Shown here: positions 1 to 64,000 of the stretch, piece after piece
Numbering within the stretch: the first letter of the stretch is position 1
How the letters are laid out: every line of letters starts with the position of its first letter
Assembly: GCA_905178155.1 (NCBI GenBank)
Contig: CAJINV010000002.1
Span: 12,828,387-12,892,386, forward strand
Length of the DNA stretch: 64,000 nt
Direction: 5' to 3'
Source of the DNA: Amoebophrya sp. A120
Lineage: Eukaryota > Protista > Dinoflagellata
Program-made: the position numbers and the translations under genes
Notes under the pieces: generated by a model
What the model saw: only the letters and a program-made list of their open reading frames with translations
What the model was told of the DNA's origin: nothing
The model's database searches: none

Positions 1-862
1 CAGCCTGTTACAACTTGAGGTTGATTGAACAAAAGGGTGTCGTTTTCGTACTTCCCTCTCAGTGTTCCTTCGGTGAGGAACGTCAGGACTTTCTGTTGCG
101 ATGTAGAACGCAGCTCTCTAGTTGATTTATTCGCATATGTTGCTCTGCTGGCCGCTTGCAGTCGGCTTTCGCTTTTGTAACGTTTTGGCATATTTTATTC
201 ATCGTGGCAGTTCGTCGGCAGTACAATGTCCTGGGTCATCAACGTAAAAGAGAAGTTGCACTCTTGATCTGCAACTTTTAGGAGCACGCAGAAAGAAAAA
301 AAGTATTTGAACAAACTAGCACAGGGATGCACGCGAACCAGATCCACCCAGATGTCTTTAGCGCGCCACAAATCTTCACACGCAAATTAGTAAATACCCT
401 TTTATCATCTTCAAGAACGAAGACGATCTTGATGACTTTTGCAAATAGCACGGCTCGTTGTTGGACACTGAATAGAAGGATCTTGGTTGAGGTATCAAAA
501 GCCGGTCTGTCAAACTGATCCCGCCCAGCTTGTTGCCTATCCCTTCATAGCTCGCAAAGTGCCGAACTACTTAGAACTGATTTCTGCACTGATCAACTGC
601 AGTTTTGGAAAGAGAAGCAAAGGTTCCAAAAGTACACTGGCCGTCAAATATTGAATTTCAATTTTGAATACAGCGACTTAGAAGACCTAGTTGTAGGTGT
701 ACTAGTCGATGAAATTGAAGCTGTCCCACTTCTTCATCTACACCAGCAGCTGTCTATCGATGTAAGGAGTAGAATGTGCTGGTAACAATTTCTTTCGTGT
801 TTGTCTACTTTGTGAATTGAAAAAAAAAAGATTTTTACCTAAGATCTTTACTCGCCATAAAA

Positions 863-3800
863 ATGTCAGACGGCGGGCGCGACTTGTCCCTGTCGCGGAG
901 CGCCAAGAACGAAGAGCTATCCTCGTCGGACGTGGAAAACAAGCAGAAGGCCCCCTCCGCCGCGGAAGAGGACCCCGCGCCGGCGGAAAAGGTTACCGCG
1001 AACGGCCATCATGAGGATGAAAAACCCGCGACCAAGCCCGCGGTGGTGTTGGCGCCTGGGGTCGATTATGGATTGCAAATATGTCTGGGTCTGGAAACAT
1101 GTAATGCTGAAAGTGAATCATAGACGCACTGCAATACGCAGCTATGCATGACAATTTTTTTGACTGCCATGTCTTACGTATTCCGCATGGCAAACTGTGT
1201 TTTTGCGCGACAGGTAAGAGGGCCTTTTCGTGCCTATGCAACACAGAGTCTTGAGTCATGCCAGACAAGCATGACAAGTCTCGCAATCTTCCAGACCCAG
1301 ACATTTTTGCATTTGATATCGATCCTGAGGTGATGGCAATCGCGCTGTCCTGGAACAAAACGGACGAAATTGGGTATTACAGTGAAAAATGCCCCCACCC
1401 CCAAATTTGCAATAATTTGTGATGCGAAGTTTCGAAATGAGAACTTTTTGTCATGCATGAAAGGAACATGAATCTTTATGATGCAGAGTCTAGGCGTATA
1501 TAGCGTTGCTTGCATGACAAGCGCCACTCTTGCTGGGATCTTTTGCAATACAAGTTTTCGCTATTCATCACGTTGGACATCTGTGATGCTGGTAGATGCA
1601 AGAGGGCGAGTGTTTCACTTGGAAAGGTTTGCAATACAAAGACTCCCGAGTTCGGGGGTGGGGGCATTTTTCATTGTAATATTGGGAACGACCGGCTGCA
1701 AGCGCGGGAAATGTGGTACAAGTGGGCGAACGCCAACGGCAAAATCTCCGCGGCCTTCGGGGACGTGTGGTATCAAATGCAAAAATGTCTGGGTCTGGAA
1801 ACTTGTGATGCTGGGTGGCGTATCATGATGAGGCCACAAGTGCTGGCCCAGCATGACAAGTTTCTGAGCTTCTAGGTGTTACCTATTCTGCATGACAAAC
1901 TGCGTTCCTGCATGACAGAAAAATGGAGCGGTTGGGTAACGTGCATGACAGATTCAAGAGTCATGCCAGACAAGCATGACAAACATGCATTCTTCCAGAC
2001 CCAGACATTTTTACATTTCATATGTGGCGGGCACTGACGAAACACCGCGAAGTGGAAAAGGAGCAGAAGGCGATATCCTGAGTAAAAACGTACCCACACC
2101 AGAGTTGTAATGCAGATTTGCAAAGACAGGAAGACTTGTAATGCGCATCCCCATGAGAGCCATTTCCAGTCGTGTTTTGGAATTTGTCATGCTGTGAACA
2201 GGATGAGCAGCTGGATTTGTGACGCGGCTGCACTTGCTAACCTGCACTACACTGCAGAGTGCAACTTGTCATGCGTGACTCGCAAAACTCCTAGGTTTGT
2301 GTTGCAAAATCCTCATCCTAACTCTGGCGTGGGTACGTTTTTACTCAGGATAGGCGATCGAGGAGCGGGAGCGGAAGAAAAAGGAACGAGAAGAAAAGCG
2401 CAAAGCCAAGGAGGAGGCCAAGCGAGGTTCGTTAGTTTGCCCTGATGTTGAACAACATGGAACAAACACTTTCTTTACGTTGATTTTGGTCGTGTGGTCC
2501 ATGATGGTATCTATGGTGAGCTGCAAAGTCTATCAAACGTCGTGGGGCTAGAAGATGAAGAAAGACTACTTATTGATACAAATAGGTTACGTACGACTTT
2601 GTATGAGCGGCCATTCGCTTCGTGATCCGGAAAAATTGCCACACAGTTGCCCCCGCTCTTTGGAAATACATTCGCAGTGGTCGTTCTCAAATAAAACTTC
2701 GCTCCTCCTATTCAAATTCAACAGCTGCCCTGGCCGAGAAGGGAAAGGTGTTGCTGGAAGTGGATTTACGGAAAAACCCGCACGACAGCAACTTGCCCGA
2801 GGACGAAGTGATCAAGCGGAAGATGGCCGACGTGGAGAAGTATCAAATGTAAAAATGTCTGGGTCTGGAAACATGTAAACTTCTGATGCGTATTTGAGAC
2901 CAGAAAAAAATCTGTCATGCATGGACCGCAAAAGTTGCTCATTTCTTGCCACCAAAAGAGGAAACTTGTCATGCGGATTAGGCATCGCCTAACCTGCTCA
3001 AAACCTGTGTTGCTAGGACTTGCACGCTAGACCTTCCGTGTCATGCACAAACAGCATCACACTTTTCCAGACCCAGACATTTTTACATTTGATAAGAAGT
3101 GGATCCCAGTTTTCGAGAAGTGCTGCAAGGAGCACACGTTTACGCGCAAGCTCCCCTTCAACATGCTTCACCTGTCGGACGTGATGCAAGCCGAATTCGG
3201 CTTCAAGCCCGACACCTCCGTCTGGGACATCCGCGGCCTCATGCGGCAAGTCGAGCAAACCTACAAGGAAGACGTACTTAAGTTTTAATATGGCCGATCC
3301 TTTTTCAATAGTTCCTGATGATAGAAAGGTTGGTAGATTTCTTGTTTCGATTTCAAATGATGTCCTCCTTAAACTATCCCAATACAACATTCTCCAGCCC
3401 TTTTTCGAGTTCGAAGACGAGGTGATCACGCGCGCGCGCCAGTCGTCCGCGGGACCGTTTCTCGTGTGGCTGAAGTGGCCGCTACGCATCGACCTCACGC
3501 AGGACCCGAACAAGTACCAGACCCAGTTCTACCAGGGCAAGCACCGGAACTTCGCGGAGGAGCATAACCCCGACTGGGCCACTACCAAGGCGGTGGGGGA
3601 TATGGGAGCGTCAGGATTGAAATCGACAAAGTTGAAATGATTTGTCATGCATAAAATGCAAGGCATGAAGTGCCTGTCTTGCCGGGATGGCAAGTGAAGC
3701 AGATTGTGAGCCTATTTAGGGTTTGGGATAGAGCTGCTAAAGGAGCATGACAAAAGCAGTCCTCTGTGCCCAAACAGCATGACAAATTGGATTCCGGTGC

Positions 3801-6800
3801 TCCGAACATTTGTCATGCGCCGCTTGGAAATTGGTGTTCCAACTGGTATCCGTTTTATGCATTACAAATTATTTCAACTTGGTCGATTTCAATCCTGACA
3901 CTCCCATAGGGGACAGCCGGGAGGGCTTCGAGTTTTCCAAAAACGCCATGATGGAGCAGTTTGAAAAAACTATCAAAGTGAAAAATCCCCCCTCCCCATA
4001 TCGGAAACGGAAGATGCGCGAACTTGTGATGGTGTATTTGAGTACACAAATCGACTTGTATTGCTAGAAGGCCAAGAGACGAAGCTGCGGCCCAAATTGC
4101 AGGCAATCTGTCATGCTGTTTCCCACTTCCAGTTGCCTCCTGTCATCGTGGAGCTGCAAGGCTTTCCCAGGCTAGACAGCACTACAGTCTGCGTCTTTTG
4201 CCTTCTAGCATCACAAAGCTGATTTGTGACCACGAATCTGCATCACAGATTTCCGTTTTGATATGGGGAGGGGGCATTTTTCATTGTAATAAAATCGCTG
4301 CAGAAAATGTGCGACGAGGGGCTGCCCGCACCGCTGCCGCTGCCGGCGAAAGAGGTACTGATTTCATGCCATGCCTTTGCATGGTTTTATGCATGACAAA
4401 TTTGCGAACTTCTATTTTTTTACTTCATCCCGATCGCAGCCTGCAGCTATCATTTCCAGCACATGTCAGGGGATAAGATATTGATGAGGGATTTTTGAAC
4501 AACATACTCGGATAGAGACACAATGTTCATCAAGATCAAAAAATACTACAAATTACGATGGTATAATGGTGTACCATCTACTTGGAGGTCGCATACTACC
4601 AAGTAATTTACAGCCGCTCGTCCTGCCTGGTTGTACGACAGCTATGAAATAACAAAAACACGGATGGAAAAGAAACAGGATTGTTGAATGATCACAATGC
4701 AATGGATGAAGGCCTCCATATTACAATTTGAATTTCCAAAACGAAATAATTCAGGTGATGCGTACGATGTTGAACGAGAAACCGGAGATGCAGATTTTGA
4801 ACTCCGAGTTTATGCAAACCAGCGACATGCTGGCGGAGGCTCGCCGCCGGGGATATGTCCAGATGGACCGGGAAGACATTATCTGGGTCAAGTTTCCCTA
4901 CACCAGCAAGACGAACCCGCGACCGAGCAAAAACCCGCGGTTCGCCGCGGGGAAGCTGTCCAACTACGACCTGGACCGCGGGTTCGGCAAGGGCAAGGGC
5001 AAAAAGGGGAAGTACGAGTGGGAGCTGAACCGCAAAGACTCGCCGGCGCGCGAAGCCACGGTGCAGACTCGCAACGACGTGGATATGCGGGAAAAAAGAA
5101 GCAAGAGTCGGGACCGCGGTGACAGGCCGCGGGGTGGTCGGGGTCGCAGCGATTCCAGGCGCCGCCGCGACATCGACCGCACTAACGATGCCCCGAAGAA
5201 GGGTGGATCCCGATACGACGACGCACCGCAGAGTACTAAACCCGAACGCGGCGGACTCGCGCCCCCGCCCGGGCCCCCGCCGGCCATTAACAAGTGGGAC
5301 AACTACGAAACAGCCAAGGATCGCAAACGTATATATAATGCGCTGTTTTCTTTACGCTTTTGCTTTGGCGCGATGATTGATACAGAGTTTGGGCCAGTTG
5401 TATCTTTGCGGTTGGACGAAAATGAAGCTGTACCCTGTTCCGGCCTATTGAGCAGTACAACAGAGATTCGCTATGCTTTATTTTCAGACGATCAAATTCG
5501 AAATTCAAATTTCAACTTGTCAGCCCCGAAAAGATTCGAATCGCGTGGGGAACACCGTCGAGGAAATAAAATGCGCGACACCTCAGCACCGCGTGGAGGC
5601 CGTGGCGGACCACCGGTATTGCTTTTCAAGTTGATAGATGCCCACCCTTGATATGCTAGGAGTAATAAATTCTATGTCTGTGTCATCGAAAAATGGAAAT
5701 AAAAATCTCGCAGCAAAATAACATGAAACCGCACTGGCATGCACCTGTGTTTTGAGATCGTGAGTCCTTGCCTTGGACAACAGGAAAGCATAATTCCTTG
5801 GCTCAACTACAAACAAGTTTTCCGAAAACACACTACAACAGGATAACAAGCGTCGTCGTGACAGTCGTGGAGCTGGCGGACGTGACCGCGAGGAGCCGCC
5901 CCAGAAGCGAAGACGGGAGGATTCTCGTGAGCGCAAGGGCAAGGGCAAGGGTCGTGAGGATTCGCGCGAACGGAAGGGCAGGGGAAAAGGCCGTGACGAC
6001 TCTCGTGACCGAAAAGGGAAGGGCAAAGGCCGTGATGACTCTCGTGACCGCAAGGGGAAGGGCAAAGGACGTGACGACTCCCGTGACCGCAAGGGCAAAG
6101 GCAAAGACCGCGACGACTCCCGGGACCGCAAGGGAAAGGGGAAGCAGGGGCGTGACGATTCCCGGGACCGCAAGGGGAAAGGAAAGCAGGATCGCGACAC
6201 CTCGCGCGGGCGGAAAGGCGAGATGACGAAGGGCCGGGAAAAAGATCGTGACGACTCCCGGGACCGCAAGGGAAAGGGAAAGAACAACCGCTCTCCATCT
6301 ACCCGTGATCGCAAAAACCGCGACCCTTCGCGCGACCGACGACCGCCAACCCCGAAGGGCCGCGGCAAGGACCGGTCGGAATCTCGCGGTGGTCGCAAGG
6401 GCGCAGGAGCACCACCCGCTGCGGGCAAGGATCGCTCGCGTTCCCGCGACGCACCGGCAGCTGCGCGCGGTGGCCGCAAGGACAGCCGCGGTCCGGCAAA
6501 GGGCTCGGGCAAGAGAGACCGGTCGGCCCCGCGAGGCGGTCGATCCCCACCCCGCGACCGCTCCCCGCCACGAAATGCTCCGCGGGGCGGCCGCGACACC
6601 AGCCGTGGACCGGCGCGCGGCCGCGAGCCGCCGGCCCGGGAACCCGCACGACGCGATGACCGGGAGGAGCGCGGTCGGCGGGACGAACCCAGAGCGCGGT
6701 CCGAAAGACGCGGTGGGTCCGCGAGACGCGGCGGGTCCGAAAGACGCGGCAACGACCGGGACCGACGCCCGCCCAGTCGCGGACGGGGGCGGGACGCGCC

Positions 6801-6828
6801 GCCGCCACGGGACTCGCGCCGTCGGTGA
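863..6828 (+). CDS. Multi-exon hypothetical protein with long Arg/Asp/Ser/Gly/Lys-rich C-terminus (RS/RD-like, possibly RNA-associated)
   Basis: Frame is continuous after removing 7 TIR introners (+5 nt each) and several further introns, mostly GT-AG (e.g. 4355-4754): ...APGVDPEVMAIALSWNKTDEIGNDRLQAREMWYKW...FGDVWRALTKHREVEKEQKAIEERERK...; last exon ends TGA 6828. Confidence 0.7.
1067..1318. mobile_element. Introner/MITE family A (TIR TATCAAATG(C/T)AAAAATGTCTGGGTCTGGAA)
   Basis: TIRs at both ends (left one degenerate), DR TCGAT; removal gives GVD|PEV in frame. Confidence 0.9.
1375..1681. mobile_element. Introner family B (TIR TAT(T/C)ACAGTGAAAAATGCCCCCACCCCC)
   Basis: TIRs, DR TTGGG; removal gives EIG|NDR. 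Confidence 0.9.
1771..2022. mobile_element. Introner family A
   Basis: TIRs, DR TGTGG; removal gives DVW|RAL. Confidence 0.9.
2074..2352. mobile_element. Introner family C (TIR TATCCTGAGTAAAAACGT)
   Basis: TIRs, DR GGCGA; removal gives QKAIEER. Confidence 0.9.
2841..3094. mobile_element. Introner family A
   Basis: TIRs, DR AGAAG; removal gives VEK|WIP. Confidence 0.9.
3601..3908. mobile_element. Introner family D (TIR TATGG(G/A)AG(C/T)GTCAGGATTGAAAT)
   Basis: TIRs, DR GGGGA; removal gives VGDSRE; similar to 10297-10604. Confidence 0.9.
3971..4291. mobile_element. Introner family B-related
   Basis: TIRs, imperfect DR AAAAC/AAATC; removal keeps frame (FEK-T/S-LQKM). Confidence 0.85.
5917..6285 (+). 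repeat. Coding tandem repeat, 39-nt unit (DDSRDRKGKGKGR)
   Basis: About 9 imperfect copies, e.g. units starting at 5995 and 6034. Confidence 0.85.
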
Positions 6829-7918
6829 GGGAGCTGGTGCTGGATTCGAGTTTGATCTTTCTCGGTGCGGACGCAGGACGTTGACCATTTTTTATGACAC
6901 GGATGTCGTGAAAGAAAACACGGCAGACGAACCCTTTTCCCTGAAAAATTGACGATTGTACTACTAGAACAAGTAACTACTAAAATTTTATATGAGTAGG
7001 AGTTGCAGCTGCGCATGCTATGCCTATCGCATGAACAAGGGTCAACGACCGAAGCATCGCATGAAGGACAACTACGAAGCAGGCAATAGTACTATGCATG
7101 AAGGGTCAACGACCGAAATCCAAGAAATCAAATGATCCGCAATCACCGCTGTCTGCCGGAGTACGGTAATTATAAAGAAGATGATTTAATAAATGTAGAG
7201 CTGGAAAAATGAAAATCTTCAACAAAACCACGCGAGAGGCACAAGATTTGTATCTAGGTATTTGCGGCCGGACGCAGCTTCCAACGCAAAAGATACTATA
7301 CTTACAACAGTTAGAGAGTATGGAGACAGCACTAGCCTCCTCACCGAGTACTTCACCCTCACACATGAACCCCCCATGACGAAAAATTTTTCCCGAAAAA
7401 TTTGTAGCCCACCGCCCAACATTGTTTCACTTTTTGAAATCAAAATCAAGTTCAAAAGATTTGAAGAACAAGTATATGCTTGTACGCCAACTTGCAGCTG
7501 CATGTGTCGTGTTTGTAACTTTGAGTGCTAGATGAAGAGGAGCACAAAGAAGTCTGGTGTGGATCCTATACATCCTGTACATGCTGTACTTCTTGTTTGC
7601 GTTCATTGGTTCATCTTTCTCAATGTGTGGATGCGCTGTAGGTTTTCGTGCTGTCAGATGGGCTCCCTCAGAGAGAGGCAATATTTTTGTTCGCTCACAT
7701 GATATTCGCCTGGCCTTTGCACTCCACGGACCGACAGCCACTGTGAAGTCGGATTATTTTTCGGATTCGCGGGGAATCCATTTTGAGACGGGATACCTGC
7801 GTGGCGTTATCATTGGTTGATTCCGCAAAGCGAGCAGCGAGAGAACCTTCAACATGCTCGTCATGGCAAACTGCAGTATGAGTAAACAAAAATTAACATT
7901 TCACTTGCAAAGAAAAAG

Positions 7919-9450
7919 ATGAATCAGCGTCAAGTTCTCTGGTCTCCCAACGTGCGCGCGGTCCGGGCGCGAGCAGTTCAGGATGCGCGCGCGCGTATCT
8001 TCAACGATGTGGAGAAGAAGGTCGGGGAGCACATGTTCCGCAGGCCTCTGGAGGGGCCGCGGTTGAATCGCCATTATTTCCCGTCCAAATTTCAGTTCCA
8101 GAGCTTTCACTTGGACGAGTACTACGACATGCAAGAAGCGCGGTTTGACCCGGAAGTGGTAGCCTACCGGCGACGGCAGCTGTGGGCCGACGACACAGCA
8201 GACCGGACCGAATGGATGCAGCGCATGCAGAGGGTCCTGGACAAAGTGCAGGCGGCGCGAAGGAGAGGCGTAGATTTGAAAGCCATGCTTGACGAGAAAA
8301 CTCGAGCGCACGTCGACCTGTTGTTTTCGAGTGACCCGCGAAAGAAACGTAAGGAAACCGACGTCCCTGCTACCGCACAAGATGTTGAAATTATAAATGT
8401 ACGGTCTGTTCTGTCCCGCCAGGAAATTTTGGAGCTGCGTGAGGTGCTGGCTGTTGCGGACCAGATGCTGCCACTGGAGGCAACTACAACGTGTGCTGGC
8501 CCAGACGATACTTCATCTGCCGCCAAAAATCCGCCGGCTGCGGCTTCGAGAGAAAGTTGCGAAGAAGTAGCTGCGGTCCCGCTTCTTGCTGGTGGAAGTC
8601 AAGAGAGAGTCGTCGGCGACGCCGATGTTTCCACTGCTGCGCCGGACAGCGCTGGCGAAGTAAGCGGGGAACAAGAGGATGAAAATGGGGCGAGGAGCAC
8701 GGAAAACAAAGCGGCGAAAAAGCTGGTCCGTCATAGGTTTGTAGATCCGATGTACCGACGGCGGCGACTAAAGTGGCTGGAGCGGTTCTGCTATCAAATG
8801 TAAAAATGTCTGGGTCTGGAAGCTTGCCAGGTTTGTCATGCATATTCTGAAAGACTCATGATGTCTGTGATGCATGCTCTAGCATGACAGATTTTAGAGG
8901 CCTTTGTGATGCCTCTACCGCATGAGAAATGCCCTCTCCGGGTAGCACAAACTGGAGTTCTGTTGCTGGTCATGCAATGCAAATTTTTTTAGAATCCAGA
9001 GACAGCATCACAAGTTCCAACCTTCCAGACCCAGACATTTTTACATTTGATATCTGCCGGGGATTGCACAGGAAGAAAGAGAAACAGTACAACCCCTACT
9101 ACCTTACGCACCCAGACGAGAAGCCTGTGTGGCCGGACAACCTCTATCAAATGCAAAAATGTCTGGGTCTGGAAGAATGCAAGATTTGTCATTCATATTT
9201 CTCATGGATCATAATGCCTGTAATGCTTGGCCTAGCATCGCAGACATTTAGAGGGCTTTCTGATGCACCTTCCGCATGAGAAATGCCCTATCCGTGTAGC
9301 AAAAACTGCACCCCTCTTGCTGGTCACGCAATACAATTTTTTTTAGAGTCCAGAAACAGCATGACAAGTTGCAATCTTCCAGACCCAGACACTTTTGCAG
9401 TTGACAACCTCGGCAGTGTCACCATTCGGTGGCCGAATCCGGCGGCATGA
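7919..9450 (+). CDS. Mitochondrial ribosomal protein mS33/Rsm27-like N-terminus with extension
   Basis: Motif RARIF...GEHMFRRPLEGPRLNRHYFP resembles mS33 (SARIF...G.K.LR..L.GP....YYP), by eye only; two introners removed give ...ERFCRGLHRK...PDNLGSVTIRWPNPAA*. Confidence 0.5.
8792..9052. mobile_element. Introner family A
   Basis: TIRs, DR TCTGC. Confidence 0.9.
9145..9406. mobile_element. Introner family A
   Basis: TIRs (right end ...TTGACA), DR ACCTC; core similar to 8792-9052. Confidence 0.9.
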
Positions 9451-10023
9451 GGGATGTGAAGATCTAGTCTACATGTCTAAAATATTAAATTATATAAAGC
9501 GCTTTTTCTTTCGGCGTCGGATGGTCAAGAACACTTCTATCGATGACGCTATTAGCAGGTTTTGGTTCACGTACAACATGCGTTGAAGACGTATGAAGAA
9601 ATCAGGTTTTGGTGCAGTTCCTGAGCAAGAACGGGTCTCGGCCTACAGATACAGAACGATACAGAGTATGGAACAATGTCGTACTTCCGGCAGCAGTGTC
9701 CTCGTTCTTTTTCGTGTACGTGTTCTCAATTTTCACAACAAAAACATTATGCGACGGACCACCTCTTGTCTTTGGCTAAGTAGACCGCACCTGCGAACAG
9801 GCTTTTGGTCCCGATCGTTTCTGTTTTGCCTACTGGAGCACGCTTTCCGTTTGACACTCTTGCCTGTCACAATCCCGCCCACGATACCGTTTCTACTGCT
9901 TGCGTCTTCTACTGGAGCACTTCTACTGAGGCGCGAATCGCGCTGGGTCAGCAGCACCAAATGGCCTCTTTGAATTCATCGAGAGTGAACGCGGCCACTT
10001 GAAACAAGGTTTCAGAACTTACT

Positions 10024-12742
10024 ATGCCTGGCCGGTCAGGTATCCAAGAAAAAAACATTGTAGGTGTAACTTTCTTGGAAGATTAGCATGACAAATATCT
10101 CTCGCATGACAGCAAAAACCTGTCATGCGCAGATGCTACGTGAAAACGCCCTTTGATGAACCCTACGATGCATGCCAAGCATGACAGACGCAATCAGCTT
10201 GAATGTTGCGCATCACAAATTTACACTAACAACGTTTTTTTCTTGGATATCAGGAGGTGCTGTCTCGTCGCCCGAGGATCACGATAACGAGGAAAGTATG
10301 GAAGTGTCAGGATTGAAATGGACAAAGTTGAAATAATTTCTCATGCATAAATTGCAAGGCATGAAGTGCCTCTCTTGCAGGGATGGCAAGTGAGGCCGAC
10401 TGTCAGCCTGTTTGGGGTCTGCGGTAGAGCTGCTAAAGTAGCATGACAAAAGCCTTCTTCTGTCCCTAAACAGCATGACAAACTGGATTTAGACGGTGCT
10501 GAAATTTGTCATGCGCCGCTTGGAAATTGGTCTTCCAACTGGTATCCATTTTATGCATGGCAAATTATTTCAACTTTGTCGATTTCAAACCTGACAGCTC
10601 CATAGAAAGTCTGTACCGGCACCTCGAGGCCCTGCGCGTCGCGGAAGAAGAGAAAACGCGTCCGCGGGCTTTAGCAGCTGTGTTTGACCCGTCCGGGAAC
10701 CAGCACAGCACCAGCGACAAATTGCAAAGGCCGTCCTCGTCCTCCGCCGCCGGGGTAGTAGTACAACTCGGCAGCACCTCCCTGAGTCCAAACACGAGGA
10801 GCAAGCAAGAGATGCGCGCCTCGGTGCAGCATCTCCTGTTTGCCCGCCAGAAAGCCGAGGTCCGCGTGAACGTGTACCACCTTGGACAGTCCAAAATTAT
10901 CCAGGGGTTCAACAACTTTTCGGGTTTCGGGTTTTCGAATGCGACTGACACCAGCACAGCCTCCACGGCGACAACGAAAAAATCTGGGCAGCAAACGAAT
11001 TCCGTCGCAGGGGGCGTGTACCACTCCGGCGTGGAAATTTTCGGAAAAGAATACAGCTACGGGATGACGTTTTGCAAGGTGTCCACGGGTGTCATGAGCG
11101 ACAACACGCCGCGCGTGCACGAAGATCACACGTTCTTGGAGTCCATCGTGATTGGAGACTGCTTCCTGTCCGAATACGAACTGCATAATATGCACCACAA
11201 TTTTTTTTAGAAATTCACATATGTACTATACGCATGCATGCAAATCATGAAGAAAAAGGACCAAGATAATATGCTGCGCTCACGGTTTCGCTTCTGACCC
11301 ATACGCCGTATGGCGAGCTGTTCGGGCTAGTATGCACTCCACATCAATTTTTGCAGTATTGCAGCATGCAGAAGTATATGTTGATGTGCTAGCTTTTTTT
11401 GGAGGATACGCAAGATTATGCAGGAGGAATTTTTCGGGAACGCGAAGTGGCTGGGGAAGAACTACAACATTCTGCGCCAAAACTGTCACCACTTCATACC
11501 AAACTGAAGAGCGCGCCGCCCGGAGAAGAGACAAATATTTGCATTTTTTCTAAACAAGTCTGCTGCAAAAGGAAATTTGAATAATATTGGCTTTTGCATA
11601 CGGCCAGCAAGGACAGCCGGAACTCAGCATATTTTTCCCCAGCATGATCGATGCCTTCAAGTCGGAAGCATCTTTTCTACAGGAACAGGGAAGGTACTAC
11701 CGCCCTTGCTGCGCGTCTCTGCATCGCCAGATTTTCGCCCTTCCTTGTCCTTCTGGCGTTGTAGGGGTGCCTTTGTTCACTCTGATAGTTCAGTGATGCG
11801 CTTCTGCAGAGGCTGGACCCGACCTTTCGCTTGCCGGCGCATTTGAACGCGCTGGCCGGGACCTTGTTGGATGCCACGACAAGCATTGCGGGAAACTCGG
11901 CAAGAGGCGACGAGAGCGACGGCGATGCGTCTGAAAATGCAGGCGGCAACGACCGGATAAGAGCGATACAGCAGGCTTCGAGGCAGGAGAGTCACAGTGG
12001 GTGGTTTTCCGCAATCCTGGGGTCACCACCTGCCAGCGACGAGGAACGCAGTCCGTACACCCGAGGTAGGGCGGCTGCTGAAACAGCTGCAACTCATGCA
12101 TATGGTACTAACGCTTTCATCGGTCGGGAGCAGCACGGTAAGACAAATTTAGAGCAGACCTTGTTCTTTCACACGCCCGTGGGAAGCGCGAATTCCATGT
12201 CTGGGACCACAGACTCTGCCGTGAAAAGTCACGTCCGCATGCCGTTCCCAACCTCCTCCTCAGCCTCGACAACAGGAACCTCTACCAGTTCCTATCATGC
12301 ACCAAATTCTACATTTGGCACCACCAGTGCACCACTCCACCCGAGCGTGACCAGTGCGTACAGCCACCCCGACACCGCGGTGGTGTCGGGACAGAGCAGT
12401 GTCTTTGGCTGGGATCAGCCTGCCGGTCCGGCAGGGAGCAACGAACCGTATAATGATTATTTCCCACAGCAGTTACGCCCGCACATGGACCAAACAAGAA
12501 ATAGGCACCCCGTCTTCGACGAAGCGTATTACAACGCAAACAACTACTTGCGAGGAGAAGATGATGATCCAAGGAATGGAAGAGGGGCTCCACCCGGTAA
12601 AATCCCCGTCGCAGCGACAGCAGGCACAGCGCAATACTTCGCCCAGGGCGCAGAGGATTTTACCCCGGTTAGTTACGCCACGAGTGCCAGAGGCCCACCC
12701 CAGAATCTCGACCTGTTCCCGAAACCCAAGCGGCGGCCTTGA
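10024..12742 (+). CDS. DeSI/PPPDE family cysteine peptidase (deSUMOylase/deubiquitinase-like)
   Basis: VRVNVYHL, GVYHSGVEIFGKEYSYG, YNILRQNCHHFSDALLQRL...LPAHLNALA (His/Cys dyad), assembled across four TA...TA introns. Confidence 0.9.
10041..10249. mobile_element. Introner family E (TIR TATCCAAGAAAAAAAC)
   Basis: TIRs, DR TCAGG. Confidence 0.9.
10297..10604. mobile_element. Introner family D
   Basis: TIRs, DR GAAAG; removal gives EESLYRH. Confidence 0.9.
11189..11408. mobile_element. Decayed introner
   Basis: TAT...ATA ends, 9/12 terminal inverted match, flanks CATAA/CGCAA; element+5 nt removal gives ELHKIMQEE. Confidence 0.65.
11497..11787. mobile_element. Decayed introner (family B-like)
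   Basis: TAC...ATA ends, flanks CTTCA/GTTCA; removal restores the conserved NCHHFSDAL motif. Confidence 0.75.
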
Positions 12743-13919
12743 AACTATAGACTTGTTTGTGTTTCTCATTTGTAGTAGTGTTCTAGACTATCGCGCGACC
12801 GATTTTAACTATGATTATGAAAAAGAAAAAGTATGGCCGATGGCGCACACTGTGGCCGAAGTAGTGTCGTCTGCATGTTCATCGTTGTTCGTACCACTGG
12901 AGTCTACTTCTTCGTTCTACTCCCGTTATATCTGTGCTACCTCCTCCTGCGCGTCTTCGATGTCGTCCAGTTTTCTCTACGTCCTGATTTATTTCGTGCA
13001 AGCAGAAGTTGATCGAGATTGCGTAACAAGAGAATAACGCAACTGAACTCTGTATCGTGCCGGTGATTCACTTTGTCGGTCGTATTGTCCTCACAGACAC
13101 AGTGACTCTGCCCACGCTGCATCTCTGGCTCGCTGCGATCTGCTGAAAATGAATTATGTGCCGTGAAGTTCGGCAATACTATAACTATTTATTACATACA
13201 TTTACTTTCTGAAGAAAAAGAACGTTCAGAAGAGCATTGGCGTCGGCAATTAAAAAGAAAGAAAGTGGTGATGGATCGGTCAAAAAGAACAAAAGTCCTT
13301 ATCTACTTGATATTGCAGTCGGTCATCTCGTGCGCATCCTCGTGAACACAAGACGTACGGACGTACAACTTCTGTAACGTTTCTCGCGCTCTTGTCTGAC
13401 GAGACTCGTCGTTCATCATGAGCCTGGAAACATAAGCAAGAGGTGGATCATGCTTTTTTTCATCTGCGAACCCAATACCTCCAGGACCTCCCGAACAACT
13501 TGCAACTGTTTACAATATGACCCTTTTCATTTATGAACCGATGGTGAGTACACGGCACTAGCCGTTGTAGTGACAAGCTGCCTCATGCGTTCACTGCTGT
13601 TTCTCCATCGTAGTCAACATTTTTTAGAAGGTTTTAGACAATCACTATGCAGCTAGTTACGTTACGCATTATCCCGTAGATCATCAGATCCTCATGGATG
13701 TAATGTTTTTCACGCGCTAGTCTTTTACCCCGAGTTCAAATTTTGTATGGCCATCTTGATGGGATGAGTCATAATCTATTTAGTATTTTCCGTTTATTTG
13801 ACGCGCTGACGTGATTCGACCTATAAATCTGTGTGTGATGAGCGAATATATGGGTTGCATATCCTCACCGAACCGGAGTTTCACAGTTTGAACAGGATGA
13901 AAAGCATACGGCTGTAAAG

Positions 13920-15210
13920 ATGGGTGGCGAGGAAAAGAAGAAGAAAGACATATCCTGTGCAAAAATGACCTCAAGACCCCATAGGCAAAATGTATGATGT
14001 ATGATGTCGTTGTGCTTAAGAGCTAAAGGCTTTCGCTCTGCCGGCAATTATCCCGAAGCAAGACAAAATTTCTCCCCGATCTTCGTGGTGAATTAGAGCA
14101 TTTCAAGTACTACCCGCTTCCACAGCGAGGCGACGTCGCAGTGAGGGCGTTCTTTTCGCACTGGATAATTTTTTGGCATCACAAGTTTTGAATATTTTCT
14201 TTGCCTGGGTCCACAACGTGGGGGTCGTTTTTGCACAGGATAGCAAAAGAAGGAGCGGAAGAGTTCCTCCGGGACGTCGTCGACGGAGAAGAAGGACGGC
14301 AAGAAGCGACCCGACTCCCCGAGCGCTTCCTCCTCCAAGAGGCCAAGCACGCCGAAACCACTGGCGCTCACGGACGGCACGACGCTCGGCACGAGCAGCA
14401 GCAGCCTGGCCCTGATCCCGCTGCAACGACAGTCCACCACGCTGGTCGATGACGGTTTTGCCGCGGACTTTACGGACAAAAAGTTCTTCTGCGAGTCCGG
14501 CGAGCAAATGGGCTTTGTGTTCCGCGACAACGTGATATCCACGGCAAATCGAGGCACTTTGAATATTACACCAGCACGTCGACGTACAAATGGTACCTAG
14601 TATACTGTTAGGGTTGATCGATCGGGGAAGATATTCTACCAGACGACCCAGTACAACGTTTACATGATCTCCTGGATTTTAGGTTATATGAAATTTTGAG
14701 CAAAGTGCACTCATTGTGCGTCGTCGGGCACTGTAGTAAATAAAGTTTCTCTACTTGCTCTTGCATACGTCATTACGAAAGTGGTACCGGGTCGCTGGGC
14801 AGACCGTTCGGGGCTGCGCGAGTTCGACGAGATAGTCCTGATCCAGACCGACTTTTCCGACGACGAGGTGGTGGAAACGTACGAGCGCAAATTGGCGTCT
14901 GGGGCCGCGGAACTGGTCAAGTTTACCCCCTTCTTGCCCCTGTCGCAGCGGGACAAGATCATCCGGCTGAAGCGAAAACCCTCGGTAGGCTTCGTTATCG
15001 CCCGGGGCGTCAACGACAACGATGTGGACCAGGCCGCCAGAAACATGCAGGCCGCTTTCCGCGGCAGAAAAGACCGAGACTTCGTGAAGCAAAAGAAAGA
15101 GGTATTTATTATTTCATGATATCGCTGCCAAATACAAATTGAAATTAGAAACAGCTTTGCTGCGATTGATCTTAATCGACCTTGATGAAGAAGTAGAAGA
15201 AGTCGTTTGA
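13920..15210 (+). CDS. PDZ-like domain protein (3' end uncertain)
   Basis: Spliced GEQMGFVFRDNVITKVVPGRWADRSGLREFDEIVLI fits the PDZ pattern; K/S-rich N-terminus MGGEEKKKKD. Confidence 0.65.
13951..14242. mobile_element. Introner family F (TIR TATCCTGTGCAAAAA(T/C)GACC)
   Basis: TIRs clear, DR decayed (AGACA/GCAAA), but element+5 nt removal keeps frame (KDKKERK). Confidence 0.8.
14536..14767. mobile_element. Decayed introner (family E-like)
   Basis: TAT...ATA ends, flanks CGTGA/CGTCA; removal restores NVITKVVPG. Confidence 0.75.
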
Positions 15211-16209
15211 CAAATCAACAAAGTTTGAAAATAGAGGTGGTTTATGAATGTGGGCATGATGCCATCGTTCTTGTCACGGAAGCAAAGTTTTGCTTTGAGT
15301 TTCGCTGCGGAAAGCCAGGAGACCGGAACAAAGCGACCGGATTCGTGACACGATCTTCGTAACGAGTTGTAGTACTCTCCTTACGACGCGGAGAGATGCG
15401 TTTGCGTGCTGGAAATGAATCGGTCTTGAACTACAGGACCTGAATTATTGGGCGTTTTTGCATCAGCAACAAGGGGCGACCTCTCGCAAAATTCAAAAAA
15501 TTGAGTTCAAATTTTGTCAGAACTCAGCGTCTAACAGACCGTGTAGCGCTCGCCGGGCCGGGCTGTGCCCTGGGACGCTGCTGGCTGCTTTCTTTAAAGG
15601 AAACTCTCCTCCATGGAACCATCGCAAATTTTGAAAAATCTGGGTCAAAACTTTTCAAAACTTCCCGGCGGCACCTGTCTGCTTCCTGGTGTTGCGAGGT
15701 CCGCAGAGTGGAGACGCTATCCGTTGCGTATCGCGCGTCTAAATCTACGTAAAAAACAAGGACAACGCAGTGTTTCAGAAATGAAAGGCAACATTTTTCG
15801 GTTCGCCCCACTTCTGATGCGGCCGCTGTTGAGACCACCACCATCCGGCCTCAAACTTTGAAGCGAAAAAAAGGACCTTTCTCGGCCGGAATTCAGGGGC
15901 TGAACTCTCGCAAACTTCTAAAAATCGCAGTGATATTTTGTTCTGACTTGGCAACAAGCACAAGCTCGCTTAATATGCAGCCATGGTGCGCACTCACGAC
16001 AGGCCTCATCTTCAACACGGACAGGCCAGTTCTCATTTTTCTCCGTGCCCTTCAACAAATTTGAAGTCTCGCAAATTTTCAAAAATCAAGCAAAAATGAG
16101 CGACTTACTTGCGCTAGCGCGTCGGACGTATGTAGACCACGCTTTGAGAAGTACTTATTTGCACGCCATTCCACCGTTTTACCTTTATTCTATGTATAAA
16201 ACCTGACAG

Positions 16210-16932
16210 AACACGGTCTGGGGCTGGTTTTCTGCCTGTTGCGGGATTCTTCATCAAGACGGCAGTTCACCCTCGATTTATCAAATGTAAAAATGTCTGG
16301 GTCTGGAAGATTGCGAGGTTTGTCATGCTTGTCTGGCATGACCAAAAAGTTTGTGATGCGTGTCCAAGAAGAGACCCTTTTGCCTGTCATGCAAAAACGC
16401 AGTTTGTCATGCGAAAAACGTAGCTCAAAGAAGCGCAGATATTTCTCATGCTTGCCTGTGCATTACAGAGCATTCATTATTCCCAGCGCAGCATTACAAG
16501 TTTCCAGGCCCAGACATATTTGCAATGCATACGATTGATTGTCTAGCGATTCATCCGGGGCAGAACCGAGAAAGGGTGATCCGGAGTCAGTCGCCCCCGC
16601 CCCCACTGATTGAGTACTACCCCCCTTTGGCAATTGAGGACGCCGTACCGAGTCACATCTCGCTCCCTATTGCGGACGAGGAGGACATGGTGCCCTTCCT
16701 CTCAACACCGAGGTACGAGTCCCACCATGAGGAACATATTGCGAGGGACGACGGGGGGATACTAGCGGTCTTCCGCCAAACCGGGGCGGAGCCGGACCTA
16801 CCTGAGGAATATGATAACGACGACGAGCCGGGCGAGGACCCTGTCAGCGGTAATGTGGTGAATGACAACTATTCCGAAAATGAAAGGAAACCTTTTTACA
16901 ACAAATCGTCTCCCGAATTAGTAACCACATGA
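16210..16932 (+). CDS. Hypothetical acidic/Pro-rich protein (start uncertain)
   Basis: Removing introner 16279-16531 joins NTVWGWFSACCGILHQDGSSPSI to DCLAIHPGQ... Confidence 0.45.
16279..16531. mobile_element. Introner family A (opposite orientation to 1067-1318)
   Basis: TIRs, DR CGATT. Confidence 0.9.
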
Positions 16933-17788
16933 TGTATGAGGATGAAATGAAAAGAACACTGCGTCACCTGAGAGTGCGTCGTACGCCTACCCCTTTATTC
17001 CACATTTTCCAAGATAAGTTCTCGCATTTTCGTTTGTCGGACGCATAAGAATCTATGGTATTGCTCGCCAAAAAAGTACTTACAAAAAGAACTGTCTTCG
17101 TCCGGCACCCTGGAGAGTTTTCGATCTTCGGCAGAAAGTTGCTATCGTTGTTCGAGACCGAGGAAACTTGCTTCTCCGTGTTGTGATGTTTCCTAGGAGA
17201 GAGATCTGTTGAGAGACGTGATTGTGACAAACGCAAATGCGGCTCTCTTGTATCCTGATTGTTATATTAGTCATCCTATCTTGTCATCGATCAACCTGGA
17301 CGACCACGACAAGAGCTATGGATTGATTTTGCAGCAGCATGTGCCTGGTTATTATGGCTGGGACGCAATAGAAGTCAACGAGAAGGCTCCTGTCACGTAC
17401 GTACGTGCTCCTACTTGCAACATCTTCTTATTTGCTACAGGATCGACTCGACATGGACAAAAGTACTGTATTCGTTGGTTGCTGGTGTTCGTTATTGCAC
17501 CTGCAGGAGGATCACAGTCATGCGAAATCGCATAAAAAGCACGTGATTTTAGCAGGTTTTTTTGTTCCGTCTGACATCTTTCTGATTGACAATAATACTA
17601 AGAGCATTGTACGAGTTAGCGGCGCTTCGCGCATTCTCGACTCCGTACTTTCGTGCAGAAGTATTTCGACTTTTCCCCTACTGTTTCTGCGCCGTCGGAA
17701 CAAATAATCGTCCCGTCGCTTCTAACGAGCAGAAAAAGGGCGGCTTCTGAAACAAGCAATAGGATATCGGCATCGGCTTCTTGTTGCG

Positions 17789-20700
17789 ATGTTTTTCCCC
17801 ACCACCTACGCACAGTTTCAGCCGCAGCCACGTGTATCCCGTTCGGCCAGCGCGCAGCCGCGAACGCAGTTTTTTCAGAGCGTTGTCGACACTTCTCAGC
17901 AGCATCTCCAACAGCAGCAGCATGCGACTGCCGCCCAGCACCACCGACGCGGGGCAGCGTCTCCCCCGACGTTTGCGTTGGTGCCGCCCACGCTAAATGG
18001 GAGCATGTCCTCCTCCAGCGGTGGCAACCAAAGTTTGACCTACAACCAGCACCAGAATCACTCGCACTCCCACTCCTCGACGCGCGCCGAGAATTTTTTG
18101 CCTGTGGGACACCAGCCCCGACAAGTCACGAGTGGTAACAAGCAGATGTCAAATGGGGTGAAAGGATCCGCGTCTGGAGGAAATGGACCGCCCGCGGCCC
18201 AGCACGGCAAGCCGCTGGCGACCGGCACGAAAAAAACCAGCTCATCTTCCACATTTTTCAGTCCACCGGGTGGCGTGATGGTCGGAAAACAAAATGTGCA
18301 CAAGGCTGACGAAATAAATTGCAGAAGTGGAGCAGGTGGAAAAACAGGAGCAGCAGTCAATACTAGCGAAGCTGCTGCATTTGCAGGCGGAGTTGGCAAC
18401 AAGCCTCGCCCTCGTCCAGAACAAGTAGCTCGCGGACCGCCTCCACCCGCGGGGGGCACTAGTGAAGATCGCACTGCTGGCAGCCAAGCACGCTCGTTAA
18501 TACTGAACCAGTTTGCTCCGTCGCCGCGAGTCGGCGGCCCGTTCGCTCCGCTGGACCATTCCGGAGCGAGTGCCTCCGCGGTGCATCAGCTCGGCGGCGC
18601 TGGTCCTTCTGCGCAGCAGCCTCCCCAGAGACAGCAGTCCGCGCGGGTGCTGCAGGCGCCGAATATGGTCCTGACGATGCCCCACCTGAATGCCGTCAGC
18701 CGGTCAATCTCGGTGGGCCCAAGGTTGCAGATGCATGGGACGAACAATTACCCCGCGACATCGCCCCGGCCGCAACCGCTACTCAACGTGGTGTGCCGGC
18801 TATCCACGAAAGAAGCTGTGTTGGTGTAGTACTACCCTCTGGGCCGGCTGGCAGCATGACAATATTTGCTCTGCATGTTGCCACCCAAGGAAACCGCGTC
18901 CACAGCTAGTACGTGTTGAGAATGCAACATGTGCAAAAGAGGACTTCGTGGCTGTCTAACATGAGAAGTGTGTACCGATTTGCATTTATAATGCTGCACC
19001 ATGAGCTTACACTAACACAGGTTTTCCTCGGATACCAACCACAGGAGCAGATCGCAGAGCAAGACCCTGTGGTGTCTAGGATAAATAGACCGCCTAGTTG
19101 CAGCAATGCGGCCTCGTCGGGAGTAGGCAGTAGCACTTCCAGGGAACAACAACCCAGATCCGCTGCTGCTGCCGCTTCTACGTGTGCAACGAAGCAGATG
19201 AATATGACGGGATCGTCTGCTTTGCTTGGTCAAGGTGGACAACGTGCCTTCCAAATCGAGCCCCTGTCACCCGTTTTGTTCGGAAGACCGATGTTCGGAG
19301 GTGCTGGTGGAGGACACATCAACGCTAATAGTAATTTTGAACATACCCAGAACTACCCCGACGAGCAGGAGGCGCTTCCTCCCGACTCCGCGCGAAGCAG
19401 CAATATCACTCAGCCGCCGCCGGACGCACTGATCACGCCCACAGCAGCGCAGTCCGCGTCGTCTTCCTCCACGGCGTTTTTCAACTACGGGAGAGGAGGA
19501 AGTATTTACTTAGAATGTTTTGAAGACGGCGCAACAAATCGTCCAAATGCAGTACTGACGTACAGCTGAACCCTGATTCGATGTACTACACTTCCCGACG
19601 GACATCGTTGCTGTGTAAGTAGTTCTTTTTCGTTTCGCTATCGATTAAACTTTATTTGTCCGTGTCCTACCTTGTGTGTCGTCCTAGCGAAAAGCGCACC
19701 GTATGAATGACTTCTTCCTACTACTTACTTGCAGGTCCTCCGCCCATGCAGATCGGCTGGAACAGCATGACGAGCAGCCGGGCGCCGGGCAACGCTAGTT
19801 CGCGCGTTGGCGCCCAAGGTTCGCATCATGGGCCCTCCTCGTCACACCAACCGCAGACCATGAATCGCGCCCAGCGGAGCGCCAGCGTGGTCTCGTTGAA
19901 CTCCAATTCGAACAACATTGTGCACGCCCCGAAGGGTATTTGCCCCCCGGACATCCACGCACCGCGGCGGATCCGCACCCTGAAGGAGCAGGTGACGAAG
20001 GATAGCAAGGACGTGACGCAGAAGCGGGACCTGGTGGACGAGCTCACGGCCATCGCCGAGGACAAGGATCTAGTCCGGGAGAAATTGACGAAAGAGGTTG
20101 GGCAGCTGTTCGACGAGACTTCCTACTACAAAACCGAGCTCCGCGGCCTGCGCATTGACAACCAGCAGCTCGCGAACGAGATCTGTCAAATGGAAAACAC
20201 CATGAAGGAGAAGGACCGGATTAACCACTCCTTCTGCGAAACGCTGAAGAAGTCCGCGAAGTTATCCAGGAAAAAAACTGTGGTAGTGTACCAACTTTCT
20301 TTGGCTGACAGCATCACGAATTTGCTCTCCTCTGCATTAAACAGAGAAAACCTGTCATGCGTGAGCTGTACGGGAAAACAGAAACACACACGAAGAGAAG
20401 GATTCGTTGTTGTCTGGCATGTGACAGGTGTATAAACTCTGTTGCATGTTCTGCATTTTTACAGAGTTACACTTACCCAGTTTTTTTCTTGCATAGAAGT
20501 CAACGGTCATGTCTCTGGAACTGAAGCAGCTGGAACGGCGCGTCGTCGAGCTGCCTCCGAAAATCGAGCAGGAGCGGGCGTTTTACGAAAAGGAAAACGA
20601 AACCCTGCTCTTCAAGCTCAGCACCGCCGAGGCGGACCTGCAGAAGGGCCATGACGATCGCGAGCAAGGGATCCTAGACGCGAATCTAGCGTGGGAGGAG

Positions 20701-23700
20701 ATGAAGCAGAAGCGTATACATACTAGTACTTGTTGAAGATGAAGAAGTTCAGTGAAGATCTATCAATTACTCCTTGTCACGTCTTTTCAAAAATCCTGAT
20801 AGGTCCACCCTTGAATTTTTTGCAAAAAAACGGACGCGTATGAGGCCGTCAAGTACTTATTTTAAAACTACTTAGAAAATTTCATTTTGGTAGCTAGGAC
20901 CGCACTTTTTTTTGTATGAAAGTTGACTACTTCATTTTAACTAGCTAGATCAGGAGCATCTTCGGTCACGGATGCGTCCCGCGACGCGGCGCAGACAAGT
21001 CGGAGGAGCAGCGACAGAGGCCATGATTTTGGTATGTGTCCGGGAACGTAACTAAGGCCTTAGATCTGGAGGACACGAGCCTCCTGCTGCAGTACTCGGT
21101 TGAGTTGACCTGTGGATGATTGTCGGTGAGTGGTGTTTTCGATCAGCCTGATGATAAGCGTAAAGCGCACAGCATACGGATTGGAAATTTACGAACCTAC
21201 GGCGATCATCATTTCTTGCTTGCTGATGAGTTTCAACATCTCCAGGGCTCCGGAGTGGTAGTAGATCACTGTGCCCCTACTTGCTCGTCTTTCTTAGTAG
21301 TGCCTTCGCTGAGATTTTAGATCTTGGCCGCGCCGCGAAACCAGCAGGCATGGGAACGCAGCCACGGGAGATCGAGCGGGCGTGCTTCGGCATGTTCAGA
21401 GCCGCCATTGCAGAGCACTTCGAGGTGCGGCGGGTTGGTGAGCTTTCCGCTGATATCATCACTCGCCCGCATCACGTTATGATGATCAACGGCGTGGAGT
21501 GGAAGCACTGGCTTCTGATCCAGTTCAAGGCTGGGACGGAGCGAAACGGAGCGTGGGTTCGTCGCGCCCGCAGCTGCTTGGTACATCACAAGAACCAGCA
21601 CCATGGTCACGCGCTCGTGGGAATGTGTCACAACAACCCTGACGAAGTGCTGGTCGAGACGCGCAGCCGCGCAGACCTGCCGAACCTCCTGTTCTCGGTG
21701 TGGATGGATCCGCACGCTACGCGCTTCGATGGTGAAGCTGACCTGCTATTCGCGTACTCGCCCGAGACGCTTGTGGAACGGAACGCGCGGCGCCTGTTCT
21801 GGTTGACGATCCGGAACTCCGGCTTATCGTACCGGCTGTCCGAGGACGAAGGCACCCCGATTGATGGGTATGCAAACTGAAAGGCACAGAAACACACGCG
21901 GGCAGTCTGTGAAAAAAACATACTGCGATACTCCTGTATCTGTCATGCGAAATAAAACTGCGCCAAGACATGCCCTCGTGTGTTTCGCTTCTTTCTCATT
22001 TGCATACGTAGTACATCCGGTTCGATGCCGACCCAACCGGCAATGAGTACAGCGCTCAAGAAAAGGCGTTGTCGATTCGGAAGGAGCAGGGGCAGGCGGT
22101 TGGCTTGCGCTGCACGATGCGGAGGTGCGTGCTTCTGATGCGTGTCGCTCGAGCCCTGGTATGCACTACTGTTTGCGAAAGGGTCGCGCAATGTAATGCT
22201 TTATTTTAATATTAAAACTATCAGGACCAAAAACGTCCCGCACGACGTCAACGACGCCGACTTCCTTCTCTTGCACGCCCGCCGGGACCCCAAAGACAAA
22301 ACGTTCTCCGGTCTTGCTGGGTCGATGCTGGTGCCGTGCCAGGTCTTGGCCGACCTCGGCATCGTCAAGTGTGAGGACCGGTAAACAAGTAGTGACGCCA
22401 TTGCTATAGAATTTGTCATGCGTATATGCTACCACACTACACCGCACCAAAAACTATCAAGCACTTACTTGTTCAGGGGATCGATTGGGCGCGCCATCAT
22501 GTCGGTTTATCCGAACGCGCCGGGTGTGCGTGTGAACCGCAGCGGTGTGTTGGAAGGGTTTTACGTTTCGTGCCACGACCAGGATCAGGAATACTTGGAC
22601 AAAATGAAACAGACGACTTTGAACTACGGGAACGGCGTGTATGATCACCAGGGAAACTAACGACGAAGCCGAAGGACGACGAGAAGACACAGCAGGAACA
22701 CATTATCTACAAAGCCACGGATTTTGTACAAGGTGCCGGGCCACCTTCTTGGTTATTTTTCAAAGGATGTCACGCGGGTTCGTTTTTACAATTGAAACTC
22801 AAAAGAGGAGCTCACGTCATGATTTTTTATTTCCAGTAAAAAGCATAGCTCTAGTAGTGTTTTCATATCTCCATAAATAATTTGTTCTGTGAGGAGCTCA
22901 TCCCTCACAGCAGCGCGTACGAAAATAGTGCCGCCTTCTCGGTGGGAATCAATCACGGGTGGTATTTCATAAATATTTTTTAATTTTACTGCGCCCTGGT
23001 CTGATTTGCGCCGCTGTGCAAAGCAGCGACGTCTTCATCTAATTTTTTCAAACTGAAAAATAAAAATTGAAACTTGTCTCACCACAAGTAGTATCCACCT
23101 CTACAGCTGTTTACGATTTTTGCTGCAAGGATTTTCTAATCTGCATAACTGCCATTATGCAGCTTCGGGAATTTCTCACGCTAGGAGTTCTGCTTCTCCT
23201 TCAATAAATAAAACGCGAAGATGAAGCATTCATATTATTTTTTTTTCATAAAACAATTTGTGCTGCAGGTGTCGACAAAAGAATGTCTGATGCGGAGTGC
23301 GCACCAGACGAAAACCAAACCAAAGATAGAAGCATCAACAAGAGCATGACTATGATGATTCACATAATTACTTATCCGCTCCGCTTTTGCTGTTCGACTT
23401 CGTCTTCGACTTCTTCCTCCTCGGGGCGCCGGTGATGGGGGACGAGTGTGAGGGGGGGTATTCAAAGCTCCCGGCAGAGGCAGCGTTGTCGGACAAGCTG
23501 GCGCTCTTTTCCTCATCGGGTTCATTTTGCGACGACTTCTTGCCCTTCCCTTTCTTGCCCTTCCCCTTCTTCTGCTTCTTACCCTTGCCCTTGCTGTTTC
23601 CCTTCCCGCCCTTGCCGTTGCCCTTCCCCTTCTTCCCCTTTCCTTTGACCTCCACGCTGGCGCTCTCGGACTGCTTGCTTTTCTTCGTCGGTTTCTTTTT

Positions 23701-26700
23701 CGTCAGCTGCTCCGGTTTGTCATTTTTTTTCTTGACATTCATCTTCTTCATCGGCTGTTCATTCTTCTTCGCTTTTTTCACGACGATGCTCCGGGGCTTT
23801 TTTCCTTGCACGTGCTTGCGGTGTTCGATCCGGTTCGCGAGGTTGTACACGTCGTCCGGGATGTCCACCCGTTCGTACTGTTTTTCACCAGCAGCTGAAT
23901 CATACCGGGCCAGTTGCAAAGAGCCCGGCTTGAGGCCGAGCTCTTTGATGGCGTAGGGCACGAGACCACACACGATCTTTCTCTGGACATCCCCCGTGCA
24001 TTCGATCGACGGACACACCCAGACCACATTGATGGGTTTGTAGCTGGTGGGATACCAGTACATGCGGATCCGGTCCTTCAGTTTGCCCTGCGCCTGACGA
24101 TGACTGCGGAAAGCGCAGCAGATCTTGTTCTCCCCCTCGGTGTAGAACAAGAAGTACTCGTATGTCGGCTTCATGCGGCAGTCCTCGATGCGGTTTCCGG
24201 CATCCGTCGCGAACTTCCTCTGCACCTCCTGGTTGGACAAAACGCGGTCGGTGTTCGGCAAAACCGGAGCACTACTCAACCCCAGCGCATTGAGTTCCGC
24301 CGTGAACTGAACCTCGTCAACCAGATCAATCACCTTGCTCACACACTCCTCCGTCAGCAAGTCCTCCTGCTGCGCCTGGAACAACACCTTCCGGCTGTGG
24401 TCCGTCATTTTCTCCAGAATATCCTTCGAGAGCAACCTGGGGCACATCTCCGTCGCCTTCGAGAGGGCGCCGATCTGCAACTTCTTGGGCTGCGTGGTGA
24501 AATATTCGCATTGGAACTCACGCACGGAGATCCAGTTGGAGTCGCGGAGTCGGATGAAGGTCGTGCCCAGCATCACACGGTGCTCATTACGCACTCGGCC
24601 GACGTACAATTCGTCGTCCTCGTCGAAAATCCCCCAGGTGATCTGGAAGTTGTCGCCACACTGCGGAAACTTCAGGAGGATGGAGGGGCTGATGGGGTCA
24701 CTGTGTTCCTTCTCGCTGGTCATGTTGCACAAATAGAACGCCGTAGTATGAGATTGAAAAAGCAGTGAAGCTGGGGAGAAGAAAAATTTGTCATGCAAAA
24801 ACGCAGTAGTTTGCCATGCGCAAAAAAGGATCCACCAATCGTCGCGTTATACTCGAACACCAGCTCTGATCTTTCTATCCCATAATGGTAGTGACCGTCG
24901 AACGTGCGGGCATTTTTCTGGTACTCCCACCCCAGGATGTCCGCGTGGAAATTGCGCGAGTAAATCGGATCGTCGGGCTGTTTTGGAGTTTTGCGTGTTG
25001 AATCTACCGGCGCAGATGGAGTCATGATCAACCGACTACAGAGGACGATCGCAAACAACATCAAAACAACAACAACTACTGTACGTTTGTGCCGGTCCGC
25101 TTGTTCAAGTTAAACTCGGCGCACAGGCGGGTGCTAGTCGCGACCTTGAACAAGTACTCGTCCTCGTTGCGGTATTTGTTCATCGCGGTCAAAGCTTTCA
25201 CCGCCCGGAACCCGACATACTTCGGGCTGGGCGTTTTGTTTTTGGGGTCCTTCAAGTAGTCGCGCGCCTTCTTGTACATCGGGTCCTTATCTTTCCGGTC
25301 CCAGCCGGCCTGACAGATATTCTTCAGCCCTTTGAAAGCCTCCTGGATAGAAGCCTTCCGCGTCGACGGGTCCAGATACTTCGCTTCCTCCTTTTTCAAC
25401 TTGAATCCCAAGTCGTTGCCGGTCATGTCGTCGTATGCATTGCAAAAGTGTCGCGCCACAGTGTGCTGCATTACAGATTTACATGTTCTTTTGCATGACA
25501 AATCATCATCGTCTATATATATCTATATACGTGTGCTGATGCTTGGGAGTGCGACACTTTTGCAAAAGATAGTTCATCGGAGCAGTTCTCGATCAAAGTC
25601 TCCAACTCCATCGGCGACACGCACATGCTTCTCGACGGCTGCACCAGCGGCGGCAGGGCAAAACGGTGCTGGTTGAAGCGGTACTCGAGGAGGTTCAACT
25701 GCTTCGAAATCATGTGGCACAAGCCCGGGGAGTTGCGTAACGCCTGGAGGATGTTGGCTTCTTTGAATCCTCCTTCTGTGGTTTTCTCGTACAGGGGACC
25801 GGTCTAGATGACGCACTCGAGCCACCGCTCCAGGACATGGCCGGGCTCTTCGAAGCAGGAGAAAATCATGATCATGACCTGGCAGGAGATGGACAACGGG
25901 ACCGGGCAGAAGTCGAACAACTGACCCAACTGCTGGGGGGTAAACTTCTCCAACCAGCCGAAGTGCTGACACTTCCACAGGCCGTAGCTCGGGTCCAGGC
26001 ACTCGTGGAAGTAGTCGCTGATCAAGCAGGACAGCAGGATACACACTCCGCGCTCGTACATAGCGCCCTCGTGGAAGTTGTCGCACGTGAAGGAGCAGAG
26101 ATTGTTCCAGAACTTCCACTGGCCAGTACCGTAGATCATCCACAACAACTCCGGAGTTGTGTACATCTTTCCCAGATGCGCATCCTTATCGAAGTGGAGC
26201 TTCATCGTGTCGACCAAGGGTTGGCTCGTCAAGCACGGCGTCATCGACCCCCGCGAGTTCAAGTGCTCCAGCAAGAAGCTAAACTCGAGACGCTCCTTCC
26301 CCATCATCTTGCACATTTCCACGTGGTGCTGCGTGAAGTACATCGCGAACCACAGCAGCTCCTTCGGGTAGCCATGCCAGGTGACGTTCTTGCGCGGGTC
26401 CTCCGGCTGTTCATCGTCTTCATCCATCGGGTTGAGTTTATGCATGGGAAACGGCACAACGCATCGCATATTTGTCATGCAATTTTCTGCATATATATAT
26501 TACATATGTATAGATAGCAATATGGCATGACAAATAATTTATACTTATTTATGTATATATGCAGAAAATTGCATGACAAATGTTGTTTTTGCGTTGTATT
26601 ATTTCACGGATACAGCTCCTCCTCGTCTTCGACTTCGGGACTGTGCATGTCATGGCGCTGCAGGTATTCCTTCGCTCCCTTGTTACGGATCTCCTCGAGG

Positions 26701-29700
26701 ACACCGAAGTCGCCTTTTTCGTTCTCGACGACCCACCACGCCAGGACGAACTTGAAAAAGCCGCAGCGACCGTCGAGCCCCATCATGAGCAACAGCTCCT
26801 TGCGCCAGCGGGTTTTGTTCGTGTGCAGCATTTTCAAGCCTGTAGGTTTAAAAATAATATAAAACTTGTTTCTTTGGAAAAAATATAACACCAGACTCAG
26901 AGAAAAGAGCTGGCTGACCGACCCTCCGTGGCACGTGTTAAGTAGTTGAGATTTTTTGCCACCATACCGTCGCGGAAGCACCTCTCCTCGGCACCTCATT
27001 TTGGACGTCCAAATCTCAACTACTTAACACGTGCCGCGAAAATGGCACTTTGCATGACAGAAACCAGAAACCATCGGGCGAAGTCGTGTAGAAAATCCAG
27101 ACTTTGCATGACAGATCTACACGAGGAAGCCAGGCTTCCTATTGACAGTACTACTATTTGCATCAGCAGCGCCAGATATTCAATAATACCCAACTCCGGG
27201 GCTTCTTTGACGGTTTTCACTTTTGCGTCCCGGGCCATCTCCTCGGCATACTCACCCGGATCTTCGCCCGCCTGCCGTTCCTCTTCCCGCTTGATCAACG
27301 CCTTCACGAGCGCGTAAAAAAAGGCCTGATTTGCGCGGCTCCCCTGCGGTCCGATCATGAAATTGCGCCAGAGCAGCACGAATTCATGCACCTCCGGCCA
27401 CAAGTTGTTGAAATGGTTCGACAGCAAGTGCCCGCAGCACGACTTCCAGACCCCGGCGAAAATGTTGTGGAGCGTATGGAGAGAAAGCGAATGCTTTACC
27501 ACGGCGCGCATGACAAATTCTTTCGATGGCGCGCGCATCACAATTACCTTTCTTAATTTGTCACGCAGAGCATCATCTTCATCACCGCAGTTGCACAATC
27601 GCAACGCATTTTCGCTATACATTAGTCTGTCATGCTAGTCGCGTGGTAAAGCGTATTTTGCAGCGAGATAAATCAGCAGCCCAAATCGCAGATTCCCCCT
27701 ATCGCCAGACGTGTGCACTTCGAAGCGGCTCGACGGAGACGACTCAGCGTGCCGGTCCATAATATCGTCCGTGCTCGGATCATCCGGGTCGACATAGCAC
27801 AGCTTCAGTGCTTCGGGTCCGTAGAATGTGTCGGCCATCGCACAAAACGAAGTCCCCTCCTGCGAATACGGTTGGATTGGTTTTTCGGTTGAATATATGA
27901 CGACGATCGTGCAGATTTGTATAATAAAAAAAGTGCGTCACTACAGCTGCTCACGCATGGCAAGCCACTAAATATGCAAAAGCAGTACGACTCCGATGCT
28001 GATGGTATGAGTGCTTGCGTGCAGCATGGGAGAAACAGTCAGCACCGCGGCCGTGTGCGTCAGTGATTCCTTCGGCGCCAGAGCGCCCGCATTGACAGTC
28101 TGAAACGGGGCCTGGTTCAGTGTGATGCCCTTGTGCGTTCGCGAGCCCTTGATGATCGGGCGGGATTCGGGATTCAGGACTTCATCCAGGGAGTAGAACT
28201 GTGAGGGAGTTTGGGAAAAGATGATCACCGAAAGCGACGAAGCCGAGCATGGAGCACCGCAACTTCGTCAATCACTACCTATCATCTCAACTACAATTAC
28301 TTTCTTCCGCATGTAATCCCGTCTTGAAGCTAATGAGTCCGTCACTGGTGGAAACGCATAGCAACCTCGTCCCCGAGCAGCATCACACGTATGTCGAATT
28401 CATTTTTGCACGTCGACGCGAGGGGAACCTCGAAGACCATGCGAACATCTGTTGCAGCACCTCCGGCACAACAAGCGCGCCTCATGCAAGCCGTTATATA
28501 TCCGACTGCCCACCAGATCAGGACGAAGATGAGAAACCAAACATAAAAACAACTACAAAACAACAAGCACCGTGCAGCTCTTCACGTTTTCGCCGCGGGT
28601 TGTCGAGTCGTCAGAATTGTACTGATGCACGGTGCCCAAAAATCGAACCGCACGGCATTTGGATCATCTGGCGCAGATTCATCACCCAGTGCGGCGGGAC
28701 CTGGTAGACTTGCAGCCGCAGTAGACAACTCATCTCGAACCAGCATCGGAGCGCGTACATCTGAGTATTTGTAGGAAAGCCAATATGAAATGCATGACAC
28801 AATAGGGATGGAAATGCATGTCAAGCTGCAGACTTTTTTCATGCGGAAGATGACCATCATGAACTGTGCCTTGCATCTGTCTGTTGTATCTTCAGAGCCC
28901 ATCCTCCCCAGGTCCCTCTCCATCCAGACGGCGAGGTCATCGGACTTTTCCTTGCGATTCTTGATGGTAATCCCTTTGACGATATTGCGCCACCGGACGT
29001 TCCCAAATTTCGTCTCGCTGGTATCACCACTCAAACTGCTTGATGCGAAGACACAGATTTTTATGACTTTGAGATGATCACGACAACACGTCTCGCATGC
29101 AAGCACTTCTGCAAAGCAACTCTTCGCATCAAGGCGCTTGAGTGGGATAAAACAGGTCGGGATGATTCTCGGCCCACCACAGGACGCGCCAGCACTGATG
29201 TTTGTTGTTATTTTAGATTGATCTGATTATTTACAACCTACGCTGCATGATCATCGTTGACGCGAGCACGAAGATGATGGAGAAGCAGGTGAACAAGATT
29301 GATCATACCACGCCGTCCGCGTTGCCTCTGGTTCCAATTGCCGGCATGACGTAGCGGTGTGCCGACTTGGCCCAGTTTGGTACTTTTTTGTTGAGGAAGT
29401 AGCAGTAGTTGTTGGGATCCGGAGCAATCTTTTTGAGGTGGGCGTACGGTTTTCCGCTGTGCTCGTCCCGGTAAACGCGATCCATGGGAACATCGCGGGG
29501 CTGAAGGTATCGACCTTGATCATGTCCTCCAGTTGCTGCAACACGGCGATCCGCCTCCTGACCTCGACGGGGCGTGGCACAAGCGCGACTATCTCCATCG
29601 CCGTGCAGAAAAGGGCACAAAAGATAAGACTTAGGGGCAAGGGATAACAAAAGACGAAACGGGCATCATGTGGGACCTGTTACGTTTCTACACCATCGCG

Positions 29701-32700
29701 CGAAACCAATTTGCTGACAACATCTAGTAGAGAATCGACCCGGTTTTGCGATGACTATCTCGCTGGTCACGAATCAACTCTCGCCACGTCACGCACGGAT
29801 CGAACGAGCCCGAAATTATACAACTACGACAAGATGATGACTCTCGCGCGTCTGCTTCTCACGTACGGCAAACCGACCCTGCAGACACAGTTTTCTGCTT
29901 TTGGTAGACAAAACCGACGCCCAATCTCTCACGATTCTGCCGAACAATCAACGCAATATCATGCCGCAAGCGAAGATTTTCAGCGACAGCTATGTGGTAG
30001 CAGCAGCACACATCCACGCTCATTGAAAGCGATTCTTCTTCATTTGGGCTTCAATAGCGTCGCGCACGATACGAGTCCGGCCCTGAAGATTTAAAATCGC
30101 ATGACTGTTCATGGTAGGCGCAAGAACATTGATAGAGCTGAATACTATTTGTTTGTAGTGCGAAACGACATAAGCATCACAGTCAACGCACCGTCGGCAG
30201 CCGACGAATGCGCCTCCGCGATGAGACGCAAGATATAGACGGGCTTCCTAAAGTAGTAAATCACAAGTAGACTGCAATGCTCTGCTTGGAAGTAAAACTT
30301 TACTCACCAATAGATGTAAGCGCGCTGGTTCGCGATTCGAAGTGCAAAATACCGAGTAGAAGAGAGAACTACCGCGCTAGATGTTCAAGTGCCTGTGAGT
30401 ACTGGTTTTAGAAGAATCTAAAATCTAAAAATCACATCACTGCGCTGGCTGCGCCTTCTTCTTAGCATTCATCCTGCGCATCTTCTTCGGCTTCTCTTCC
30501 GACGGCTTTTTCTCTTCGTCTTTGTCCTCGTCCTTCTTCTCCTCGGACTTCTCCTTCTCCTCGGACTCGTTTTTCTCATCGGGCTTTTCGACGGGGGGAT
30601 CTTTGGTCAAGAAGTCGCCGATCTCCTCGTCATTCAACTTCACATCCTTCTCTTTCTTTGCCCTCGGGAAACACGAACTGCTCGCCATCGTTCACCGGCA
30701 ACTCGTCCTCCTTCCCCACTCTCGGCTTGCGCTTCATCGGCTGCGCCTTCCGCTTCGGCGTCTTTTTCTTGTGCTCCGGCGGCGGAGACTTTTTGACCTT
30801 TGGCGGATCCTTCGCGCCCTCGTCATCCTCCTTCTTGTCCCCAGGCGCAGGCGGATCCCCGCCTTCCTTCTTGTCGAACAGGTCCTTCTTCTTGAGGGGC
30901 GAGAACACCGGCTTAGACTGGTCGTGGCCCGCCGGCTTCTTGCCGAATCCGCGGGCGGCGACGTTGACCTGATTATTAAAAATGAGAGGGCTTGCACTTT
31001 CTGTAGTTTTTAGGTTTTTACAAAAGGAATCCCATCTACTTCTCGGTGGTTATCAGTTTCGTATGACGATCTTGTGGTGGAGCTGCTCATCATCTCCTGT
31101 ATAGTCTACTTGTTTACAAAAACCTACTTAACAAAAAACAGATAACACACCGTGCTGGCGGCAGCCCCGTTAATCGGAGAGCGGAAGCAGGACGGAGTGG
31201 GGATCTTCTGGCGGTACACCGTGCCGTAACCATTGTGGTCGTAGTCGTAATCGCGGTGCGGGTCAAAAGGACTCTTTTCGGGACCGCAGAATTTGCGACC
31301 GTAGTCCGGCAGCGCCGCCGGGTTCTCGCCCGGCACACGCGCCTTCTTGCACTTCAACAAGTACTGTCTCTTCTTAATCTCCTCTTCCTGCTTTTCGAGA
31401 TCCTTTTCTTCCGCTTCCTCATCTTGCAGCACCTTTTTGATGGCCTGGGCGAACTCGAGCTGGGACTTCATGCTAGCGAAGGCCTGCCCGGTGCCGCGCA
31501 GGGTGCGCTGGTTCCGCCCGGGGGCAACAGCGATGCGCTGGCATTAGTCGTTTTTGTCATTACTTAGCATAGTTTCTGGATTTGCACTTCATCATCTAAA
31601 GGCAAAAAGAATTTGCATGCGACCTACGTCAAGATATGAATATAAGTAGTACGGTGGTGGGCTTGATCTTCAGGCTTTCCAACAGCTGTTTCCACTGCTC
31701 CTTGTTTTCGATCTTCTGGGACACCTCGCGCAACGGGATTCCAAATCTATCCAACCGAAAACTTCCCAACTAGCACCACGCTCTTTTAGATGTCGCGTCG
31801 CGATTTATTCAGGCTGGGCATGACAAGTTCCAACATGTATACGAGAAACCTACTTCATGCGTTGCTATTGTGATGAGACGCACATCGCTGGTGCTAGTTG
31901 GTCTGCTTTTTGTTGGATAGGACACGGAGGAGTAGATGTCCTGGGCCTGCTCGATAGGCAGTTCGCCGAGGGCTGTTTTTTAAATTTATATTTATATAAA
32001 TAGCATGAGATCATGCGCGTTTGTAATTGTTTCATGATGTGGTCGAGATGATCACAAAAAAAACAAAAAGCACTTTCCTCCTTCACAGGCATCTGCTTCA
32101 GGCTGTGCACCGGAGTGACACCCTTCGCGTTCGCTTTGTTCCGCTGCCGATTGATTTTGAAAGCCTCCTCCCACAAGCACATGTCGGCCTCGGTCCAGTT
32201 CTTGGTGTGGTTGGCAATGGCCTCAACACTGCCAAGCTGCTTCGACGGAGCAGCACTCATCTTTTAGAAGAGGCGTTGGCGCGGATTCTAGAACCTACTC
32301 TCTCAATATCTAATACCAGGTATGTCGTCCTCCAGGGATGAAGACGCAAGGCCAACGAATGGCACCAAAAGAAAACCAAAAGCACAACGAGGATCCGAAC
32401 GACGAGGATAGCATCCGCTTTACATCTTCATCAACTTCGCTGAGCACACATCTTGCTTTCCATACTGCTGCGACAAAAGCCCTGCAGCGTATCAAGGTGC
32501 TATACTCTGCTTTGTTTTTGTTTTTTGGTTCACCTACTAGCGCTAAAGAAGACGAGCACGTTTTGTTTTCATGTCGTGTTGCTTGTTATTGCGTTCTACT
32601 TTTCAAACAGATCTTCGCCGACTGGTGACTGCGCGACCCGAAGTTGCAACATTTCGACGACCGGATGGGGCTTGAGGGGGACCTCGTGCAAAACCAAAAA

Positions 32701-34958
32701 GTTTTTGCGTCGCGGGACGCATCCGCGACCGAAACAGCTCCTGATCTAGCTAATCAATTAAATGCATGTTTTAAATAAATACATTTATGTGCGGTCCTAG
32801 CTACCTAAACAAAATTTTCTAAGTAGTTTTAAAGTAAGTACTTGACGGGCTCATAACGCGACGTTAAAGATGCTGAAGATTGATTGATGTCCTCTTGTCA
32901 GTGTCACTTTAACCAGTACCACGTCGTAGTGGGGCTTGTCACGTTCTTACGAAGAGCAGTTCTAGTAGTTTGCGTCCACCACCGCCACATCTAACCCAGG
33001 TTCCGACGCTGAGGCCAAGAAGTCGCTCCAGGTGCGTTCTTTGGAAGAGACGCGGCGGAAGTTCCAGACCGAAAAGGAGGCGCTGAACGCGATCGCGAAA
33101 CAGAAGTCCAGCATGTACAAGTGCATGATGTCCAGTAACAAGAAGGTCGGGGACCAGGACAAAAAGGACGGCGCGGTGCTGCAAAAGATCCGCCAGGCCG
33201 AGGGCAAAATTAAGCAGGCGGAAGTGCGACTGGAATCCGCGGCCAAGGGCGCGGACGCCAGGGAACAAGAGTACTACAGAACTGCTTCACGTGGTAGGTT
33301 ACCTTCAACTAGACTACCGTGCAGTTTGTTGCTATCTACTGTGGTTGTGAACTCGAGGTCCGTCATCTCCGCATTGGTTTTTCATCCCGATTCCATCTGT
33401 TGTGAAGCTCCTGCTGCGATGATGCGCGAAAAACACTGCAGCAAGCCTAAAAATTGCAAAAAGTGCATGCATAGATAAAAACTCCACAGCCAAAAAGCGC
33501 TGCTATCGCGTAACGTGGAGGCGGAGAAGGAAAAAGAGCAGCTGGAGGGTGATCTGAAGACGCTTGTGAAAACCCTGATCGACCTCGAACGCGCGAACAC
33601 CGAAAAGGAGCGGCAGGCCACGGCGAGCAGTCCGCTTTTCACCACCGGCTACAACCTGTTGACCCCTGAACAGCAGCAGCCCGTGGCGAACTACCTGTGT
33701 CCGACCCCGCCGACGCCGCTCCCTAAGATGTCCTACCTGGATATCAAATGTAAAAATGTCTGGGTCTGGAAACTTGTGATGCTAAAAGTGAATGGTAGAC
33801 GGACTGCAATACGCAGCTACGCATGACAAATTTTCTGGCTCCCATGTCTTACGTATTCCGCGTGGCAAGCTGCGTTTTTGCATGACAGGTAAGAGGGCCT
33901 TTGCGTGCCTATGCAACACAGATTCTCAAGTCATGCCAGACAAGCATGACAAACTTGCATTCTTCCAGACCCAGACACTTTTACAGTTGATACTGGAAAC
34001 CCAGCTGTCACACCTGCCGTTCGAGATACGCAAGAAAAAAACTGTGTAAGTGTAAATCTGTGATGCAGAAAATGCCAAACAGTTACACTTGTCATGCTCG
34101 ACATGCATGACCGGCTCGCTTCCTATGTGTTTTCCCTTTGTATCTGCGCATAACAAGTTTGTCCTGTCATGGCAGACAAACTTGTGATGCTGTTTTCCCA
34201 AAAGACTTACACTAACACAGTTTTTTTCTTGGATACGAGAAGTTGGTGTATCACAGCGGCGAGGACGTTTTGGTGGACCGAGAGCTGCTATCAAATGTAA
34301 AAATGTCTGGGTCTGGATGATTGCAACTTGTCATGCTGCGTCTGGATCATGCAGAAATTTGTGTTGCATGATTACCAAAAGATGTCCGCTCTTGACCAGT
34401 TTGATAGGGAGTTTCTCATGCAGGATAGGCATGATAGACAACCCCACAGCATCTGTCGTGCTAGGTGCTGCATGCCAGGCCTCATGGTATCTGGAAAATC
34501 TGCATCACAAATCTTGCATTTGAGACCCAGAGAGACACTTTTGCATTTGATAGCTGCTGTGCAATGCCGCGGTCAACAATGGGGGTGGTGGGAGCAGTAC
34601 CGACCTCGTGCACCCGCCCGGGTCCACGACGAAGATCAAGGTATACAAGCCGCCCGTGCTATCTTCATCAGCCTCCACGACGGCAGCCTCCAGTGCCCGG
34701 GTCAGCGCATCCACGATACACGTGCCGCCGTGCTGTATTCTGGACCTGATGCAGATGGCGCACGAGGAAGAAACCAAGGAAGCCGAGCAGTGGCGGTTCT
34801 TGGCGCAGACGAGCAAGCAGAGTTTCGCGCCGGTGCTGAAACTGGAGGACGACGGGAAGGAGGCAGTTGCCCGCAAAAAGGCACGGAAAAGGATTTTGTC
34901 GGAGCTAAGTTCTTTAACCGGCAACGTCGCGGTGGTGCCCAGTCCGACGGAATTGTGA
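17789..34958 (+). CDS. Low-complexity N-terminus plus coiled-coil protein, split by a 12.3-kb intron
   Basis: GT at 20714 and CTAAC-CCAG acceptor ending 32999 join EEMKQK-R-SDAEAKKSLQVRSLEE in frame; five introners removed in frame; TGA 34958. Confidence 0.75.
18801..19034. mobile_element. Introner family E (decayed)
   Basis: TIRs, flanks CCGGC/CCAAC; frame kept (VCRPQEQ). Confidence 0.75.
20263..20495. mobile_element. Introner family E
   Basis: TIRs, DR GAAGT; removal gives KSAKSTVMSLE. Confidence 0.9.
21350..22660 (+). CDS. Putative tandem PD-(D/E)xK-like endonuclease (transposon cargo; may be decayed)
   Basis: Motifs SADIITRP...WLLIQFKA and EGTPIDGYIRF...YSAQEK, followed by DADFLLL...MLVPCQVLADLGIV; spliced across TA...TA intron 21869-22006; recognised by eye. 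Confidence 0.5.
21869..22006. mobile_element. Short introner within transposon cargo gene
   Basis: TATGCAAA...TTTGCATA, internal TGTCATGC; element+5 nt removal gives IDGYIRFD. Confidence 0.7.
25434..25571. mobile_element. Short introner (family A-like) within transposase gene
   Basis: TATGCATTGCAAAAGTGTCGC...GCGACACTTTTGCAAAAGATA; removal +5 nt gives NCSDEHMTGND on minus strand. Confidence 0.7.
26439..26612. mobile_element. Short introner within transposase gene
   Basis: TAT...ATA, inverted ends, flanks GAGTT/CAGCT; removal gives EEELNPMDED on minus strand. Confidence 0.7.
30437..32260 (-). CDS. Lys/Glu/Pro-rich hypothetical protein (transposon cargo, frameshift near 30660)
   Basis: Exon-like ORFs 31865-32260, 31124-31471, 30630-30968 and 30437-30688 with coding-like composition. 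Confidence 0.5.
33742..33992. mobile_element. Introner family A
   Basis: TIRs, DR CTGGA; core similar to 1067-1318. Confidence 0.9.
34027..34235. mobile_element. Introner family E
   Basis: TIRs, DR CGAGA. Confidence 0.9.
34289..34552. mobile_element. Introner family A
   Basis: TIRs, DR GCTGC. Confidence 0.88.
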
Positions 34959-35141
34959 TCGGGAGCAGGGAGTGTATTTGGCGGGGTGGCTTAGGAAGAG
35001 CGGATACAGTCACAGTGCCTGCGCCCTTAGCAAAACAAAGCAGCATCATCGTGATAACTCGCCACCTTTTGCAATTTCGTTTGAAGTCTCAAAGTAGAAC
35101 CAGTAACAAAGAAAACCAACGGCAACGCCAGTCATCATTAA

Positions 35142-35615
35142 TGTTAGGCAAGATATGAAATCCACCAGGATCATAAGCCAAGCAAATTCCCTACGACCTA
35201 AATTGAATGTTCATTGAAATCAGGCTCTAAATTTGTCGTTCAAATTTGGATCCAATGTGAAATCAGTGAAATCAGCATGTTCATACAAATGAACAAAAAT
35301 GAAGTTCATTCTAATCCCACACTGTAAGCTAGTGATGATCAACGATGGTTGATCGGATTTCTCATAAATTTAGGGTGATTAGAACAAATTTGAACTTTCA
35401 TGTTTTACCCCCTGACTGAGACGTCAAAATTTGTGTGTTGTTTGGAACGCTAAATTTTTCCCCACAGGCTGTGACGATAGTCACCATAGATTGATTGCGA
35501 CTAAGAAACACTGAATCCCACCTAGATTCTGCTTGACATGCAAGATGGCCAGTGTTCACACCGCCCGCGTTTCTTCGTCGTTGATTGTCTTCACACCGTG
35601 AAAATTCGGTTGACA
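35142..35615 (+). repeat. 5' LTR
   Basis: TGTTAGG...GTTGACA; near-identical to 42069-42542. Confidence 0.95.
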
Positions 35616-36478
35616 TTCTAACGGCACAGCCTTGAGCGCTGACACCAAGACACGACCAGTGCCAACACGACAACAACTACCAAGCCTGGTCCCCCCGCAA
35701 CACGACAACACCTACCAAGCCAGGACCAGAACCAAACCACCAACCACACCAAGACCCGCAGGAAGGTACTAAAAGCACGAAGAAAAATAAAGAAAATTTT
35801 GAATTTTTGGTAGTGTTTTTGAATAGAATTTTTGTTTGAATTTGAACTAAAAATTTAGGCAAAATAACCCCCAGCCACCGAGTTCAAATCAACCAACAGT
35901 GGTGATTTGCTGCCGTGATATCAATTGCTGATACACGGTCAGAGGCTGTTTGAAAGTAAGAGAGAATTTGTAATCATACACCTACACAGGTGCAAGAGAG
36001 ACAAAGCGACCAAAGGTGCGCGCTACGAAGCCCGTAACCTTTGCCGAAGCATCGAGCGAGGAACAAGACAGGTACTAAAATTGTACTTATTTTCGGTCTG
36101 TTTTCTAAAATCATTGGAAATTTTGAATGCGAGCACACATGGCAAGAGCACAAAAATCGCATGTTAATCCTCCCCAACAAAAACTATTACAGTTTTGGGC
36201 GGCGGATTTAACGTACCGAGCAGCAGGCCGGTACAAGAGCAAGGACCCGACAGCAGGCCACGAAAAAGGTACTGAATTACATCGGTTTTTGAAAATAGAA
36301 GTCTAAGCGTAATTCTGATTTTGTCTGTAATTGCATCGTGAATTCAACAAGATGATCGCATTTGAAATGCTGAATACCATCTGAATTCGATTGCAAATTT
36401 CTTGTACAGGTAGCCGCCTACGCGTGTACCGAGTACAACAGACGACACAACCGCGACGCGCGTGCTCATCGTGAAAAG

Positions 36479-37627
36479 ATGGGGGCGCCGGGTGATGACC
36501 ATCGTCCGAGCACTTCCGGCACCGTCGGAATGCTGTACGACGCGGAACACGAGGGAGAAACTGGAAAGGACTTCCAGACGTTCAAGGGTAGCGTGATCGC
36601 TCAGGCGTTCTCGTTGAACATCGGTCCCCAGTTCAAAGAGGACTTAGAAGGAAAAGTCTGCATGGACAAGTGGGATGAGGTCGATCAGTTAGCCTGCGAC
36701 CAGTGGGTTGCTGACGGCAAACACGAAAACGACTTCTGGCCCACCTACACAACCGAAGTGCGCTCAGCTTACGCGAAGTTGTATGGTACAGTATTCAAAT
36801 CCTTAACCGGAAAGGCCCGAGCCAAAGCTCAGGACATTCAGGAAGAGCCCGGGGCTGACGCGTGTGTAGTCTGGTTGATGCTTCAGATCAAGGAAAAGGC
36901 TAACCCGCAGACCGCCGGTGCCCGCCGCATGTTGATCAAGGAATATTTCAACAGCAAGCAGGGTGAAGATGAAACCGTGGAAGAACATATTGACAAACTG
37001 AAGAACTTCTGGAATTTCAAACTGGGCGCTAAAGTTACGGCCGAAGAGTTACGCTATCACTGTATCTTCGGGAACATGCGCGAGGAATTCGATGAGTGCA
37101 ACAAGCGTGCCTTGGCTAATGGATTCAGTTTCGAAGAAACCAAGAATCATATGGTCGAGGAAGAACGCGCTCTGTCTAGCAACGGAGAGACCACGAAGCA
37201 CAAAGCTAATCTGGTCCGCAACAAGAATTCTCGCAACCAGCATGGCCCGCGCCCGGATCACGTTCAGAAGAACCGTGAGAAGCAGATGTTCTCCAATATG
37301 TTGAAAAAAGAGATGCCGAGTCTGATCCAGCAAGCCGCTGCGAATCTGATCGCGCAAAATCCGAACTTGACCCAGAATCACTCTGCTGGTAGCAATGACG
37401 ACAGTCATGCGGCCAATTACGCAGGAGATTCCAAGTGGTGTTCGAATTGCAATTCGGAATCCCACAACACCAAGGATTGCTGGTACAAAAACGGCAATAA
37501 GGTCAATAACAAGTCTTCCAATAAGAATTCCGGTAAGGGTAACAACTCGAATACTGTTCGCAAGGGCAACGACAAGCCGAAGGGTGGAGGTAAGAAAGGA
37601 AAAGGAAAGAAGGGTAGGAAATACTGA
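36479..37627 (+). CDS. gag: Copia Gag
   Basis: Gag-like KQGEDETVEEHIDKL; zinc knuckle CSNCNSESHNTKDC. Confidence 0.9.
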   Translation: MGAPGDDHRPSTSGTVGMLYDAEHEGETGKDFQTFKGSVIAQAFSLNIGPQFKEDLEGKVCMDKWDEVDQLACDQWVADGKHENDFWPTYTTEVRSAYAKLYGTVFKSLTGKARAKAQDIQEEPGADACVVWLMLQIKEKANPQTAGARRMLIKEYFNSKQGEDETVEEHIDKLKNFWNFKLGAKVTAEELRYHCIFGNMREEFDECNKRALANGFSFEETKNHMVEEERALSSNGETTKHKANLVRNKNSRNQHGPRPDHVQKNREKQMFSNMLKKEMPSLIQQAAANLIAQNPNLTQNHSAGSNDDSHAANYAGDSKWCSNCNSESHNTKDCWYKNGNKVNNKSSNKNSGKGNNSNTVRKGNDKPKGGGKKGKGKKGRKY

Positions 37628-40600
37628 GTCTTAGATGGTGTTTCGAAGAAAAGTAGCTTGTTACACAAACTACAAAAAGTAAGAAAACTACTCTTACGGC
37701 TGACGAAAACTCGATGTTATAATACAAATTATTCGCGATGTTTTTCAACTAAATTTTTAACAAAAATACCCCCCCAAAAGAACCCCCCACAAAAAGAACA
37801 GCCACCTGGTGATGAACCACCAGTGACTACAAGTCATTTTGAAGAAGATGAATGTGTGTTCGACAGCAAGCTTGACATCTTCAATCCAGATTCTTCATCA
37901 TTAATCGATATGGATGATTTATTCTCGAATCTCGATAAGAATGAAGATGAAATTTGTACCAATGATGCAGCTGGTCCAACGAGACAGCTGAAAGGAAAAC
38001 GAAAAAGAGCAGAGCTGGAGCTTGCTGAGCAATTTGCAACCCCAGAGATGGCAAATATGACACAACAAGTCCAGGCTCTTGAGTCGACCGATCGCGAAAT
38101 CCGTAAGATTTTATTTCCTCGATCTCATGTTTCGGATGCGTCCAAAGCCGAACGAGTTGAAAAATGCAATCTGTCACAAGATGCAGCATTTTCAATCGTA
38201 GCAAAAGAAAGCGAGCAAAATCATTCGCCCGAGTACACAGCAAGAAAGCTAGCACACCTCTACAGCGTTCGCGAATCAGCATTGAGGAAGGTGCGCGAGG
38301 CGAACGATGCTCATCGGAATAAAAAGGACGAGCAGCTCCGAAATCATGAAACAGCTTTTAATTGTGTCGATGATGCAATTTGCGACAGTGGCGCAACAAG
38401 TCACATGTCGGGCCGACCAGAGATTTTCGAATCTTGGGACGACAGTAATCCAGTGCGAATAACTGTAGCAGACGGAAAAGAGTTGGATGGCCCTGGATAT
38501 TTTGGCACATTGAAACCAAACGCACTTGGTTGCAAGCGTGCAATATTCCATCCATTCCTTCCACAGACCCTCCTCAGTGTCGAGCAACTGAAGAAAGAAG
38601 GCTATAGAGTTGTTTTCGACGAAGGGGGCAACTACTTGCAAAGTAGGAAGACAGGAAAGAGAATTTTTCTTCACAAAGGGATCGGAACCAAGTTGCCGGC
38701 CGTGGCACTTGGGTTCAACGAAGATCCAGGTGAAAAGGGTTTGTTGTGCGAAGAGATCGAGACAGAGTCCACTATGATGACAAAGGCTGAGAAAATGCTT
38801 CTTGATCATCAGCGTGCTGGACATCGTAGTCTACCAGGAATAGTAGTCCGATGTCCTGCCTGCGATCTCGCGAAAAGCAAAGGCGCTCAACATGCAAAAG
38901 CGAAGAAAGAATGCTACAAAGTTGAAAAATTCAATGACCAAGTTGATTTTGACGTTACTGGACCGTGGGAACCTGACTACTGGTCGCAAAGATGGGTGCT
39001 AAATGCCATCGATCAAGCAACCAGCTGGCCTCGTTCTTTCATCTGCAAAAGCAAAGCAGAAGCAGGCGCAAAGCTGCAGGTCTGGATAAATGAAGAGGGA
39101 CCACCGAAAAGAGTGAGATCCGACAATGCCAAAGAGTTCAAGGAACCAGGTAGCACTTGGAAAAAGACAGCACAGAAACAGTCCCCGCCGATTCATACTG
39201 ACTACTCAGCTCCATACGAACCACAAGAAAATGGAAAAGTTGAAAGATACAATCAAACTCACCAGAACGGAGTGAGGGCAATGATGGTCGGAGTCGATAA
39301 GCGTATGTGGAGTTATGCAGCACGCACTTTCTCCCACATATTCGCCCGAACCCCTACAGCCAAAGGAGGCGAGTCGCCATTTGAAAAACGCTTCAAAAGA
39401 AAACCTTCCATCAAGTATTTCCGACGTTTCGGATGCTTGGTATACGCGAAGGATCACTCACAGAAGTCGAAGCTTGAAGACCGGTTTACCCGTGGAATCT
39501 TTCTAGGCTACGCCCAAGAAAATTCTACATACCTGGTAGGCATGTGGTCCGCAGATGGTCGATGTAAGAAAAGCTCCAAAATCCGCTTCGGAGTCCACGA
39601 GGTGAAGTGTTGTAAGTTTGATGAATCAGTGCTGGTCAGCAAGATAGATGATCTGAAGCCGGACGCTGACAAGTTGTTAATTGATTTTCCGAATCCGGCG
39701 CGTCTGGGTGATAGTTCGCAGCTCGTAGAGCCGAATGTGCCCGCTGTAGATCATGATCAAAGCAGTCGTGGTCAGGACGCTCCGAGGACCGATCGTTCGA
39801 AAGATGAAGAAGATGCGGACAAACGCAGTTCGAAGGAAAAAGAAACCGTCGAAAACGACGAGGGCAAGAGTTTCGAAGGGGGTGAGCAACCTGAGGAAGG
39901 GGGCGAGGAAAATCAAAACCCTAATCAGGATTGGCTCGATTTGTTTTCAGAGGAGGCGCCTGAAAAATCCCCGAAGCAGAAAAAGAAAGCTGAGAATGGA
40001 AATCGAAAAAGAAAGTCTAATACAGTTGATGCTGATGAAAAAGAGAACGAGACACAAGAAGCGCCTAGGATCCTCGTTGAAGGACCTACACGAAAGAAAC
40101 TTCGCAAGAAGGGCCGAGGGCATGACAAGAAAAAGCGCAAAGAACGCAACGACAAAGGCCAAAGTCGTGGCCCTCGAGCAAAGAAAAGGCAGAAAGTCAA
40201 TCTTGTGTCGTCATCTGACCTTTTGAAAGATCTACCGATGGAATTTGAAAAAGAAGCAGAAGCTATATTCCAGATTCGTCATGAATTAGAGGAGGACGAA
40301 ACTCCTTACCTCTTTGGCTTGCAGCACACTTGGGCCAAGTGTCTGGAAAGTCCTGACGCAATCAAATGGATCGAGTCAGATACGAAAGAACGCCTAGCGC
40401 TAGAAGAAGCAAATACGTGGAGGCATGCAACCGCAGAAGACATCAAAGAGATGGGTGATAAGTTAGAGATTATCCCGACGGTATGCATCTACACGAAGAA
40501 GAGAGACGGACGCTACAAGTGTCGTCTCGTAGCACTAGGAAACAGGCAAAAGCTATCTCTTCAAGGAGAAATATACAGCCCAACTGTGAGCCATGCCGCT

Positions 40601-41989
40601 AACAGGTATTTACTTGTTGAAGCAGCAGCACGCGGATGGAAAGTTAGACAGTTCGATATTTCAAATGCGTTTGTGCGTGCAGCTCTAGGTGACGAGATCG
40701 TGTTATGTCGCCTGCCCAAGCACAACAGCTGGAGCAAGAACAAAGAAAAAGGCGATGTTGTCAGGCTGTTAAAGTCGTTATACGGTCTGAAGATCAGCCC
40801 ACGCCGCTGGTATGACGAATATTCCGGCAGACTCAAGAAGTTAGGCTGGGTTGTATCCGAACACGAACCAGGTTTGTTCAAGAAGTTTGCAAAAGACAAA
40901 CAGGGAAAAGAGCAAGAGCTCTGGCTAGCAGTTTACGTAGATGACAACATTATCTCAGGCGAAGATGATGACCTTGTCGCTGCAGAAATGAATGCAATTT
41001 TAGCAGAGTTCCCAGGAAAAGAAATTCTCGCAGAATATGACAAGGAAGGCAATGAGATCCGCGACCTTCTCGGCGCAAAGTTGACCTTCAACGCGAAAAA
41101 GAGAGTCATGAAAATCACTTGCGAAGACGCAATTGATAAGCTGCTTGAGAAATTTCACATGAAGGACTGCCGCGCAGTAGTTTCCCCATGTTTACCAAAT
41201 TCCCACGCAGACTTGGACTCGCCGTCGAATTCCACATTTCCGATAAGATCGCTAGTAGGCGGAATGTTGTATATCAGTTGCGTTGCCCGGCCTGATATCG
41301 CATTCGCAGTACAAAGAGTAGCGACGCAGGTAGCTAGTCCAACCGACCAAACGGTAAAAGATGCTAAGCGTATTCTGGCGTATTTGAAAGGAACCAAATC
41401 GCAAGGATTGGAATACAGCAAGCAGCAAGAGAAAAAGTTCAAAGAAATCTACACAAAAGCCGCAGAGCTAGAAAACAAGGAATACAGAGACACTATTGCT
41501 TTCTGCGATGCAGATTTTGCAGGATGTTCTGTAAGTTTTCGATCCACGTCAGGAACAATCCTATATCGACGCGGAGTTCCCATCTGTTGGAAGTCGAAAC
41601 GTCAATCGATTCGAGCTACGTCAACAATGGAAGCCGAGTATTGCGCGATGTATGACTGTGTAAGGATGACTATGGACCAAGGATATTTGAACTGGTTTTC
41701 AGAACAAGAGTCAGGATCTCTACCGTTGATCTTCAACGACAACAAGTCCGCGCTTGCGTTGAGTCAGACAACCGTAGCCACGAAAAGATCCAAGCACATG
41801 AGTCTTCGACTACACCTAGTACGAGACTACGTAAAAGACTTGTGCTATGTAAACACGGATATCAATCTAGCGGATGGATTGACAAAACCACTTCCAGGAG
41901 AGAAGTATATCCAAATCTTCAAAGCTCCCGCACGAAAAGCTAATGAAGTATTTGCGAAAGCCCACTTTGTTGACTTCAATAATCTCTAG
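37628..41989 (+). CDS. pol: Copia Pol (protease, integrase, reverse transcriptase, RNase H)
   Basis: DSGATSHM; H-H-C-C; DVTGP/RSDNAKEF/ENGKVER; QFDISNAF/KSLYGLK/VYVDD; CDADFA/EAEY/ADGLTK; same frame as gag, open immediately after the gag TGA. Confidence 0.95.
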   Translation, partial: VLDGVSKKSSLLHKLQKVRKLLLRLTKTRCYNTNYSRCFSTKFLTKIPPQKNPPQKEQPPGDEPPVTTSHFEEDECVFDSKLDIFNPDSSSLIDMDDLFSNLDKNEDEICTNDAAGPTRQLKGKRKRAELELAEQFATPEMANMTQQVQALESTDREIRKILFPRSHVSDASKAERVEKCNLSQDAAFSIVAKESEQNHSPEYTARKLAHLYSVRESALRKVREANDAHRNKKDEQLRNHETAFNCVDDAICDSGATSHMSGRPEIFESWDDSNPVRITVADGKELDGPGYFGTLKPNALGCKRAIFHPFLPQTLLSVEQLKKEGYRVVFDEGGNYLQSRKTGKRIFLHKGIGTKLPAVALGFNEDPGEKGLLCEEIETESTMMTKAEKMLLDHQRAGHRSLPGIVVRCPACDLAKSKGAQHAKAKKECYKVEKFNDQVDFDVTGPWEPDYWSQRWVLNAIDQATSWPRSFICKSKAEAGAKLQVWINEEGPPKRVRSDNAKEFKEPGSTWKKTAQKQSPPIHTDYSAPYEPQENGKVERYNQTHQNGVRAMMVGVDKRMWSYAARTFSHIFARTPTAKGGESPFEKRFKRKPSIKYFRRFGCLVYAKDHSQKSKLEDRFTRGIFLGYAQENSTYLVGMWSADGRCKKSSKIRFGVHEVKCCKFDESVLVSKIDDLKPDADKLLIDFPNPARLGDSSQLVEPNVPAVDHDQSSRGQDAPRTDRSKDEEDADKRSSKEKETVENDEGKSFEGGEQPEEGGEENQNPNQDWLDLFSEEAPEKSPKQKKKAENGNRKRKSNTVDADEKENETQEAPRILVEGPTRKKLRKKGRGHDKKKRKERNDKGQSRGPRAKKRQKVNLVSSSDLLKDLPMEFEKEAEAIFQIRHELEEDETPYLFGLQHTWAKCLESPDAIKWIESDTKERLALEEANTWRHATAEDIKEMGDKLEIIPTVCIYTKKRDGRYKCRLVALGNRQKLSLQGEIYSPTVSHAANRYLLVEAAARGWKVRQFDISNAFVRAALGDEIVLCRLPKHNSWSKNKEKGDVVRLLKSLYGLKISPRRWYDEYSGRLKKLGWVVSEHEPGLFKKFAKDKQGKEQELWLAVYVDDNIISGEDDDLVAAEMNAILAEFPGKEILAEYDKEGNEIRDLLGAKLTFNAKKRVMKITCEDAIDKLLEKFHMKDCRAVVSPCLPNSHADLDSPSNSTFPIRSLVGGMLYISCVARPDIAFAVQRVATQVASPTDQTVKDAKRILAYLKGTKSQGLEYSKQQEKKFKEIYTKAAELENKEYRDTIAFCDADFAGCSVSFRSTSGTILYRRGVPICWKSKRQSIRATSTMEAEYCAMYDCVRMTMDQGYLNWFSEQESGSLPLIFNDNKSALALSQTTVATKRSKHMSLRLHLVRDYVKDLCYVNTDINLADGLTKPLPGEKYIQIFKAPARKANEVFAKAHFVDFNNL

Positions 41990-42057
41990 GATTGATTGAT
42001 GCGAATTTCACACAAAGTCATCTCATCTGATTCATTTCGATGATTTAATGTTCATTC

Positions 42058-42068
42058 GGAAGGGGGAA
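42058..42068 (+). other. Polypurine tract
   Basis: GGAAGGGGGAA abutting the 3' LTR. Confidence 0.9.
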
Positions 42069-42542
42069 TGTTAGGCAAGATATGAAATCCACCAGGATCA
42101 TAAGCCAAGCAAATTCCCTACGACCTAAATTGAATGTTCATTGAAATCAGGCTCTAAATTTGTCGTTCAAATTTGGATCCAATGTGAAATCAGTGAAATC
42201 AGCATGTTCATACAAATGAACAAAAATGAAGTTCATTCTAATCCCACACTGTAAGCTAGTGATGATCAACGATGGTTGATCGGATTTCTCATAAATTTAG
42301 GGTGATTAGAACAAATTTGAACTTTCATGTTTTACCCCCTGACTGAGACGTCAAAATTTGTGTGTTGTTTGGAACGCTAAATTTTTCCCCACAGGCTGTG
42401 ACGATAGTCACCATAGATTGATTGCGACTAAGAAACACTGAATCCCACCTAGATTCTGTTTGACATGCAAGATGGCCAGTGTTCACACCGCCCGCGTTTC
42501 TTCGTCGTTGATTGTCTTCACACCGTAAAAATTCGGTTGACA
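42069..42542 (+). repeat. 3' LTR
   Basis: Two substitutions seen versus the 5' LTR. Confidence 0.95.
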
Positions 42543-43740
42543 ATTAACTAACAGCAACAACATCAACATGCTTACTCGGAGCGGAGCAGTAACAGAAGAG
42601 GTAGGCGGAGAAAACTACCAGTGTTGCAGACCAGAACTCATTGTAAAACTCCCTTGAGTGTAGTTATCTAACAAGTCTATAATATATTTCAATTTTAATA
42701 CCCTTGCGCTACCGTTCCTCTCTCTTTCTATTTCTGATTTCAGTTCGACACCTGGTGGCCACCGGAGGCGAAGGGGCTGCCGGGTGGTTGCGTCGGGGGT
42801 TAGGACTAGAGCCATGGATGAGGTGGTAATGGCAATAGTCCCTGAATGCCAGCGGCAAGAGGAGGCGCCAACGGCAAACTCCCCCCCGGTGGCCGGGCAC
42901 TGCTAAAACGGGCGGTGAAACGTCACTGGGGGTGCAGAAGTGGTCTAACCACTCCTGCAGAAGCATTTACCTTCAGGAATTGCACTACAGTATGTGGGAG
43001 GCTTTTACCGCTCACCTTGAGAAGCGCACACGTCATTCTATTTCTGATTCCTTGCTTTGGTCGCGGCCTTGATGTTTATTTCCGAGGTTTGTATTCTTTC
43101 TTGTTTTGTCTTTGTCACGCTGAGCTACTGCCGCAAAACGAACAAGGACTTTTCGACTAACGATGCGCTACTTGTCATTTACGAAAATAAAGTCGTCGAC
43201 AGACAGCCGCAATCAAAAAAGTGACACAGTCCGGGCGGTGAAGCCATAGCTCAAAAATCCCATCTGCGAAATATGGGTCCTCTATGCAGGAAGCTTGCTT
43301 TGATCGTCTTCTCTTACTTCGGTCTTGCCATGTTTTAGCAGAAACTGTAATAGGGTGCAGCTCTTTCTGTCATTTGACTTCCACTAGACGCAATGTTTCA
43401 CCTGCGGTCTGTCTGTGCACTCCGATTGCTGGCACCGATAGCAAAGAAACTTTCGATAAGGTTGACTTGTTGAGCTGACAGGAGCGAAAGCGCTGGAAAG
43501 CGTGCGTTTCAATCTCCGGTATGAGTGCCGGCGATAAACGACAAACACTGTGTGTGATAGCTTATTCAATAATTTTTTGGAATAAAAAGCATGAGCGCTT
43601 GACGAAGTAAAGAAGTAGGTCACTGAGGAGCTGACGCCTCGCCCAGGCGAGCGATAACGTCAAGACGTAGAGGTAGTAAGTTCGTCGTAGTACTGTGTTG
43701 TCTGTCTTCCCCGTGGGCTTCTAGTTCCAAAAACAAGAAC

Positions 43741-46256
43741 ATGCCCGAGCAGTCGTTAGCGGCTTTGTTGCAGGGAGCCTCCACGGCTTCCTCCTCCTCG
43801 TCGTTTAAGCACGTGTCGTCCTCGGACGGCAATGTAGAGGAGGAAGACCTCGCAACCCGCACGGATTACACGTTTCACTACCTGCCGGACGCGAAGTTTC
43901 GCATGTGGACCGACCGCGGGTTCCAGATGCTGCTCACCAAGTGGGGCTTCGGCGAGTCCATGTGCATCGGCAAGTGGAGGTTCGAGGAGAAAGTTGAGCC
44001 GGGGAACCGAGAGCAGGGCAAGAATTTGGTCACTAGCTTCTTCAAGTCCGAGACCAACCGCGCGGCGCTGCAAGCGCTCGGTGTGAGTGTGTTGGCACCA
44101 GCGAAATTGGAGGTGAGAACAGCGCCGGTTGCAATTGACTTCTGTTGTTTTGTACCGCTGGCACGTCTTCTGAGGCCGACCCGGTTAGGAGTGAGGGCCG
44201 TAGTGGTGCTTATGCTTGGTAGTCTCTCATAATAAGCACTTAGGTTTCATCTCGTTCGCGTATTGAGATGAAAGTAAAGAACTCTCTTTAGTGTTTCTGC
44301 ACTGAGCCGACCGCCCAACACTTCTCTACAAAGGTGGAAGTCGAAGACATATCAACGGCGGAAACCAGTATGCGCTTGTTCGAGAAGCTGGAGGAGTGCG
44401 GCGCGGTCGGAAAAACGGGGCACATCAAAGGCCGGCTGGACGAGTTTGTAAACGACGTCGTAGTTATATCCAAGGCAAAAAATCTGTCAGCGTAGGCGTC
44501 TTGTTGCGGTAACAAAATGACCACAAATTCGTTCTGCATGGCAGTGACATGCTCATCCTGTCATGCGCAGCTAGTACGTCGTGAAAACACGTATGAAGAT
44601 CGGACATTATTTGATTATGACTTCTGGCGAGAAAGAATGACAATTGTAACTGTTTCGCTTTGTCGTTTTCCGCATTACCGACTTACAATTCCTTACGCAT
44701 TTTTGCTTGCATAGGCTAACAGCTTGATTCGGGAGGTGTTCTACATGGAGGAAAGCGACCTCTACGACGTCTATACGGAGAAGGACCGAAAAGAGTTTAT
44801 ACTCAGGATATTCCAGCACCTGCAGATTGGTATTTTTTTCCAAGGTTCATGATCAAACGCATGAAGATCGATCCCTAGCGTCATCATAATAATCATCATT
44901 TAATTTTGCGCCTTTTATGATGATTTTCCCGATCATTAAACACTTTGATGTAGTACGCGCAAATAATTTTGCGGGAAAGTTGAAGTGGCCACTTCAACTT
45001 TCCTCGGATGAGAGAAGTCGAGGTGGCCACTTCGACTTTCCTCCTTTGCGGGAAAGTCGAGGTGGCCACTTCGACTTTCCTCGGATGAGAGAAGTCGAGG
45101 TGGCCGCTGCAAGTCGAATATGATTAAATCATATCAGAGCCACATCACCCATCGTTATGACCTGCGGGCGTGTGCTGTCACTGTGACGCGATTATGAAAA
45201 ATATACAAACACATAGGCGGCGCAACCAATCAATATGAGGACGACATCGGTGAGTACCTAAAAGCAACGAAAGCTTTGTACCGCGACTTTATCGAATGCA
45301 AAAATGCCTGGGTCTGGAAGATTGCGAGATTTGTCATGCTTGTCTTTAATGACTCTGGAACTTGTCATGCACATTAGCATTACCCAAGAGCCCCGTTTTT
45401 CTGTCATGCAGAAACGCAGTTTGTCATGCATCATAGGCAACACCTAGAAGCTCAGAAACTTGTTTTGCTGCGCCAGCACTTGTGCTTGTGGCCTCCCTGC
45501 TCATGATACGCCACCCGGCATCACAAGTTTCCAGACCCAGACATTTTTGCATTTGATAGACTTGGTGTCCGTACGAAAGAAGGATGACGGCGAGCCGGAA
45601 GTCACGTCCATGGTGTTTGAGGTACCAAGAATTCTATTTAATATAGAGGGGCAGGGGTGCGGAAGTTTAAGTTTTAAGTATTTCTACTAGTTTGCGGATT
45701 GCATGTTGTCCATGTGCATGATCTCCATGTCCAAAAGGCACGTTGGGTCGTGTCCTACTGAGTCAGAGTCTACTGTCGAACATAAACAAGCTATTAACCG
45801 AAACCACGCTTCGAGGTGACTGGGTTTAACGGCCAAAGAAACGGTGGCCTTTTCAAGCGGGACCACACGACGAATTATGAAGTGCACGAAAAATATCGTA
45901 CTAGTATAGATTGCATCACAAATTTTGGCAAGAAGAAAAGAGGAATTCGTAAAAATACTGCCTTGCCTTTACCTTATCCTTAGGAAGGAGATTTGTCATG
46001 CGTATTTGCAATCAGTACGAATGCGATACTTTTGCACAGGATACGGATTTCTGTTACCTGATTGTGGACGGTTTGCTGCGCCACGTCACTATGTGGAAGT
46101 TTGCGTACGAAAGTGCGTGGTGAACAAAGAAACAGTGCTGGAAAGCTCTTCTTCCTGCTGTGTCGTGATGAGGGTGCGCGCAAATTTTCGCTCTTGCAAC
46201 CATTCGCACTTCTATGCTGACGCTAGTTCTTGCACTTGCAGGTGCAGAGTTTTTGA
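43741..46256 (+). CDS. CFAP300: Cilia- and flagella-associated protein 300 (C11orf70 homolog); 3' end uncertain
   Basis: Spliced [64 protein letters not shown] matches the CFAP300 conserved block. Confidence 0.88.
44467..44713. mobile_element. Introner family E-related (decayed)
   Basis: TATCCAAG...CTTGCATA, flanks AGTTA/GGCTA; frame kept (VVVNSLIRE). Confidence 0.78.
44973..45105. repeat. Short array of 28-bp palindrome (same family as 49455-50020) in intron 44830-45216
   Basis: GAAAGT(T/C)GA(A/G)GTGGCCACTTC(A/G)ACTTTC x ~4. Confidence 0.9.
45290..45558. mobile_element. Introner family A
   Basis: TIRs, DR GACTT; removal restores conserved YRDLVSVRK. Confidence 0.92.
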
Positions 46257-46751
46257 ATTAGATCTTCGTCGTCTCTTCTAAGGTTTTTGTTCTTTTCCGC
46301 GAGTTTCCTTTCTCTGATAAGACTCAGGGGCACCCTGCACAAGCATTCGATTTCGACTTTCATTGTTGTTTTCGGTACCTATCGTGCTGAACGCTGGATA
46401 GCGATGATCGCTCGAGCGACTCGATTTCAATCTTGGAGAGTGCACCACTGCCATGTAAGATGAGAGGTTCTTTCGAGAGGAATAAGCTCGGATCCCTTCC
46501 CTCGTCGTTAGCATGAGCATATCATGGCGAATAGTCTTCTAGTGAAGCAAAAGGAATTTGTTTGAAAATGAAACTTCACATCTAGTACCATGCGCATGTG
46601 GTCAAGGCGCATGATAGAAACTAAGAAGAGCAACAGGTGGACTTAGTTTCCGCTTCTTTCGCGGTTTCATCAATTGAGTGCGATTAGTAGTCAGTGCTTG
46701 ACCACAAGTAGAACTTTGCTCGCCGCCCTGCATCACGATCCGGCGAGGAAC

Positions 46752-49700
46752 ATGAAGCCGGGCTCCGTGGGTGGCGCGGGCGCGCGCCTAAACCACGGAA
46801 CGGGAGGCAATTCGGCGGCCAGTGCGCCCATAACTACTCCCCACCGCAGCAGCCCTCTATCCCAGGTCGCGGGAAACGCAGTGCTGAAATGGCGCGGCGT
46901 CTTCAATTCCGGAGGGTCTTCAAGCAGCACGGCGGAAACACCGTAAGAGGAACCTTGGTTGATAGATCTGCAAGAAGTTCATGACGCGTATGCTTATCCT
47001 TATGCTCGCGCGGCAGGTTTCATGTTGTAAGTACTTCCTCCTTGATTTGGTAAAAGTATCGTATACCAACTTTTATCTTCTAACAAAGCCCGGCTCCGTG
47101 GTAGGTCTAGGTTGGCAATTTGTTTCACGAACCACACCAACAGAGTTTTATTTGGTCTTCGTGCTGACAGCTACGCCTTGGACGACTTCATATACTTATT
47201 CATCATTCTACCGAAATAAACAGTCCTCCGCGCGTGCTCCCCGGAACGACCCCGGTGACTGGCACGACCAAGAACGGTAACTCGTTTTCCGAGTCGGAGG
47301 ACGCATCCGGCGGCGCGGTATCAAATGCAAAAATGTCTGGGTCTGGAAGAGTCATGCTGTTTTTGCATGACACAGCAGGTCTGGCATGGACGATCTAGCA
47401 TCACAGGTTTCGAGGAGCTTCCGCAATGCCCATGACAAATCCCCCATTTTGCTGGCAGAAAGTGGGCAGCTTCTGCTACCTATGCACGAGAAATTTTTCT
47501 GTGTTCTGAAATGCGCATCACAAGTTTGTATTCTTCCAAACCCAGACATTTTTGCACTCCATACGCGGCCACGAACAGCAACAGCTACAACGAGCACCAG
47601 GCGCTTTCCCGCGCCGCCTACGACCTGGACGAGCTTCTGGCGAAAGTAAACGCAGCAAAGGCCGCCGGGTTACCAGGAACAACCGGCTCTGGTACTTCCA
47701 CTGCGGAAAACGGAACTGGCGGTCTCGGCGGCGGGGATCATGGCACGACAATATCTTCAAGCGGCGGCGCAGCTGGAACAGGAGCAACGGGGCCTTTGCA
47801 GCCAGACGGGGCCACGACCGCAACGGGTGCCCCACATCAACACGTGAACATCGTCGGCGGCGGGACGAAAGTGCAGCTCGGCGAGCGCAGCAACCTGTTT
47901 TCGACCAAGATGGAGCCGCGACGCGGCGGCGCGAAGATGAAGCTGACTAGGCCCGGCAGCACCAACTCGTCGCAGGATCCGCACCAGGTGCTACCCTTAA
48001 GCTCGGCGCTCGGCGGGAGTAACAACAACAATAACAGCCACAATTCCTTTCTGAACGACGGCGGCGGAACAACCGGAAACCACCACCCAACGACCAAGCC
48101 GCTCTACGGAAATGGTGCACAGAACAACAACGGCCCCCGAGGGGCGCCGCGGCGGGCCGGGAACGCGAAAACGAACCTCGCGAACGGACATTTCAGCAAC
48201 TCCTCCAAGGAGTCGGACCACAACGCCAGCACCACATACAACACCTCGTCCTCCGGTGGGGACAGCATATCAAATGTAAAAATGTCTGGGTCTGGAAGAT
48301 TGCGAGGCTTCTCATGCTTGTCTGGCATGACTCTTAAATCTGTCATGCACGTTACCCAAGAGCTCCATTTTTCTGTCATGCAGAGACGCAGTTTGTCATG
48401 CAGAATAGGCAACACCTAGAAGCTCAGAAACTTGCCATGCTGAGCCAGCATTTGCGGCCTCCTCACGATACGCCACCCAGCATCACAAGTTTCCAGACCC
48501 AGACATTTTTACAGTTGATACAGCAGTTCCGGGGGCAACGTCTCGTCTTCGAACAACTCGCTAAACGGAGACGTGAACAACGGGTCCAGTATATCCTGAG
48601 TAAAAACGTCCCCACCCCAGAGTTGTCATGCAGATTTGCGACTACAGGAACATCTGGCATGCGCAGACCCAAGAGAGGCATTTTATTTTTAAGTCGTGTT
48701 TTGGTATTTGTAATGCTGAAAACAGGATGAGCAGATGGATTTGTGATGCGATTTCCGTTGCTAACCTGCACTACACTACGGACTGCAACTTGTCACGCAT
48801 GCGTCCCAAAACTTCTGGATTTGTGTTGCCAAGTTCCCAACTTGACTATGGGGTGGGGACGCTTTTACATATGATACAGTAACCAGCCGGGCGGGACGAG
48901 GAACAGCAGCACCGCCTCCGGCGGGGGGGGACCACATTTCGGCGGTAGTGGGGAGCAGCAGCCGGGCGGGGCGGGCGGCAGCAACCAAAACACGCGCGAG
49001 CGTCGGCCCTTTTCCTTCTTGAATCCGCCCGGCGGCGCGCAAGTGAAGAGGCGGAAGACCACTGTCTTCCGCGACGACCGCTCGCACATCGACTCGAGGC
49101 AAGTGGTGAACCGGCTGCTGCTCGCGAGCCTGGAAGCGGCCCAGGCGGGGGGAACAACTGCGGCGAATGTGAAACGCAAGTGCGGGTGGGCACCTCCGCC
49201 GACCGCGGTGCTGTTTCCTCCAAAAGACGACGACTTCCTGCTGTCGTCCGATGTCAGCAGTACTACTTAGAGCCTTATCGAACAAAAAAGGGTGGATACA
49301 TGTTGAATACAAGATCAATACTGCCACGAAAATCGAACAACGGCAGTGATCTTTTTCTGTGTTTCTTCCATCCTTCTTGTTTCAAGTATAGCTATAGTTA
49401 CTATACTGCTGGTCACCACCAGCAAAAAAAGTCCTGGTGGTCACCACCGGCAAAAAAAGTTGAGGTGGTCACTTCAACATTCCTCGGATGAGAGAAGTTG
49501 AGGCGCTCACTTCAATTCTCCTCCGTTGAGGGAAAGTTGAAGTGGCCACTTCAACTTTCCTCGGATGAGAGAAGTTGAGGCGCTCACTTCAATTCTCCTC
49601 CGTTGAGGGAAAGTTGAAGTGGCCACTTCAACTTTCCTCGGATGAGAGAAGTTGAGGCGCTCACTTCAATTCTCCTCCGTTGAGGGAAAGTTGAAGTGGC

Positions 49701-52700
49701 CACAGACATCAACTTTCCTCGGATGAGAGAAGTTGAGGCGGTCACTTCAATTTTCCTCCGTCGCGGGAAAGTTGAAGTGGCCATTTCAACTTTTCTCGGA
49801 TGAGAGAAGTTGAGGTGGCCACTTCAATTTTCCTCCATTGAGGGAAAGTTGAAGTAGCCACTTCAACTTTCCTCGGATGAGAGAGGTTGAGGTGGTCACC
49901 TCGATTTTCCTTCGATGAGGCAAAGTTGAAGTGGCCACTTCAAATCTGCTTCGATGAGGGAAATATGAAGTGGCGACTTCGAATTTCCCTCGATGAGGGA
50001 AAGTTGAAGTGGCCATTTCAAATTAATTTCCTTCCTTCGATGATTCAGCGGGCGCGCGGTGCTCGTTTGCCTTCGAATCTATGCAACGCCACTGGCTGCG
50101 TATGGGGTGAGTAAATGTGCGCGCGCACGAGCGCGCGCGCGATATTTTTTTGGTTCTACGGCTTGCCACAGCCTGGTGCCCTGTGTCTTGGTGGAATGAA
50201 CTAACTTTGCGCGCTTTTTGAACTTACTCCCTTGAATCCCTTGAAAAGTGGCGCTGTACTCCTACTCCCTTGGGTGGCGCCAGACACTAATAAACCTATA
50301 TAGTACGCACCAGGTAGACTTCCTTCCAGTCACCACCGCTGACAGATTCTCATCAAGAATGGAAGCCGCGTGTCCCCTTTTTTTAACTTCTCCACTTTAC
50401 TACAACAGGCGTCGATGGCCCCACGGCACACGGGCTCGGTTCCGGCGCGAGCGGGTTTCCTCAGGACACATCGCAACTTCTGGATTTCAGTGCGAATTTC
50501 GAATCTGCGAACCTGCTCCACGCCGCGCACGTGGAGGTGAATGGGGCCGAGGACCACAACAGCTCGCCTTGGATCACCCCTGGAAAGGAGGTGGAGACGA
50601 GCCACGTCGAGGCGCCGCACGGCATCGTCGCGGAGTACGAGCTGCAGATGCGCTCGGACTCGCAAGTTCCGATAGACCGGGCCACCTGCCAGTGGTTTCT
50701 GTTCGCCGTGAAGAACAAAGCGCCCGGGAAGAGCTACCGTGCGCGGATGAAGATCTGGAACTTCCGCAAGCCCAAATCCTGCTACCAGGTCGGGCTGCAA
50801 CCCTACATCTACCGCGTCAAGACCGGGAAGGACACCATCGACAACGTGTGGAGCGGCAGCTCCTGCCGCAACGTCGACTACGCATGCTACGACCCGACAT
50901 CGGCGTCGACAGGAGCCACCAAGGCAGATCCGTCGGGGCGGGGAAGATGGTACTTAGTTGATAAAGTGATGACGGAAAGCTAATTCGCATGCAGGAGCAG
51001 GACCACAAGGTCTCTCTCTGAGTATGTACTTAGATGTAGATTGAATAATTGCACATGATTCATGGGTCTCGTATGTAAAGAAAACCCGTAGAGGTCGTGA
51101 ACCGGGAAAGATATGATAAAGAAGACGGACTTAGGGTTCAAAAATGAAAGTGTGAAACCAACAGGGGTCCTCTCTACAACGTCGGGAACCCTCTCGGCGT
51201 CGAGAAGCAGCCGACCATTCTCCCCACCGGAGCGTACAGTGGCGACACTTTCCCCGCGCTTCCAAAGTCGGAATACTACCAGCTTTCCTTCGACGTGGAA
51301 TTCGAGCACGATGACGAAGTTGTCTTTTTCGCGGCCTACCCCCCATACACCTACACGATGCTGCTGCGGTTTCTGCGCGAAGTTGACCAGCTGAATTCCC
51401 CAAACATCGCCAAGAAGGAAATTGGCCGCACCCTGGCCAACATACCGGTGCCGCTCTTGATTGTGACCAACCCGAAGGTGCAGGGCAGCAGCAAGAAGGA
51501 CGTCGTCGTGATAGCAAGGCAGCACCCCGGCGAGTGCGTGGGCAGCTGGGCCGCCCAGGGCTTCATAAAATTCCTGATTGGCAACAGCAGTCTGGCGAAC
51601 CTGCTCAGGACGACGCACGTGTTCCACATCGTGCCAATGGTCAACGTGGACGGCGTGGTGTACGGAAACAACCGCTGTACCTTGCTGGGCGTCGATCCGA
51701 ATCGATGCTGGGTGGAACCGAATGCGGTACGTATTTTTAGACTTTGATTTTTCTGTCTAATGGAAAATCACGTCTATAAGATTTTGTAGATCTTTTTCGT
51801 GTTTTTCGATTTTTCATGAGACACGATCGAACTACCTTGGGAGCGCGTGCGCGAAGATTCAATTCCTTGTTAATTAAGAAACTACTACAAAGTTGTTCTG
51901 TGCTAGATGAACGCGCTCGTAGGTGACGATCATGAAGCTGCATAACAATCTGATAAAACAGGTCTTGCATCCTCTGGTGAGCAAGATCAAAGCGTATGTG
52001 AGTAGCTTGAACAACAGCCCCGGCACGAATAGCGGGAATAGCGGGAAATATCCCGGAGGCGGGAACTCGAGCGCGACCGCGACCAGTCAGTTCCAGGGCA
52101 CGGAGAAGATGCAGTCGGAGCTGACGTCGAATTTAACGCAAAAGTCCACCTCCGAGTGGGTGATGCAGAGCGAGAACACGCGAGCAGGCTTGAAGGACGT
52201 GGAGGACTTCTCGGATCGGGACCTGGAGTCGATCAAATCCGGGAATTACCTGCAGATCGACTACGACAACAGCAACGCGAACTCGTCCACTCTGAGCGGC
52301 GCCAGCATCTCCAGCCGGCCGAACACGGCGACCGCGACCACCGGGACGAAGAACGTGGTGCTGTTCCTCGATCTCCACGGGCACTCCGCCCGAACGCATG
52401 CTTTCCTCTACGGGTGTCTGCCGCAAAACATCCGGGTGAATGGGCAAAACATCACGCCGCCGCTGCTGCAGGCCGCGTTCCTGGAGGAGGAAACCAACAT
52501 CGAGCTGCAGAAGCAGCTACTGGGGAAGAAGTTCGTGGAGGTCACGGGGACCGGGACCACGGTCGTAAACAACGGCCTCGCGGCGGGAGGCGCGACGGCG
52601 ACCGGTGCTGGGGACGGAGCCGTGGGCGCGGGGATGGGCGCGGGGGCAGCAAATGGGACAATGAACAACAACGCAGGGAATACGGTAGGAGGAAGCGGGC

Positions 52701-54087
52701 ACCAAAGCGGGGGCATGGCGGGGGGTGATACAACTGGAGCGGCAGCGGGGACAGCGGTCGGAGGAACGACAGACGACGCTTCAGGAGCTTCGCAGAACAA
52801 CAAAGACGCCGTACCTCGGCAAAATCAAATCGTGGTGCCACCAAAAATGTTGCGACTCTGCGCGCAGCACGCCGCGTTCCCAAAAATCTGTGCGCTCGCG
52901 TCGACGGACTTCTGTCTGGCGCACTCCAACTGGGCCGTCAGCAAAGCACACCGGCGGGCCGCGCGTTGGGTGTTCTACAAACAGCTGGACATCGTGCACT
53001 CGTTCACGGTGGAAATTTCGCTGTTCGGCATTTGCTCGCACGGCAGTCGCAAGCCCGAAGGCCAGCGTAGCATACAGCTGTTCACGCCGCGCCGCGCCGA
53101 GTGGATCGGCGTCGCCCTCGGACGATCACTTGTGCCACACCTGCAGCCAGACAGCACCAACGCACTTGAAATCGCAGCTAGTCCGTCGAGCTTGCCTTTT
53201 CTTACCTTCGACAAACTTCAGGGCGAGAAGCTGATCGAGAGGGTACGTGTACACCTGCTGGCTGCTGTTGCTGATTGGATTCAGTTTCATCTGATAGTAG
53301 AGTACATAGATTAGAACATTTGGTTGAGGTACGTACTTACACATTATGAGTGATGCTTTTCACGCTTTCATTTCCGTTACTAGGATATGGCTATGGGACG
53401 GGTGCAGGACACCACCGACGCAAATCAACCCAAGTACTGAAAGTTGGCTTACTGAACTTTCTCATGGTGAAAAAACAGATTCTCCGGTCCTTCGAGATGC
53501 AGCTGCAAGAAGTGTTCTCACGCGATAACACTCTTTCTGGCCTCATGTCGAAGATGGACGTGGGCGGGCACTCAGACAGCGACCACAGCGGTGATGTATC
53601 ACAGTGAAAAATGCCCCCACCCCCAAATTTGCACAAATTTGTGATGCGAAGTTTCCAAATGAAAACTTTTTGTCATGCATAAAAGGAGTATGAGTCTTTG
53701 TTTCTGATGGATGCAGATTCTCGGCTTGTATCGCATCGCTTGCATGACAAGCGCCGCTCTTGCTGGGATCTGTTGCGATACAAATTTTCGCTATTCACGA
53801 TTGGAAATCTGTGATGCTGCTAGATGCAAGAGGGCGAATGCTTCTGTTGGAAAGGTTTGCAATGCAAATGCTCCCAAGTTCGGGGGTGGGGGCGTTTTTC
53901 ATGGTGATATGATGAGGAGAAAACTTCCAAGAAAAAGAAGAAGGCGAGCGCTACGGGAGATAAAAAGGACTCCGGCGGTGGTGGGGACGCCAAGAGCGGA
54001 GGCAACACGGGCGGCGGAGGTGGCGGAAAAAAGAAAACAGCTGGGGGCGCGACCGGCGGAAACAAGAAGAAAAAGACGGGAAAGTAG
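46752..54087 (+). CDS. Cytosolic carboxypeptidase (M14, Nna1/CCP/AGBL tubulin deglutamylase family)
   Basis: FESANL, QWFLFAV, YPPYTY, ARQHPGE, PMVNVDGV..GNNRC..GVDPNR, DLHGHS, SFTVE. Confidence 0.92.
47319..47563. mobile_element. Introner family A
   Basis: TIRs, DR CGCGG. Confidence 0.88.
48268..48520. mobile_element. Introner family A (reverse complement of 1771-2022)
   Basis: TIRs, DR CAGCA. Confidence 0.9.
48592..48876. mobile_element. Introner family C
   Basis: TIRs, DR CAGTA; core similar to 2074-2352. Confidence 0.9.
49455..50020. repeat. Tandem array of ~15 palindromic units (38/39-bp period, 77-bp higher-order dimer) in intron 49260-50408
   Basis: Core GAAAGTTGAAGTGGCCACTTCAACTTTC is its own reverse complement; short alternating linkers based on CTCGGATGAG / CTCCGTTGAG. 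Confidence 0.93.
53597..53909. mobile_element. Introner family B
   Basis: TIRs, DR TGATG; core similar to 1375-1681. Confidence 0.9.
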
Positions 54088-55552
54088 TCGAGAAGTTGAT
54101 GAAGCCTTTGAAGGCCTAATTTCCGAAAGAACTTGGTGCAGACAATAACAACTGAGCTATCTGTTGTCGTGTGTACAAAAAACAATACTAACTGGTTTTT
54201 CTGCACCGAGTGACCGGCTCATGGTCCGGGTCGTCCGTACGTCGCTTCTTTTTTTTTCTCGAACCCATGCTTTATCTACCTACTCCTACACGCACCGGGG
54301 TTCGTACTTACACATTTTTTCAATAAGTTGAGACTGTTGTGTTTCTGATTATTCGGACACTTCTTGACCTATCGCGGCCCGTTTCTTTCCGTATCTATTC
54401 GAACTTATGTCATCAAGCTATGAGTATGAAAAATTTATTGGAGCAGTAGAGAAATAACAAGCCGAACTGCAGGAGACTTTTGCATCTTTGATACTGTGAC
54501 CAAAATTACCGAAAGTACAAAAGCTGAGCTTTTCACCTGAACATGTTGTAAATTCGTCCTCTAATGAATAGCGTTCTTTGGTGGATTTGGCTAGTGGTTT
54601 CGCCTCTCGTCAGTCTTTTCCCAATTCACAACTAGTGGTCCTCTTTGTAGAGAGACCGCGAAATTTGTTGAGATGACGCAGTCGCAATCTATTGCTAGGA
54701 GCGAAGCTGCAGACGAGTACCAGGCTGAGCGGAGCTCCACCGTTTTTCATGTGTTTTTTTCAACACAAAAATAGAAATACCGGAAGCGGTGAGGCACTGC
54801 CGTCAATTCTGGGTACTTGAACTTATGTCATGTTGAGACTGGTTTTGCGCAACTTGACTTCACTTTATTCATTTCTACTACCGAACAAGTTGAAACTGTT
54901 GCCTTGTTGGTCCCTAAAAGGAGAACAGCGTGCATTTGCAGCACATCTAGTGATGAATATCAGCGAACTACAAATCCCTATCCTCGAAGATATTGAAATG
55001 TGTGCCGAACAGGCGAACCTTGTTCCTCTTGTGTCGCAAAAGGACGCACTCGCATGTTCGCCATACGAAGAAAATTGAAGTCTAACTCGGTTTTGCATGG
55101 GGCCGCAACCTTCAAAAAACTGCACACGCGGACAGATGACGACGACCAGAATGCGCTCCGCTGATTTTCTTCGCAAGGTTTGTACGCAACGCATCCAGTA
55201 CAGATTGAGACTTTATGGAGCGGTGGACTCTTCTCTGCGATTCTGGCGGCACTGGAAATGAACATAACGATCTTGTTGCTTTTGACGTTTGGCACCGGTG
55301 TGATAGATCCTTATCCAGATCTCCGGAATCGTCGGTTGGAAAAAACAAAAGACCGAAAAAGCGACCGAAAATCTGCCACGGTCTTTCCACCTCGCCATTT
55401 CACAAAATCCTTATATTTTTTGCACGGCACAGGACGGAGTAGGTCGTCGAGCATGTACAGCAACAAAGTAAAAAAGCTTGACGAAAACTATGCCACAGGA
55501 AATATAGTGTCTGGAAGAATATAAGAATCACGAATAGAAAGACGCAGAACAA

Positions 55553-57647
55553 TATAAAAGAGACCGGTACGCGCTGAGGCCTAGATTTGTAATCACGATG
55601 CTACGATGAGGGTTACTATTTTTGTGTCGCGCATACCATCGGGGAAAGCAGGGGGCCCCCGCCTCCCGCCCTCTCGCCCGCTGCGTATCCCGCTTGCAGG
55701 GGGCCCCCGCCCTTCCGCCTGCCGCCTCCACAGGGGGCCCCCGCTCCTCACCGGGGCCGCCCGCCTGGTGAAACAGGGGGCCCCCGCCCCCCGCCCTCTC
55801 ACCCGCTGCGTATCCCGCCTCCGCAGGGGGCCCCCGCCCTTCCACCTCCGCAGGGGGCCCCCGCTCCTTTCCCGGGTCGCCCGCCGGAGGCCACAGGGGG
55901 CCTCCGTCCTTCTCCGCGGTAAGTCTCTCTCGCCCGCAGGGGGCCCCCCACCTCCACCTTTGGTGCCCTAGGGGGCCCCGCGCCTTTCTCTCCCGCGCGC
56001 AGGGGGCCCCCGCCCCTGACTCCTGGAGTCCGCCTGTGGTGCCCAAGGGGGCCCCCCGCCTTTCTCTCCTGCCCACAGGGGGCCCCCGCCCCTCACTCCT
56101 GGTGTTCGAGGGGGTCCCCCGCCTTCCTTTCCCACTCGCAAGGGCTCCTGTCAAGTACATCGCTCCGCGCCCGCAATAGGGGAAACGCAGCGGGGCCCCG
56201 CCCCGCATTCACCCCCGTTGCCGCAGGCCGGGAGCTCGCGCTGGCGCCCTGCCCTCCCAAGAAGTGGCAACACATTCATGGGCCCCGCGCGGCTGAAGTA
56301 CATAACCAGTAGCGACGCCTAGGCCTCTGCGCGGGGCCAACCGCAAATACGCGGCTGGGCCAACCAGTAGCGCCGCGTGGGCCTCTGCGCGGGGTCAACC
56401 GCAAGTACGCGGCTGGAGCAGGGCAGACGTACGCAAAGGCCCGCGCATAGCGCCTGAACACACGGCGACGGCGACGTGGGACGGCGGGCACAGAGTTGGA
56501 CAAGCTGACTGTGGCCGCCGACGTGGGAACGCTCGCACGCTGGCCGCGCGTGCCGAGGTGATCGGCAGGGGCGGCCTGCGCGAGCGGGGGGCCTCTGCAA
56601 GAATTAGGGGCAGCAGCCCTGTTGGGCTGTCACTGGTGTCCATGTTGTTTAGGAAGGCCGCAGGACTTTTGTGCTCGTTGGGTGTCAATGCGCCGCATTG
56701 ACAACGAACCAGAGCAGTGCGTTGGGGAATACTGCCCACATGCGCCGGCACACGCACTACGCGCGCGGGAAAATATTGCCCCCAAGCGTTGGCGCCAACA
56801 TGTGCCAGGGCACGGACGCAGTGCGCCGAGCAGCCGGAGCCATGCTGTTAGGGCGTGCGGATTCTGACCCGCGCCGGCAAGGGCCACCACGGAAAAAAGT
56901 AGACACGCGCCCGGGCGCGCAACGGAAATATTGCCCACATGCGCCGCGGTGCGGGCTAGCGCGATGCCAGGCAGCCGCAAGCCTGGCGCGGAGCGTTGCA
57001 AGAGGAGGCGCTCCGTGAAACAGGGCCCACACCGTCGCGACCCCAACGCGCGACGGTCGCGACAAACCACGGAAACCAACTCCGGACGCTGGCGCCATAC
57101 CATTGGGGTTCGAGAGAAAGTCGCCGCGCTTGTTCCGATTTGTGTCACGGCGAGACACATCGTGAAAAAAGGACCCTGCCCTCGTGATTCGGCTGCGCGG
57201 CTTTCGCGAAATATCGCGGAAAAGCAGAAAAAACCAATGCCGCAAACAGGGCCCGTAGCATCGCGATTCGCGACGCAAGCGGTAATTTTTTGCACGATTT
57301 TTTGCACGGTGCAAATACTCGTGCAACAGAGGCCCTACCATCGCGATTAGCATAGAAAACACAGCAACTTTTGCACGATTTTCACCAGTTTCACGACAAA
57401 TCCCGGGACTCGGGAAATCCCGGGATTCCGGAAAGACGTGAGTAAAAGACAAAAGCAAAAACCAGAAGACTCCGAAGGGCCAACCCGCATGGTATGGCGC
57501 GCGTAGGCCAATAAAGTCCTTACGTTTTCGTAATGTAAAAAAAAGCCGCTTCACGAGGGCACCACGCCCGGGTATATACGCAAGGTTTGACCCCAATCAC
57601 GATGCTAGTGCGAATAATTCTGGGCCTCAGCGCGTACCGTTCTGATA
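55553..57647. mobile_element. Non-coding GC-rich TIR element (left boundary approximate)
   Basis: Inverted CGGTACGCGCTGAGGCC(T/C)AGA starting at 55565 and ending at 57639; right end ...CTGATA; 13-bp direct repeat AATCACGATGCTA at 55591-55603 and 57595-57607. Confidence 0.7.
55645..56210. repeat. Cluster of GGGGGCCCCC(GC) palindromic motifs
   Basis: More than 10 copies at irregular ~25-60-bp spacing. Confidence 0.85.
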
Positions 57648-57938
57648 TAAAAACAATCCTCACCTACACAGACATTCGATTTCTTCATCTTGATGGTGAA
57701 GTAGTATTCTTGAATGAACAGATATGAGCTTCTCAAAGTAAAAGAGTTTCAGTTCGGATGTTCTTCGTGTGAAGTTGCTTCGCGGAATTTTTATGATTAT
57801 ACCCGCTAAGCGGTACACCCACACAGTCACAGACACACACATCAATGAACATTGCTTATCTACTTTAGTAGAGGCAAAAATAGAAAATAACCGTTGTCTT
57901 TTTGTTTTCGGTTTGGAGGAAGTAGAACGAGGAATAAG

Positions 57939-60604
57939 ATGTACCGAGCTAAACTGGAGATCAATTCTTCGGACCCCACGCGGGGCCGGATCGAGGTGCA
58001 ACACCAGCACGTGAACGCAGGGCACCTGATCCAGAAGACCACGATGCCCGACAAGCAGGCCGCGAGCAAGAAGCCGGAGAAGGTGAACTCCGAGTCCCTG
58101 AAGCAGTCCATCGCGCAGTGGCGCGCCGAGTTGAAAGCCAAGGAGAGCAACGTGGAGCAGCGGGTCACCACCCTGGACCTGATCGACCTGTCCGGGCAGG
58201 AGATCGGCACCGCGGGCTTCGACGCGCTGATGGCGTTTCTGCGGGAGTTCGACCTTGGATTCTCCATCCTGAAGGTGTACAAGAACCACCTCGGCAACGA
58301 AGCGGTGAAGGCCCTGGCCGTGTACCTGAAGGCGCAGCGGCGACCGGTGCACGAAATCCACCTCTCCGACAACTACATCACGGAGGAAGGCATCCGGATC
58401 CTGTTGCGGTCCATCGGGAGCTTGCCCCGGTACCCGGCGGTGAACATGAAGACCACGGCGAACGGCAGTCTGGAACTGCACCTGCAGAGTCTGTACGTGC
58501 GGGTGGACAGCAACATGATCAAGCAGAAGACCATCACCGATCCGGCCTTCCACGACGAGCTGCGGACGATCCGCAACCAAACGCAGAGCAACTGGTCGGT
58601 GAAGACGTCACGCAGGGGGGAGGCGAAGTCGGGCAAGAAGGCCAACGTGTTCGAGTGCGTGGAGGACAAAAACGTCTCCCTGGGGTTGGACAAAAGGAAA
58701 TACCGACTGCAGGACATCGGGTTCGTGGGCCGCGAGCCCTTCAGCTACCCGACGCTGCTGGAGGCGCTGCCGCAGGAGATTCCCATGGTCATCCTGTTCA
58801 AACTCGGCATGCAGTGGGACCGCTCCAGCGTAAACCCGAGCTCGATCCCCGCCGGCGTGCACGAGCCGAGGACCTTGATGCTCTTGCCGCAGCAGGTGGG
58901 TAGTACTTCGAGCGGGGCGGGCGGTGGTCCGCTGACCAACGTGTTTTCCCCGGCACAGCACGAAAAAGGAGCGATAGCTGGCCCCGGGGCAGCGGCAAGC
59001 AGTTCGGCGGCCCCGTCGAACGCACCGTGGGCAGCAGGAGCAGACTCGAAATTGTCGAATGGCAGCAGCTCGTCGTCAGTGGCGGAACCCCCGGGGGGAA
59101 AAAAGATGACCGACCTGGAGCGCGCCGAACAGCTTTTAGGGCCGGAAAAACTGGACTTGCCGATCTCCCTCAAACAGCACATGCGAAAACGAATATTCGC
59201 GGCGCAAACAGTGGGGCGCCTGGACATTGATCCGGAAGAGAGAAAAATAGAGGAAATTCGTCCTCCTGGCGGCTGTGCATTTCCAGAGCCCGTGGTCCGG
59301 ACAGTGTTTGCACCGAGAGGAAATGGGGCGGTATTTTTGAGTTGTATCATCTTTTTTTGGAGGACAAAAAAGTAGTGATAGGGACAATCATGAGTCGCAC
59401 TCGCGAACGCGATCTACTGCATGTTGTTGCACTTAGACTTAGATAATGAGCGGCATTGCATATTGGGCTCACGCTCACACAAACACAGGGAGCATGATCG
59501 TGCGTCGAATTTGTCAAAATAAGGCTGTGAAATACAACAAAGTAAATTATCCGACAAAACAGACAAGTTCGTCCGCCGGATCTTCCTCAGGCGGCGGGAA
59601 CCGCGTCAACGGCACTACAACTGAAGCGACACTTCCGGCTTCCATAGCAGCGACAAGTCCTCATGTCCCAGCAGTCACAAGCCGGACCCCAACGTCGCGT
59701 CAGGCCCCGCTGTCAAACGGAGTAGGAACCAGTACGACAACGGCGTGGCCCGCCGCGGCTGCAACTAATGCTTCACAAGGCAGAGAGATACGAGCGAACT
59801 CCCAGGCGTCGGCACCTTCCTCGCAGGCACCGACGTCCCGCGCTTCCAGGGCCGAACTCACCGCACCGCACCCAGACGCGACAACGCTCGGAGAGACGCT
59901 GCTGGACCAGCTCCTCGACGCGGGGGATTCACCGGAGGACCAAAACGCGGGCGCCGGAACTGTCTCTCCACCTGATGAATCTCCCGCGACAGACGTGGAT
60001 GTGACCCCAGGTAAGTAGTAATTATGTATAGTACTCACGTAGATCATGACCTGATTTCCCGACGCCATCATACAATCATTGGTCCTTGCTGCAGCTTCAA
60101 AGAAACCGACGAAAGTGAACGCGCTAGCGAGCTGCAAGTAAGTCTTGCAGTTGCATGTTGCTTTTCATCAGGGCCTCCTTCGTGTGTGATAAGTGATATC
60201 CAAGAACCCAGAGGTAGAGGAATGAGTCATATTCGTGATTATGACACAACGTCTGTCATGAAGAAGAAGAATATTTCGTATTGATTTAGTCCAACTCTAT
60301 CACATCATCTTCAATATCAGACATGGCGCAGCCGAACCAGAGCCCGCCCATCCTGCCGGCCAAGTGGGTGGCTGAAGGCGGCAACATGCCGGACGAGTTA
60401 CTGTTTACTTTCATCCAGTGTCTCCAGACTGATCTGCAGGGCTACTTCCGTGAAGCCCATTCGGCCAGCACGTTTGCCCCGCCACCTGACAACTTTATCC
60501 GGGAAGCCGTGCTGTATTTTGGACCGGAAAAACACGAAGAGATTCTGGACTACGTGCGTCATTGCGTCGAGGACTTGAAGTCCGACCTGAGCCGATTCTT
60601 GTGA
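57939..60604 (+). CDS. RNI-like leucine-rich repeat protein (3' end uncertain)
   Basis: IDLSGQEIGTAG, LKVYKNHLGNEAVKALA, IHLSDNYITEEGIRILL. Confidence 0.75.
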
Positions 60605-61965
60605 GAACCACGGTTCTAGTTGTACCTATGCATCTGGGGCGATGCTCACATATATCCAGAACAACGTCAACAGCACGGGCGTGCTGGCGAGCGTGTTTGT
60701 TATACTCATGGCTGAACCTGCACCTCCTGCGGCCGGGCTGTCGCAACGTTTGTGCCACTTCTACTTGCCTCGCAGATTGTGACGATCCATTAATTTTGCG
60801 GCGCTCTTGTGGGCTCTACTTACGCGCTCAAAGCCCTTCGAGACAGAAACAACGCGGATCCGCTACAGGAGCCGGCTGTGCTTTGTCGCTGTTTTTAGAA
60901 GTGTCCCGCTATCAATCCATCATTCATATCTTTGGTTCAAAAGCTGGCGAGCGCACGGCCACAAGTAGTTTTTCAATGGAGTAAGTACTTACCTCTAAGG
61001 TGCCGAACTGCCAAGCACGAGGACACCGGTCGATCGGGGGTGGTGCTTCAGCATCAGAAGACGCATTCGCGCCTCTTCTTCTGTCTGTCGTGCGTCGCCC
61101 CCTGCTGAGGCCGTTGGAGTCCATCTCGCTTTTGCGTTAAATTGTCTTTACTTACTTTTCTAGCGACTACAATGCGACACTCATGTTCATCATGACCCTA
61201 ACATAGACATAGGACGACTTTTTTCCAAGAATAAAGAAAAAGAACGAACCGCGTTGACGATTATTCCGGCCATTTCCACCACACAGACTGCCGTCTATCG
61301 AGGAAAGATGGCACGATGTCCTGCCGGCAAGAAAGTTCAAAGCGTTTTCCACACGTAAAAGGGGACCTGCACCCCGTTCCCGTCATAGTGAATTGGATAA
61401 TGCCGTGGGATCTATTTTCATGAACAAGCGAAGGTGAGGCTCGGTCCTTCGCACGTCTACTCACGGATGAAAAACTGTACCTGTAAGAGATCGAAATCAG
61501 ATTTCACTTTTTGTCATACGGCACTAATATACTGAATATCACATCGGTTTTATGCATTGTATTCGTTTTCTCGTTCGTCCTTGTACTACTCTTATTCCCT
61601 CTTTTCTCCGTTCGTGGTGTCCGTTCGTGGTGTACGGGGAATGGGCGCGACAGTGCAGTCGTCTCATCGTTTTCGCCATTGCTAGTTTCACGGAAGTATT
61701 AACACCCACCCGTCTCATCTTCGTCACGGGGACAAAAGAATTCTGATTGTGTCGCTTTGTTGCACATGTGTGGAACCACAACTACCTCGCGAGACCGATT
61801 ATATGGTGTCCATTTATTCTCCTCTCATTAGGTTTTTTTCAATATGCTTTTGAGACGAGTATCGATATGCGAGCAAACTTGACGTTTGGCGACGCTTTCA
61901 TCTGAAACAGGCGAGGCAGGGAACGAACACGAGGAATCCGAAGAGAGTCACCTTGCCATCTCAAG

Positions 61966-62949
61966 ATGACGGCGCACGAACAAGCGACCGATGCCAAAAA
62001 GACCGGCGATGATAACGCTCCCGGATCAACAAGCACATACTCGAATGACGAAGCGGAAGAGGAAATCACCCGGAGTGAGTGTGAGGATTGCAGTCTAAAT
62101 ACGACCTTTTCATCTTCCAGAAACAGCGGCACCGAAGTAGACGGGCAGGGGTCAGATTCGGGCTCAGATGAAGATGTAGAGGACGGAGATGAAGACGATT
62201 ACTACAGTGAGGGGAATCTTCCCACGTCCTTTTTTCCGAGCTTAGCCCAGGACTATGACGAGATGTTTTTTCACCGGTTCCGGCCGCTTGCGAACCGACG
62301 CGAGTATCCGACTCTGCTGGACACAGAAATTTTCGCCGGGGAGAGCACTACCGAAAGTGCTGGTCTCTACGATGAGAAATCTCCCTTCGGTTCGGACGAA
62401 CCCAAGCTAATCATGAGATTGCGCGAAGCGTTGCAGATGTGTGAGCAGTTGCGAAACCGGATACCCAAATTCGGCAAGGCATTTTTCCTCGCGCACCTTG
62501 TCGAGATGATCCTGTTCCTCTTCTGCTGCAAGACGACAAGGGCGAGCTTCACAGACCTGTGCTTCTCCGAAGCCTTCAACCTGAACTTTCAAGGAGCGGT
62601 CTTCGCGCTGCTCGGCATCGTGTTCGGAACGATCGGGTTTTGCAGATTTTCCGGGCCCGTGCGGCTCACGTTCGAAATCGTGGGGTTCAGCGCCGCCTTT
62701 CTGCACATCCTCGTCGTCGCGCTCTACCACACGTGCCGGTTTTTTCTAGCCGCCTCGACCGACGCGCTGCTGGACTCGATTGTGGATACCAAAATCTGGC
62801 ACAGCTGGATATCCGTCGCGGTTGCGTTTCTGAGTGGCTTCGCGGCGCCAGTGTTTCACGAGGCGTTGATAGACATAACCTCGGACAAAACGAATCCCGA
62901 GGAGGAGGACGTCAGCGACCTCGTGTGGGAATTGTTCTACGTTTCTTGA
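61966..62949 (+). CDS. Hypothetical multi-pass membrane protein with acidic N-terminus
   Basis: 327-aa ORF with ~4 hydrophobic segments. Confidence 0.7.
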   Translation: MTAHEQATDAKKTGDDNAPGSTSTYSNDEAEEEITRSECEDCSLNTTFSSSRNSGTEVDGQGSDSGSDEDVEDGDEDDYYSEGNLPTSFFPSLAQDYDEMFFHRFRPLANRREYPTLLDTEIFAGESTTESAGLYDEKSPFGSDEPKLIMRLREALQMCEQLRNRIPKFGKAFFLAHLVEMILFLFCCKTTRASFTDLCFSEAFNLNFQGAVFALLGIVFGTIGFCRFSGPVRLTFEIVGFSAAFLHILVVALYHTCRFFLAASTDALLDSIVDTKIWHSWISVAVAFLSGFAAPVFHEALIDITSDKTNPEEEDVSDLVWELFYVS

Positions 62950-63701
62950 AAATTATTCTGATGTAAATTAATTGGAGCCAAAAGAATTCAAATTTTCGAA
63001 GAACAGGAGCAGGTTGCAGCAGCAACGGCTTCTATATGGTATTTTGTTTCTCGTCTCGCTCTCACTCGCACATCCATGGACATGTAAGACTTTTTAGTGT
63101 ATCCTTGGCATTGGACAGATTGATTGCGTCGACCTTCATGTGCCCACTGAACTTGTACCCGTAGCGATATCAACAACATCTCCTCATGCTGTATCCAGAT
63201 TTTGACCTAATATTTTGAAAACGAATCATTTTTTTTGTTCGGATTGGATTCGAGTACTATGTATGTGCAAGCTTCTCTAGTATGCCTGTGGTACTAGTTG
63301 CGTTCTAGTTGTCGTTTCTTTATTTTGCCCGCGGACTCCGAAGCGAGATAGAGAGTGAATTATCGTCTATGCCACCACCTCTGAGATCTGATGTCCTGTA
63401 CTCTTGGAATCGCATCAATCGCAACATTTTCGTCTGGTCGTCATCGTGCATTGTTTTCGCTTTCGCTACTTTCCTGCCTCGTGGTTTCTTATTCGAATGC
63501 AACGATGATCGTCAAGGAAAGGCAGCAGGCTTGCAGATCCAGATGAGGAACACGATCGATCATGAGAAACACTTGAATTTTTTGATTTCCATGATTCCCT
63601 GTGCTTTTTGTTATTCGCACGCGCACTCGCATTTGTAGAAGTTTATGGTTTTTTCAACATCAGAAATAAAGCGAACACGTTGAAAAGCACCCTCGGCCGA
63701 G

Positions 63702-64000
63702 ATGTCGTCGGAACAGCCAGCGGAGGATGAGGTAACCGAGCAACTAAACGTTAACGCCACAGCAGAGCATGAGCAGGATAAGGACGAGATCGGTAGTGTG
63801 GACGCTTCGGAGGACGGCGGGAGTGAGGAGTCGTACTTCGTCCGGCCGCGACGCAGATTTTATCCGAGTCTTTCGCAAGAACTGGGAGACTTCTATCTGC
63901 CGCAGTTGGTGAACCGTCAGCAGTTTCCGACGCTGCTCGATGCGGAGCGTTTTGACGATGAGGAGATCGCGGAAATTGCAATGTTTGACGAAGCAACACC
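63702..64000 (+). CDS. Partial paralog of 61966-62949
   Basis: Open to window end; FYPSLSQE...LVNRQQFPTLLDAE vs FFPSLAQD...LANRREYPTLLDTE. Confidence 0.65.
   Translation, partial: MSSEQPAEDEVTEQLNVNATAEHEQDKDEIGSVDASEDGGSEESYFVRPRRRFYPSLSQELGDFYLPQLVNRQQFPTLLDAERFDDEEIAEIAMFDEAT

Follow-up and report, generated by a model that had tools for sequence, protein, structure and literature searches.

The cut-and-paste transposons most relevant to this locus are those of the hAT superfamily (Hermes, Ac, hobo, and Tol2), for which Hermes is the solved structural model, and hAT groups with 5-bp target site duplications (TSDs), known as hAT5, are on record (Kapitonov and Jurka 2007, cited in PMC12730594). 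The relevant non-coding elements are the MITE-type introners of Micromonas, Aureococcus, and dinoflagellates, including those of Amoebophrya. Farhat et al. (2021) reported no transposase in strain A120 and argued against transposase-mediated spread of its introners. Integrase-like elements with terminal inverted repeats (TIRs) are reported for A120 (PMC12130899), and Gozashti et al. (2025) described an integrase-like TIR family and derived the introners of this strain from several classes of transposable element. Based on a 64,000-nucleotide stretch of A120 DNA (the window), we now put forward the proposal, which we consider likely (probability about 0.75), that positions 20839-32855 are one copy of a lineage-specific, ~12-kb class II, hAT-like two-gene transposon family of Amoebophrya and that this family is a candidate mobiliser of introners. 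As a source of the enzyme behind the spread of this organism's odd introns, the family is the first concrete candidate.

The ends of the element, with 67-nt TIRs, TAT...ATA termini, and an ACGCG duplication, were read directly from the letters and are as follows.

20834-20838, no strand: left copy of the TSD, ACGCG, read directly; same letters as 32856-32860
20839-20905, plus strand: left TIR, beginning TATGAG, 67 nt, 93% complementary to 32789-32855
20937-21040, plus strand: left subterminal region with family-conserved motifs (arm pair; alignment to the second complete copy, C1)
32707-32757, minus strand: right subterminal region, an inverted-repeat arm with a conserved motif at 32713-32729
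32789-32855, minus strand: right TIR, ending CTCATA, read directly; pairs with 20839-20905
32856-32860, no strand: right copy of the TSD, ACGCG, read directly

The original prediction of exactly these ends therefore held. The chance of a 5-bp flank match by itself is ~1/1024, and a TIR of 67 nt goes far beyond what chance would give. Further in lies a subterminal arm pair (20937-20987 and 32707-32757, 51 nt, 88%), which includes on its left side the motif GTCACGGATGCGTC (20965-20981), which is conserved across the family, and the left subterminal region carries a second family-conserved motif, GCCATGATTTTGG. In two elements the subterminal motif stands at each end, one occurrence inverted relative to the other, and four further copies have it as well. 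The window element sits outside every long ORF and is single-copy at the DNA level in the 115.5-Mb assembly, a search of which, at the same level, found no short derivatives bearing its TIR.

The minus-strand ORFs of the interior are exons of one large gene and match a cross-species profile in collinear order.

23371-24846, minus strand: last long exon, C-terminal beta domains and lysine-rich tail (HMM A6, tblastn)
25097-25423, minus strand: transposase exon, profile positions 557-669 (HMM match E=2e-8)
25434-25571, no strand: TAT...ATA introner, 138 bp, within the transposase gene (end scan)
25573-25800, minus strand: transposase exon with the invariant E...E motif, Y-E-K-T-T-E-G-G-F-K (HMM E=4e-4)
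25804-25806, minus strand: in-frame TAG just upstream of the E motif, one stop within otherwise gapless homology
25807-26499, minus strand: transposase exon, helical insertion domain, with W-x-G-Y and D-P-x-x-G-L-W motifs (paralogues, HMM)
26769-26846, minus strand: exon with TRW, homologous to the family RW/RF motif (aligned in block b11; match to the C17 copy, E=1e-4)
27200-27475, minus strand: exon with C-C-G-H-L-L-S-N and G-P...N-Q (block b10; HMM E=1.5e-16 and 3.6e-8)
27695-27862, minus strand: probable exon, second catalytic Asp, S-G-D-R-G at ~27700 versus family S-D-Q-G-S (HMM E=0.28)
28568-28627, minus strand: probable exon, first catalytic Asp, D-D-S-T-T-R versus family D-Y-S-T-V-R-K (weak, collinear HMM match, E=0.076)
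28828-29515, minus strand: N-terminal transposase exons, blocks b5-b7 (E=1.4e-5 and 3.7e-3; collinear with the N-termini of homologues)
29700-32700, minus strand: upstream internal region with unassigned ORFs 31868-32263 and 31127-31543 and a K/E-rich part, 30440-31049

The strongest matches to the cross-species HMM A6 are at 24669-23674 (E=7e-36), in the exon that tblastn also links to the C-termini of other copies, and at 26430-25867 (E=1.4e-27), in the exon with paralogues at ~11 loci. The 138-bp introner falls in a 131-nt gap (25441-25572) separating two contiguous segments of the protein alignment. The TAG at 25804-25806 splits two ORFs in the same frame, with profile positions running from 233 to 238 across the stop, and is likely to be inactivating; because of this codon, the lack of derivatives, and the divergence of the TIRs to 93%, the window copy is probably inactive. 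No RNA read maps to it in one run set, which carries no weight as to its expression. The E...E motif just downstream possibly supplies the third catalytic residue, an inference only. The original prediction had read D, CxxH, and TRW motifs in hAT order. Of these, TRW (at about 26800) aligns to the conserved RW/RF motif of the family, and the His of CCGHLLSN (ORF 27634-27023) to its invariant H-R-x-x-N (H-x-x-x-N after the second D), so that both hold on conserved positions, while the Cys of CxxH is not conserved in the family. The D motifs hold in part: two are present but weak (28627-28568 and ~27700), the second being read off an alignment whose HMM match is weak but collinear. The region at 29700-32700 could comprise additional 5' exons or a third gene; it has no Pfam match and no detectable homology to other copies, its positional counterpart being blocks b1-b3 and a low-complexity linker in the C14 and C3 copies.

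Full-length relatives of this gene, of 1100-1650 aa, are found in other Amoebophrya strains. A family profile search recovered 29 proteins among 1.84 billion, all 18 of those looked up being from Amoebophrya. Homologues carry ordinary gene annotation in three other strains, and one is an MMETSP transcript, which shows that the gene is expressed and spliced into one long ORF. Invariant among them are D87, D208, H234, R320-W321, D521, E528, E589, and E593, with R320-W321 conserved in 17-18 of 18-19 homologues and RW replaced by RF in several A120 copies. The family core thus reads, in order, two Asp (D-x-S-T-x-R-K and S-D-Q-G-S-x-E), H-R-x-x-N, RW, a ~340-aa helical insertion, and the E...E helix, past which lies a C-terminal extension of ~500 aa. 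The AlphaFold2 model of a full-length natural homologue (mean pLDDT 76.9, pTM 0.76), which is a prediction for a protein of another strain and not for that of the window, shows an RNase H core of topology beta1-beta2-beta3-alpha-beta4 in which D87 and D208 sit at the ends of strands, followed by an all-helical insertion of ~340 aa and a helix bearing the invariant E589/E593. Foldseek ranks Hermes first with this model (probability 0.96), and the VIA-align scores of six Hermes entries are Z 10.4-12.6 over ~360 aligned residues; the next match reaches 7.1. A wide VIA search also places Hermes first (Z 11.2) in a list otherwise made up mostly of DDE transposases and integrases (ISCth4 Z 8.5, P element 7.2, HzTransib 6.2). 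Pfam, run on all exons and full-length homologues, returned neither a hAT dimerisation domain nor a BED finger nor an RNase H-like hAT model, and the family profile found no Hermes chain in the PDB. We conclude that the product of the minus-strand gene is likely a DDE transposase that is hAT-like but very divergent. The predicted hAT-like nature thus held on new evidence, the homologue model having both the RNase H-like DDE fold and Hermes as best match, with no sequence-level signal for hAT.

Facing this gene is a plus-strand gene, gene A, whose four exons are stop-free.

21350-22585, plus strand: gene A, PD-(D/E)xK-fold nuclease, four exons at about 21350-21877, 22030-22134, 22217-22381, and 22469-22585 (tblastx/tblastn, model, profile)
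21868-22007, no strand: short hairpin introner between gene A exons 1 and 2 (inverted repeat; coincides with a gap in the protein alignment)

By tblastx and tblastn, gene A has counterparts at five other loci, convergently placed there too, and D35, Q59-x-K61, D188-G, and Q-E-K are invariant across its A120 and AT5.2 homologues. In its product of ~320-480 aa the N-terminal domain (pLDDT ~88) is modelled as a nuclease with an intact D...Q-x-K signature, matching I-Ssp6803I (Z 8.9) and Hjc (8.5) in VIA and the SPARDA nuclease domain in Foldseek; Pfam gives DUF4365 at E=0.027. Gene A is a second conserved core gene of the family and not mere cargo, the PD-(D/E)xK fold itself being predicted by the model.

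The family is present at about 11 loci in the A120 genome, and the convergent arrangement of gene A and the transposase recurs at at least five loci other than the window. The C1 copy, on another contig (C1:1454829-1466587), is complete, with 11,759 bp, TAT...ATA ends, and a perfect 5-bp TSD (ATGCT on both flanks). Three derivatives of ~280 bp share its 28-30-nt termini, two of them with perfect 5-bp TSDs (TTCTA and AGTAT), and the near identity of these termini (0-3 mismatches in 30 nt) points to fairly recent trans-mobilisation. Six copies have kept the terminal architecture ~510 bp upstream of gene A; TAT opens all six copies whose left end is readable, as it does all eight autonomous-copy ends read (the window right end, six left ends, and one gene-B-side end). 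In strain AT5.2, homologues of gene A (g6840) and the transposase (g6839) have consecutive gene numbers. Protein identity among A120 copies is only 20-49%, and each of the 16 AT5.2 cluster representatives looked up stands apart from the others at the 50% identity used to cluster the library. The claim of an autonomous-type member thus holds at the family level, given the two genes and a C1 copy with its own TSD and derivatives, and C1 follows the same TAT...ATA and 5-bp rule as the window copy.

The connection to introners rests on that rule. A scan for elements of 60-800 bp that run from TAT to ATA and have matching ends returned 21 candidates in the window, and 15 of these carry an exact 5-bp duplication, so the rule is real and about 15 of the ~30 small elements originally said to obey it are verified. 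Seven autonomous ends from six copies, compared with ten window introner ends, showed no significant likeness beyond TAT (p about 0.007 for the best pair, uncorrected for the 70 comparisons made), and no abundant introner family is shown to have the TIRs of any of these six of ~11 copies. With no TIR-sharing short derivative either, the window element remains, as predicted, a relative and not the direct parent of the introner copies. That the family, or the superfamily to which it was assigned, mobilised the abundant introners is an inference from the shared TAT...ATA and 5-bp signature and is not shown; it is this signature that makes the family the best current candidate for the mobilising enzyme class. 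Other transposases giving ~5-bp TSDs may exist in A120.

In the mechanism that we propose, each element consists of two convergent core genes, a transposase gene split by many short introners and a PD-(D/E)xK nuclease gene. The transposase would bind the TAT-initiated TIRs and subterminal motifs, excise the element via a flank hairpin, by analogy with Hermes, and integrate it with a 5-bp stagger that yields the 5-bp duplication. It would also work in trans on short derivatives that have lost internal sequence. The nuclease may be a conserved accessory, for example in second-strand or hairpin processing or in donor repair, a role that has not been shown.

The most serious competing explanation accepts a real, hAT-like family and has the abundant introners moved by another transposase, such as the integrase-like TIR elements of A120, the common signature being a coincidence of stagger length or the mark of a different, related enzyme. 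It is supported by the autonomous termini, which are unlike the ten window introner ends beyond TAT, by the absence of short derivatives of the window element and the mere three of C1, and by the several element classes and integrase-like family of Gozashti et al. (2025). Against it, the TAT...ATA and 5-bp rule is common to the window copy, C1, two of three C1 derivatives, and 15 small window elements, and 8/8 autonomous ends begin TAT. The TIR sequence normally differs among subfamilies within one superfamily, so a mismatch in six of ~11 copies cannot exclude a match elsewhere. On balance we lean against this explanation. It is also conceivable that the DDE superfamily of the large protein is not hAT proper but another or a new one (Mutator/IS256-like, Transib-like, P-like, or an unnamed sister of hAT), in which case the Hermes match would reflect no more than the architecture that DDE enzymes with an inserted helical domain have in common. 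The lack of Pfam or PDB sequence matches, the scores of ISCth4, P element, and Transib, the 5-bp TSDs that Transib likewise makes (PMC1131882), the C-terminal extension, the partner nuclease gene, the 67-nt TIRs, and the non-hAT termini all speak for this. However, the Hermes alignment covers ~360 residues including the insertion domain and stands 3-5 Z units above all other DDE enzymes with two aligners, the motif order D / D / H / RW / E agrees with hAT, and hAT5 elements make 5-bp TSDs (PMC12730594).

That the two genes are a domesticated host pair, a transposase-derived protein and a nuclease that no longer transpose, with the window element as a relic, would fit the low identity among A120 copies, the ordinary annotation of homologues in three other strains, one of them transcribed, and the stop codon and imperfect TIRs of the window copy. 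We consider it unlikely, as TIRs and perfect 5-bp TSDs are kept in two copies, three short derivatives have near-identical termini, and the many dispersed copies (~11 loci in A120, 16 distinct AT5.2 representatives) are typical of a mobile family. Finally, the absence of any single mobile unit, with host genes lying by chance between two unrelated inverted repeat copies, has in its favor only that the window element is single-copy, and is practically ruled out by C1, which repeats gene content, order, size (11.76 versus 12.02 kb), subterminal motifs, and TSD length, and by the terminus-to-gene A distance conserved in six copies.

Compared with known systems, the two-gene hAT-like family that we favor shares with Transib and RAG1 a 5-bp TSD, a DDE core with an inserted domain, and, in our family only by analogy, flank hairpin chemistry, but matches their structure far less well than that of Hermes (HzTransib Z 6.2), and the CAC-type Transib/RSS ends differ from its termini. 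Tn7-like elements also pair a DDE enzyme (TnsB) with a D...Q-x-K nuclease (TnsA, PD-(D/E)xK) and make a 5-bp duplication, and a similar division of labor, one protein per strand cut, is possible by analogy only. Tn7 is bacterial, however, its ends are TGT rather than TAT, and there is no TnsC-like ATPase in the Amoebophrya family; TnsA is absent from the 50 structural entries listed for gene A, and the match of TnsB to the transposase model is confined to the generic RNase H core (Z 6.9-7.8). The hAT5 elements likewise combine a hAT-type transposase with a 5-bp TSD, but their sequences are recognisably hAT and fall among the hAT lineages of animals, and we do not claim kinship; they are not known to have a partner nuclease gene. 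From hAT elements in general the family differs in the lack of detectable sequence similarity and of the Cys of CxxH, in a TSD of 5 bp and not the usual 8 bp, in 67-nt TIRs starting TATGAG or TATAAC, in the ~500-aa extension and conserved PD-(D/E)xK nuclease gene, and in genes split by many non-canonical introners. Termini of the TATGAG and TATAAC kind depart from the end consensus that is usual in hAT. What it has in common with hAT is the predicted RNase H-like DDE core with a large helical insertion before the Glu helix, the conserved motif order D, D, H (at the CxxH position), RW, E, and, as in Ac/Ds, a TIR-bounded cut-and-paste element accompanied by short non-autonomous derivatives. Unlike the introners, which are non-coding and of 60-320 bp, the window element is protein-coding and 12 kb in length, but the two share a genome and the TAT...ATA and 5-bp rule, and the element's own genes are interrupted by introner-type elements.

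We propose that the 12-kb element at 20839-32855 of the window belongs to a hAT-like family of two-gene transposons with a 5-bp target-site duplication (TSD), a reading that we consider likely (probability roughly 0.75-0.8). Its borders, read directly, show ACGCG followed by TATGAG on the left (20834) and CTCATA followed by ACGCG on the right. The terminal inverted repeats (TIRs; 20839-20905 and 32789-32855) are 67 nt long and 93% complementary, and a second pair of arms lies inside the element (20937-20987 and 32707-32757). When the whole window was scanned for TAT...ATA elements of 60-800 bp whose ends match, 21 candidates emerged, of which 15 have an exact 5-bp flanking duplication, so that the claim of the original prediction that the 12-kb element shares the end rule of the small intron-like elements held. 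In DNA searches of the whole genome (115.5-Mb assembly, 401 contigs), the 172-nt end of the element matched only its own two ends and the interior matched only low-complexity stretches; the element is unique at the DNA level in the A120 assembly. Its removal in silico left no long ORF across the junction and therefore it does not lie in an obvious exon. Among the other repeats of the window, nested inverted and tandem units of ~50-90 nt, unrelated to the element, are densely clustered at 49495-50024 (pairs I1, I2, I5-I9, I11, and I15-I17), and a 62-nt hairpin at 44980-45112 was termed near-perfect, with 77% complementarity and a 9-nt loop.

At the protein level the element is not alone. Compared in six frames with other genomic loci, the ORF at 25807-26499 on the minus strand has diverged paralogues at ~11 places, and wherever a gene of this type lies on the minus strand at the compared loci, gene A, a plus-strand nuclease gene (21350-22585 in the window), is always downstream and convergent. 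Gene A is thus, by its recurrence at other loci, a core gene of a conserved two-gene module. The family counts ~11 loci in the A120 assembly and many copies in other strains. More than 5 kb is conserved between copies upstream of the paralogous ORFs, and iterated block profiles recover the window ORFs at 29306-29665 and 27023-27634. An intact 581-aa paralogue had no match in a word-indexed protein search, an 820-aa paralogue gave only uninformative scores (all <0.9) in the ESM Atlas, and exon-sized ORFs, compared individually with Pfam in sets of 10, 8, and 10, had no match. When 1.84 billion proteins were searched with a profile of the long exon, 29 were recovered (P0001-P0029). Of these, 18 were looked up, and every one belongs to Amoebophrya: they come from strain AT5.2, from strain A25 (CAD7963427.1, an unnamed product), and from strain Ameob2, the last as an MMETSP0795 transcript. 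These homologues are 1100-1650 aa long, with all blocks joined in one polypeptide, and since one of them is an MMETSP transcript we conclude that at least one strain transcribes the large gene and splices it into a single long ORF. The AT5.2 homologues of gene A (g6840) and of the large protein (g6839) have consecutive gene numbers. The 16 AT5.2 cluster representatives looked up are all distinct large-protein homologues, one per 50%-identity cluster, and one cluster includes an MMETSP0795 transcript; the distinct clusters suggest that the family is large and old in this strain.

Exons of the window element matched by the cross-species profile, which was built from other-strain proteins only:
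27475-27200, minus strand, exon match, E=1.5e-16
26430-25867, minus strand, exon match, E=1.4e-27
25800-25573, minus strand, exon match, E=4e-4
25423-25097, minus strand, exon match, E=2e-8
24669-23674, minus strand, exon match, E=7e-36

These matches are in collinear order, and the N-terminal part of the profile matches, also in order, 29665-29306, 29226-28585, 28663-28556, 27937-27638, and 27634-27023. This collinear homology shows that these minus-strand ORFs are exons of one large gene. A 138-bp TAT...ATA element (25434-25571) falls in the gap between two contiguous segments of the alignment, as would an intron formed by an introner, the name given to the small TAT...ATA intron-forming elements. 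The otherwise gapless homology is broken just before the conserved Glu motif by an in-frame TAG (25804-25806) and, barring an assembly error, the window copy is likely to be defective. Three small RNA runs labelled with the same species had 0 reads on 23300-29299, which is no test of expression. Two earlier assignments were abandoned in the course of the profile work. The ORF with the CCGHLL motif had been considered unconserved, as a genome protein search returned only the ORF itself, and iterative profiles overturned this by identifying it as a diverged homologue of a conserved block; the first catalytic Asp had been sought in L-L-G-D-E-V at ~28350 and is placed by the profile at 28627-28568. 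An alignment seeded on a 378-aa ORF of the C12 copy was left out because its short exon rows were misplaced. Upstream, still inside the element, the minus strand of 29700-32700 holds ORFs at 31868-32263 and 31127-31543 and a K/E-rich stretch at 30440-31049, in the position occupied by three conserved blocks and a low-complexity linker in the family copies on contigs C14 and C3. The ORFs of this region have no Pfam match and no detectable homologue; either 5' exons or a third gene could be represented here. Stop-to-stop ORFs in 21800-29300 and at other loci often start or finish with peptides such as F-V-M-H/R, C-M-T-N, or H-D-K-F, which are translations, in either orientation, of the introner-internal motif ATTTGTCATGC; peptides translated from ATTTGTCATGC offer a practical marker of exon/introner boundaries in the A120 genome.

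Domain searches do not identify the large protein. Neither the exons nor ten full-length homologues matched Pfam (E up to 0.1-1), with no match to the hAT dimerisation domain (PF05699), other hAT Pfam models, or the BED zinc finger in either set; the family profile found nothing among PDB sequences, with no Hermes chain recovered. Invariant residues, in the numbering of the full-length homologue P0002, are D87 (in D-Y-S-T-x-R-K), D208-Q-x-S-x-E213, H234-R-x-x-N238, R320-W321, D521-P-x-x-G-x-x-E528, K560, E589, and E593, and among 15-19 homologues H234 is invariant and R320-W321 nearly so. AlphaFold2 was applied to P0002, which is from another strain, with 26 aligned homologues and not to the window protein itself (mean pLDDT 76.9, pTM 0.76). 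In the resulting model, strands 81-86, 96-106, and 117-128, helix 139-159, and strand 202-207 are arranged as in RNase H, D87 and D208 each lying at the end of a strand, and an all-helical region (245-585) precedes E589 and E593 at the start of helix 590-605. The predicted structure of this homologue therefore shows the hallmark of hAT enzymes, namely an RNase H-like DDE core into which a large all-alpha domain is inserted between the region of the second Asp and the Glu helix. Hermes chains headed the Foldseek ranking (E=0.06, probability 0.96), and every non-Hermes match had a probability below 0.12. An all-against-representatives search gave Hermes a Z of 11.2 over 364 residues, followed by ISCth4 (8.5), retroviral integrases (~8), the P element (7.2), and Transib (6.2), and in a second structural search six Hermes entries had Z values of 10.4-12.6 before a drop to 7.1, with model residues 23-634 aligned to Hermes 136-608. 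Because Hermes leads by a clear margin, we conclude that the large protein is, as predicted from the model of its homologue, a DDE transposase whose nearest solved relative is a hAT enzyme. S-D-Q-G-S-x-E was also considered as an integrase (rve)-like motif; this was rejected, as its spacing is wrong for one and the match to integrases is confined to the generic core.

The structural comparison with Hermes/Ac-type transposases that the original prediction called for thus returned Hermes as the top match of P0002 and an RNase H-like DDE fold in the model. The hAT order, taken from Hermes, is D, D, CxxH, RW, E. Of the motifs first read in the window protein, the H of C-C-G-H-L-L-S-N aligns with the invariant H and T-R-W with the RW motif, as claimed. 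The CxxH assignment held only in part, since its Cys is not conserved in the family, and several A120 copies have RF in place of RW.

Gene A has four exons without stops in the window, its first intron coinciding with a hairpin element (21868-22007). Its N-terminal domain (residues 1-140) was modelled with pLDDT ~88, and VIA-align matched the model to I-Ssp6803I (Z 8.9) and Hjc (8.5), most of the top-ranked entries being PD-(D/E)xK nucleases; Foldseek found the nuclease domain of SPARDA systems, and Pfam gave a weak match to DUF4365 (E=0.027). Among 11 sequences from two strains, D35, Q59-x-K61, and a second D-G...Q-E-K are invariant. The domain is predicted to have the defining features of PD-(D/E)xK enzymes: the core has the order alpha-beta-beta-beta-alpha-beta, strand 2 bears an Asp, and strand 3 bears (D/E/Q)-x-K. 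Since the catalytic residues are intact and conserved across strains, we argue that the product is active as a nuclease and that the element needs it. Its role is not shown, and a Tn7-like division of labour or the processing of hairpins or donor DNA are possibilities.

Evidence of mobility comes from a second complete element. Both ends of the window element carry a conserved 17-nt subterminal motif, inverted with respect to each other, and the same inverted pair occurs ~11.5 kb apart on contig 1, where a pattern search with the terminus from that contig defined an element of 11,759 bp (C1:1454829-1466587) with TAT...ATA ends and ATGCT on both flanks. Three short elements carry its 28-30-nt termini, with 0-3 mismatches in the 30 terminal nt.

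Short derivatives of the C1 element, known only from terminal pattern matches and 8-nt flanks:
C5:2767980-2768259, 280 bp, TSD TTCTA
C16:974314-974593, 280 bp, TSD AGTAT
C15:426883-427167, 285 bp, one end mutated to CAT, no TSD

Their termini and TSDs show that the C1 element and the three short elements stand in an Ac/Ds-type relation of an autonomous element to internally deleted derivatives, and because the element and two of its derivatives carry 5-bp TSDs we conclude that insertion of the family creates a 5-bp duplication. A genome search with the end of the window copy found no short derivatives sharing its termini. In all six readable copies the end on the gene A side starts with TAT, and ~510 bp before gene A these copies share subterminal motifs in the same order; the opposite end of one further copy is also TAT, and the termini seen among the copies are TATGAG, TATAAC, and TATGGC. 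A 17-mer at 48792-48808, within a stretch of 609 bp (48268-48876) that is a candidate composite of TAT...ATA elements, resembles the subterminal motif with 2 mismatches, perhaps by chance.

The element boundaries, TSD length, gene content, conservation, predicted folds, and existence of derivatives are shown; the following steps are put forward only by analogy with hAT biochemistry. The transposase would bind the TIRs and subterminal repeats, make double-strand breaks that leave a hairpin on the flanking DNA, and integrate the element by a staggered attack, here of 5 bp, and it may move the short derivatives in trans.

Amoebophrya genomes contain tens of thousands of non-canonical introns, many of them introner elements bounded by TIRs and TSDs, and the genome paper found no transposase in A120 and considered transposase-mediated spread to be ruled out (Farhat et al., 2021). 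Most introner families were later left unclassified, without mention of hAT, and other TIR elements with integrase-like ORFs were described in A120 (Gozashti et al., 2025; PMC12130899). The open-access literature that we searched held no paper combining Amoebophrya, hAT, and transposon. Our results show that a transposase family had gone unseen: its divergence puts it beyond domain searches, and its gene is cut up by introners. Its insertions, with TAT...ATA ends and a 5-bp duplication, are exactly of the type by which introners are defined, and short derivatives of it exist. The link to introners is argued from this end rule, TAT...ATA with 5 bp, being common to the coding elements, the derivatives, and the mini-elements of the window. 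Beyond TAT, the termini of the six readable coding copies have no significant likeness to ten introner ends of the window. The search for homologues sharing TIRs with an introner family, as originally envisaged, gave no match to those of the window among these six copies of the ~11 loci, and a relation to short elements was seen for the C1 subfamily, not for the window copy or the introner families of the window. That the family mobilises most introners is inferred from the shared end rule, the intron status of the 280-bp derivatives not being established, and we consider this mobilisation about as likely as not. A bolder reading is that the family is the missing autonomous machinery of the whole TAT...ATA, 5-bp introner class in Amoebophrya, and that its PD-(D/E)xK partner recognises the introner-TIR hairpin and joins in precise removal at the DNA or RNA level. 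The fold of gene A is common to Holliday-junction resolvases and tRNA-splicing endonucleases. We regard this reading as very unlikely; were it true, a transposon carrying its own nuclease for intron removal would explain the tolerance of introns without GT-AG ends. With the hAT-like two-gene family, the question of what spreads these introns becomes testable, since the genes can be named and both candidate catalytic residues and natural substrates are at hand.

Tn7-like TnsA/TnsB systems have in common with the family only the 5-bp TSD and the two-enzyme layout: TnsB matches the large protein in the generic core only (Z 6.9-7.8), TnsA is not among the entries listed as structural matches of gene A, and no ATPase gene (TnsC) was found. 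Transib agrees in its 5-bp TSD, but HzTransib (Z 6.2) is far below Hermes and the family termini are TAT and not of the CAC type. For the hAT superfamily, an 8-bp TSD is usual whereas the window copy, the C1 copy, and two derivatives have 5 bp; duplications of 5 bp (hAT5) and 6 bp have been documented for some hAT groups (PMC12730594), and the family is compatible with hAT in this respect only as a hAT5-type exception. The TIRs of hAT elements are short (~10-25 bp) with a usual consensus, unlike the 67-nt TIR of the window copy and the termini TATGAG, TATAAC, and TATGGC; the hAT terminal consensus used here is general background, and this part of the comparison is weak. The family is hAT-like in fold and motif order without hAT membership at the sequence level, and its further features are the 5-bp TSD, the long TIRs, an extension of ~500 aa, and the conserved nuclease partner. 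It adds to the eukaryotic DNA transposons a very divergent hAT-like lineage with a nuclease partner that looks obligatory.
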